Assembly: GCA_964035545.1 (NCBI GenBank)
Contig: OZ037770.1
Coordinates: 4,558,662-4,622,661 of the forward strand
DNA length: 64,000 nucleotides
Source of the DNA: Bugula neritina
Lineage: Eukaryota > Animalia > Bryozoa
Reading direction: 5' to 3'
In this document: positions 1 through 64,000 of the stretch, one piece after another
Layout: each line of letters starts with the position of its first letter
How positions within the stretch are numbered: the stretch's first letter is position 1
Position numbers and translations under genes: made by a program
The notes under the pieces: generated by a model
What the model was told of the DNA's origin: nothing
Seen by the model: only the letters and a program-made list of their open reading frames with translations
Database searches by the model: none

Positions 1-500
1 AGTAAGAAAACTACTTTCTTATATTTATAATGACATCACATTGCAACATAATTGACTCAATCAACCGTATTGTGTAAAGCTCATTAGTAAAAAATCACTT
101 AGTAGATTATATAGTATGTTTGATTTAGGTAATTCAAGTTCTACTTTTAATTATTTTGAAATAAAAGATCTGGTTTTATATTGTAAACCGAAGAGGACAA
201 AAAAATTATTAAATATTGCAACTTTTTTTTTCATGCTCTCCTTTGGTTATCTATCTCCAATTCTCAGTGTAATAGAAGCCAATTTTTATCTTATTCCTGT
301 TCTCAAACAGCCTGTTAATATATTGTTTCATAATTAATTTACAATTCTAAATTACGAATCAACTGGCCTTTAAAGGTGCAACATGTTCCTGCAAGCCGAT
401 GACTTTCCAGAATTGTATTCTCTCATAGTGAAATAATTCACAACTTCTATTTCCTGTCTAGAAACTATAATACATTTATTAGGGTAATTAGTGAGAGGTT

Positions 501-873
501 GTGGCAGAAGTATTTTATTTTACTTGAAATTACTTTAATGCTTTGCGTAGATGTTTCAGAGCTGTACTGTGTTTCTATTTTATGATAAATTGCATGTATT
601 ATGGCACATAAAACAATATTCCTTATAATGATAACATCCATATAGTAGAATATCAGTGTGAACAGTTACTCAGTGATCAGAAGTGTCAGAAGTATTTTAT
701 TTTCACTTCACATTACTTTAATGCCTTATGCAGATGCCACAGAGCTGTAGCCTACCATGTTCCTATTTGCTGATAACTGTATTATGGCACATTATACTAG
801 GAATTTTCTACTCTGTGGTATAAAATACCATTCTTTCTAGTAGAATAACAGTGTGAACAGTTACTCAGTTATC
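501..873. repeat. Diverged tandem duplication (~180-190 bp unit x2), probably intronic
   Basis: Units ~501-678 and ~683-873 share ordered blocks 'cagaagtattttatttt', 'attactttaatgc', 'cagagctgta', 'tgtattatggcacat', 'tagtagaata', 'cagtgtgaacagttactcagt'. Confidence 0.8.
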
Positions 874-1258
874 TGCCATATAGAAAAAGATGATATATAG
901 TATTACATGTAGGTTGTTGTCTTTTATGACAGTACTTAGTACAGATGTAGCACTTTTCTTACCAAATATATACTTACAATTATACTGTTACATTATATAT
1001 CTTTATAAAATACTTAAAATGTTATGCATCGTATATAATATGATACTCGTACATAATCGTAACTTAGACATATTTGTTTTCTTTCCTTAATTAATGTACT
1101 AATTCAAGGTATTGTATATAAACTTGCTATAGTAACTGCAACTTAGTACTATATTATGTGTAATTATTGTTATACTAATATTGGGTATCTTTATGAAAAC
1201 TATTATATCAATTACCTGTATAGCTAGGTCTAATAATAGAAATATTATATATTATTAG

Positions 1259-3261
1259 AATACAGAAATTAAAGAAGTTACAGAAACTCACAATTTCAGA
1301 GAATAAATTCACCAGTCTCCCATCTTCAGTGTGTGCATTGAGTAATCTGTACACACTGGATATATCCGAGAACAGATCCATGACATCCTTGAACCCGGAG
1401 ATACTACAGCTAACACATCTTGGGTCTTTCCATACATATGGATGTGATGCTCTTAAATCTCCTCCACTAGAAGTCTGTAAAAGAGGACTGGATGCTGTGC
1501 GACAATACTACACAGACTTGGTTAAAGGCGCTGGTAGAAATCTTCCATTTGCGACAATAGTCATGCTGGGGAACACCATGGCAGGAAAAACCAGTCTAAT
1601 CAGAACATTACAGAGCACTGACAAGAAGAGAGTTCTGACTGACAGAAGTCCTAATGCAGAGTATGATGAAACTACAAAAGTGTTTATGGTGGAAGAGGTG
1701 GAAGTAAATGGTACAACTCTTCGTTTCATAGATATGGGAGGCCAGGAGGTCTACCATATCACATACCATTTAACACTGAGACAAAATTGCGTACCAGTAA
1801 TTGTAGTCAACATGGAGCAGTATGATAAGATTTCAAATGAGTCTACAGACAGAGAGGCTGTGAGAAAGTTGGCTTTTGACTTCATGTCTCACCTCTATCT
1901 CACTCATCCAACTCTTGGTCCGCCTACCCTTGTCTTCACACACAAAGATAAGTTTTCGAGTGAAATTTTCCAACAGCTTCGAAAAAAGTTTCTTGAAGTG
2001 TCTGAGCAGTTTTGCAAAAATATTCTTGAAGAAGAGAAAAGTTTAGAAGGTGACTTTGCTCAAATTCAACATTTCACTGAATCGGACGGAAAAGTGTTTT
2101 CCAACGACAACATTTATGAGGTTGGGAAATTTGACGAGTACAAGATATTTGAAAAAATCAAAAAATATCTTCTTAAAAGTTGCCAACACTTTGTCAAGTC
2201 ACTTCCAAATGTTTGGGAGGATGTCAACAACAACATTCTGTCCTTGCAGACTTCACATAACACCTTTGATGAATTGTTGGCTGTGATAAACGGAAAGCAG
2301 GATAACATTGAAGCAAAGCAATTGGATCTGATTATCATGTACATGCATGATTGTGGCAAAGTTCTCTGGTATAAACATATTGATGCACTCAGGCCATACA
2401 TATTTCACAAGATCACGGAAATAACCAAGCTACTCTGTGTCTTGTATCATCATGATCCAGATATCTGGCAAAGTAGAGTGGATCAGTTCAAGCCATATTG
2501 CTGCAAAGAAGGAGTGAGGATTGAAAAAGAAGATTTTGGAGATTTTGTGAATTCATTTAGAATCAACGGCTTGATGACGAAATCTCTTCTTGAATATTTG
2601 ATCAGAAAAGAAACTTCGTTCACTGGTGATAATGATGTCGAAATTGCTGTTTGCTTGCTCAGAACATTTCGTTTGTTGTATGGCCCTTTGAATATTGATC
2701 CTGAAGAGTCTTACTTCATAATCCCTCAGTTTGCCAAAGAATCTTACAGCCTCTCCTACACTCAGCCAAAGGAGCTGATGCTTCATACCGACACGCAGTT
2801 TAATGGTCTGGCATTACCGCAGCATGTCTACCATCAGATGACGGTTGGTTTGCTGGAACTATTTGCTGATGATTCTGCCACAATACAGGTAAAGAAAAAT
2901 GGAGCAAATGTCTATCAAGATAGAATATACACACAGCTGATACATGATTATGAATCTAGGAGAGTTTTACTCTACACGTCATCTGATGCAAGTAATATCA
3001 CCAAAGCGTGGGAAAAACTCATTTCAGTCAACAATAACATCCTCAGACATGTGATGGAAACTTGGACTGCTAGTCGCCCAGTCACTGCCTGCATCTGTGC
3101 TCACTGCCTACTGCTAGGTGTTCCGTGCCCTAAAAAGTCTATTCATCCTAAATGGTGTTTTCGCTCCCTGAAGAAACCTTCACCAGTTGTCAAGAAGTGC
3201 AGCGGATCTTCAACAATTTTGTGCAATAATGAGGAAATCCTAAGAGCTCTGATTTTCCCAT
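1259..3261 (+). CDS. Large exon: last LRRs + ROC GTPase + COR domain (MFHAS1/MASL1-like Roco module)
   Basis: LRRs (LKKLQKLTISENKFTSLPSSV; LSNLYTLDISEN), cap LKSPPLEVCKRGLDAVRQYY, P-loop GNTMAGKTS, switch-I T (DETT), G3 DMGGQ followed by Y..TYHL, G4 THKD, COR motif YMHDCGKVLWY, C-terminal CICAHC cluster. Acceptor AG 1257-1258, donor GT 3262. Confidence 0.9.
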
Positions 3262-6249
3262 GTATGTATCACTAATAGTGTTTATTACTATGTTTTTAAA
3301 AATTAAAACTTTTGCCTACCACATAAATTATTTTCATTACTACAAACTCTAAACAAAACCTGCTAATTTTTTTTTAAAGCTGAAAATATTCAAAGAAAAG
3401 GCATTACGTCTCGTGTAGTAACATTCTCGTAAGGGTTCTGCCGCAACTTATATTTTAGCCACCATATAAGTTGATTACAGTATACATAGGAATATGTGAG
3501 CTGGTTGTAGTATATGTAGACTGGGTACATTATATGTAATATGTGAGCTGGTTGTAGTATATGTAGACTGACTGTTTTATTTAGGTGAGGCGTTGTCTGA
3601 GACAGAAACCGATGAGCTGGTGAAGCTATTGACTCAACTCAAACTTCGTAAACAGCAGAATGATGCAACCAGAATTGGTATATCTTTATGATACTCACTT
3701 TATCAAAATCAGCGATCTATCAATGTAGAACTTTATTTACATTGAATAGAAATGTTTTTAAAAGCTGATTTTTTTGTCAAGCGATCAAGGAAATGGCAAT
3801 TTTGCATTACTTCTAATTTTCAAATCCTGGTATTAGCCAATAAAATCATGTGACTGCAGATGATGATGGTGATCTGAGTGATCTCTCTGATGATGACGAC
3901 AATCTGTACCCTGATAAAGAGAATGAGGAAAGCGTGAAGTTAATACAACCCAACCTAAAGACTACCAAAAACCTGAGGCTTAAGAATCTTTTCTCAAATG
4001 CTGAAAAGGTTGGTGTATTAGTTTAGGGTCATAGTTCCTGCCGTTTAAGCATATGTTCACCTTATTCTATGGATTCTTATGTTTGTATAACTTATTCTTA
4101 AACAAAACCTTATAAACACCTGCATTTGTATCAAACTGACACTATTTACTGTTAGCTCTATTATTAGGCCATGTCTGCCTTAAACACGTTTAACTAGACG
4201 TACAAATATGTTAACTATTACTATCATTCATTACAGTGTTTAGTATGCTATTCTAACTATATTTGTATCCAGGTGTTCAGTATGACCAGAAAGAGGGGGA
4301 AAGCTCTGATAATAAACAACAAGAATTTTGTTGAAAGACCGGATTTATGCAGGGAAGGTTCAGATGCTGATGTTGAGAATATGTCTGTCATGTTGAGATC
4401 TCTCAAGTTTGATGTTGAGACACACACAGACCTGACAGCAGAGGTATGATATTATTGTTAGACTGAAAGCAACAGTATTCAAGCGTAGTAGCCTATAGCC
4501 TTCAGTTTATTGAAATGAAACTTGACACTTGAAGCAATTGAAGCAATTGAAGCAATTGAAGCAATCATATGTGACTATTATTTCAGTTTATCAATATCAA
4601 AAATAAGGAGTGTATAGGACACCCAAAAGATGTTTTCTGCTGGTCACAATTTTGTTTCATTTTTTGCACATTTTGAAATAATTATTTCATTCAATTATCA
4701 TAACTTTGTATCAGATATTTAACATAGTTATTTTCAAATTTGCAGGAAATGCTGTCTGCTGTCAAGTCTGAGATAAGAATAGAGAAAAACAATGGCTTGG
4801 GCTGTCAAATACTGGTTATTATGACTCATGGTGGAGAAGATAACTGTATCTATGGAACTGACCTTGAGCAGGTCAACCTTACAGACTTCTATGATTTGCT
4901 CGCTCCTTTGAGTCTGAAGCCTAAACCTACAGTTGTCATCCTAGAAGCCTGCAGTGGAGGTAATCACCCGTTAAGTAAATAACAGTATTTGTCTCGTTTA
5001 GTTGAGTAGTTTCAGTAGCAGAAACATCTCTGTGACTCAGCCATTAAAATTGTATTTATTGACTGTTTTCTTTTAATCTGAATTATTATATAAATTTATC
5101 CCAATACTTCTGTTACAGTAAACATTGAGGTGAATCTAGACAGATCTGGTCTTGCAGCAGCTCAAGAAGAAGAAACTGAAGCTGTCTCTTCTACACACTC
5201 TGAATCTGATGATGATATTGTATATCCTGAAACACCCAGTGTAATAAGACCCATCAGACCTGTCTCACCACCAGCACCTAGAATAGAAGAGCGTTGGACC
5301 AGACTAGATGTTGATAATCTTCTTGTTCTGAAGAGTAACGTCTGCTGTAAGTGTATACTAAATATTGATTGGCTAGTTTTACATGTGCACAGTTGCAGTT
5401 ATTCAGCAAGTTGTCTCTCCTTTATCCAATCTTTTAAACTTGCCTTTAAAAAATTATATGCAAACACTGCTCATTAAAACTGAACAAAATTTTAAAATAT
5501 ACTGAGCTTGCTCTGATTACATCATGCTTTTGGCTGCATTTAATATTATTATAGCATCAAAGAGACATCCTGAGTATGGATCTCCTATGATTAGAGCTCT
5601 AGTATCTTCAATCTACAAACATGCCAGTCACCGTGATCTCTACACCATCTTTCAGCAGGTAAGTTAAAAGCTCAAACGTTTTTTTGCTATTTTAACTTTT
5701 ACGCCAGAAACTATTCGTCATCGTGGCATCTCTTCCATCTCCATGTTCAAACCATCATGCCATTTGAAAGAAACAATTTAAGCTGTTCTGAGTACAAGAG
5801 AAAGTCATTCAGTGCTTTACTTGTTTGAATTGTGGAGTTTAGTCTCTGTTGTTACAGTTTCTTTAGAGTAATGGCTCAGTACTATATTGATAGTTTCTCT
5901 CCTCTTTTAATATGTTCTTGTAGTCTGCTAATAACTGGTCTCATTTATTAAATGACATTACTGTAGCGGACAACTTCAAAAGTTTTACTACTCAGAATTG
6001 TTAAAGTAGGATACAATATTCTACCAGCTGGGAGTTGTACCTTATTACTTTTAGTAGTGAATTGATGAACAGTCTCACTAGTCATTACTTACTCTACAGG
6101 TACAGACTAAACTAGTGAAGAAACTCTATGCAGATGAAAATTCAGAGAGAAGCAGAAATTTGATTGTAATCTGGAATACTCTTCCTTACCGTAAAAGACT
6201 TCACCTGTTTCCTGGCTTTGATGGATTTGGTAAAGAGGCCAAATCTTAA
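1259..6249 (+). CDS. LRR-ROC-COR (Roco) protein fused to a C-terminal caspase domain; 5'-partial spliced gene, >=1036 aa
   Basis: Exons 1259-3261, 3585-3677, 3860-4008, 4273-4443, 4746-4959, 5119-5346, 5555-5658, 6100-6249. All introns are GT-AG with compatible phases (1,1,0,0,1,1,0), giving one open frame ending TAA at 6247-6249. LRR, ROC, COR and caspase motifs occur in order. The start codon and further LRR exons were not found in the window. Confidence 0.85.
4273..6249 (+). CDS. Caspase (peptidase C14A) domain exons of the Roco-caspase gene
   Basis: VFSMTRKRGKALIINNKNF...REGSDAD...LKFDV...DLT; catalytic His in ILVIMTHG (codon 4827); KP.VVILEACSG (Cys codon 4950); acidic linker; p10 DNLLVLKS...SKRHPEYGSPMIRAL...KHA...DL; terminal NTL..KRLHLFPG. 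Confidence 0.9.
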
Positions 6250-6814
6250 CTCAATACATGACTCTATTTGTAATTTGTACAACACTCAGTTTAGGTTTGA
6301 CTAAAATTCTGTGACCATTAAACCTAAACAGATTATAGTGAGTTTGTGTGAATGGGTAATGATTACTTGACAGTCAAATTATCTATCAAATATTTTTGAC
6401 TTTTGTATCTTATTTTGAGTATAGAGCTATATACTGATAACATTTACTTCTGTAGATTAGCTTGTGATGTCATTTCATATTGAATAATCATATTACATGG
6501 TATACGCTGTACTGTCATATTACAGGAATGATAAAATCAGTTTATTTGTGATTTTGTATGTTCTGCCTATATAGATTACTATGTTATAGTATTTAGTATA
6601 ATATGGTTGCAGTTGATTTTCTGTCTTGTAAAACAATAACCATTCCTGCTTATATGGTTTTTACTTGGCCAAATTTGTTATCATTTATACTTTGATGTGA
6701 CACTAAGCGCTGACTATGTTGTTTTAGCACATGTTTTAACTGCTATGCTAACATTATTATGATAATTTCAGTCGCTTGCTAATATCTATCAAAAATTGCT
6801 CTTTACATATTATC

Positions 6815-6820
6815 AATAAA
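6815..6820 (+). promoter_or_regulatory. Candidate polyadenylation signal of the Roco-caspase gene
   Basis: AATAAA ~570 nt after the stop, followed by T-rich sequence. The AT-rich context makes a chance match possible. Confidence 0.4.
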
Positions 6821-7039
6821 TTTCATTCAAATAATTTATGTAAAGATTTTTAATTGCTTTTATTATTTCAAGTCTGTAAAATTTTCATTTCAATAATCGG
6901 TGACTTAACTAACAAGTCCTTCATCTACAAACAATAGTTATTAAATCTGTCATTTTGTTATCTGCATCTGCAAACCAATCATTTCTAAAATGAGCTAATG
7001 AAATGATGACATCACTTTTTATTGAATGCTATTCAGACA

Positions 7040-8115
7040 TTTTGCGCAGATAGGGTTCATTAGTCTGTGCAGACAGCTCATTTCGGAGAAGGAAAACTCC
7101 GATCTCAAACCTCCTCTGTCTTGCGAGGATACTCAACCCAGAGGAAGGCTTGGGGAGTAAACCCCAAGGACAAATCAGGGGTTGTAATTTATAACTTCAT
7201 TCTGGCAGCTACTGCGACGGCGCTGGTGCCGAACTGCAACGACCTATAGCAGCCCTGCTTTTCCTTTGGATATGCCAGCGACGTGGAGAGGAATGAAATG
7301 TTTCATGAACAACAGCTTGTTCTCCATATGTTCAATGACCAGTATGCACCCACACACCATTATTTTTTTCTTACTGAAGAAAACACTCCACCTTCACCTT
7401 CTGTGTAGACACAACACTGGGAGCAGCAGATACAATTTATAAGCTGTTTCTCGATTGGCGTTGATCAGGACACCAGGGGTTACTTCCGTCCGTGGGAGAG
7501 GCTTTTAGATTTCATTGTATAGCTGCTGCTCGCCATAAGCTAGGCAGTTCCCAGCCAGTTACGTGCTTTTTTGCCACTGTCTGCTCTCCTCATTGGGTGC
7601 ATGGGAAATAGGAGACAACTGAACAGCAAACTGCAACAAAATAATGAAAACTAAACGACCAGCTCTTATATATATATTTGGATGTTGGAGCCTCTGTTAT
7701 ACCATGCTCATTAACCTATCCATCAACTTACAGGCATCAGAGACACATAAAAAATGCTATTATAAACAACGAACTTAAGAGATTAGGCCTCGACATCACT
7801 ACCAGTTCAATAAATGTGGTTAGCTCGTTGTGGCACTCTAAAATAAGCACTACTGTTTTTATGGTAGTGGCGGAGTTCTAATTAACCAAGAGTATACGGA
7901 GTTGGTTTTTCAGTGAAGGACAGATTCTTTAATATGGTAGAGCCATGTATCAACAGCTTAGAGGGACATATGACATTTTGCCTCAACACTACCAGTGGCC
8001 CTGTCAACCTTGACAGTGTATATGCTCCAACACTATCCGCCACACCAGATGACAAGGACACGTTCTATAAGAACCTCACAACCATCACCAGGACCATCTC
8101 CAGCACACAACAATT
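7040..8115 (+). mobile_element. RTE-clade LINE, 5' fragment (structured 5'UTR + N-terminal APE endonuclease), degenerate
   Basis: Broken frames give MKTKRPAL..GCW, KNAIINNELKRLGLDI, EYGVGFSVKD..., VNLDSVYAPTLSATPDDKDTFY...SSTQQ, typical of RTE endonuclease. The 5' boundary is approximate. Confidence 0.8.
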
Positions 8116-8284
8116 TGAAGTAAATTTGTGTCTGACACCAGGTGTCACTATTGACGGTAAATAATCTCACTTAACAATGAGGGTCGGAATAGAATTCCCT
8201 TGTGCGGAAAACTAATTAAACTATCTAATACTGTTTGTTGCCAAATTATTTGCTAATGTGATTTTAATATTTTCCAGTGACTGT

Positions 8285-8572
8285 TGATTTCTGGTGTTCG
8301 GTAACAGTGCTGAAGTGTGATAGGGACACGGCTATGGTTCGCCGATTTATATCACAGCAACTGTAGTCAGAGACAGTGACAGAAATCTGATTCCTGATGT
8401 TCGAATCGCAGAGACTCGACAGGAATTCCGCAACGCAAGAGAGTCACTACAGTGGAAAAATGATTTCTGGTGTTCGGTAACAGTGCTGGAGCGTGACAGG
8501 GACACGGCTATGGTTCGCCGATTTATATCACAGCAGCTGTAGTCAGAGACAGTGACAGAAATCAGATTCCTG
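8285..8572. repeat. Near-identical direct repeat (~112 bp, 176-bp period)
   Basis: 'tgatttctggtgttcggtaacagtgctg...gggacacggctatggttcgccgatttatatcacagc...gacagtgacagaaatc.gattcctg' at 8285 and 8461. Confidence 0.9.
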
Positions 8573-10475
8573 GGATTTGAATCACCGAGATTCAACAGGA
8601 ATTGCAGCGCAAGTAATCACCATTGACAAACCTATAGAAACTAACCACCACTATTGCCAACTCAATAGCAACCTAATCAAAGAGCAGAGTATTTCGCAAA
8701 GAATAAAATTTATTATATTTATAAGAGTCAATTATAAACATTACAGCAGGCAACAGTCGACTGACTGCTACTAAAAATTACAACTCTATTTATATCCATA
8801 TTACGGACGTCTTGGAGCACAAAACGGACGTCTTGGGGTACAACCAATTATTTACATACAAAAATTTTATAAAACTCAACAAATTTAATATAAAATTAGC
8901 ATTACAACTTGTATCAACCAATCACAATATATCAAAATTAGTTGACACAGCATAGTTAAGGTCATTCCCAGTGAAATATCATCTCATAATCTAGTCTCAG
9001 TTCCTAGTTGCTATTGCTCTGTGGGCGGCATGCGTATTGCCTACTTGTCATAATTTAGCATGAGATATAACAATTGCCAACAGACCATCAAATTAGCTAG
9101 GGCTGCACCTGTTTGCATTACAACCATCGCTACAATCTATTGAGCAAGTATGTGGTCATGGCAAGCCTCAGCATCACCTCATTATTATTAAAACAAGAGA
9201 CCAGTGGTTGGTTTCATGTGCAATGTACTTGATGTACAAAGGAAGATAATTTTTGTAACTTCTTTTTCAACTAACCATGTAAAACTCTTTCAGATTCTGG
9301 AAGCAAGCTAAATGCTAAAGCTAACTCAATATTTATCCATTTGCCTAGTCTAATAAAGTTGGTAATAATTACAGGCTTGACTACAACTTGACAAATAATT
9401 TAGAGATGCTCTTCTCTCAAAGCATACTGTTTTTATGCTAGACTAATAATCTATCTGTTCACTACCATTGACTAACTTGAAGTCAAAATTACCTTCATCA
9501 TTAAAATCCTCTTCTAGTTGCAAAAACACTTCTCATTGCTAAACTATTACAATCAGTTACAGACTCTGCACAATAGCTTAGAATAGTAAAGAGACTTGCA
9601 TATAGGTCAGATAGTCATGTGTGAGATTTTGTTGGTAGCTGTAATGATCAGATATGCAGAATTTTGTGTGGCCACTTTGAGTTTAGATGGTTTTGGTAAA
9701 GGATTTGATTGCTGCAAGTTTCTAATATAGCTAGTAGGTACTTTTGTGGTCCCATTGTACATTATTATAAGCATTAGACTGTGAGCCTGTGCTTTAAATA
9801 TAATATTCTATTTGCTCTCTGTTGTATACAGTCTAAACTTTAAAAGGCCCAATCAACCTTAAATTGCTTCTAGCTAAATGTCCAAAAGTTGGCTATGAGC
9901 TGTATCTTGTTGCCTTGCACTGAGAAATAAATTTGAGGGCAGCAAACAACTGGGCTCCTTTGTACTCCTGGCAGCTACTATCAATAGTTGGTTATCATAG
10001 CTGCGCAGTGTTCACTCAAGCATGATATCATCGGCTTGCTGTATACCAACTCAGAGCCAAGATTATCAACTATTTTATGTTTCTAAATTTAGCATTTAAT
10101 AGAAAAAGCTGCGTCTAGTTAGACTGACTGACGCTATGCTTGCCCGAGTGAAACACCCAAGATGAACAGTTTTAATCTTAGCTAGGCAAGAATTGAGAAT
10201 TTGAAGAGAAAACCTCCTTAAGATAAAAAAAGATGTCCACTGAATTCAGTTTTGTTTCCGGCCTGATAGGTGTCAGTTAATCAGCTCAGATATAACTAGC
10301 AATGCATTTTCCATTATTCTGATGCTGCAGTTATAATATTCCATAACAAGAATTGACTTAATAATTTAGGAATATGCAACAAATCAACCAGTTTTATTCA
10401 AGTTAACACCAGATAGCCATTGCTAAAAATCAAAACGAAAATCAGTGTGGATTTTCAAACATAATATAATATATA

Positions 10476-13400
10476 TGTGACCAGTCGCGACAAAACCGGG
10501 GATGTGGCGGCGTTTATAAAGTGTAGTAAATGAAGGTTTAATTTGGATATACTTAAATTTGAAATTAATTTTCAGTTTTTAGGTTTTGAACTTTTCTAAT
10601 ACAAAAAAATCCAAGGATTTCAAAAATCATACTTTCGCAAGCATTTGATGATTCCTTCAGCTTCAAAATTCCATTTAAAGTTGGTAACTAAGGCATTCAA
10701 TTTGTTAAATGGTGAAAAAATTGCGAAGTTATCAAATAAAGAAAGAAGACAATTTTAGTCATTTTCATAGCGTGAGATCTTGCAAATTTATTTTTTATCA
10801 AATGAATTTAGCTTACACCTCTTTCTTCGCATTGTCAGAAGCATCGTATTTAAAATCGCAGGCTAGTTTTAGTTTTTCATCGTGCTCCATCCAAAGTTAG
10901 CTTTTAAGTTACTGAGCTGTTTTGCCCTTTGGTGATAAATGCTAAACTTAATTTTTATCTTTAGCGTTCAAGCTTAAAAATCACAACAATACAGGTAATT
11001 ATACTTAAAACCATCCTTTACGCTATTAACTTAGAATTGTTGCCAGGATTATTTGTAGTTATCAATTTATTTATATTCATACTATCACTAGGACTGGAGT
11101 ATGTCTATTCTTATTCTATACTACTACTAGATACTATTTAAATGACTCTCACTATGACTCACAGTTTGAGGTACGGTTACTCATAATGATAATCATAATG
11201 AATATTATTCATGATTTACTGATGCAGGTATTTGGCAGTAAAACTAAATGTAGCTCATTAATATTAATAGTATAAGTAATAATTAATAATTATAAATTCA
11301 CTATTTCAATTTGAGTCTGACTCTGAGTTTCACCTTCGGTCTTAAAACTTGATACTTATACTGATAGTATTATATTTATTAATTTATTCTATAGTTGATA
11401 TTTAAATTTACTTTGGACTTATTCTTAGTAACTTTTAGCCTCTGTCTTAGATTTTGTGAATACAGTTACTGATTACTATTACTATTACTATTACTATTAG
11501 TATTAACGTTAGGCCTACTAGTCAAGCTACCGTTTCCTTTTGTGATTTTCAAATTAGCTCAAAGTTTGATTTAAAATATAATGATAAAATCTTTATCACA
11601 TTATGCAGGCTTACAGTTACTGTCAAAACTCAATTGGTAATCCTATTTATATTGATAAAAGCATCACCTATAACCAAATTGAAATGGTAAATGTGATTAA
11701 ATGTAAATGAGTATAATGATGAAATATTAATGTGAGTTCATATTGATTCTATAGTTGACTGACTTAGTTCTTCAATAAGTTACTTTTAGTCTTATTTAGT
11801 GAGTAGTAACACTAAATGAATGCATAAATAGTCTAAACTTTTTAATTTTATTATAAAGGATGAGCAAAAGTTTATTCATATTTTAAAGTAATTTATTGAA
11901 TTCAAATTGATTTCATAGTAAATGTCTTTAATATATTCAGTTGCATTTAGCTAGCTTTTTTACTCAATTAAATGCCTGAGTGGTTAATAGTTATCGAAAG
12001 ACATTGCTTCAAAATTGCCAATTGCAGATATGCTAGATATTCAAGTGCATAATGTGTAATTTTACTGATAATACTATGTTAATGTAGAATAATACTATAT
12101 TTTGTACATTTTAGAAAGTGGGCTTATGAGAGCATTCGAGTGAAGACTTATACCTACACAACTCTACTACCTATCAATCTAACACTCCTAATGTAGACAC
12201 TCTGAATTTTGGCTTGCAAGGTTATGGCTTGTGCTTATTTCATTCATAAAAAGGTTTGCAGTCTTTTAATGATGTGCTTAAAAATTTTCAACAATTTTTT
12301 TAATTTAAATTGTTCTGTTTAAATGCTGATAAAATGCAGGATGACAATTAACTGCTGCCATAATAGTACCACAAGACTGTTTAACCAACTAATTTTTTAT
12401 AATATAACTGCGTATATATAGTTTCTAATCAAGCTACCGTTTTCTTTTGTTATTTAAAAAAGTCAACATTGTACTTGCAGCTCTGAAATAGACAATAGAT
12501 GGGTAGATTGGCAGAATAGATGTCAAGTAGCGGCATCTATAATTGCTAGAAAATCAGCTGATGATAGTGATGAAGCTTTTGCCACATACATGATGTTATG
12601 TGTCCATACTCTGTAAACTCATATTATGAAGACCAAGGAAGTAGAAAGATGAAAAGTGCCTTTTTTGCAAAAACCGTAGAAGCTACCTAATTTTCTTTTC
12701 TTGATAAGAGTTAATTCAAGCATAATGGTTGTATCCAAGCTCGATTTGTTACTGCATTTAATTAGTTTTTTTAAAATAATGTATTTGATGTTTTAAATGT
12801 GAATATTAATGCCTAATAAAACTCAAAAGTTCTAATCGCTGATTTTATGTTCATATTTTCAACATCAATTGCTAAATTTAATTGCCGTTAGAGATTATAA
12901 AGATATTTATGAATGAATCTCGAATGATCTCATAATAGTCAAATGATTTTCTCATAAGTGTTCTACTCATTAAGCAATAACTATGAAACAGCACAGCTCA
13001 ATAGCTGCAGTTCGATATATTGTAGTAATTTGTGCAATTACTGAGCGTGAGTTATTTACTTGCGTGAGTTATTTACTTGCGTATAGTTAGCTGGTTATTC
13101 TGCTATCAATTACTAGGGTAGCTGTCGAGTAATTATATTTATTATCCACAATAAAGCATAAAACAAACATCACATCAAATTATCCTATACAAGAGTCAAC
13201 TACTAACACATGTTACTACTACAAGCCTCCGCTTACAACAACGTGATATAATGTTAATAACCCGGGAAGTGTCACGTGAATCGGAAGCATATCTTCCGGA
13301 GCTGCTAATTGGTTGCTACATAAGGGTCTAAGTATTCCAAGAGTAGGGAGAGGGCGATTCCCGTATTTGTACTTTGCACTACTCACTACAATATTACACA

Positions 13401-13993
13401 ATATATTAGAGGAGAGGAAGATATTCAATGTTTAACAGGAAGCAGCTGCCATTTTGTTTTATATGACTTCCTGCTAACTTGGATGCCTAATTTAAATATC
13501 TCAACACACAAATTTGCTGAAACATCCTCCTCTTTGCTGGAATTGTTGAACCTTTCAATCATTAAACAAAGTAAAAAGCAAATTGACAAATAAATTAGAC
13601 AAAAAGTTTGGCGGCCATATTTGACCTAATTTTATGTTGAGGCAGCATTTAAATTTAGTTTAACAGAAAGCCCAAACTTTCACAATTATTTTGATACCAA
13701 ATTTGTCACTATTCCTATTATACAAAGACCCGTTGCTAAGGCTTGTAAATTGTAAACAAATAATTCTCAATTTATTCTAGAGTTGCCAACTTTAAACGCG
13801 ATTTTCTCGAAACAGTAATTTAGAAATTCTAATAACGTTAAAGTTTTTAAATACTGATATCTCGAGTTTTATTTATGCTAGAGACTTCAAATAAAGTGCA
13901 AAATGTTCAAAAAAGTCTGCTCTATCACTCTATAGCAATAACTCAGTTTTCAACATTTTATATACATCCCTCGCTTTGTGGTGCCAGGTCACA
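10476..13993. mobile_element. Non-autonomous DNA transposon with ~30-bp imperfect TIRs inserted in (TA)n
   Basis: Left TGTGACCAGTCGCGACAAAACCGGGGATGT; reverse complement of right end TGTGACCTGGCACCACAAAGCGAGGGATGT. Both flanks are TA repeats. No transposase ORF; superfamily not assigned. Confidence 0.7.
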
Positions 13994-16900
13994 TATATAT
14001 ATATAAATACGTATGATCAGGCATAGAAGTAGCAAGTTCAATAAATAATGCAAACATGCAGAAGGTGTAACAGCTGTGTACTTTTGTGAAGGAATAAGTC
14101 AGGGCTTTTTTATAGCAATACATCCTATAAGTATCTTATAAACACGGGAAATAATATGTTAGTTCTCTAATTACTTTTCTTAAACATACATTACAATATT
14201 GAACGTCAAAACCGATTTTGTAAAAAAGTAGAATCTATAAAAATTCAAGCTGCAAAGCCTAACTAAAAGGCACATTGCAGGGGTGATTAGTCCTGTCAAT
14301 TATTAATAATTTTAGTTTTTATATCCGTTGATAAAAGTCCTATTTTTGCAGGTAGAGTCTTGATATATAGGTGTCAGTTGTAGAGTATTATGTTTTTTAA
14401 ACATAAAAATATACCGTCTTGCAAGAGTAGAGAATCTAAAGATCCTAAGAGCTGATGCTGACATAGAAAGGATGTCCTGAGTACACATGCTATAGCATTT
14501 CTTTGACAAAACCTAATCATCTAGTAGCTCACTTGTTTTTGGAACTCAATCTAAAAATATAAATAGCAGTTTTCTCAATACACTGAAAAGTAATTTGCAA
14601 CTTTTTGAATTTGAATTAAATTGTTCATACACCACAGTTAGTACTAGAGTACTGTAAAATCTACCTATACTGTAATCAGATCAAAGCTGCCAGCTGATAA
14701 CTTTTTAAAAAACACAGCTCATAATTACAATTACTATTAGGTTGGATGCTCCCTTGAAATTGTAATTTTTAAATAATTTTTTAGTAGATATGATTGCCGT
14801 GATGACTCCAATTCTTTTGAAACATATGCTTATAATGTATTTTAAGTTGGTCACTCACAGTAAATGTAGTTTGGTATGCAAGTAGTAGTACAATGAGAGT
14901 TACTAAACAGAAGATTTTTAGTGCCAAACTATATTTTCTATGTGCCCACTCAACTACAGTACTCTAAATAATTGGAGAAAAAAGTGAGTCAATAATAAAT
15001 TTGGCCATTTTTCTTACATAATGATGAAATGAACTCTGACAATTTTGATCTAGTCTTACAGTTTTAATAATAGTTCTACCATCAATGCATTCTTATTATA
15101 CTATGCCTTTTTTATGAATATAAAACTCAATTTTGAAGTTTAGTTATACTGTGCAATGCTATAATAATAATAACAATATGAATATGAATATAATATTAAT
15201 AATATATATACTACGCAGTATAGGTCTACTGTAATACTAATAGTAATAGTACAACTATACAAATCCTATAAAATTAATTAAAAATAAATATATTATTGCT
15301 TGAAAGCAATATGAAATATGCAAATTTGCTGAAGGAAGCAGTGGTACTCACTTACCCTTGAAGTTAAACTCTTAAAGTTAATCAAAGTACACTCTTTCAT
15401 CCTAGGTTTGAGAGGTAAAAGACGTTTTTCACTCCATTTTGAAATCATATTCCCACCGCCAGTTGGCAAGTTCACTTCACAGATTGCGTTTTAACATCGA
15501 ATTTTTTATTTACCGGGCTAGCTTTTACTAGTAACATATCCAATCGGGCAAGATAAGTAACCCTTACAGCTGCGTATGATATTATGCAGAGCAGTTTGTT
15601 TGAGGACAGTGCACTGCAGCTGCGGAATTACTAGGGTAGGTTTTGGGGGGGTGAATGTGAATTATAAACGTTCTATGTGCTTTTTTGAAAGCATTATGAT
15701 AGCATACGCTTTAGTCATTTACATGTAAAATAAAACTTATTGTTTTATAAATTATAATTTACTTATTTATTTATTTTACTATTGATTTAAAAACTTGATA
15801 AAACGTTGAGCACCCCCTCATAATACCACAACCGCACTCCACTCCTTTAGTTATAACCTAATTAGATTAGAAGTCACATCTTCGATACAAACAAGCTATT
15901 CCGATGTCTGCTGCTGGCATTAGCTTGAAACTGCAGTGAAGCTTTTATAACTGAGCTAGTAGACTGAAAGTGCACTACCTATAGTTAGCTACCAATGTTA
16001 TGAATTGGTGTAAGCAGTAAAGGAAATGAGTAGTATATGTGTACAGAAACTTGTACTCAAATGCTTATAGAACCCCATTATAGTTACGGTTATTTGAGAT
16101 TCAGTCAGGTCCAACAGAAATTGTGAAATTAAATACCCATTTATATTACATCATGCTGAATCTGGTCACAGAATTGGCTATTTAAAGCTAATTGTAATTA
16201 AAACCATATTGCAATATAAAATAACCTGCCTAAGTTGCTCCTTATTGACGAGTAGTCTAGTTGGGCATTTAAGTTCAAACCATGAGCTCATTTCAGCTAA
16301 AAATAGCAACACCTTGTCACTGCCTATGAATGGCTTGCATGCATGGTTACTGCCAGAGCCATTAGCAAAATGGCTTACTGCTATTGCAAGTCTGCTACAT
16401 ACAAGCCTCCTACTTGCAAGCACTATTTATCAATCAGAAACTACTTATGTAATTGTAAGCTACCAGAATTTTAATACCATAATATTATAAAAAACGTTGT
16501 CTGGTAGGTGCGATATAAGCAGAAAAGCTAAAACAGCCTAAATTCTTAAATTTTTTAAAGAAATTCTAATTTGGTAACATGGCGGAATTCTCTCTAAACT
16601 TTTTAAGCTGCGTCTCACCGCCTGTAATAGGCCCAATAATACGAAATGCAGGGTTTAATTTCTCAATACCCTCATCACTGCACATACCTCATACTTATTA
16701 TACTTAGCTGATAACACTTTACTACTATTGTTGAAAAATAGTTATGCAATTACTATTCAATTGACTAAAAATTCTCTCCAACAATTTTGTAGATTCTGAA
16801 AACAAAGTTAATGTTTTAAAATAACAATACAGTAAGTTTGGTTACAGATATATTATTAGTATAATTTAGATTACTCTACAGAACAACAAATTTGCATTGA

Positions 16901-17151
16901 AATCACACACAAAAAGCATAAAATTTAGTGGCCCAAACTCTCACTAGCATCCTTAGATGTCTGGGTTATCATACAGGCTGTATTACTAAACTGCTTTGCA
17001 CTAGAAAGAAACAAGTCAAAGCAAGAAATGTACGCAGGCTTCAGAAACCGCTTTATATAAATACAACTGAAATCTAGATTCAGGGTAGAATGCGCATTGT
17101 ACAGCCTCGCGTCTATAGGCAGTACAACAATATTGCAACCACCAAGAATCC

Positions 17152-17423
17152 TGTTGAATGTGTTGCCATTGTGTTTAGTATTTATTATGAAATACGTTAT
17201 TGATTGCTGATTTAACTTATCGAGCAAACTGACTGACTGATTTAATTAATTGATAATAAAATATTTATTAGAATGAAAAACAGCGTGATGGTTTTGTATA
17301 ATATAAAACGGAAGAGAGAGTAAACAAGTATACAGCGATTCTAGTAAAGCAATTAGTTAGCATATTATCACGTGATTGTCATGAATGTGATTAGCGATAG
17401 GATCGCATGATTGTTTCTCAACA
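17152..17423 (-). repeat. Copia 3' LTR
   Basis: Direct repeat of 21520-21791, adjacent to the PPT. Confidence 0.95.
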
Positions 17424-17430
17424 CGCCCCC

Positions 17431-20400
17431 TCAAGCATGTGATTCGATAGCTAGTAACTCCAGTGCAATTCTGTGATTGGTTTTAGGCAAGCTCTTAGTC
17501 ATGACATCGGCAGGGTTCTCTGCTCCTCTGATGTGTTGGTACGCTATGGTGGTTTGCTCTCTGACAAAGTGGAATCTAATGTCAATGTGTTTGCTCCTCT
17601 GATGTGAGTATGGTTGTCCCTTGGTGAGGGCAATGGCTCCAAGGTTGTCAGTGAAAAGTGTGTTAAGGTTAGGCTGTTTCATCTTGAATGTTTTGCACAA
17701 AGTCTGTAGGAATAGCATCTCCTTTGTGGCTTCGGCTAATGCCATGTATTCGGCCTCGCATGATGATAAGGCCACTGTGGGTTGTCGTCGGCTGTTCCAA
17801 CTTATAGGGGCTCCACCCAGTGTGAATACATATCCTGTAGTTGATCTTCGTGTAGAGGTTTCTCCGCCCCAATCTGCATCCACATAGCCCACTAGTTCTT
17901 GTTGATTGGGAGTGAATCTCAGATTGAATCCTTTTGTACCTTTAAGGTATCGTAGCAGCCGCTTCAAGGCAGCAATATGTGCAGGTCCAGGTCTTTCTAG
18001 GTGTTGGGAGAGCTTCCCAATGATCCATGCTAGGTCTGGACGTGTGGCGGTCATTAGGTATATGAGAGAACCTATAACTTGTCTGTAGGGGTAGTCCTTT
18101 GAACGCTCATATTCGTCGTCTGTTGCTTTTTCTAGTTGTAAGTCCTTTTCAGCAGGGGTATATACAGGGTTGCAATCTGCCATATTGTAGGTGTTCAGCA
18201 GCGTGTCTATGTAGCGCTCCTGTGACATAGTGTACTGGTCCTCATGTCTCCTGAAGTCTATCCCCAGGAACCAGCTTAATTCTCCTCTATCATCCATGTT
18301 AAATTTTTGTTGCATCATAGATTTGGTTTGTGTGATTCTGTTGTCGTCTCGGCAGCAGAGAAGGATGTCATCGACCCAGAAAAGAATTATGATGTTGGCT
18401 GATTTATCTGAAGGGTCCTCTTTTGAGTATAGACAAGGGTCTCCAGCACCAGGTGTGAAGCCTTGCTCCTTGAGGAAAGTGGTCAGTGTTTGGTGCCAAT
18501 TGCGTCCGCTTTGTTTGAGGCCATAAATGGATTTGTTGAGACGACAAGAAAGCTTCCCTTGTTTGTTGGTTTCTTCGTACCCTTCAGGCTGTTGTAGATA
18601 AATTTCCTTATCGATTGGTGCGTTTAGGTACGCTCCTTTAACATCTAGTTGATGTATTTTCATGTTTTCATTTGCTGCTTTCTGTAACAGCAATCTGATA
18701 GATGTGAATCTGGTGGTTGGACTGTAAGTTTCGTCATAGTCAACTCCTTGTATTTGTGAAAATCCTTTTGCTACATATCTAGCTTTATGTTGAGTTTCAC
18801 CTGGCGTTTTTCCCTGTTTGAGGGTATAAACCCATCTGCCCTTGGTCTCTGTCCTGTCTTCAGGTAGCGGCTGGATAGACCAGGTGTTTGAATCACGTAG
18901 GGTGTTTATTTCCTTGTCCATGGCTTTCTTCCAGGCTTCTTTATCTTTTGAATTTACAGCTTCTTGGTAGGACTGTGGTATGTTTGCCATCAGTGAGCAA
19001 GCATAGTCAGTGTCTTCTATGTCATAGTCCTGTAGGTATGTAGGAGGCTTTCGTTTCCGTTCCGATTTACGTGGTTCAGGTTGGTTGGTGGCCTTTGCCG
19101 GATCTGGTGCAGGTTCTTGTGGTATGGTATTCTGAGTACCATTTCTGCTGTTTAGTGCGGGTCCTTGTGGCATGACGTTCATTGCGTCATTTCCGCATGT
19201 TTGTGCAGGTTCTTGTGGCATGGTATTCTGGGTACCATTTCTGCTGTTTTGTGCGGGTCCTTGTGGTATGACGTTCATTGCGTCATTTCCGCATATTTGT
19301 GCAGGTTCTTGTGGCATGGTATTCTGAGTACCATTTCTGCTGTTTTGTGCGGGTCCTTGTGGTATGACGTTCATTGCGTCATTTCCGCATATTTGTGGTA
19401 TGACATTTCTGGATGTAACAATTTTCTGATTAGGGGTAAGTATAAGGTAGCCTTGGGCCTTTGTGTTGACACCAAGATATATGCCGCTTTGTCCGCGGTC
19501 ACTGAGTTTTAACTTATTTCCCTCTGAAAAGAATGTGCATTGGGATCCAAAATTGTGAATTTTCCTCATGTCGGGTAGCGTGCCTGTGAATAACTCATAA
19601 GCTGTCTTTCCCGTCCGTCTCTGGTAGCTTCGGTTTCTTAGGTACTTAGCATGGTCAGCGGCAAAACTCCAGAAAGTCTTGGGGAGATTTGAATCTTTAA
19701 GTAGGCATCGTGCTGTGTCCATTATGGTGCGCCAAGTCCTCTCTGATTTACCATTCTGGTAGGATGAGTAGGGTGCTGTAGTGGTGTGTTTGATTCCCCT
19801 CTCGCGTAGCACGACTTCAAATGGCTGTCCAAGGTACTCCATGCCGTTGTCAGTATGGATCTCCTTCACATTTCCTATAGGTGCCACATCTGCAATGAAT
19901 TGCTTAAGTGCAGTGGTGGCATCACTTTTGTGGCGTATATTGTAGGTGAACAACATACTGGAAAATTCATCTATGAAGTTTATTATGTAGTTTTCTCCTC
20001 CTCTAGCAGTTGGTGTGATGGGTCCGCATAAGTCAGAGTGTACACGTTGTAGAGGTTGTGTAGCTAGTTCAGGTTTATCGTCTTGTTTGTGAGGTTGTTT
20101 GGTGATTTTACTTTCGTCACATGTCTTGCATGCAATTTTTAATTTTGCTCCAGTTATGGTCATACCTGTTGTCACTTTCTCCAGCTCAATTATGTCATTG
20201 GTGTTCATATGACCCAGTGCCCTGTGCCAATCGGGCAGCAATTTTGCGGTGTTTATTGAGTCACCTGTATGGGTTGTCTTGAGGAAGTACAATCTGCCTT
20301 TGGGCATAATTGGAAAAGTTGTCCTGTCGACTGTCAGTATATTTTTCTCTCTAGAGAAATGTACTTTTGCCCCTTTTTGTGTGGCGGCGTGGACTGAAAA

Positions 20401-21537
20401 TAGGCTTGTTGGTATTGTTGGTGCTAGCAAAGCGTCTTTTAGGTGAATCTGCTGCTCCATGTTGTTGTCATCAGTAATAGTAAACTGTGCTGTGCCTTTG
20501 GCTACAGCCAGCTTGTTTGTTTTGCGACCATCTGCCATCTCTATGTAGTGGTTCTCAGGCGTGAAGCTCTTATCAAAACTAATGAAGTTGTTCTCATTGT
20601 TCACCAGATGACTTGTAGCTCCGCAGTCCACCATAAGCAACTGTCCTTCTTGAGATTTATCTTGTGTGGCTATGTTGCATTGGTTTGATGTATTCACAGT
20701 GAAGGCATATGTGGCATTTGCAGATGAAATTTCAGTTTTACTTGTCCTTTTCTTTGTCCTGCAAACTGATTCGATATGTCCAGCTTTCTTGCAGTAGTTA
20801 CAAAATAGTTTGTGCTTTGAGTAACAATCTTTTGTAGAATGATTGCTTTTACCACAAGCAGTGCACTGTTTATCACGTTTGCTAGTGGGTTTGAAATTGT
20901 CTTTTCCTTTAAATACCATGGCTGTAGATTGAGAGCACCTTGCCGACTCAGTAAGGTCAAAGTTGGTTAGAGCTGCTTTGAACTCTGATAGGGTTTGGTT
21001 TTTGTCAAGTTGCGTATGTACTACAACAAAAGGCTGGTAGGATGTTGGTAATCCTTTCATAATCATTGCGATCACCAAATTGTCATTAATATTTTCCCCA
21101 GCAGACTTGAGGCCTGCTGAGTAGTTCTCAGCACGAATCAGGTAATCTGTAATGTCTTCTGTATCATTCATTTTTACAGTTGTAAGTTGTTCATAAAGAG
21201 TTAATACTCTAGGCTTTTGTGTACTTGCATAGTGTTCTTTTAGAATTTTGAATGCTTTCCGTCCATCGTCTTTGGCATCTCTCATCACAAGTTGAAGAGA
21301 CTTTTCGTCTAAAACTTGTACAAGCTCAGCGTAAGCTCGCTTATTCTTTTTGTTGAAGTCAGCAGCGTTATCTTCTCCTTCTTCTTTGGGTAGAAGTGCG
21401 GTGTGTACTCCTTCATCTTGTGTGTACAAGTATGAAGTGAATCTTGTTTCCCAAATTGAGAAATTGTTTGAATCACCATCAAAGAGAAGCCTGTGTTTGA
21501 AGCCACTGGGCCCATAACCTGTTGAATGTGTTGCCAT
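17431..21537 (-). CDS. pol: Copia gag-pol polyprotein, 1368 aa
   Basis: Two CCHC knuckles, protease VDCGAT, integrase WHRALGH..CKTC, VHSDLCGP, HTDNG, SER; RT KARYVAKGFSQ, QLDVKGAYLNA, WVDD; RNase H YVDADW, CEAEY, TDN, ENPAD. Integrase precedes RT, the Copia order. Confidence 0.97.
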   Translation of the reverse strand: MATHSTGYGPSGFKHRLLFDGDSNNFSIWETRFTSYLYTQDEGVHTALLPKEEGEDNAADFNKKNKRAYAELVQVLDEKSLQLVMRDAKDDGRKAFKILKEHYASTQKPRVLTLYEQLTTVKMNDTEDITDYLIRAENYSAGLKSAGENINDNLVIAMIMKGLPTSYQPFVVVHTQLDKNQTLSEFKAALTNFDLTESARCSQSTAMVFKGKDNFKPTSKRDKQCTACGKSNHSTKDCYSKHKLFCNYCKKAGHIESVCRTKKRTSKTEISSANATYAFTVNTSNQCNIATQDKSQEGQLLMVDCGATSHLVNNENNFISFDKSFTPENHYIEMADGRKTNKLAVAKGTAQFTITDDNNMEQQIHLKDALLAPTIPTSLFSVHAATQKGAKVHFSREKNILTVDRTTFPIMPKGRLYFLKTTHTGDSINTAKLLPDWHRALGHMNTNDIIELEKVTTGMTITGAKLKIACKTCDESKITKQPHKQDDKPELATQPLQRVHSDLCGPITPTARGGENYIINFIDEFSSMLFTYNIRHKSDATTALKQFIADVAPIGNVKEIHTDNGMEYLGQPFEVVLRERGIKHTTTAPYSSYQNGKSERTWRTIMDTARCLLKDSNLPKTFWSFAADHAKYLRNRSYQRRTGKTAYELFTGTLPDMRKIHNFGSQCTFFSEGNKLKLSDRGQSGIYLGVNTKAQGYLILTPNQKIVTSRNVIPQICGNDAMNVIPQGPAQNSRNGTQNTMPQEPAQICGNDAMNVIPQGPAQNSRNGTQNTMPQEPAQTCGNDAMNVMPQGPALNSRNGTQNTIPQEPAPDPAKATNQPEPRKSERKRKPPTYLQDYDIEDTDYACSLMANIPQSYQEAVNSKDKEAWKKAMDKEINTLRDSNTWSIQPLPEDRTETKGRWVYTLKQGKTPGETQHKARYVAKGFSQIQGVDYDETYSPTTRFTSIRLLLQKAANENMKIHQLDVKGAYLNAPIDKEIYLQQPEGYEETNKQGKLSCRLNKSIYGLKQSGRNWHQTLTTFLKEQGFTPGAGDPCLYSKEDPSDKSANIIILFWVDDILLCCRDDNRITQTKSMMQQKFNMDDRGELSWFLGIDFRRHEDQYTMSQERYIDTLLNTYNMADCNPVYTPAEKDLQLEKATDDEYERSKDYPYRQVIGSLIYLMTATRPDLAWIIGKLSQHLERPGPAHIAALKRLLRYLKGTKGFNLRFTPNQQELVGYVDADWGGETSTRRSTTGYVFTLGGAPISWNSRRQPTVALSSCEAEYMALAEATKEMLFLQTLCKTFKMKQPNLNTLFTDNLGAIALTKGQPYSHQRSKHIDIRFHFVREQTTIAYQHIRGAENPADVMTKSLPKTNHRIALELLAIESHA
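19108..19405 (-). repeat. In-frame 96-bp tandem repeat (x3; 48-bp subunits) between integrase and RT
   Basis: Encodes QICGNDAMNVIPQGPAQNSRNGTQNTMPQEPA three times. Confidence 0.95.
21506..21519 (-). promoter_or_regulatory. Copia primer-binding site (internal tRNA-iMet fragment type)
   Basis: GGTTATGGGCCCAG directly after the 5' LTR, the same motif as Drosophila copia. Confidence 0.85.
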
Positions 21538-21791
21538 TGTGTTTAGTATTTATTATGAAATACGTTATTGATTGCTGATTTAACTTATCGAGCAAACTGA
21601 CTGACTGATGTAATTAATTGATAATAAAATATTTATTAGAATGAAAAACAGCGTGATGGTTTTGTATAATATAAAACGGAAGAGAGAGTAAACAAGTATA
21701 CAGCGATTCTAGTAAAGCAATTAGTTAGCATATTATCACGTGATTGTCATGAATGTGATTAGCGATAGGATCGCATGATTGTTTCTCAACA
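21520..21791 (-). repeat. Copia 5' LTR
   Basis: Direct repeat of 17152-17423, adjacent to the PBS. Confidence 0.95.
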
Positions 21792-22585
21792 AATCCAACT
21801 ACTAGCTACTAAAATAATATAATAACCAGCCTCATACCGCCTTTTACCCATACCGCAGTTTACTGCAGGGATGAACTTTAACCCTTTGGTTTAGCGCGCA
21901 CAACATGAATCGTAGGCCGCATGAGCTCCCTGTAATCATTATGATGGCTACAATGCAGCGCAGCTCTACCGTGTTCAGCCAAGCGTGCAGACTGAGCGAT
22001 ATGTAAAATTTTTATTAAAATCAGTGTATAAATTACACGTTTACACCAATTCTATTGAGGTTATCTAAAAACTTTGAAAAGCCTCTAATACACAAATATC
22101 TTATAACACTATATTCCAATTTTTGCAGAGATATGTTGCTTGGGAATTGAATAATTCGTGGGGCACTGAGACCATGTTTTTTCATGCGAAAATGAGCAAA
22201 TTTTTGACAGTTTTTGGAGCATAAAAATGCAACGGGTTGGGTAGGTGAAAATTTTAAAAAAGCCTCTAATAGAGCAGCAAAATATTTACAAGATGGTTTT
22301 TGAATTTTGATTCTAGCCTCAAAATTAGTCGAGTTATGAGTGGGGCACTGTTTCATATATAATTATAAAGGAGCAATGAAATTACTGATTCAGTAGAAGG
22401 ATGACCTTAATCAAGCTGTGGACCTAGCTTTGAGTTAGTTAAATTATATTGCCAGAATGATTTAACTTGCAAGTCCGATAAAAATCACCTTGACCTAGTC
22501 TCTATATTCACAATATTGTTATTGAGGGCCGTCAACTTGACGCAACGTGTACTGCTCGATGGCTCTAATAATATTTTTTACTACA

Positions 22586-22837
22586 AATTATTCCTACTGG
22601 AGGATTCCAATGCCAAAGTAAGTGCTGATCACGACTCATCTCTCCTGCTTAAGACGCTTTGGTGTCAGAAGATTGAATGATAATGGTCAGATATTGCTTG
22701 AACTCAGTGCCCTCTACAACTTGTGCATTACCAACACTTATTTCAAAGCCAAGCCACAAAATTTCCACGTTGCAACCAATCCCTATTAGACATAATGCCA
22801 TCAGGAATGTTTTCCACACTCGCTCCTGTGAACAGTG
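22586..22837 (+). mobile_element. RTE LINE middle fragment (C-terminal half of APE endonuclease)
   Basis: LFLLEDSNAKVSADHDS...FGV..LNDNGQILLELSALYNLCITNTYFKAKPQ...IRNVFHTRS, a decayed version of GDFNARVG/NENG/ITNT. Confidence 0.8.
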
Positions 22838-22912
22838 GATTATATATTGCCTTCATACTACATAACTAGCTGGATAGGGACAGTGATATCTATATAATTG
22901 TTATCTTGAATC

Positions 22913-23623
22913 ATGGTTCGTAGAGCTAAATCAGCCACTAGTTCAACTAGTGAATCTACACCCGATTCATCTATCCATGGAAAGTTAGATCAGATCTTAG
23001 CAAGACTAAATGACTTTGATAGTAGGTTGAAGAAAGTAGAAATTGAACAGGCTGAAGTAATTAAAACCTGCAAATTTTTGAGCAAAGAATTTGATGATAT
23101 CAAGTTACTAAGAAATGAAATGAAGTGTTTGCTAAAAGATTTTCCAGATGTGAAAGACCGTGTGGATCAACTAGAATTCCAAGACCGTAAAAAACAGTTG
23201 ACATTAAATGGAATACCACAAAAATCTGGAGAGAACTTACTACATGCCATGAAAGTTATGAGTGAAAAACTAAAATGCGAACTTTAACCCTACCATGACA
23301 TAGACTCAATTTTTAGAGTCAAGACATCTGACAAAGTTATATTTAAATTTATTCACGCTCATAAACGTGACAAGTTCTTTGGATCATTTAGAAAAAACCC
23401 TCTAAATGCAACAGACTTAGGTTTTAAAGACAACTCTAAGCTCTACATAGATGAAGTGCTGAGCAAACCTCAAGCTGCTCTTTTTCATGAGACTCACATG
23501 TTCAAAAAAGAACATAAATACCGTTTTGCATGGACATCAAACCAAAGAATCTTCCTAAGGAAAGACAGTGATAGTAATGCAATACAGATCAATTCGACAG
23601 ATGATTTAGATGACCTCACTTAA
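22913..23623 (+). pseudogene. LINE ORF1 (coiled-coil + RRM-like), interrupted
   Basis: KLDQILARLNDFDSRLKKVE coiled coil, LEFQDRKKQLTLNGIPQKSGENL; continues past the stop at 23285-23287 with DIDSIFRV, KLYIDEVL, YRFAWTSNQRIFLRK. Confidence 0.7.
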
Positions 23624-23685
23624 ACACATGATTACTCCATATCCTCTGATTTTTAATTTCTGTAACTATATTTTTTTCAAATTCA

Positions 23686-24947
23686 TGGAAGCACACCTAA
23701 ACTGTGATCAATACACGCCAGAACAGTTTAGAAATAATATAAAAAATAATTCCAATTCTCTTACTATTTTAAATGTTAATGTACAAAGCCTTCGTAAAAA
23801 TTTTGATTCCCTAGAAACATTTATGTTTAGTGTCCCTAAACCTTTTAATGTTGTTTGTATTACTGAAAGTTTTCTTTATGATAATGAAGTACATAATTTT
23901 CCCATAAATGATTATGTTTTTATAGGTAAGCAGAGACAGAGTAAATGAGGTGGTGTCGGGCCTATGTACGCAGTAGTGATGTGGCTGAAGTCAAGGAAAG
24001 TCGAGCACTTTTTGCAGGCAGCGAATCTTTACATTTGGAGTTAAAGGGTGGTCTCTTTGGGTGCTTTGGGAGTGGTCTTCACCTCACAATCATTTACAGG
24101 CAACCGTCGGCGGACATTGGAGCTTTTCTCTCTGACCTGGAGCAGTACATCAGTTCTTCTAATTTTCCACATCATGTCATACTAGGTGATATCAATATCG
24201 ACACTCTTAAATCTGATCCTGTGAGTACATCTTACCTCAACATCCTATCCTGCTCTCATTTTATAAATTCAATTCAGATTCCTACACGATACGATTCTTG
24301 CTTAGATCATATAAATGTTAATTTTTATGATAAATTCCTAACATCTGGAACAATAACAACAAGCATAGCAGATCACTTGCCTACTTTTATCAAAATAGAA
24401 AATTTAACTGACTATTTTAATATAACTAAATCTACAAATATTAGAAATTATAAGAAAATAAATGAAGAACTATTTTTGAAAGATCTTTCTAAAGTAGACT
24501 GGAACTCCGAAGTATATGCCAAGAAAGATGTGAATTCTAGGTATGACAGTTTCTTTAAAATATTTATGGATTTATGCAATAAACATGCTCCATTAGTAAA
24601 ATTCTCAACAAATTGTCCACGCAAACTTAAAACAAATAAAAGACCCTGGATTAGTGTTGAATTAATTAAGTTGATGAACAAAAGGGATTATGTTTATAGA
24701 CAATCCTTAAATTCCCCTCTAAACTTGAAACTTAAATTTAAACATAAAACTTTAAAAAATTTAGTTACGAAGAATTTGCGTAGATCCAAGACTTCATATT
24801 TTGAATCTTTTTTTGAAAATAATTTAGATTCTAGTAAATGTTGGAAAGTCATAAACGAACATCTAGGAAAAAATCGATCAAAAGGATTAAATGCTCCTAA
24901 AAGTTTAACATCTGAAAATATTACACTAACTGAAGATAAGGACATAG
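23686..24947 (+). pseudogene. LINE ORF2 N-terminal part (APE endonuclease), frameshifted near 23945 and cut by Gypsy
   Basis: ILNVNVQSL, CITES, IYRQP, ILGDINID, SCLDHI, ADHLP, RPWIS. The frame resumes after the Gypsy TSD as EDKDIA|NKYFTSIG. Confidence 0.85.
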
Positions 24948-25253
24948 TGTGGTGGCTCGTAGAGCTACCAGCAGCACAATACGCAAGGTTGCGCATTGAC
25001 CCGGAACGATGTATTAGCCAATTAGCTAAGCTGCTTATGAGTAACAGTAGCAGCTTCGCGCTACTAGCCCAGTTGAAGTTAGTGTAGTGAACTAAATAGA
25101 TGCGTGTATTTTTAACTGTTGTATAACAAACTTTATTATGTATCTTTGTACCTAAATATAACAATACCTACTCGACTTATCACGGTGAAGTCTCTCTAGC
25201 AGTAAACAGACTCTCTTGGTTGCACATCGACCCTAATTCTGGAAATTATAACA
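24948..25253 (+). repeat. Gypsy copy 1 5' LTR
   Basis: TGTGGTGG...TAACA, repeated at 32092-32397. Confidence 0.95.
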
Positions 25254-25254
25254 G

Positions 25255-25272
25255 TGGTGGCAGCGGTGGGAT
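25255..25272 (+). promoter_or_regulatory. PBS complementary to the tRNA-Leu 3' end
   Basis: TGGTGGCAGCGGTGGGAT is the reverse complement of ATCCCACCGCTGCCA-CCA. Confidence 0.85.
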
Positions 25273-25286
25273 AGTGTACATCAAAG

Positions 25287-26155
25287 ATGGAGACTGAAAA
25301 TGCTAGAATGCAACCACCCCCAGTAGAAGGTGAGCGTAGAAATGATGTTAATCCTGTGAATCTTGAGGGAGAAGAAGCTTACAGATATTGCTTGAAAGCT
25401 CCCACCTTTACTGGGTCAGAAGATGTCGAACAGTTTATACAAGAATTTAGAGAGGTAATGGAGATTGCTCAATGGCCGCATAGAGTGGCCCTTATCCAAT
25501 TGTGGAGAGCGTTGACGGAGCAAGCCAAGCCGTACGGAGTGGGAACGGACATAAACGGGATACTGGCTGCGCTGCGGGCCCGTTTTGGCATCTCCGCAAT
25601 AGACGCTAGGACCAAGCTACAGAGATTGTGCCGCACCCCGCGGACCTCGCTGCAAGAACATGCCACAACGATGAAGAAGCTGGCACAGATTGCGTATGGT
25701 GATCTACCAGCACAACATCAAGAGCGTTACACATACGACGCCTTTGTCCAGTCACTAAACGACCTGGGCCTACACCATCAACTTCGAGCTAAAGGGATAA
25801 CCAGAATAGAGGATGCCCTGAAGGCTGGAGAAGCTTACCTGTTGGCTACCCAAATGCATCGAGCGCAACGGAACCCACCAGTAGTTGGAGTCAGTGCTGC
25901 CTGGGCTACGACAGGCCCCGAAGCCCCCCCCCGCTGGAAGCCGATGTGGACCGTATGGTAGAGATGCTGGGACAGCTGGTAACAATTCTGGCCGGCGTTG
26001 GCCCCGGTCAGGCCCTGCGATTGCCACCAACACCTGTGGGGCCGGGCTGGAGTAGTGCTGGTCAAGACCATGGACAGCAAGGACGACCCCAATACCAGGG
26101 GGCGTTAAACTGTCACGGCCCGCGGACGCTCTCCCTCCCCGCGGGCCGCAACTGA
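25287..26155 (+). pseudogene. gag: Gypsy gag, frameshifted in the C-run near 25925
   Basis: LKAPTFTGSEDVEQFIQEF..W capsid-like motif. Comparison with copy 2 shows the frame should continue to ...LNCHGPRTLSLPAGRN*. Confidence 0.8.
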
Positions 26156-26453
26156 AGGGGTATGGTGGGACACGCCGTCATCTGTCCGTACGGACACGAC
26201 GGAACACTCCCCCCGAGTGGCAGGTACCACGCAGGACTAGTAGGCCCGCACAACGGCCCAGTACCTTCTCCCTGCCACTCGCCAACCGGTTTCACCGGTT
26301 ACCTCGGGAGGAAGAGCCCCCCACTGAAATGGAGCCGGAAGGCCCAGTGGAAAGCCCCAAACCCCGCCGGCACCAACCTCGCCGCCATAAACCCTGTAAA
26401 CCACGGGTGAAACCCCCGCCGTCCTACCAATCTAGGACAGCACATGCGGGGGG

Positions 26454-29400
26454 GTGAAAGTACAACCACATGGAGAGAGCTATTTCCTACCCGGAAAGGT
26501 GGCCGGCAACGCCGTCACTTTCCTGCTCGACTCCGGTTGTACTACCAACCTTCTCAGTCGTAAAGTCTTTGAGGCACTGCCCCGCCGGGACAAGGATAGA
26601 GTACGACCGTATACGGGGGAACATGGCACCCTGGCAGACGGGTCACGTATTCCTTTCTACGGTATTATCGAGCTCCCTGGGCGTGTCCGAGACCAGGCTG
26701 TACAGGAGACCTTTGTCATAAGCCAACTGAAGGAAGATGCTATCCTCAGAATGCCCTTCTTGAAGCAACACCAGTGCCGAATAGACTTTAGCAAATTGGT
26801 GGTGCTGATGGGCGGGCGAGAACTTGCCTGTATGGATAAGTTTGGGCGTCCTCTGGTGGGCGGTGTTCAGGTAGTTCGAAACTGCACCGTGCCCGGACGC
26901 TCCAGAGCTACTATCCACTGCCGAGTGAACAGCAACCGGATAGCCAGGCTCAGGGTTGTTGAAGGCGCGCACGAAAGGATCCAACTTGCCAGTAGTTTAA
27001 ACCGACTAACTGAGCGAGGGGAGATCTTAGTGCAGTGTGTCAACCCCTTTACCGAGCCCATTGAGCTCCCAGCTGGGTCAATGGTGGGCTGGTTTCACTC
27101 CATCCAGGAAGAGGATGTGGGCCCGTCGCTGGGTGACGCGACGGAGGCACCCCTTCGACACCCTATTCAGGGACGAGGGGCGGTCCCAACACATCTCCGG
27201 GAGTTATATGAAACAGCCTGTGGCGGCTGCGCGAGTAACAAGGAACACCAAGCTATGGCGAAGTTGCTACGCGACTACGGTGATGTGTTCAGCAGCGGAG
27301 ATCATGACGTGGGGCTGACTGGAGTTGTCAGACACGAAATACCGCTGACTGCAGGGACAGTCCCTGTCCGGCAACCCACACGCAGACTGGGGCCGAAAAA
27401 AGAGAAGGAGGTTAGCCGACAAGTACGGGATGTTCTGGACCGCGGCCTCATAGAGCCCGCCCATAGTGCGTGGAGGTCACCGGTCGTACTGGTCCGGAAG
27501 AAAGACGGCAGTTGGCGGTTCTGTGTGGATTACCGCAAACTCAATAACGTAACCATACAGGACGCCTACCCTCTACCTCGTATTGACGAGTCATTGGACG
27601 CCCTAGTCGGCAGCAAGTACTTCAGTACGTTAGACTTGCTGAGTGGTTATTGGCAAGTCCCTCTGAGTCCCGACGCCCAGGAGAAAGCGGCGTTTATCAC
27701 ACGGGACGGGTTGTGGAAGTGGAAAGTGCTGCCCTTCGGGTTAACCTCCGCCCCAGCCACCTTCCAGAGGCTGATGGAGCAAGTCCTTAGCGGGCTCCAT
27801 TGGAAGACACTGCTGGTCTACCTCGATGATGTCATCGTGATCTCCCCAGACTTCGAGACGCATGTCAGTCGTCTGCAGGAGGTCTTTGAGAGACTCCGAG
27901 GTGCCGGTCTCAAGCTCAAACCTTCCAAGTGCGCTCTATTGCAGCCAGAGGTTAAGTACCTGGGGCATGTTGTCGGTCGAAACGGCGTGGCAACGGATCC
28001 CGAGAAGGTACGGGCAATAGAAGACTGGGTCACCCCCCAAGACTTGACCGGACTCCGGGCTTTCTTGGGGCTGGTAGGGTATTACAGGCAATACATACCA
28101 GACTTTGCGGGCATAGCACAGCCGTTAAATCGGCTCACCGCAAAGGGAGTGACGTGGCAGTGGACCCCAGTCGAACAAGGAGCGTTCGACCGCCTCAAGG
28201 TCTGCCTACTAACGGCGCCCATCTTGGCCTACCCAGACCCCACTCTAGCGTACATCCTCGACACTGATGCCAGTGACCAAAATGTTGGCGCTGTGCTGTC
28301 ACAATTGCAGGCATGCTGAGAGGTAGTAGTAGCCTACTACAGTAAGTCTCTCTCACCCGCTGAACGAAATTACTGCACTACCCGCAAGGAGTTGCTGGCA
28401 GTAATCAAGTCAGTGAAGCACTTCAGACCATACTTATACGGCAGGAAGTTCCGGCTGCGTACGGATCATGCCTCGCTGATCTGGTTGTGCAAGAGAGCAG
28501 AGCCCTCCAGTCAGGTCGCCCGGTGGCTCAAAATCCTAGCTGAATTCTCGTACCAGATCGAACACCGACCGGGCAAGAGACACAGCAATGCGGATGGTTT
28601 GAGCCGCCGACCTGATGGAGGTTGCAAACAGTGTCTCAACATCGAGAGGAGGGATGGAGGTCCCCCGCGATGCGAGTTGGAGACGCTGGTTCATCACGGA
28701 GCACCGTTTGACTGGGACCAGGGTCAACTCAGACAGGAGGTTGACGAGTTCCCCGAGGTTGTACAAAACCTCCGCGCCAACCCTGTACTGGCCGATAATG
28801 TCCGAGAGCTGAAGAAGCTCCAAGAAGAGCTGCCTGGAGTCGTGGCAGACATATATCGGGCCAAAAGGGAAGGGCGACGACCCAGCATGGAACGCATACG
28901 ACAGGGATGCGCCGAGTTCCGGCTATACTGTCAGCGTTGGGACTCGCTGCGGATCGGGCAGGATGGTTTACTGACCATCTCTCTAGCCGCCAACAGCAGA
29001 CATCCAGAGAGGAAGAGGGTAGTCTGCCCCACGGCCATCCGCCGTGAGTTGATTTGGGATACTCACAAACAGGCCCACGCAGGGGTCAAGAGAGTGATCT
29101 CCAATTTATGACTCCGGTGGTATTGGCCACAAATGGAGCGGGACGTCCGACTCAGAGTCAAACAGTGTGAGATCTGCCAGGCCAGTAAGCATGGCCGTCT
29201 CCCTGGTGAAGCGGGACGGCGGAGGCTATATGCTGGAAGGCCCTGGCAAGTAGTCGCTGTAGACCTGGTCGGACCCATGCCCCTGACCCCCAGAGGCAAT
29301 AGTTGGATCTTAGTACTGACCGACCACTTTACTAGGTAGGCGGATGCTCTGGCTATCCCAGATGCGTCAGCCCCAACAGTGGCCAGGGTACTAGACCAAC

Positions 29401-30731
29401 ATGTATTCTGTTATTTCGGTCTCCCCGAACAGATACACTCTGATCAAGGCGCTCAGTTCCAGTCTCAACTGATGAGCGACCTTCGCCACCTCTGGGGAGT
29501 AAATCAGAGCCGGACCACCCCCTACCACCCTCAAGGTAACGGGGTGGTGAAGCGCAATAACCGGATGCTAGGTGATGCGCTCCGGAGTCTCCTCCTTGGA
29601 CGCGGCCAAGGGGAATGGGATACGGTGTTGTCGCAAGTCATGCGTGCATACCCTAGCACCCCACACACCAGTACTGGTGAGACCCCAAACCTCTTGATGC
29701 TCGGGAGAGAGACCTGGGTTCCTGACCATCTTACCTACCACGTTCCAGAGCAAGACAACTCGGTTCATGAGTATGCCAGTGAACTAGTGGAACGGATGAA
29801 GGCCGCACACGATATACTGCGCGAACAGCAGTGGAAGGTGCGACATGAAGATTCCGAGGAACTACCTCTCTACCAAACGACAGATAAGGTGTGGATGGTC
29901 AATTACCGTAGGCGTCGCGGGCAGGCTGACAAATTAAAACCTAAGTTCGTGGGACCCTACGTGATTGTCGAGGCTATGCCCAACCATACGTACAAGATTG
30001 AGCGCTCAGGACAGGTGTCTATCCAGAATGAGTCTTGCTTGAAGCCGTATTGGGCTAGCCCCGACGCAGTGGAAGAAGCCCCCCCGTTGTTGGAGCCCAG
30101 GAGGCAGACAACAACATGCGGGCGACGGCGGCATGGACCTGAATATGAAGTGGTCATACCGCGGGAAGAAAACTTGGTGAGAGAAGAAAGACAGCTTTTA
30201 CCAACAGAAGCATGTCCGCCGCCGCCAAGACTAATTCCATCACTTCCAGAAACCGAGCCGGTTCCGGAAGTGCAAGCCCCCACGGAGGGAGGGGCTCCAT
30301 CCGGAGAACAAGAAGAAGTGACCGCTAACGGTGAAGTAGAGACGCCATTAGAGGCCCCTACTAATAAACCAGGAAGCGTGTCACCCCCCCCCCTAGAACG
30401 GGGACAACGTACGAGGAAACCCCCACCATATTTAAAAGACTTCGTATGTGACTGCATTAAAAGCGGCACGCATGAAAGTCTAGGGGAAAACCGTACGATA
30501 AAATGTTGGAGTTGTGAACCCCACGCAAATATCAACTTTTGCGAGGGCAGAATAGTGGGAGGAATTAATGCGCGTAAAGCAAATAGTTCCGACCTCGTGC
30601 CTCAGAAACGATGCTCAGCCTTTTCTTACGCTGACATCGCCAAAGGCAGACGTATCTCACAACCAGCTCCAATCTTACCAAGAACGTTGAGTATGGACAT
30701 TAATACCGAGTTCACAGGTAAGCCAGTATAA
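26454..30731 (+). pseudogene. pol: Gypsy pol (PR, RT, RNase H, integrase) with premature stops
   Basis: LLDSG, WRFCVDYRKLN, YLDD, LDTDAS, HHCC, VAVD/HSDQG. Stops at 28317, 29109 and 29337; integrase E>K (VVKRNNR). Confidence 0.92.
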
Positions 30732-30748
30732 GTCTTGTATTCCTATCC

Positions 30749-31822
30749 ATGGAAACGGGCTCGATGCCAGTAAATTCTGAACTAATTCATCAGATTGAAT
30801 CAGAATTACTGGGAACCACGTTTCACGTGAATGACGACGAGGACACTGTAATGGCTGACGGTCTGTTAGACCTGGAGCTAGACACTATTCTTGGTCAGTC
30901 CACACATGATTCACTGGTTCCTCGAGTGCATTCTAAAAGTTGTAACTCTCAGGCTAGTAACAGTCGACAGTCACTAGAATTATGTTGTAAAGATCCACCG
31001 CGATCTAACAATAATTCTACTTTTGTAGACACACTCACGCCCGTCTCTCCGGGCATGCCTTCTTTAGAGATGGCGTGGGACCCAGAGCCGGCCCCACCAA
31101 CTTCCACAACCAGACAACTGCCACCCCAGTTAGAAGCAACCTCTAACTGGACCATCCCTGCCACAGAGAAAGAGATTAAGACTCATAGAGGAGATGACAG
31201 TAACCGCGAATGCCGCCTATGTCAGCAGCGGTTTACAACCCATCGTAGGCTGAGAGTCCACCTGCCACAGCATTACATCACAACGTTCTGCCCCTGCGGG
31301 GAATATAGTTACAATCGTGATTATCTACTGCGTCACCAACGCACTATGCAGTGTTTTCAAGGACACGTCTATGAAGTAGACGAATCATCATATCCCGCAT
31401 TCCTTAACGCCATCAGACCCCTCATCACCGACCCAGCTCGACTGTCTCGCCTGGAGCAAGGCTTTCCCTCCCCTCGACCCATCATCTCGGAAACCATGGA
31501 TAAGCCTACAAAGTCAGCTAACTCCCCACCTCTCAGTCCTATACGCCAACCGCATGCACTTCCCCGTGTCGTACTACAGAGGGTAGACACGAAGGCGTAT
31601 ACACTCCCTCCCCCACTTCCATCTTCAGAACGGAAAAGGCACAGGCAGCAGACTTTCTCTCGCTCATCCCCTCTGGCCCGCAACTTACGAGAAATAGAAG
31701 CTAGGGCACACGACCTGGAGCAAGAAGTATATAGACTGGCCCCACGCGTGCATGCTGCATCCAGTGAACTCAGGTATCTACAGGAGTCTATCAAACGCAT
31801 GGGGCGGGCGGCCCACGGTTAA
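30749..31822 (+). CDS. Gypsy extra ORF3: C2H2 zinc-finger + coiled-coil protein, 357 aa
   Basis: CRLCQQRFTTHRRLRVHLPQH (C2H2), then CPC..RH..C finger-like, RKRHR basic patch and a C-terminal heptad helix. Intact and the same length in copy 2. Confidence 0.85.
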   Translation: METGSMPVNSELIHQIESELLGTTFHVNDDEDTVMADGLLDLELDTILGQSTHDSLVPRVHSKSCNSQASNSRQSLELCCKDPPRSNNNSTFVDTLTPVSPGMPSLEMAWDPEPAPPTSTTRQLPPQLEATSNWTIPATEKEIKTHRGDDSNRECRLCQQRFTTHRRLRVHLPQHYITTFCPCGEYSYNRDYLLRHQRTMQCFQGHVYEVDESSYPAFLNAIRPLITDPARLSRLEQGFPSPRPIISETMDKPTKSANSPPLSPIRQPHALPRVVLQRVDTKAYTLPPPLPSSERKRHRQQTFSRSSPLARNLREIEARAHDLEQEVYRLAPRVHAASSELRYLQESIKRMGRAAHG

Positions 31823-32091
31823 CATGAGTCCATCTCCAACTCCATACCACTCCTCCTCTACCTCTCTGTGGCATTCCCTACCAGTACGGTGGCACGTACT
31901 CTACATGTAAATAGGACTTATTACATACCTTGTATCATCCATTGTGCATATTTTTTTATATACATGTATATCTAATCAATTGGCTCTTGTATATACTTTT
32001 ATATTGTTCTCTCTCAGCCCACCGATGTATAAGTTTTTTTTATGTGAATTATATTTTTATCAGAAAGAGGGCTTTCTGCTGGAGGGGGCAG

Positions 32092-32397
32092 TGTGGTGGC
32101 TCGTAGAGCTACCAGCAGCACAATACGCAAGGTTGCGCATTGACCCGGAACGATGTATTAGCCAATTAGCTAGGCTGCTTATGAGTAACAGTAGCAGCTT
32201 CGCGCTACTAGCCCAGTTGAAGTTAGTGTAGTGAACTAAATAGATGCGTGTATTTTTAACTGTTGTATAACAAACTTTATTATGTATCTTTGTATCTAAA
32301 TATAACAATACCTACTCGACTTATCACGGTGAAGTCTCTCTAGCAGTAAACAGACTCTCTTGGTTGCACATCGACCCTAATTCTGGAAATTATAACA
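32092..32397 (+). repeat. Gypsy copy 1 3' LTR
   Basis: Follows the PPT and is followed by TSD ATAG. Confidence 0.95.
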
Positions 32398-32401
32398 ATA
32401 G

Positions 32402-34036
32402 CAAATAAATACTTTACTTCCATAGGAACAACGTTATTAAAGAAATTTACTGACGACAATTTTGATTTTACAGAAGTCAGATAAAAAACTTGATGAACAG
32501 TTTAGCTTCACAAATATTGAAAGCACAGTCATTGAAAGCTTACTTAAAAATGTAAACCCAGCCAAAGCTGCAGGATTAGATTTAGCTCCCACCAACCTAA
32601 TAAAAATATCTGCATCTCATCTTTCAAAACCTTTAGCTTACATTATAAACACAATTATCAATGATGGCGCTTTTCCAAATGAACTAAAAAAAGCTAAAGT
32701 TGTTCCTCTACACAAAACAGGCATAGCTACTGATGTAAGTAATTACCGCCCAATTTCTATATTACCTGCTTTCAGTAAGATAGCTGAAAATATTTTAAAT
32801 AGTAAGCAAATAGTAGATTTTCTAGAAAGCAAAAATTATTTAACTGATAAGCAGTACGGCTTTAGACGAAATAGAAACACAAATATTGCCTTAATTAATC
32901 TAACAAATAAGGTTTTAAATGCCATGAACAATGGTAATTCTGTAGCGGGAATTTTCCTCGATTTTAGTAAGGCCTTTGACACAATAAATCATGAAATCTT
33001 ATTAGCTAAATTAAAAATGCTCCACTTTTCAAGTCACAGTGTGAAGCTAATTAAAAATTATCTGTCCAATCGTCAACAGTCTACTATTATTAACAACACA
33101 TATTCTGACTTTATTCATATCACATGTGGAGTACCACAAGGATCCATACTTGGTCCCACACTATTCCTAATTTATATAAATGATCTTCCAGATGTAACTA
33201 TGCATTTAGACCCTATATTATTTGCCGACGATACGAACCTCTTCTTTGAATCAAAAAATCTATTAAACAATATGGACATCATAAACTGTGAATTAAAGAA
33301 AATAGAAAATTTGTGCAATAAAAATAAATTAACTGTAAACATGAGTAAAACAAACTATATGATAATCAAAACAGCGCAAAATAAACAAGATTTAAATGGC
33401 TTTGCCTTAGAAATGTTTAACAAAAAATTAGTGGAGGTAAAATCAACTACCTTCTTAGGTATTATAATAGATTCACATCTTTCTTGGCAACAACATTGCA
33501 GCAAACTTTGTCAAAACCTAAAGCCCTTAGTAGGCTTGATAAGTAAATGTTCCAATCACCTACCTAGAACAATTCTAATACAAATATATAACTCTTTTGT
33601 AAATTCTAAACTAACATATTGCCTAGAATCGTGGGGTAATGCAGCAAACATTTATCTTGAACCACTACATTTACTACACAAAAAAATACTGAGAATTATA
33701 TATAAAAAGCATCACCTTTCCCCATCTAAACCACTGTTTCTTAGTTCTTCAATCATGCCTATTCACCCTCTACACAAATTCAAACTAATACTGCTCTCAC
33801 ATAAACTTTACTGCTCTCAACTATTACATATCACACATAACTATCCCACAAGATTTTCAGAGTTCAGCCTACAAACTCCTCCATCATCAACTGCTGCAGG
33901 TCAACAAAGAGTGGAATTCCAATGTTCGTCGCTTTGGAATAAATTGCTTAGTTCTATTCGTGCTGTGGGGAGGGAGGCTGGTTTCAAACTTGCCTTGAGA
34001 GACCATCTAATGACAAATTTCCAGATAAAAAAATAA
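32402..34036 (+). pseudogene. LINE ORF2 C-terminal part (reverse transcriptase)
   Basis: KAAGLD, NYRPISILP, QYGFR, FLDFSKAFDTINH, GVPQGSILGPTLFLIYINDL, LFADDT, FLGIIID. Confidence 0.92.
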
Positions 34037-34216
34037 TACTTTTTGAGTTGCTAAAACTTCCAAAAACCTAAACAAAAATCTTATATAACTGTCAACCATT
34101 CATGGCTCGGTGCCTCGACTAGCTACAGTGCTATTGCGCCATAGGCCCTGTCATTTTGTTTATTTTTTTTTCAATTAATTTTTTTCTGACTACGACAAAA
34201 TAAAAACAAACAAACA

Positions 34217-35640
34217 AACAGTGCAGACTGTGACACTGGCCACTTTTTTGCATGCTGCAAAATTAGGCTTCTACCAAAGCCGTTTTACCATACAAAAAAC
34301 TGGGCACTCTCGCATACATATTACTAACAAGCCATAACCTGACCTTGTGGATTAATTTTCTGATGTTTTTTCAAAAATAATTCTTTCCCTCACAGCCTGG
34401 AAAATCTGCCACAGAAAAGTGATAGGCTCTGTAAAACTCAATGCGCATTGCAGCCTTGACCACTTTTGGTAAAAAGACTTCAAAGTCGCATGATTGGTTT
34501 GATGCAAGGTCAACCGAGATGACACCGATCATTGAAGCTTACCATGCTACCTTGACAGAATACAAACGATCACCTAGTGACCAAAAACCTTCGTGTTCTG
34601 AGGGCTGCCAGGAGTAAAACTAGACAGAGCGCTAGGCGCTATGCCAATGAGTACTGGTCTGAGCTTGGAGAGGGTATCCAAAATGCACCGCAACAGTTAA
34701 CGTCAGAGCAATGTATGATGGCATCATGCAAGAAGGTAATAAGACCAATCTAAAGCAAGACAGCTCCTTTCAAACCTTCCACTAGAGAAGTTATCACTGA
34801 CAAAAGAAAGCAGATGGAGCAATGTTGACGAAACCACTGTGGATTACCTAATTATTATTGCCATTGATAGTTTGTCTTAGAGCAAGACACCTGGCAGTAA
34901 CACGCTATCTTTTGCTTACATCAAGTGCTGCAAAACTGATCTTTTGCACCCCCTGCATGAAGTTCTTTGTCAATGCTGGGAAGAAGTGCTGTGCCACAAG
35001 ACATGAGAGATGCAAACTTTACAAGAATGAGGGAGACAAAAAAGGTTTCAACAAATAAAAAGGCATTCTATCATACTACTCAGCATTATTGGCAAAGCAT
35101 TTGCCAAAGTCATTTTGGCTCGCCTACAGATACTACTAAACGGGTCTACCCGAGTGGCAGTGTGGTTTCCGTGCCGCACGCAATTGACATGATCTTCTCT
35201 TTGCGACAGCTCCAAGAGAGGTGTAAAAAGCAAAGGATGCCTTTTCATGTTGCCTTTGTCAAATTGACAAAGGCTTTTGTCCTGGTCAAGAGAAAGGGTT
35301 GCTAAAAATCCTTCCAAAGATCGGCCGCCCTTTAAAGCTGCAAAGCATGATAGACTCTTTTTGCAATAAAAGCCAAGGAGACAGCATTGTTTGACAGCAA
35401 CCTTTCGGAACTCTCCGACATATGAAGTGGCGTCAAACAAGGCTGCATTCTTGCACCAACACTCTTTGATGTCTACTTTGCCACGCTCTTAAAGCACGCT
35501 TTCGATAATACATCAGAAGGTATTTACCTACAAACTATATTGAATAATAAAACTTTTTAACTTTGCCTGACTCAGAGCCTCCAAAAAGGTTTTTCAAGTT
35601 GTCATCAAAAACATGCTGGTTGCTCATGATGCTGCTTTGA
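34217..35640 (+). mobile_element. RTE LINE 3' fragment (linker + RT up to the FADD motif), heavily decayed
   Basis: Resumes SADCDTGH (DCDTDH), HDWFD, ANEYW, IDMIFSLRQLQE, AFV.LTKAF, SGVKQGCILAPTLF, MLVAHDAAL. Confidence 0.82.
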
Positions 35641-36617
35641 TTTGAATCATTGCTTGCAATATAAGATTCAATGACTGTTGACATATGCCATGTGTTTTGT
35701 CGGTGAAACTTCAGGTTTAGGAGTTGTTTTCTCTCATAGCCCTATAATTATACTATATCAACTAACAAGGCAAAACTCTGTGGACATAAAATCGAATGAA
35801 CAACTAATTGAGAATCATTCAACACTCTTTGTTTAAAATATTATAATGCTGCTCACTAACACAGACTAACATGCATGATTGAATAACTTTTTAACAGACA
35901 TTGAGTATTTTTTTAAACAATAAAAATCCTAGGTGGTATAAATTAGCAAATTGTTAAACCCCTTAAGGTATTCTGCAGTTATGATCAACTATGACGAAGC
36001 CTACAGTTGAACTTAATTCTATTTCCTGTATTGCTCATCTAGAACCGGAACAGGCACATATGACAAGCTATGAGACTGTGTTTGAGGTAGGCAAGTGACC
36101 CCATGTCAATTGATACAACTTACACCATCTTTAGACTCAATATAAAATTATCTAGATATAAGAATGTGTGATGAACAAACCAATGTCACAAACATTACCA
36201 GATATGAATCAAAACCAGATAGTTTATCTCTCCAGGTCTGTTAGTTTACCTTGTCTTCATGTTTGTAATGATTAGCTAAAGCATCACTTCCAATATATAA
36301 CTTTTTTATTTATCAAAAATTATTAAACTTGCTTTGATGTCGATGAAATTATATATATATATATATATATATTTCAATGTATAATAATGTTTGTGAGAAT
36401 CGGTGAGAAAATACATAACGCACAACTTTCTTGCAAAAACATAAATAGTCATTACAGACAACAAATGGATCCTAGTGCATATAAAAAATATATATATAGA
36501 TCTTGTATATGCTTCGTATTTTTACAAATGATAATATTCTACACTATGTTTTCAATACCAAAATATGAACGTGGTCAAACAGTAATAGAGTATTCTAAGA
36601 AAAACATTCTTAACTTT

Positions 36618-39600
36618 TCACCCCATAATCCTGTATTTTAATTCAGAGTTGAGGAGTTGTCGTTCTTGTCTAGAGTTGGCTATCAGAGAGGAATTTTCAT
36701 GAGAACGTCTAGACAGATATGGCAAAGACTCACTGATTGTACCAACAGCCACTGATTTATACACAGGATATCCCTTTTGACCTAAATACAACAGAATATT
36801 GAGAATAAATATTTATTGACAAGCTTCTCGTATAGTTCGATGGAAGTTGTCTTCTTTTTAAAGAATATTTTTCCTGAAATAGGTATATATAGGTGGCTGA
36901 GTATTATAGGTTTAGATAGCTTGAAGGAATTACTAACTACAGAGGAAGGTATATTTTAACCGGTCAGGTTCCGTTGGGTTTTGAATTTTTACTGAGTTTA
37001 AAACGGTGCGACTTTGAATTTTATTGCATGATTCTCATCTGCATTGAAGAGTTTAAAGTTGATTTGTAACTTGACAAATTTTCCGGGTTTATAGTCGCTA
37101 ACCCTACAACAGTCCCAGATAGAAAAAGTAAACTACAATTTTCTCTTTTATGTTGTAAAAGAAATTTATGACTGAGTACCCTTCTTCAACTCACCAGTGG
37201 CCTTTGTATAAGATAGAACTGCTGTCTATATGCTTAATAAGCCTGTGCTTTAACCACTAGATCATGCTGCAATAGTTACACTTACCTAGAGTATATGTTA
37301 TGTGGTCACACATCCCATAAACCTGAGCAAGTATCACTTTCCTGTCTTCACTTGAAATACCATAACTTCTCATTCTACATGAGAATATTAATACTATAGC
37401 TATTTTAAGTTTATATAATACATTATGCATGCACATAGATATAATGTATATGGGCATTGCATCCGAGAGGAATGGATTATGTAAAGTTGTTAGTAATAAA
37501 ACATTTGATCAGTTTCCACCATAGCATGGACCAGCTACAATTAAACAGGTAAAACTATATCTACCTTTCTACAGCCTGTTTGATGGAATCTTGGTTATGA
37601 GAAGCGAGAACAAATCTGATTTGTCTCCCCTGGTTGCTGTTATCACGGATCTTCTGCAGTAGCCAGTTGGCTGTAGAGTTGTATGAGTTGTGTGTAGCTT
37701 GTATTCCATCGTGTACAGGACAAGGATGACCTTGACTTTTAGCTTCATTTTCCTCAGCTACCATGTATGCCCCCCTTACCAACTTAGCTGAAATATCAAA
37801 CACACAGTTTTTAGAACCTCAGCCTTCTGTTATATAGACAGCATGAAATTAAACAATTCTACATAATATACGTGTGAATCAGTCAAAAGGAAATAAATAA
37901 ACATTCCTAAGTAATTAAACAAATATAATATTGAACTATACTCATCTGTTGATAAAAGTTTTAAATTAGCTGCATTTTGTCAAAGTTTATATTATGAACA
38001 ATCTCATTTTAATATAAGTTAAGTGTTTTGTTTTTTACTTGAACCCAACATTGTAGAATCATAAGAGTACAATTGGATGCGTCAATAACTTTTAAAATTA
38101 AGGACATTGGAAGGTCACATGGATCCACAAAATAGAGTATAAACTGTAATAGATTATCTCAAATCAATCTTTAATCTAATATACAATATGTTTGTGATTG
38201 TGAAGCAGAATTTTCTATCAATTATTTATGTGTTTGCTAATTCAACCTATTGGGAATTTTAATTATTATTGATATACTTGGGAGTTGCCCTCTTAAATTC
38301 TGGTGAAGGCCAGAGTATAGACAACTCTAAGTATGCTAATTAGGTAATCAACTGGAAAACTGACTGACTCACCCCCATAGTGAAGGTTATTCTTCTCGGC
38401 AAAATTGAATTCCCACTGCAAGGCCTCAAATGACTTCTACAATGTGCAGGGAACAACCAACATAGTGTGCACACATGAAGAAATCTTTGTAGAATAGGTT
38501 ATACAATTACCAAAAATATATTTACATGGAGAAACAAAAACACATCTTCTGCACCTTGACAACCAATTTGGATCAAGTTTAAATGTTTAATAGAAAAAAT
38601 AATGAAAGAAAGACAACTTTTGTTTGGTCTGTAAATCCACATTCTGAAACTTACTATCTGTAGCTAACAGCAGTCTAACCTTGAGATAGCATTGTGTTGT
38701 GTTCCAAACAACAGCCTTAGTCCTATTACACACTAGACTGAGAGCCATGGCCAAAGCTGTGAGAGCCGGGTTCGTGTTGGTATACTCAGCGTCTACCATC
38801 AACACGGTATCCGTGGCAACAGCTTTCTGTCCCACTTCACTGAGCAGAATCAGCCCCGACAGCATTTCTGGGACGATGCCAGAAGCCCCAGGTGTCTCCG
38901 CTAGCCACCTCAAGGTGTCTACAGGTACAGCCTATGTGCTGTATAATGCAGTAGAAGTAGTTATGAATATCAGGACAGTTCTTGGTTAATATTTGGATTA
39001 TTTGAAATGAGTCAACAAACTTATCTAATATGACAAAACCCACAGAAGTTTAAAGTCACTATCCTTGATGGTAAAGAACATTTTAAAAGCTGGCTGAAGA
39101 CTTAAATTATTATGTGGTACACTAGTAAAATCACACATGACCTTTACTGGAAATTGACCCCATCACCTTGGTGTTACTAAATCAGCAAAATAACCCATAA
39201 GCTACTGCTGCTTCCTAACATATTTATATGATAAGCAGAAGGTATAATAATATGCAGATTTGGTGAAGTCTATAAGTTTTTTAAACTGATATCTTTGAGT
39301 TTTACAATTGGAACGTAGACTCTGCACTCCAAACCAAGACACATGATCACGGTATAGGAACTTGAGCTATGCTCATACAAGGCATAGACCTAAAGGACAT
39401 CTCAGATTACAGTTTATCACTACCTCTCAGTACTACAGCTAGGACTATCAGGACTATCAAGAGAAAAGATTTAATGTAAACCAGTTACAACTGGCTTCAA
39501 CCAAAACATTGTTATGTGTAAATTCTTTCCCAATGAAAGCTGTCACTGAGACATGAAAATATAATAGCTCATGATAAGCTGACTGACAGCACAATACTAT

Positions 39601-42600
39601 GGAAACTGAAAAACCCATTTGCTATGAATTATAATATTTATTTTGTAACGAATCTAAAATCTGCCAGCCTACACTGCAAATGCTCTTATATAATTGAGAG
39701 CTCCTCCCCCTCCCCCTACACTATGCTTTTATTGTATAACCCCCTTTTCCCCTTCCTACACCACTTACGCTCACTGCATGTCCATCATTGCATTATGTGA
39801 ATGAATTGTTCGTTTGGTCAACATGCAGAAACAACTACTTTGAATGAAACCACAACCATAAGTTAATACAAACTACAAGCACAATTTAATCTGTTATCAT
39901 AATGGCAGCCAAGCTCTTTGGTGTAGAATGTTCTAGAAATATAATGAATTAACTATGGGGTTGTTTAAATACACAATGGCGTTGTTTCCATGACAACAAA
40001 GTCCATCTACATTCACACTAAATATTACATTATCTTGATTGTTATTCTTAAACTTGTGTAAGTCTTGTAAGTCTATGTAAACTCATGTAATTTTTGATTG
40101 TTTTTTTTCAAGTTCTCAAATATAATTCACATTTCCTATAAAGTGTATAAAGTGTATATATATATATATTTGCAGTTGAAGTTGAATTTTATGATTTCTA
40201 GTTCAAAGTTTAGGTGCATAGCGAAATTAGGTTACCGTTATAGTAATATATAGGTAAAAACCAAAACATTATATAAAAAGAACTACAGCCTTAAAAATGA
40301 ATCAAAACCTAAATTATAGCCCAAGTCCTAACAGACTAAAAGAAATATCAGATGTTATACCAGGGTTGTGGGTGCGCATGTACTCAGCTGAACTATAAAT
40401 AACTTTCTCTCTCACTTCATCAGACAGTAGGGACAGGGACTTCTGTTCAAATACAATAATAATATATCTTATAAGTATATCAAGACATTTCTTTGAACAG
40501 ATGTCTTAAATTATAATTAGACAATTGAAATTTTTAATGCTTTCACAAACGTAACATACATATATTTTCTCAGGATAAATCTAATTCCGTTGAACTAAAT
40601 GCCAAGTTTTACCAATTAAAATACCGAAACCAGAACTCGTAGCTGAAACACCAAAGCAAGCAGTGAACTCACCAACAGGTGTGAAGTGAACATAGCAGAA
40701 ATACGAATTTGCATGTAGGAGCCGTACGGAGTTATCTTTTCAGTAATACCTTCCATCATTTTGATTATGTTTTTAGCATTGCCATTAGCTTCCTCCACCC
40801 TTTAAAGCAATATATTTCTATTGCAAAACTTGAATAGAGCCAATAATAAACAACTGAAAATGAAGTCATTTTTTATTCTTAGTTTGCAGTCACAGTTGTC
40901 GTTTTGATATAAAGATACAAAATATTGTTATTAAAAACTTTTGTAATAAAAAGACGCTGATGTATCACTGATGATAAAGTACATCATATGACGTGTGTAG
41001 ATCCCAAAAGTAACAGTTATATAAGATAAAAGTCAAACATGTTATATAAATTTGAATTGAATACGTTATATAACATTTGCTGATACCTTATGACACATTG
41101 TCAAGCATACAGTATAATTGGGCTGCATGCACTGCAAAAAGCTTTAATGTGAAGCTTGCTATGTTAATTATAATCAGCAAAGTACTGAATCAGATCACAT
41201 CTCAGATCAAGTCACAGTTCAAGTCAATTATGGCAATGCATGACTTTATAGTGTTTATTGAATTGAAAATACAGTGTAACCAATGAATTGCTCTAACCGA
41301 ATTTATCACAGTTTCTATAAAAGTTTTTTTTGTAATCATAGTACCAAAAACTCAAGCAACAGATAGTTCAAGTGCTTGCTATAAAGTTATTAAATACAAG
41401 TTTATCGATTCTATACTTTATAAAACTTTATAAAACATATTACACCACATTACACCAAGAGGTCTAGTCGATAATTGCAATAATACGCACTTGCTCAAAA
41501 CTTAACTCATTCCAGAACATTTTTGAAGTCAAGTTGCATATAGTCAACACTCTAACTAAGTCCACAGGTGAGTTGAATAAAATTAGCTTAAATAAACTCT
41601 GAGAATTAGTAAGTCATTTAGCTGTCCCATGCATAAAGAAGGCAGACAACTTAAAAATAGTTCTTAGGTATTTCATGAACTACACATTGCTACGCTTCGG
41701 GCCGTCATATACCAACCCTCTAATCTACTTGAAAGAGAAAAGAAACTTACTCGTCTATGGCCTCCAATACCATTAGAACAAATGTGCCACAGTTGGCTTT
41801 AGCCAGTTTATCAATATTATACCTAACATCGGCTATAGTCACACCCCCAACAAACTGGTCATAGAACAAAGGTTTTACAACGGCAGAAGACAGTCTTTTA
41901 CCCAGAATTCTCTGTGTCCTTTCAAATATCTGTAACAAAACAATTGCTGCTCAATACTCTACAAATATTTCCCAACTGAGACATAATAATATATGTACAG
42001 AACTAACAACATTCTATAACATTGTTCCACCTTTATATTATATCTGTTTAAATTACTGAGTGAAGCGCATCACCAATTGATGTGATGGTAAAGGTAACTG
42101 ATATTATTGACTTCGATAATATTGCTAAAGAATATTTTATTCATTTTTTTATTTACTTTGCTTTCTATAAAATTGCATAATAATTGGCGAATTTTCAAGT
42201 TTTACTTGTTAAGAGTTGTATGCTCCTGCCACTTACCACAATATTATATTGAGTTATCAGAAGCACAATGAGATGTAAATTATATTAAACTGTCATATCA
42301 CATTGTGCAATTTTACAACTTCACTATAATAAGATAATGATGTGCAATATTATATAAAGTTGTGGTGTTTTGTAATACAATACCCTATATAATTTACAAA
42401 ATAAGTTTCAAAAGTAACGTAAAGCGAGACTTAGTATGTAACACATAACCTCTGCTGATCTGCTCACAACTGTCCTGTTGGAACAAACTCTGAAGACTGT
42501 CAGAGCTCTCACAATCTCCCACAATGACTTCTCTTTGAAAGCTTGCTTGTGATCAGTGAAATCCAAATCTGCAACTGGAGATGTCGCTGTATCTTCTGCA

Positions 42601-42704
42601 GCTGTTTCTTGATTGATTAAAACTGCCTTTTGCTGACGGGGCAAGACAGTTGATAGATATTTCTGCTGCCGAAAATGTCGGGCAGAGAGCTTGAGAAAAG
42701 ACAT
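36618..42704 (-). CDS. PRODH2: Proline/hydroxyproline dehydrogenase, PRODH2 (HYPDH)-like, 9 exons, 473 aa
   Basis: Exons 42704-42450, 41929-41751, 40799-40673, 40442-40361, 38918-38680, 38436-38373, 37787-37565, 37374-37286, 36781-36618, all GT-AG and in phase. Motifs LDF.D..AF..KS, QFVGG, VDAEYT.NPAL, WNT.QCYLK, KLVRGAYM, ASHN, GMCDH, YKS, PYLSRR.EN. N-terminus resembles a mitochondrial presequence. Confidence 0.9.
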
Positions 42705-44126
42705 TACTGGACAAGTCAAAATCTGAGTGCAAATTAAACTTGTTTTACAAAACAATGTTGTGGGAGAATCTAATGTCAGCTGTCAAGTGTGGTTACTGCA
42801 GAGTGTGTTGTACTGTGGACAGTAAACTTCTAACACTCAGTTTGATTGGCTTAACAGGAGTGTCTGGTCAGTTACTTACAACAAACCGGACACTGTGTAA
42901 CATATTAATATAACACTGAAGTAAAGATTTACACTATAATCTAATTATAATATTATTTGCCTACATCAGTCTTGGTATATTTAGCTCCCTTCCAAGGACT
43001 GCATTGTGCAAACGATTTTCTCATTGATGCATGGGGACAAATCCATTCAAACGGTTCTATCAAATGAAAATGATGCGAAGCTGATTTATGTATCGATGCC
43101 CTTTAACCTTTTGGTGCGAAGCCTTTCAATCAAGTCGGATAAACTCTTTTGTCGCAGAGGCAGAGATCGGTAATCGTACTGGCTCTAGTTACATAGTTAC
43201 AAGATGTAAGCAATAAAATTCTCCAACTACGACTAAAAACTAAAATGTTATTTCACAACCAATTTGAACAAATTATTTCATGTATTTTAGCTGCCATTAT
43301 TTTAAATAATTATTTATTACTGTAAATCTTTGTTATTTTTCTGTAATGTAAAGAATTAAACTTCCAATGACTAAAACAAGCCAACGGCTAGTTTCAAAGT
43401 AAGCTTCATTCTGAAAACTGTTAGTAAGCCTTCATAATTTTATGCACCATGAAAAGTAAGGCATTCATCTGTTAAAACCTCTATAGTTTAAAAAAAAGTT
43501 TGACGCAATGAATTTAATTTGGCAAAAACCAAGATAGAGTGAGTGGCGTAAAGTACCATGAAGTAGTAGCACTGACTCGATATTAGCCATATTATCTATC
43601 GGCAATATGCCGCCGCAGGAGTGCGTGTTTTGCTGGCAAAATTATTGGGCTGAATAGTCTTAGAGCACATCATTTCAAGAAAAGACAACTTCATACGGAT
43701 TACCCGCAGTATTGTGCTCCTTTTATTCTGTTTAACCCGGGCAGGAATATTTGTGAAAAGGTAGTTAGTCTGCTGTAAAAGCTTAATATAAATTAAAAAT
43801 AAAATTTCATTGCAGCAACTTGGATATATGACTATGAAGTTATATGCACCTACATGTCAACTGAAAGTTTTATTTTTGTGTTTAATAACAACTTTTGGAA
43901 ATTCATGGTGTCTTTAAAATAATTACAACATAAATTTTGTGCATCAGTTTGAAATTGCTTGTTTTTAATCCTAAATGTTAGCTATATTCTAAAATCAGTG
44001 TCAAGAATGGTGGTGTCATCACTGCATGCAAGAAATGCTGTTTCATTGATTTCTGTTTAATTTTGATATTTTATGCTATTATGTGATGAAGCCTCAGAGT
44101 TTAACTGTTAGTGCACCAACTGTGAG

Positions 44127-44254
44127 TACTACTACTACTACTACTACTACTACTACCACTACTACTACTACTGCTACTACTACCACTACCACTACTACTA
44201 CTACTACTGCTACTGCTGCTACTACTACTACTACTACTATTACTGCTACTGCTG

Positions 44255-44324
<70 letters not shown>

Positions 44325-44421
44325 CACTACCACTACTACTACTACTACTACTACTAATAGTACTAGTACTACTGCTTCTACTACTACTCTGATTACAGCC
44401 ACTATGACTACTGCTACTACC
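44127..44421. repeat. (ACT)n microsatellite
   Basis: Long imperfect ACT/ACC/GCT run; the poly-Thr and poly-Val ORFs are artefacts of it. Confidence 0.97.
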
Positions 44422-44551
44422 ACCAGATCAAAATTGTCATTGACACATTGTTCAATACAAGACTAAAGAAATGAATTACTCAAATTTATGAAATAATATT
44501 TTATTTTGGTTCACTTTGCATAGAGAAAATATAAATACTAATGAAATGGGT

Positions 44552-46637
44552 TCAGAGATTAAACTTCCGACGGCTGGTATCCATTTCATGTCTCTTGTGC
44601 ATCCATTCATATTCACCGAACTTGGAGTCAAACGTCCCCTTCTGAATGGAACGCAGTTTGAGTGTGAATCTTGGGCCAAGCTCGTGCAAACCACACTTCT
44701 TCTCATTGCGGAACTGAAAATGATATACAGTAGTAGTAGTAGAGCAGTGTTTGAACTATACATTATAATATATAATATAATTTATACAATAATACAGCAG
44801 CTTTAGCTAACATAATAATGATAATTTGAAGTAAAATATTTTATATAATACACAGATATCTATTCAACAAGAAAATACTGATCTCCAATGGTATCTGGAT
44901 TATTGAGTACAAACTTGATATCTCTAGTGTTTAGCTAGTTTCACAATTTAGTAGCTAATGTATATTTTTTTTGTCCCCTTCTAAGAAAATTTTAATAAAT
45001 ACAATGAAAGTATGAGGGTTTTATCAAATTTTGCTTGAATTCCCATGTTTGAACCTAACTTTTTAATAAATTGGGAGATGAGGACCACAAGGAAAAAACC
45101 ATCTCCCAACTCCAAATCCGAGAATCCCTCACTACTGCACTCAGTTACACGCATCACGGAACTGCTTGCAGAATGATTCAACTAAAACCACCATTAGCAC
45201 AAGTTCTAATTCATTATTTTTTGAAATGGCTGGGGTGCTTGCTACATTTTATTCAATCTAAAGCTGCATGTACACTGGTTGATTTTTTCAGCCGATTTTG
45301 TATTTTTATTCCCCCTCCCCCCCTTATCTCCCTGCTTGCGTTTTATTGGCTGACGGCTCTCCGTCTATATAACTTTCTTCTAGGTTCATGCGCAGAGGTC
45401 AAGATGCTAACACTGGTTGCATGAATATAAAAAGTAAAACTACAAGTTATAAATTATGTTATAAATGAGTAAAAGTTAAGAATAATACCACATGTTTGTT
45501 CGGATGTTCTAATAAATAAAAACTGAATAAAATAAACTGGCTGCGTATAATTTGTTGACAGCTTGCTGCCTTTGAAAGCTGCGTAAAAATGTATCACTAA
45601 TTGTAGTATTAAATTAAAAATCAAATAGCTGGCTTGGTAGCTATTTATTTAACAATATTTACTAACTATAATTATCCATAAATTACTAAGCTACACTATT
45701 AACATCTCTCACCAATTTTTTTAAGCTAATTAGTTTAAAACTAGAAGTTCAACTCAAGCGTTATTTTTTAAAGAGTTGATGAAAACTTCTGATTGCAGCA
45801 AATCTGTTCTCCAAGAAAATATCTAAATTATAAAGTTGAGATACTCATACTAATACTGGTTACATGAATATAAAATTAGCAAAATTTAAACTACAAGTTT
45901 GAAGTTATAAATTATAATTTACATTAGTAAAAGTTAAGAATAATAATAATTTTCTATTTAGAAAAAGAGCAATGTTTAAGGAATTTCCACGAAAGTGAAA
46001 CTAACTTTCAAAGTTACACAACAACCAATGCGTTGTTATTACTACTATTGCTATTGATAGTTATTGTAATTAATTTTATTTTGTAAATGATGTATCGTAG
46101 TGATAGCAACGTATTAGTTACTTCCTGGTTGTATTTCAACAATGGTGCTAATTTCACTCGCTGTCATGATTTTCTGCCACCTTTTGATTGGCTGGCTTAA
46201 CAGAAAATCGGCGAAAAATTGATCATGTTCAATTCTGAAAATCGCTTCAAAAATCGGGCAAAAGCAAAAATCGCCGATTAATTTAGAAATCCTAAAAAGT
46301 CGAGAACAGTAAATCGCTGTGTACATGCAGCTTAAAGGAAAGATGCTGCCATTTTCCATTATTTCTAAACTAATGGGGTTTCTCTACTTTAATTCAACAA
46401 CTCTAACCCACAACTAATCTAAAAACAACTGTCCCTCACCTGATATCTGTGATGTCTAAAGAAGATGAAGTCTCTTTGATTGTGAAACGTGATGACCCTG
46501 CGACCATTGAACTGAGGGTCATGAGGGAACAACGAGGCAAACATCCTTCCCACGGTCAGCCCTAGCCTTGTGTTGAAGTTGTTGAGTATTACCTCTGGAA
46601 GATGGGACGTCGTCTCCCCAGCCTTCTTTATTTCAGT
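44552..46637 (-). CDS. RPF1: Ribosome production factor 1 (Brix domain), last two exons only
   Basis: Exon 46637-46440: [55 protein letters not shown]. Exon 44713-44552: [53 protein letters not shown]. Phase-0 GT-AG junction. Missed by the ORF track. Confidence 0.92.
45262..46332. mobile_element. PIF/Harbinger-type non-autonomous element (MITE) in the RPF1 intron
   Basis: Perfect 14-bp TIR AGCTGCATGTACAC; 3-bp TSD TAA (45259-45261, 46333-46335). Confidence 0.82.
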
Positions 46638-48700
46638 CTGAAACGAGAAACATCATAGCAAATAGCTGTGGAGATGCTGGATTACTTATTGTTTATGTGT
46701 ACCCTTAATATAGCTATAGGTAGTCCACCAGTATGTCTCCGTGTTAGTTGAAACATATCTTTACATGGATAAGTCCATACTATACAGTGTGATAACATTG
46801 TATTGGCCATGCCCATTCCCTTATATTATCAATACGCAGTCAGCTACATACTATGACCTTGTTACGTAATAGAATACAAGTATGTCAGGCATCATACCAA
46901 CTAAGCAACAGGAAGTAACAAGAGAGGACAACATCAAATTGAATCGAAATCAATGTCAACATCCAATATTCCTCTAAAAAGATGGAATTAAACTAAATTG
47001 TGCGCTTTTATTTTCACGACTTTCAATCAAAAATTTGATTTTGTCGACTTGAAAATTTCACCGAGTTGAATTGCATTGGAAAAGCCACTCATCAAATCTT
47101 TTCACTTGCGACAACTTAATTAGCCGAATTTAGAATAACAATCAGTGGGGAAGATAACTCCTTGTAGAAATCGATATTCAATGATGACTTTAGAGACTGG
47201 ATGACATACTTATAGTATGTTTATAATTATATTGTCTAAGTTTTCTCAATTATTGCATTAATGATGTCAACTTGACAAATTCACTACAGTTTCAAATGGC
47301 ATCAACTAACTAACTTAGAAAGGGAGTTTCCACATCAATATGATTTCAATGGGTTTCAGTTTTTAACTATAAAGGGGTACTCAGCCGAGTGAAATTGACT
47401 GAAACTCAGTAATTTAATATATTAAAAAAATTAAAGAACTTAGGCTATCTCCATTTCTCTACTACTGCTCCTAAATGCTTTATAAGTTTAGGTTTAGAAG
47501 TAAAAGGTTAAGTCCTTCAAAGAAAGTGACTTATTTAACTATACGACTTATTAGAACACAGGTTATTCTGAATTTCCAAATGACTGCCCCTACTTTGAGA
47601 TGAAACCCCAGGTACTGGTCACCTTAGCCTACTTTTCAAACATGTCTCACTACAAGAGGGGGCCCAGGTAAGAGCCCAGAGTGAAACTGATAAACTGAGT
47701 TGTGGGAAACAAGGAAGTTTCATTCTCTCAGACTGGGAGAGTAGCAGCTCAAACTCACATGAAAACTGACCAATGGAAAACCAGAAATCAAAGAGTATTA
47801 GCCTGTGAATGTAACTGAGTGTAATTTACTGGGTTGGAGCTAAGGCTAACAAATATATTCCAACTACAAACAATTATTGCTGAAACCACTGAAGTGATGC
47901 TACAGCATAGAAAGTGTAATCAACTATGTGAAATATCAACAGAGAAATAATACATCGTAATTAAATTTAAATAAGTTTGTGCCATCCACTACTTTTACTG
48001 TCATTACAGAGCTTGGTAACCTTGCATTAATCAAGAAATAGCGTATTATGTACGTTTTATCTATATTGTTCTCTACTAGAAAAGATAAAAACCTATGACT
48101 TAAGCATAGAATTCTTTTAAGAGAAAACAAGAGTCAATATCTGGTTAGTATCAAGGAAACAAGGACTATGATATTGTAGACTTTTGTTTAGTGGTTTGTG
48201 CAGTGCTACATGATAGAATGAATAATTAGTCCATGATAGTGTTACTTTAGTACTTATATAAAGGCTACTAGCATTGGGAGTGATCAGTCAGTGAGCGACT
48301 CAGATACTCAGTGAGTGAGTTTATTAAATAGTAATTCAAACAACCTGCAGGACCCATTCACTGATTAAACTAATGGATATCCAAGCCAGTTAATGAATTA
48401 CAGAATGAATATACAAATATCTCATTTAAATCAAAACTCAAATCAGTGTAGGCCTGTCAGAACAAGTCAACAAGTGAAAACCTCACAGCTAGAAATCTAC
48501 AGAATAATTCTGAAGGGTATAAAATGTCTCACTGTGAGAGGAAAGTAACAGGAAATGAAATAAACTCATGTCACGGAATATCAATATAATGCACTTTCCT
48601 TTGCAAGGGAAATGAAGCCCTGACTTTGATATTCATAAAAGCAACATTTCTAACATAAATACAATGAGTATACAAGAGTGTAAAGATACAAATATTTTAC

Positions 48701-49376
48701 CTCCTGAAACAAAAGAGGCAGGTGAGCAGCACTACCACAATGATAATAACACACAGTGCTACAGTCAGTCCAGTGATTATCATATCCCTCTGAGTTAGAC
48801 CTCCATCACTACCTCCTTTGTCAGTTGTTGACGTAACTACATCTGGAGTCACTGCAAACAGAAATATCAAAATACTGTAGGTTCCGTGGAATCATTCAGA
48901 TATATAGAAAACCATATGGGCAAATCACTAATAAATTATTAATATCTGATATTAAACAATCACTGCCAATTGTGAGTATTAAGGTTCAAGTCAATCATTA
49001 AATGGAATAGGAGCATCAAATATGCACAGTGCTCCCCCATATTTCACAAAATCTCACAGGTCAGGAGAAGAGCTTGGACTCTCACCAAATGTATGAGTTC
49101 TGTTCAGTGATAACTAGTAAGTATCATCTGGGGGTGAGTCAACCCAACCAGTCTGACCAGCTGGTTGATAATAGAAATAATCTTCATTGAAAAAATGAGC
49201 CATTCTCTGTCTAATAAGAGTTATGTTTTGTGTAAACAACTGCTGATTGGCTGGTTTGAAGTCACATGTACAAGATGCCTTTCCTGCTGCTGTGTCAGGT
49301 GAAGGAGTGGTTAGAAATACAGACTGAGTGGAAGGTATAGTTTCATATCTGTCTTCACAAATATCCAAGGTGTAAT
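48701..49376 (-). pseudogene. Two exons of a single-pass membrane protein with an in-frame stop
   Basis: Exon 49376-49086 (Cys-containing ectodomain piece, TAG at 49114-49116) splices in phase to 48851-48701, encoding a Ser/Thr stalk and TM helix IITGLTVALCVIIIVVVLLTCLFCF followed by RR. Confidence 0.6.
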
Positions 49377-50569
49377 CTAAAAAAAACAAAATTATTTAAT
49401 ATGCAATAGTACATTTGATGATTTCTGGGAGGATTAAACTTATAATATATTCATCAAACAAAAATAAATACAACATATGCATATATAAACCATTTGACAC
49501 ACTCAGCTATAAAACTGAATAAAACACCATCATAAATGGTTACAGTTTGCTGAACAGACTATTTACATTGATAAAATAGAAACAATATCTTGGCATTTTA
49601 ATAGTAAGTCATCACCTAGGGGGAGGGTGTTGGTAGCCCCCCTCCTCCAGAGGAAAACAACATAACTGTCACAAAAAACTGGAGAACCTTATTAAAACAT
49701 ATTAAATCCAACTTAGTTTTTAATCATTGATGGTGACTTTTCATGGTGACTTTGAAACAAGCAAAATTGAGAGACTTTTTCTGATTATTTCTTCAATTTT
49801 AATCTAAAGAAAATCTGAGAAAATTTATTTTTTTAAACTAATTCTACTTGCAGCCTATACTTGATACTTTACTTTAACATAAATAAATAAATATGCCTGA
49901 GCAAAGTTCAAATCTACGTTTAAATTTATTATCACCTCCACTTATTAGGCAGAAGACAGGAAGCAGGGGTTTGCATTGTTCAGTGACTAGTCAATATTTC
50001 AAAGGCTCATTTGACATTTCCACTTGAACATTTTCTTTCTAGTGCTTTAATTCTGTTTTTGAGCAGTTCATATTTTGCATTACAGCCCAGAACAATTTGC
50101 TTAACCTAAAGCTAAATGCCTGCATAGATTCCACATTGCATTAGGCTCAGTATATATGCATCCAATTATGTTAGCAAAGAAAGCTTGATTTATAAATCCC
50201 CATTAAAAGTAAAGCCTAGTTACAGAAAATTATTTTAAAATTTATTCTATTTCTATAACTTATTATTGCAACATCTAACTTAATTTAAATAACAACTTGT
50301 TTTAGAACTTCCATTTTCAAAGCAACAGAAATTCAGAATATTGTTTTGAGATACCTACACAATAGTTTATCTATCAATTTATTCACTAGAACAAATTAAA
50401 TACAAAATCACAATCAGCAGAGCTAATCACAGCTAATAGCATACTATGCTTTATAACGCTGACTATGTTTTCAACAGTAGCAGAAGATACTTATATTGAT
50501 ATTTACAATGAGCAAAAATTTAAATTATGCCCTAAAAATCAAAAGACCAGGCTAGACCTAACTATCACT

Positions 50570-51470
50570 TGTAGTCAATTATTATAATTATAATGATAAT
50601 TATGTCAATGCTACAATTCAAGCTGTTAATATTATTATTATCATTATCATACTAATACTCATTATAATAATCAACTATAAAGAAAGGTATAGTCATTGGG
50701 ATTGTAACACTAACAGCCATACTTATACTCCTAATAACAATGGCAATGATATTCATATTAAATTTGATAAGATACATAACTTTGTGAACACTAAAAATTA
50801 ATAGTAAGAGAGAATAATTTAAACTTCAAATTATATATAACAATTAACATGAAAACTTACTGATACTAAAACTAATACTAATATTACAATCATAATGATA
50901 ATCATAATACCAATATTATTAAGAAAGTCATTATTAATTTGGAGATCATTATTGATTATTCAATATGAATATGAATATCACTATGAACACCGGAATACGT
51001 TGACAATCACAATGACACTGATACGTAATTTTGAAGAGCAGAATGAATATGTTGTCAAAATCAAACTCAATGTGTTTTAGTATGAGTTTCATTCCTAGTT
51101 CTACTTTAATATTAGTAACCTTAAAACTAAAAGAGAGTGAGTTCAGGAACAAATAACGCGTAATAATCACACATAATTATTATGTGTTATTATATTTAAT
51201 TTTATTACGCGTTATTTGTTACTATTACTATTAGTATTACTATTAGTATAAGTATTAGTATTATGATAATAGTAATAGTAATACCATTGGCAATAGTGAG
51301 TAACACTAGTAATAGTAATACTAAGAGTAGGAGTGTAGTACAACTACTACTAGACCTAGTAGTACTAGGTTTAGTAGTACTAGTACTACTAGTAGTACCA
51401 GTACTAGTAGTAGTACTAGTAGTACTAGTACTAGTAGTAGAGTACAGGTACTGAGTAGTACTACATCGAT
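50570..51470. repeat. Degenerate trinucleotide low-complexity tract ending in (AGT/ACT)n
   Basis: ATA/ATT/ACT-periodic sequence with a purer AGT/ACT run at ~51220-51460. Confidence 0.8.
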
Positions 51471-52864
51471 ACTGAGCAGTGAAAACTGATGGTGATATGT
51501 ACATATTAAAATATAAACTTATCCAAGTGATTAAATTACTTTGGTCAAATATTAATAAAATTATTAGCGACGCTAACCATTTATTTTTAACTTTAGAGTG
51601 CAACACTAACTCACCCACTGCCACTGTGACACTGACTGGAAGCAGCTACATTCTGTTGCAAAATGAGAAATGAATTAAATATTGTCGGTTTCAGCGGCTA
51701 GAGCGGCAAGAGTCAGCAATCAAAATGTATTGGATGCAGTGGGGGAGGGGGTGAGGTGCCGCTTAGTACACAACAATATTTTATGGATTTACTACTACGT
51801 CTGAGGCCTATTTTAATAATCGATTGAAAATTACGACTTTGCTACAATACCATAAAACTAGGTGATCGATGGAAGCACAACTCTTATTTTAACAAACGGC
51901 AATTTCGTGTACGTCGTAAATTACCCTGTTCCCTGTAATCTGAAAATATTATAACAATATTATTATAGAGAGATCTGAATAATTTATAGACCCAAAAGTT
52001 GTAATTTTTTATTTTTTCAATTATATTTTTTTTTCAAATATTTTTTTTATAATTGTCACTATTCCAATTAGAAAACTTAAAACTTGTTTTCGAAACAGAG
52101 TAGAGACGACTCTGAACATAATTGCTATGATACTAGACAGCAGTAGATGCCATCATATGCAATTTGTATAACTTCCCCGATAATATCGAAAAAAACATAT
52201 TGCAATCTAAATATTGTTTTTATTATGACCATAAATATTATTAGACGTCAAAATAGAATAATTACGCACTATAATTTAAAAAAACTGTTTGTAGCTGTAG
52301 TGCTTTTATCACAATAACTTTCTCACATTCAGCTCTTTCCAGCCTTAGTTTATTAGGTCTCAGATGACTTATTCGATGGCGATAGTAATGTGGTTACTAG
52401 TTAATCACTAACTCTAAGTCTATAATAGTTATTTATTATGCTACATTTTACTCTATAACACAGGCTGTTTCATTTTCTTAATTACTGCACCTACCTTAGG
52501 CGAGCCATAACATGACAATGCTACCAAAATAGAGAGGTTAGCCCAGATTCCCTACAGAAACCTGGATACAGCCGGCAGATGCTGGCCTTTGAGGCACACT
52601 CTTGACAAGTAGATGCTGAAGAGGGAGAGCTGTCTCGAATACATCAAAGGATCCACCAGTCGCAATCACTGCAGCTGCACCGGCCTCCACAGAAATCTCC
52701 ATATTGCTAGAATTGGTGCGAGGTCTGCAGGCTGGAAGGCCAGTGCATCCCATCAGCAAGTCAAGGTGCTGAAAGACTGGTTCAGCATTCTAACTCGGGA
52801 CCTAAAGCATTGTATGGAGAATTTAGACGACTCTGATGGCAGTCCCTGCATCTGGAGCAAGAAG

Positions 52865-53169
52865 TGTGGTGGCTCGTGGAGCTACCAGCAACACAATACG
52901 CGAGGTTGCGTATTGACCCGGAACAATGTGTTAGCCAATTAGCTAAGCTGTTTTATTAGTAATAGTAGCCGCTTCGCGCTACTAGCTCAGTTGAGGATAG
53001 TGTTGTAAACTAAATAGACGTGCGTATCATTACTGTTGTACATTGGATTTTTATTATGTATTCTTGTATTAAATATAACGATATCTACTCGACTTAACTG
53101 GTGAAGTTTCTCTAGTGTTAAATAGACTCTCTTGGTGGCACATCAACCCTAAATCTGAAAACTATAACA
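52865..53169 (+). repeat. Gypsy copy 2 5' LTR
   Basis: Repeated at 59998-60302. Confidence 0.95.
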
Positions 53170-53202
53170 GTGGTGGCAGCGGTGGGATAGTGTATATCAA
53201 AG

Positions 53203-54069
53203 ATGGAGACTGAAAACGCTAGAATGCAACCACCCCCAGTAGAAGGTCAGCGTAGAAATGCTGTTAATCCTGTGAATCATGAAGGAGAAGAAGCTTATAG
53301 ACATTGCTTGAAAGCTCCCACCTTTACTGGGTCGGAAGATGTCGAACAATTTATACAAGAATTTAGAGAGGTAATGGAAGTTGCTCAATGGCCGCATAGA
53401 GTGGCCCTCATTCAATTGCGGAGAGCGGTGACGGAGCAAGCCAAGCCGTACGGAGTGGGAACGGACGTAGACGGCATACTGGCTGCGCTGCGGGCCCGTT
53501 TTGGCACCTCCGTCATAGACGCTAGGACCAAGCTGGAGAGATTGTGCCGCACCCCGCGGACCTCGCTGCAAGAACATGCCGCGACGGTGAAGAAGCTGGC
53601 GCAGATTGCATATAGCGATCTGCCAGCACAACACCAAGAGCGTTACACCTATGACGCCTTTGTCCAGTCCCTAAACGACCTGGGCCTAGACCATCACCTA
53701 CGAGCTAAAGGGATAACCAGAATAGAGGATGCCCTGAAGGCTGGAGAAGCTTACCTGTTGGCTACCCAAATGCATCGAGCACAACGGAACCCACCAGTAG
53801 TTGGAGTCAGCGCTGCTCGGGCTACGACAGGCTCCGAAGCCCTCCCGCTGTAAGCCGAAGTGGACCGTATGGTAGAGATGCTGGGACAATTGGTAACCAT
53901 TCTGGCCGGTGCTGGCCCCGGTCAGGCCTTGCGGATGCCCCCAACACCTGTGGGGCAAGGCTGGAGTAGCGCTGATCGGGACCAGGGACAGAAAGGACGA
54001 CTCCAATACCAGGGGGCGTTAAACTGTCACGGCCCGCGGACACTCTCCCTCCCCGCGGGCCGCAACTAA
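53203..54069 (+). pseudogene. gag: Gypsy gag with premature TAA at 53851
   Basis: Homologous to copy 1 gag; GAA>TAA, and the same frame continues to 54069. Confidence 0.82.
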
Positions 54070-54357
54070 AGGAGTATGGTGGAACACGCCGTCGTCTGTC
54101 CGTACGGACACGGCGGAACATTCTACCCGAGTGGCAGGTACCACGCAGGACTACTAGGCCCGCACAACGGCCCAGTACCTTTTCCCTGCCACTCGCTAAC
54201 CGGTTTCAACGGTTACCTCGGGAGGAGGAGCCCGCCACTGAAATGGAGCCAGAAGGCCCAGTGGAGAGGCCCAAACCCCGCCGGCACCAACCTCGCTGCC
54301 GGAAGCCCCGTAAACCACGGGTGAAACCCCCGCCGTCCTGTCAAACCAGGACAGCAC

Positions 54358-57300
54358 ATGCGGGGGGGGGTGAAAGTACAACCACATGGAGAGAGCTATT
54401 TACTACCCGGAAAGGTGGCCGGCAACGCCGTCACTTTCCTGCTCGACTCCGGTTGTACTACCAACCTTCTCAGCCGTAGAGTCTTTGAGGCACTGCCCCG
54501 CCGGGACAGGGATAGAGTACGACCGTATACTGGAGAACATGGCACCCTGGCAGACGGGTCATGTATCCCCTTTTATGGTATTATCGAGCTCCCTGGGCGT
54601 GTCCGAGATCAGGCTGTACAGGAGACCTTTATCATAGGTCAACTGGAGGAAGATGCTATCCTCGGCATGCCCTTCTTGAAGCAACACCAGTGTCGAATAG
54701 ATTTTAGTAAGTCGGTGGTGCTGATGGGCGGGCGAGAACTCGCCTGTGTGGATAAGTTTGGGCGTCCTCTGGTGGGCAGTGTTCAGGTAGTTCGGAACTG
54801 CACCGTACCCGGACGCTCCAGAGCAACTATCCACTGCCGAGTGAACAGCAACCGGATAGCCAGGCTCGGGGTCGTTGAAAGCGCGCACGAAAAGATCCAA
54901 CTCGCCAGTAGTTTAAACAGACTAACTGAGCGAGGGGAGGTCTTAGTGCAGTGCGTCAACCCCTTTACCGAGCCCATTGAGCTCCCAGCTGGGTCAATGC
55001 TGGGCCGGTTCCATTCCGTCCAGGAAGAGGACGTGGGCCCGTCGCTGGGTGACGCGACGGAGGCACCCCCTCGACACCCTATTCAGGGACGAGGGGCAGT
55101 CCCGACACATCTCCGGGAGTTATACGAAACAGCCAGTGGCGGCTGCGCGAGTAACAGAGAACGCCAAGCTATGGCCAAGTTACTACGCGACTACGGTGAT
55201 GTGTTCAGCAGCGGGGAGAATGACGTGGGACTGACTGGAATTGTCAGACACGAAATACCGCTGACTGCAGGGACAGTCCCTGTCCGGCAGCCCACGCGCA
55301 GGCTGGGGCCGGAGAAGGAGAAGGAGGTTAGCCGACAAGTACGGGATCTTCTGGACCGGGGACTGATAGAGCCCGCCCATAGTGCGTGGAGCTCGCCAGT
55401 CGTACTGGTCCGGAAGAAAGACGGCAGTTGGCGGTTCTGTGTGGACTACCGCAAACTCAATAGCGTAACCATACAGGACGCCTACCCTCTACCTCGTATT
55501 GACGAGTCATTGGACGCCCTAGCCGGCAGCAAGTACTTCAGTACGTTAGACTTGCTAAGCGGCTATTGGCAGGTTCCTCTGAGTCCCGACGCCCAAGAGA
55601 AAGCGGCGTTTATTACACGGGACGGTTTGTGGAAGTGGAAGGTGCTGCCCTTCGGGTTAACCTCCGCCCCAGCCACCTTCCAGAGGCTGATGGAACAAGT
55701 CCATAGCGGACTCCATTGGAAGACACTGCTGGTCTACCTCGATGATGTCATCGTAATCTCTCCAGACTTCGAAACACATGTCAGTCGTCTGCAGGAGGTT
55801 TTCGAGAGACTCCGAGGTGCCGGTCTTAAGCTCAAACCTTCCAAGTGCGCTCTGTTGCAGCCGGAGGTCAAGTACCTGGGGCACGTTGTCGGTCGAAACG
55901 GCGTGGCAACGGATCCCGAAAAGGTACGGGCAGTAGAAGACTGGGTCACCCCTCAAGACTTGACCGGACTCCGGGCTTTCTTGGGGCTGGTAGGGTATTA
56001 CAGGCAATACATACCAGACTTTGCGGGCATAGCCCAGCCGTTAAACCGGCTTACCGCAAAGGGAGTGACGTGGCAGTGGACTCCAGTCGAACAAGAAGCG
56101 TTCGACCGCCTCAAGGGCTGCCTCCTAACGGCGCCCATCTTGGCCTACCCAGACCCCACTCTGGAGTACATCCTAGACACAGGTGCCAGTGACCAGAATG
56201 TTGGCGCTGTGCTGTCGCAAGTGCAGGAAGGCCGAGAAGTAGTAGTAGCCTACTACAGCAAGTCTCTCTCTCCCGCTGAACGAAATTACTGCACTACCCG
56301 CAAGGAGCTGCTGGCAGTAATCAAGTCAGTGAAGCACTTCAGACCATACCTATATGGCAGGAAGTTCCGGCTGCGTACGGATCATGCCTCGCTGATCTGG
56401 TTGTGCAGGAGAGCAGAGCCCTCCAGTCAGGTCGCCCGGTGGCTCGAAATCCTAGCTGAATTCTCGTACCGGATCGAACACCGACCGGGCAAGAGACACA
56501 GCAATGCGGATGGGTTGAGTCGCCGACCTGACGGAGGTTGCAAACAGTGTCTCAACATCGAGAGGAGGGATGGAGGTCCCCCACGATGCGAGTTGGAGAC
56601 GCTGGCTCCTCACGGAGCACCGTTTGACTGGGATCAAGGTCAACTCAGGCAAAGAGTTGATGAGTCCCCGGAGGATGTACAAAACCTCCGCGCCAACCCT
56701 GTACTGGCCGGTAATGTTCGAGAGCTGAAGAAGCTCCAAGAAGAGCTGCCGGGAGTCGTGGCAGACATCTACCGGGCCAAAAGGGAAGGGCGACGACCCA
56801 GCGAGGAACGCATATGACAGGGATGCGCCGAGTTCCGGCTATACTGTCAGCGTTGGGACTCGCTGCGGATCGGGCAGGATGGGTTGCTAACCATCTCTCT
56901 AGCTGCCAGTGGCAGACACCCGGAAAGGAAGAGGGTAGTCTGCTCCACAGCCATCCGCCGTGAGTTGATTTGGGATACTCACAAGCAGGCCCACGCAGGG
57001 GTCAAGCGAGTGATATCCAAATTACGACTCCGGTGGTATTGGCCGCAGATGGAGCGTGACGTCCGGCTCAGAGTCAAACAGTGTGAGATCTGCCAGGCCA
57101 GTAAGCATAGCCGCCCCCCTGGTGAACCAGGAAGGCGGAGGCTATATGCTGGTAGGCCCTGGCAAGTAGTCGCTGTAGACCTGGTCGGACCCATGCCCCT
57201 GACCCCCAGAGGCAATAATTGGATCCTAGTACTAACCGACCACTTTACTAGGTGGGCGGATGCTCTGGCTATCCCAGATGCATCAGCCCCAACAGTGGCC

Positions 57301-58644
57301 AGGGCACTAGACCAACATGTATTCTGTTATTTTGGGCTTCCCGAACAGATACACTCTGATCAAGGCGCTCAATTCCAGTCTCAACTGATGAGCGACCTTT
57401 GCCACCTCTGGGGAGTAAATCAGAGCAGGACCACCCCCTACCACCCTCAAGGTAACGGGGTGGTGGAGCGCAACAACCGGATGCTAGGTGATGCGCTCCG
57501 GAGTCTCCTCCTTGGACGAGGTCAAGAGGAATGGGATACGGTGTTGCCGCAAGTCATGCGTGCATACCGTAGCACCCCACACACCAGTACTGGTGAGACC
57601 CCAAACCTCTTGATGCTCGGGAGAGAGACTCGTGTCCCTGACCATCTCACCTATCACGTTCCAGAGCAGGATAACTCAGTCCATGAGTATGCCAGTGAAC
57701 TAGTGGAACGGATGAAGGCCGCACACGAGATACTGCGTCAACAGCAGTGGAAGGTGCGGCACGAAGATTCCGATGAACCACCCCTCTATCAAAGAGGAGA
57801 TAAGGTGTGGATGGTCAATTACCGTAGGCGCCGCGGACAGGCTGATAAGCTGAAGCCTAAGTTCGTAGGCCCCTACGTGGTCGTCGAGGCTATGTCCAAT
57901 CATACGTACAAGATTGAGCGCTCAGGACAGGTGTCTATCCAGAATGAGTCTCGCTTAAAACCGTATTGGGCTAGCCCTGACGGAGTGGGAGAAGCCCCCC
58001 CGTTGTTAGAGCCCAGGAGGCAAACAACGACGCGCGGGCGACGGCGGCATGGACCTGAATACGAAGTGGTCATACCGCGGGAGGAAAACTTGGTGAGAGA
58101 GGAGCGGCAGCTTTTGTTAACAGAAGCGTGTCCGCCACCGCCAAGTCTAATTCCATCACTTCCAGAAACCGAGCCGGTTCCGGAAGTGCAAACCCCCACG
58201 GAGGGAGGGGCTCCATCCGGAGAACAAGAAGAGGTGACCACTAACGGTGAAGTAGAGACACCATTAGAGGCCCCTACTAACGAACCGGCAAGCGTGTCAC
58301 CCCCCCTAGAAAGGGGACAGCGTACGAGGAAGCCCCCACCGTATTTGAAAGACTTCATATGTGACTGCATTAGAAGCGGCGCACATGAAAGTCTAGGGGA
58401 AAACCGTACGATAAAATGTTGGAGTTGTGAACCCCACGCAAATATCAACTTTTGCGAGGGCGGAATAGTGGGAGGAATTAATGCGCGTAAAGCAAATAGT
58501 TCCGACCTCGTGCCTCAGAAACGATGCTCAGCCTTTTCTTATGCTGACATCGCCAAAGGCAGACGTATCTCACAACCAGCTCCAACCTTACCAAGAACGT
58601 TGAGTATGGACATTAATACCGAGTTCCCAGGTAAGCCAGTATAA
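54358..58644 (+). pseudogene. pol: Gypsy pol with one premature stop (56815) and RNase H D>G
   Basis: LLDSG, YLDD, LDTGAS (copy 1 LDTDAS), intact integrase HHCC and D,D,E. Confidence 0.92.
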
Positions 58645-58661
58645 GTCTTGTATTCCTATTC

Positions 58662-59735
58662 ATGGAAACGGGCTCGATGCCAGTAAATTCTGAACTAATT
58701 CAGCAGATTGAATCAGAATTACTGGGAACCACGTTTCATGTGAATGACGATGAAGACACTGTAATGGCCGACGGTCTGTTAGACCTGGAGCTAGACACTG
58801 TTCTTGGTCAGTCCACACATGATTCATCAGTTCCTCGAGTGCATTCCAAAAGCTGTGACTCTCAGGCTAGCAACGGTCGACAGTCACTAGAATTATGTTG
58901 TAAAGATCCACCGCGATCTAACAATAATTCTACTTTTGTAGACACACTCGCGCCCGTCTCTACGGACATGCCTTCTCTAGAGATGGCATGGGACCCAGAG
59001 CCGGCCCCAACAACTCCTACCACCAGGCAACTGCCACCCCAGTTGGAAGCAACCTCCAACTGGATTACCCCTGCCACAGAGAGAGAAATCAGGACCCATC
59101 AAGGAGGTGAGAGTAATCGTGAATGCAACCTCTGCCAGCAGCGATTCACAACCCACCGCAGACTAAAGGTGCACTTGCCGCAGCACTACATCACCACTTT
59201 CCGCCTTTGCGGAGAATATAGCTATAATCGTGATTACCTACTGCGGCACCAACGTACTATGCAGTGCTATCAAGGACATGTCTATGAAGTAGACGAATCA
59301 TCATATCCTGCCTTTCTCAACGCCATCAAACCACTCATCACTGACTCAGCTCGGCTATCTCGCCTGGAGCAAGGCTTCCCTTCCCCGCGACCCATCATCT
59401 CTGGAGCCGCAGATAAACCTACACAGTCTGCTAACTCTCCACCTCACAGTCCTATACGCATGCCGCATACCTTTCCTCGTGTCGTACTACAGAGAGTAGA
59501 CACAAATGCGTATACACTCCCTCCTCCTCTTCCATCCTCAGAGCGGAAACGACACAGGCAGCCAACTTCCTCTCGCTCGTCCCCCTGGGCCCGTAACCTA
59601 CGTGAGGTAGAAGCTAGGGCGCATGACTTGGAGCAAGAAGTGTACAGGCTGGCCCCACGGATACAGGCAGCCTCCAGTGAACTCAAATATTTACAGGAGT
59701 CGATTAAACGCATGAAGCGTGCGGCCCGCAGTTAA
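58662..59735 (+). CDS. Gypsy extra ORF3: C2H2 zinc-finger + coiled-coil protein, 357 aa
   Basis: CNLCQQRFTTHRRLKVHLPQH; collinear with 30749-31822. Confidence 0.85.
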   Translation: METGSMPVNSELIQQIESELLGTTFHVNDDEDTVMADGLLDLELDTVLGQSTHDSSVPRVHSKSCDSQASNGRQSLELCCKDPPRSNNNSTFVDTLAPVSTDMPSLEMAWDPEPAPTTPTTRQLPPQLEATSNWITPATEREIRTHQGGESNRECNLCQQRFTTHRRLKVHLPQHYITTFRLCGEYSYNRDYLLRHQRTMQCYQGHVYEVDESSYPAFLNAIKPLITDSARLSRLEQGFPSPRPIISGAADKPTQSANSPPHSPIRMPHTFPRVVLQRVDTNAYTLPPPLPSSERKRHRQPTSSRSSPWARNLREVEARAHDLEQEVYRLAPRIQAASSELKYLQESIKRMKRAARS

Positions 59736-59997
59736 CTCGAGTCTACCTACAACTCCCTACTACTCATTCCCCTACCTCTCTGTGGCATTCCCTACCGTAA
59801 TGGTGGCACGTACTCTATATGTAGATAGGACCTTCTCTTGCTTATTACTTAGTGCACGTTATATATACCTGTATATTTTTACCAGTTGTTGTTTTTTTTA
59901 TATACTTTTATACTGTTCTCTTACCCCCCACAACGAAGTATACGTTTTATGTGAATCTTATTTTATAAGAAAGTGGGCTTTCTGCTGGAGGGGGCAG

Positions 59998-60302
59998 TGT
60001 GGTGGCTCGTGGAGCTACCAGCAACACAATACGCGAGGTTGCGTATTGACCCGGAACAATGTGTTAGCCAATTAGCTAAGCTGTTTTATTAGTAATAGTA
60101 GCCGCTTCGCGCTACTAGCTCAGTTGAGGATAGTGTTGTAAACTAAATAGACGTGCGTATCATTACTGTTGTACATTGGATTTTTATTATGTATTCTTGT
60201 ATTAAATATAACGATATCTACTCGACTTAACTGGTGAAGTTTCTCTCGTGTTAAATAGACTCTCTTGGTGGCACATCAACCCTAAATCTGAAAACTATAA
60301 CA
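59998..60302 (+). repeat. Gypsy copy 2 3' LTR
   Basis: Follows the PPT and is followed by TSD GAAG. Confidence 0.95.
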
Positions 60303-62293
60303 GAAGTACTGCAGAGGCCGCACTCATTTTTATACACACAAGCATGATGTTGTAATACTGTTAGATTCTATTGGTTATCTTTTGTTAATGCAGGTGGCTG
60401 GCTATATTATGTAGCCAGCTACTCTCTTTGTCTAGTTTCTTCTCCTGTTATATAATTAGAGGGCCTGATTGTGACCTTTCTTATTCAGTTGTGTTTTTTA
60501 ATACCGTGTTTATACTGTAGCGCAAAAAAACAAAAATAGCTTAAATTAAAGATATATATATATAGTGTACTAACTTAAGTAAAATAACCCACATGTTCAA
60601 AGGTTTATCAGCCTAACTCAACCCGCACGTAATTCTTGCGTATTACTAAGACGCCAAATTACTACAATATCTCACAAAAATTTCGATATTTTAGTGAATT
60701 TGCTAATTAATACTGTTGTAGTTTTGTGCACTATTCTTTAGGGTGTTATTGCGTGCTCAATAAATACTGCATATCACTGTGAGGTTATGTGAAGAACCGA
60801 ACCAGTTGATTATTTGACGAGAGAACTGTATTAGTATTTCAAGTACGCACTTGCAATAAAAAGTCATATATATATATAAGTATAAAAAAGAAAAGAGTAC
60901 AATTAGTAAAATGTTGCACAAGGTTAACCTGTCTACTTAACTACCATCGTCTAGACTGGTGTAGATACTGGACGGCATTGTTTATATATGAGGGGTTGAT
61001 CTTGATTGGATTAATAAGGTTCTGGTGTTGTCACCATAAAGGGTGATACAGTGCCACACAGGGAAGCGCTATAACTAGCGGAGTTGTCCTCCTTAAGACA
61101 ATAGTTGCACCATAATATATTGTAAGTCTGTAGCAGGGGCACTGAAGGGTGTGCTTCCCTAAACCACTGCAACATACTATTAATATTAGCTAGTGTTCTA
61201 TTTCTTACATTATCTTTTTTAACCTATATATAATTTACTTGTAGTTATAGTTTATTTCCACTTAGATCTATAGTTTTGTCTTAGACCTCAACTGTCTAGC
61301 TTCTGCACTGCATTCATGCAGCTGGATGAAGTCATACAAGTATTTTGTACCAACATGACTCTGGAGTAGGTTTATTCATAGCAACTGTATTATTTCTTCT
61401 TATAAACAGCATATAATTATACTTTATTATTATATTATTTAGTTGTCATGTTGTACTATTATATATAGCATCATTATAATGGTATAGTATTATTGCATAA
61501 TGTATAGCATCCTTATATCATAGCATTGTTATATATAGTATCATCTTATAGTTTTGTTATATATGTATAGTAATATTGTATTGCATTATTGTGTAGTATT
61601 ATTATATAGTACATATAGTTGTAGTAACTCTTTATTGAGTACAGCTGCATGCATATGCATGGTAATAATATAGATATTTTATATATTATTATAGGATATT
61701 ATAATAGGCTACAGGGTGTCATTATGCAGTAGTCTGGTAAACTTTGTTTTGGTTTGATATTATATTATATTATATTAGTCTTCATAAGTATTTCACTAAG
61801 TCTGCCCTTCTTTTTCACATAAAAACATGTGTGATGAGTTTAAAATATTTAAAATTATATAGTACTTTTCTATAAGACAACATTATGGTTAAAGTTCTGT
61901 TGATTAGTAAAAGTATTATACAGTTAGTTGAACAAAATATTATTATATAATATGTTGCATGCTTTTGAGCACTCATACATAACCTTAAATGTTAAATTAA
62001 GTACAAATGCATAGTGTATGATTATATACAGTAATCATATATTTGTGTGTATTAGTATTGCATTCATTTAATACTATACTCTATTTTATTTCAAAATATG
62101 TAGAAATTTATTGCAACTAAAACGTAATTCCACATGCAAGTGTTATGATATCATAATATATTTAGTACTGAAAAATTTCATTCGGTATTAAAGACCTATA
62201 TTTGCTATCATTACATGTTTAGTATTAAGAATTAACATGGTAAATCACTTACCTCTCGTTTGTACTGACAATAGAACTATAATATGTTTTTAG

Positions 62294-62637
62294 GTTATGG
62301 AATCTACAGGAGTTACAGATACTAGACATATCAGAGAATAACTTCACCAGTCTATACCATCTTCAGTGTGCAGACTGAAAAAATCTGCTAGAACTCAAGT
62401 TAATCTTCAATGACTGCATGACATCGTTGAATCAGCTGAGATACTATACTGCTAACACATCTTAGTTCTTTATACTAGGTGGTTGTAATGCTCTTACAGC
62501 TCCTCCACTATAAACCTGTAAGAAAGAGGGTTAAATGCTGTGAGACAATACTACACACATTTGGCTAAAGGAGCAGGTAGAAATATTCCATTCGCTACAA
62601 TAACTGTATTGTGAAAGACCAGCTTGCAGAGCACTAA
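62294..62637 (+). pseudogene. Decayed paralogue of the Roco LRR/ROC exon
   Basis: Same acceptor phase as 1259; LWNLQELQILDISENNFTSL, then clear nucleotide similarity to 1300-1620 ('tcctccacta', 'atgctgtg.gacaatactacaca', 'ggtagaaat.ttccatt') with frameshifts, stops and deletions through the P-loop. Confidence 0.85.
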
Positions 62638-63648
62638 TAGCAAGTGGTGTCTGCAGGCTGACAATGTTTGCACATATTAGGCTTATTTTACCATTGTATA
62701 AGTATATGATTTCACCTGTGAAATTTGCCTGGTTTACCTAGCTTATGATGTCATTTCCTGTCACTTTACACTCTTGCAGTGTTTCATTTCACTGTATATC
62801 ATATAATGATTATTTTAATTGATTTGTTTGTTTTGTTTGTTTGATTTGTTTTGATTATTTCAATTATATATAATTGTTATCTATTAATTCAACGTTATTT
62901 ACTAGTTATTTATACCTCACCTACAATCTCAGCGCTAGTTTACTAAATTTTGCTTATATTATTACGGTTCAATTATTTCTGACCAATATATAATGCAAAC
63001 ACCTGTTCTTTCTTTTGAAGGTAATTAGTTGTAATGCTTTTTCTCCGTTAGTCATCAGCATTATTGCCTTTTTCAATTTTTTCATCTAAAATTCAATTTT
63101 ATACTCTATGAATAAATTGTATGTGTTTATTATGAACCAAGTCATTTATGAGTTCTAATAATTACACTCAAACGTAGAACTTTGTTTAGTTTTGAAAGAC
63201 AAATTTATTGTCTAAAAGTTTGAAGCTAAAGAAACTAGTAAAAAGTTTCGATCTTTCATGGCAGCTGGTTGATAGAACATTTCAGCTGTAAAACGTACAT
63301 TTAGGTTGGATAATAAACTTATTATAATTGGCGTGTTTACAATTCTACAAGAAATGGTAAAAGTGTGGCTATACGTTGTGTGACAGCTATAGTTAATGCC
63401 TAATACTTGAATAAATAAAATTCAGTTAGTTTGCACAATTTTTTTAACTATGCTTATTTCTCCCTAAAACTTTGTTAATTTAGTGGTAAACAATTTTCTA
63501 TAGCAGCATATTTTATTGAATGCATAGAAAGGCAAAATATTCTATTGATCTAAAGAACATAATTATACTCCGATATGTGATACAGTATAAATATTATACT
63601 TATTTATATAATTGACAAATGAATACAGCTGCGTAGTGAAAAATAATT

Positions 63649-63700
63649 GCCTGGCTGGGATTCGAACCCGTGACCTCTGGCTAACAAGTACACCACTGGA
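63649..63700 (-). mobile_element. tRNA-derived SINE head / tRNA-like relic
   Basis: Minus strand TCCAGTGG...GGGTTCGAATCCCAGCCAGGC: Pol III B-box in a T-arm hairpin; no full cloverleaf. Confidence 0.5.
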
Positions 63701-64000
63701 CTTCTATAGGTATATTCACATGCAACACTACACATAGATGTGGTTTAAAAGTTTTTGAAAGTATTGTTGATATCCATTATAATAATGAGTATTGACATAG
63801 TTTAGTAAAAGCAGTATTCAGTGACCAATTTTGATAATGTCTCTCTATGTGTTCAAAGTTGCATTTTATGTAACCGTTTCAGAATGAAATTTTGTTCAGT
63901 AGATGCACAGATTTTCAAATTTTACTAGTGGTTATACTTTTACATATTTCATTGTCCTAAATATTATAATATGGATATACAATATATGTATCATTTACTA

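Follow-up and report, generated by a model that had tools for sequence, protein, structure and literature searches.

A single-chain LRR-Roc-COR-caspase gene and its expanded family in the bryozoan Bugula neritina

Within the 64,000-nucleotide stretch of Bugula neritina DNA analysed here (the window), eight exons on the plus strand at 1259-6249 form one open frame, with GT..AG at every intron and matching phases, as read from the sequence. The features are as follows.

1..1258, plus strand: 3′ end of an intron of about 8.8 kb preceding exon 1; RNA depth about zero before 1184
1259..3261, plus strand: exon 1 of the windowed part, phase 2 in and phase 1 out, with the last LRRs (about aa 1-88), Roc (about aa 91-262), COR-A (about aa 295-470) and COR-B (about aa 474-667); Pfam, AF2, Foldseek, RNA depth
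1569..1592, plus strand: Roc P-loop (G1) GNTMAGKT, from a motif scan
1731-1745, plus strand: Roc G3 DMGGQ, from a motif scan
1938-1949, plus strand: Roc G4 THKD, from a motif scan
3585..3677, plus strand: linker exon 2, 31 codons, charged and helical; joint 3261>3585 in runs X3, X1 and X9
3860..4008, plus strand: linker exon 3, acidic and Asp/Ser-rich, present in 13/13 paralogues; joints 3677>3860 and 4008>4273
4273..4443, plus strand: caspase exon 4, start of p20, with the S1 arginine within CREGSDAD; Pfam C14, E 1e-10
4746..4959, plus strand: caspase exon 5, with the catalytic His and Cys; Pfam C14; joint 4443>4746
5119..5346, plus strand: exon 6, long inter-subunit linker (acidic, Pro-rich, with Asp clusters) and start of p10; joints 4959>5119 and 5346>5555
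5555..5658, plus strand: caspase p10 exon 7, with SKRHPEYGS, which corresponds to caspase-3 SWRNSKDGS; weak Pfam C14; conserved in paralogues
6100..6249, plus strand: last caspase exon 8, stop codon TAA at 6247-6249; conserved in paralogues; joint 5658>6100 in runs X1 and X2

All seven joints were seen as GT..AG in the RNA-like contigs of four runs, including the three junctions that the original prediction had named for checking (3261/3585, 3677/3860 and 4008/4273), and the intron-only bins 3392-3575 and 4496-4679 had zero depth in the same contigs. Some of the joints may stem from paralogues, since the contigs are short and were aligned at 90% likeness. The stop codon at 3273-3275, which closes the apparent open reading frame, lies 12 nt into intron 1 (donor 3262), and this intron was spliced out in three of the four runs. 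The prediction of eight exons in a single frame with an intronic stop is confirmed by the sequence, by the RNA-like joints and by the paralogues described below. The eight-exon gene at 1259-6249 is genuine, far beyond chance, and it is transcribed and spliced.

The windowed locus makes up the 3′ two thirds of the gene, so that the model given above lacks the 5′ part. A short N-terminal exon opens the gene about 17 kb upstream of the window and is followed by 14 LRR cassette exons of 138 nt each that encode two LRRs per exon. The last of these stops about 7,560 nt short of the window, and tblastn with the cassette peptide found no further cassettes within the window. The intron before exon 1 harbours a gypsy-like retroelement of about 7 kb on the minus strand (L011:2800-10000). 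The full protein is predicted to be cytosolic, with about 1,750 aa. A pseudogene was rejected, as the coding exons hold no stops and every one of them has a dN/dS below 1. As regards the surroundings, the GC-rich blocks in the window are not rDNA, Rfam having matched no RNA family there, but LTR retroelements.

All domain and homology searches were run exon by exon. In exon 1, Pfam recognized LRRs, Roc (E 1.8e-7, above the cut-off) and, weakly, COR-A (E 7.7e-4). The AlphaFold (AF2) model of this exon had a pLDDT of 90.8, and its best Foldseek matches were LRRK1, the LRR-Roc-COR structure of CtRoco from C. tepidum, LRRK2 and the isolated COR domain 3dpt, with TM by target of 0.62-0.66; about 650 columns were aligned with LRRK1, LRRK2 and CtRoco. 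Because the model aligns to Roc-COR structures, the COR assignment holds despite the weak Pfam score, and the exon has the makings of a Roco protein, i.e., a Roc domain with its nucleotide-binding motifs and, directly C-terminal to it, COR-A and COR-B. Peptidase_C14 was matched in exons 4, 5 and 7, weakly in the last; exon 6 had no Pfam match and is 69-95% identical to its counterparts in 11 paralogues. Just as had been predicted, no CARD, DED, death or kinase domain was found by Pfam in any of the eight exons. The N-terminal exon outside the window likewise gave no CARD, DED or Death match, and no NACHT or NB-ARC ATPase was matched in single exons of the gene. Domain, fold, splice, RNA and paralogue evidence fully supports a single-chain LRR-Roc-COR-caspase architecture that lacks both death-fold and kinase domains.

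This animal (bryozoan) gene is neither of vertebrate origin nor a singleton, being one of 50 or more paralogues; at least 40, and probably 55 or more, are present in the genome, and the next one begins about 5.4 kb beyond the end of the window. In 34 of 40 Roc-COR paralogues a caspase exon follows on the same strand 0.7-7 kb downstream, and in the remaining six a more divergent caspase exon lies 1.4-15 kb downstream. Exon order, phases and splice sites are kept in the 13 paralogues checked, as are the Roc motifs, with the minor variants GKAMAGKT, GNTMAGKS and THID. The N-terminal exon occurs once per gene. The variable residues of the LRRs fall on the solvent-exposed x positions of LxxLxLxxNxL, i.e., on the binding face. 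Purifying selection acts on all exon groups, linker exons included (dN/dS 0.07-0.68). Linker exon 2 was found in 10 of the 13 paralogues, with a dN/dS of about 0.3-0.4 within the same chromosome cluster. The two short linker exons had been proposed to bridge COR to a complete p20/p10 caspase, and this stands: their joints are seen, they are in phase, and they are under purifying selection. Furthermore, the same arrangement is present in independent JGI metagenome contigs, by which an assembly artefact was rejected.

The architecture extends to another cheilostome bryozoan. RefSeq models of Watersipora subatra (XP_067947674.1, XP_067948342.1 and others) predict proteins of 850-1,835 aa that combine LRR, Roc-COR and Peptidase_C14 in one chain, although the identity in Roc-COR is only about 30-35%; no publications on these models were found. 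They are annotated automatically as "MFHAS1 homolog" or "uncharacterized", and the caspase sets them apart from MFHAS1.

COR-mediated dimerisation is known for the Roco family. The predicted COR homodimer of the Bugula protein had an ipSAE of 0.39 vs. 0.00 for the best control; among proteins of solved structure, 21 of 30 one-chain pairs and none of 23 single chains attained that mark. The homodimer runs agreed in at least 88% of contacts with a partner pLDDT of at least 67, though the result may stem from solved Roco dimers that the model had memorised. It is plausible that COR dimerisation replaces an adaptor platform in this protein, and the homodimer prediction lends this modest support.

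In our estimate the most probable reading, with a probability of about 0.6, is that the gene encodes an intact, transcribed one-chain sensor, switch and protease that would work in the manner of an inflammasome or apoptosome, with a Roco GTPase in place of their STAND ATPase. The LRR array, with its variable solvent-exposed residues, would sense a ligand, which would alter the nucleotide state of Roc and the COR-mediated dimer. Initiator caspases are activated by induced proximity; in a similar way, the COR dimer would juxtapose two C-terminal caspase domains, which could then process themselves in the Asp-rich linker and cleave substrates, with cell death or an immune output as the result. 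The gene is a candidate for an uncharacterised kind of receptor that may act in cell death or immunity.

The best-surviving alternative, which we nevertheless regard as unlikely, retains the architecture and assigns it to colony allorecognition or to programmed tissue turnover (polypide regression, metamorphosis) instead of pathogen sensing. It would account for the many tandem genes, which diversify fast, have a variable LRR binding face and exchange modules, dS of the caspase exons being far below that of exon 1 among same-chromosome paralogues. Moreover, bryozoans are named among the colonial animals that show allo-incompatibility (PMC8195603). Receptors for pathogens would, however, fit the same features equally well.

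Less probable still is a caspase module that is not a conventional Asp-specific death protease, having either an altered specificity or a mainly regulatory, scaffolding role as a pseudo-caspase. Judged by its sequence, the module does appear to be a caspase with a His...Cys dyad and p20/p10 parts. The catalytic His lies in THG (codon 4827-4829) and the Cys in EACSG (codon 4950-4952), both correctly placed in the alignment with CED-3 and caspase-8, and the best PDB matches of the caspase are caspase-3/6/7, CED-3 and caspase-8, those of exon 4 being animal effector caspases. The pentapeptide is EACSG instead of QACxG, whose Gln normally helps to bind the P1 Asp. Glu occupies the first position in 10 of 13 paralogues (seven EACSG, three EASSG), the three paralogues on the other chromosome have EVCSG or ETCSG, and Gln was found in just one of the 13 checked; the three EASSG paralogues have also exchanged the catalytic Cys for Ser. 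The Watersipora relatives, unlike the Bugula copy, retain the canonical QACSG or QACGG. All this would suit an altered or lost activity, yet His, Cys and both S1 arginines are intact in the copy studied here, and the caspase exons are under strong purifying selection (dN/dS 0.07-0.34).

It is also improbable, and more so than an altered protease, that this copy is crippled, i.e., that the retroelement of about 7 kb blocks the full-length mRNA, leaving a truncated Roc-COR-caspase or nothing at all, with an RNA signal that comes mostly from paralogues. Such an outcome would agree with the position of the gypsy-like element in the intron before exon 1, with the lack of an upstream joint into 1259 across this intron among the RNA-like contigs, and with most contigs being 90-99% rather than at least 99% alike to the locus. 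On the other hand, every coding exon is open, from the N-terminal exon and the 14 LRR cassettes onwards, 26-94 contigs per run are at least 99% alike to the locus, and introns of about 8.8 kb with transposon insertions are normally spliced.

Finally, two separate genes, a Roco and a caspase joined only occasionally by read-through splicing, are very improbable: a Met does occur within exon 4 (VFSMTRK), and none of the reads or contigs of the four RNA-like runs, the contigs being short, spans LRR to caspase, but the stop after exon 1 is removed with its intron, purifying selection acts on the linker exons, which are conserved and in phase, Roc-COR and caspase are adjacent in 40 of 40 paralogues, and the RefSeq models of Watersipora fuse both parts.

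A one-chain sensor-switch-protease, our preferred reading, has counterparts among known systems. Bacterial conflict proteins consist, in the same order, of fast-evolving N-terminal LRRs, an AP-GTPase (Roc), COR and a C-terminal effector that may be a caspase (Kaur, Iyer, Burroughs, Aravind, eLife 2021, PMC8195603; also PMC7159879), and they share the predicted logic of a sensor acting on an effector through a GTP switch. The Bugula gene differs from them in its animal-type caspase, spliceosomal introns and cassette LRR exons. The likeness probably reflects convergent domain shuffling and not shared descent of the whole protein, since the caspase is of animal type, the gene has introns and LRR cassettes, and the single bacterial match (P0038), in a homologue search that returned mostly single-exon metagenome ORFs, covers just 14% of exon 1. 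The introns and the animal-type caspase also make it unlikely that the complete gene was acquired from bacteria recently.

Among animal proteins, MFHAS1/MASL1, LRRK1/2 and DAPK1 have the LRR-Roc-COR core in common with the Bugula gene, whose family differs in having no kinase, ankyrin, WD40 or death domain, in its caspase output and in its 50 or more tandem genes. Closer in output are the amphioxus LRRs-caspase and TNFR-caspase hybrid genes (Zhang et al., Genome Biol 2008, PMC2575513) and a ROC-prodomain caspase mentioned for the annelid Owenia fusiformis (Krasovec et al., GBE 2024, PMC11463336), in which, as in Bugula, an animal caspase is fused to a sensor or switch domain instead of CARD/DED; they have been proposed to serve as shortcuts from recognition to apoptosis (PMC2575513, PMC11463336). 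These are, however, single or few genes given one sentence or figure each, with no COR, LRR cassettes or expansion described and with bryozoans unsampled, and the amphioxus hybrids retain QACxG where the Bugula copy has EACSG. The claim that no animal protein of this architecture had been characterised proved too strong in view of the bacterial proteins, the amphioxus and annelid fusions and the Watersipora models; what remains of it is that the literature search found no papers describing or testing the bryozoan Roco-caspase family.

NLR inflammasomes and the Apaf-1 apoptosome follow the same scheme, where a repeat sensor and an NTP switch lead through oligomerisation to proximity activation of a caspase; the Bugula gene has neither a STAND ATPase nor a death-fold adaptor and carries the caspase in the same chain. 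Genome-wide, there were one partial NACHT match, four CARD matches and no NB-ARC match, and the genome seems to contain almost no NLR-type receptors. A tentative extension, to which we give less than even odds, is that cheilostome bryozoans swapped an NLR/Apaf-1-type platform for a Roco one. They would then possess 50 or more intracellular receptors, in which cassette-built, diversifying LRRs gate a GTP-controlled COR dimer that directly activates a fused Glu-site caspase, an immune or allorecognition class independent of, and converging on, the bacterial LRR-Roc-COR-caspase defence proteins. This would be a striking convergence between animal cell-death machinery and bacterial conflict systems.

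If the mechanism is true, it represents a third animal route coupling recognition to caspase activation, beside NLR inflammasomes and the apoptosome, and the family may explain how a colonial animal with seemingly almost no NLRs recognizes pathogens or foreign colonies. The part of the switch would fall to the module that carries the mutations in LRRK2 Parkinson's disease, a Roco GTPase. The family could serve as a natural system in which the nucleotide state and dimerisation of Roc-COR have a direct enzymatic read-out in caspase activity. An LRR-Roc-COR-CARD protein of Lingula anatina (XP_013419969.1) resembles a two-component version of this arrangement and could recruit a CARD caspase.

The gene lies in a window of AT-rich animal DNA (contig C6:4558662-4622661 of the 216 Mb assembly). 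Reading of the sequence gives eight exons in the window, listed with their start/end phases.

1259-3261, exon 1, last LRRs, Roc, COR-A and COR-B, phase 2/1
3585-3677, exon 2, linker, phase 1/1
3860-4008, exon 3, linker, phase 1/0
4273-4443, exon 4, caspase, phase 0/0
4746-4959, exon 5, caspase, phase 0/1
5119-5346, exon 6, caspase, phase 1/1
5555-5658, exon 7, caspase, phase 1/0
6100-6249, exon 8, caspase, phase 0/stop

All introns between them are GT..AG and the phases are compatible. The long ORF 1329-3275 terminates 12 nt into intron 1, so that its stop is indeed intronic, as the original prediction had held. When each exon was run singly against Pfam, exon 1 matched LRR, Roc (above the cut-off) and COR-A (weakly), and exons 4, 5 and 7 matched Peptidase_C14; linker exons 2 and 3 had no Pfam match. 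None of the eight exons matched a CARD, DED, death or kinase domain, likewise as predicted.

To this model we compared contigs from four publicly available runs of this organism (one labelled RNA-Seq, one labelled "symbiont metagenome"), placed on window positions 1000-6500 at 90% likeness or more. They cover the exons, while the intron-only bins 3392-3575 and 4496-4679 have zero depth in all four runs. The three junctions named in the original prediction were all found as GT..AG joints, 3261>3585 and 4008>4273 in three runs each and 3677>3860 in run contigs; together with the joints 4443>4746, 4959>5119, 5346>5555 and 5658>6100, every predicted junction is thus represented, with paralogues possibly supplying some joints at this threshold. 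The contigs are short, none spanning the whole gene, and one run included a small amount of unspliced sequence. No contig of the four runs placed on this interval showed the junction into 1259.

The 5′ part of the gene lies upstream of the window, where 14 cassette exons of 138 nt each are spaced at about 570-600 bp within 20 kb. Each codes for two 23-residue LRRs, and all share a common acceptor (ttacag), a common donor and phase 2, which fits exon 1. The variable residues of the cassettes sit at the x positions of LxxLxLxxNxL, the concave binding face. The cassettes are preceded by a 75-aa N-terminal exon (3784-4008 of L012, an upstream piece) with no Pfam domain and no hydrophobic stretch visible by eye. 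Each paralogue has one copy of this exon, which precedes the Roc-COR exon by a few kb to about 40 kb and therefore marks the gene start. The predicted product is a cytosolic protein of about 1,750 aa. A minus-strand gypsy-like retroelement, whose ORFs are protease, RT and integrase-like, lies in the intron that separates cassette 14 from exon 1; it occupies 2800-10000 of the upstream piece L011, the last 7.2 kb ahead of the window. A tandem repeat of about 900 nt (L012:1065-1961), open in three frames and reading as LPYTN-like pentapeptide repeats, lies shortly before the N-terminal exon, some 19 kb ahead of the window.

The AlphaFold2 model of exon 1, built on an alignment with 56 homologues, has a mean pLDDT of 90.8 and a pTM of 0.87. 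Its top Foldseek matches in the PDB are LRRK1, the crystallised LRR-Roc-COR part of Chlorobium tepidum Roco, and LRRK2 (E 1e-24 to 1e-16 over about 650 columns). The structure 3dpt, an isolated COR domain, is also matched (TM-score by target 0.62-0.66), and a PDB sequence search was concordant. The GTPase motifs G1 (GNTMAGKT), G3 (DMGGQ) and G4 (THKD) are kept, apart from minor variants, in the 13 paralogues checked.

As to the caspase part, exon 4 aligns, S1 arginine included, with the p20 start of animal effector caspases, and CED-3 and caspase-8 align with exon 5, where both the His (THG) and the Cys are found. The p10 motif SKRHPEYGS is in exon 7 and the caspase C-terminus in exon 8. The active-site pentapeptide is EACSG instead of QACxG. 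Among 13 paralogues EACSG recurs in seven, Gln stands first in one, and the three located on another chromosome have EVCSG or ETCSG; relatives in Watersipora have QACSG or QACGG. The Glu may alter P1 preference or activity. Three of the 13 have EASSG, which means that the catalytic Cys is lost there. These copies on C6, L017 (5396900-5405900), L019 (6127086-6135086) and L021 (3748500-3757520), carry a 3-residue insertion before the substituted Ser, and the Roc-COR exon of L021 contains a stop. Such copies could be pseudo-caspases with a decoy or regulatory role, or else genes in decay.

The gene belongs to a large family, with no fewer than 40 paralogues of the Roc-COR exon at 72-95% DNA identity; most stand in tandem on C6, and C1 carries a second cluster. 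The first caspase exon follows on the same strand within 0.7-7 kb in 34 of 40, and in the remaining six a caspase exon of more divergent sequence lies 1.4-15 kb downstream. At least 15 further loci came from a Pfam Roc search; their open frames measure 585-733 aa, they are spread over C1, C2, C3, C5, C6 and C7, and most adjoin caspase exons. The family thus has about 55 or more members. When 13 complete paralogue loci were searched by tblastn, the exons were found in the same order, all eight of them in eight loci; the search missed exon 2 in the four loci that diverge most and one to three last exons in three, and wherever exons were found their lengths and splice sites were kept. The dN/dS among paralogues is 0.19-0.29 for exon 1, 0.07-0.34 for the p20 exons and 0.29-0.40 for the linker exons within the C6/C7 group (up to 0.68 against the C1 cluster), indicating that all exon groups, linkers included, are coding and constrained. 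In the more distant C6 paralogues the caspase-exon dS (0.1-0.35) is far lower than that of exon 1 (0.6-0.8), which suggests that the 3′ caspase module has been exchanged or homogenised among them. In JGI metagenome contigs whose names carry AY690838, the accession of the Bugula neritina mitochondrial genome (PMC2678162), this Roc-COR ORF likewise has caspase ORFs after it.

Roco proteins dimerise via COR, and it is induced proximity that activates initiator caspases. Dimer structure prediction, suggested along with the original prediction, was run for COR-A plus COR-B (exon 1 residues 310-667), and the homodimer passed its controls (ipSAE 0.39 vs. 0.00 for the best control), a mark reached by 21 of 30 proteins solved as one-chain pairs and by none of 23 solved as single chains, although the pass is possibly owed to the predictor's memory of solved Roco dimers. 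The runs share at least 88% of contacts, with partner pLDDT of at least 67. Activation by dimerisation is the most likely working model, which we infer as follows: the variable LRR face would bind a ligand, the Roc nucleotide state and the COR dimer would change, and two caspase domains would be brought together, leading to auto-processing within the conserved Asp-rich inter-subunit linker and then to substrate cleavage.

The closest named proteins are RefSeq models of 850-1,835 aa from another cheilostome bryozoan, Watersipora subatra, in which Pfam likewise gives LRR, Peptidase_C14 and COR or Roc. A protein with LRR, Roc, COR and CARD occurs in the brachiopod Lingula anatina. Bacterial conflict systems have been described in which LRR, AP-GTPase (Roc), COR and caspase follow one another in this order (PMC8195603; also PMC7159879); amphioxus LRRs-caspase hybrids were regarded as shortcuts from recognition to apoptosis (PMC2575513), and a ROC-prodomain caspase of Owenia fusiformis is mentioned in a survey covering no bryozoan (PMC11463336). 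The novelty suggested in the original prediction is therefore too strong, since the order itself has been described in bacteria and has partial animal counterparts. Our literature search found no paper on the bryozoan family. The gene studied here belongs to an animal family that is uncharacterised and has expanded greatly, its LRRs being built from cassette exons and its caspase having an unusual active site.

When the assembly was searched for domain families in six frames, an approach that can miss domains split by introns, Roc had more than 130 matches and the caspase p20 exon more than 129, but NACHT had a single, partial match, CARD had four and NB-ARC none. Canonical STAND platforms look nearly absent from the genome, and these counts fit the idea that the family takes the place of NLRs. 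On the minus strand of C2 (9943461-9945862) a CARD (E 1e-13) lies 2 kb upstream of a Roc (E 4e-22) on the same strand; the two may form a single CARD-Roc gene, in which case the genome would have an adaptor-type Roco as well as the caspase-fused family. The best Roc/Rab-like matches of the assembly are on small contigs (for example, C66:153163-153507, C101:8421-8765, C110:12229-12576, C230, C160 and C42) and have several in-frame TAA and TAG and almost no TGA, as expected of a ciliate-type code, so a protist that lives on the colony, rather than the animal itself, is probably the source of these contigs.

Elsewhere the window holds retroelements.

17150-21791, minus strand, copia-type LTR retrotransposon with a 1,368-aa ORF (gag, integrase, RVT_2)
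24946-32389 and 52852-60284, two copies of a gypsy-type LTR element, LTRs about 7.1 kb apart
30749-31822 and 58662-59735, third ORF of the gypsy-type element, 357 aa

The two flanking 274-nt direct repeats of the copia-type element are 100% identical, so its insertion is probably very recent. The gypsy-type copies are 90-96% alike across the compared segments and account for the GC-rich blocks of the window; each has a protease-RT-RNaseH ORF, an integrase ORF and the third ORF, which had no Pfam match in the one copy tested. A tandem array of about 400 nt with a period of 9-12 nt lies at 44059-44457.
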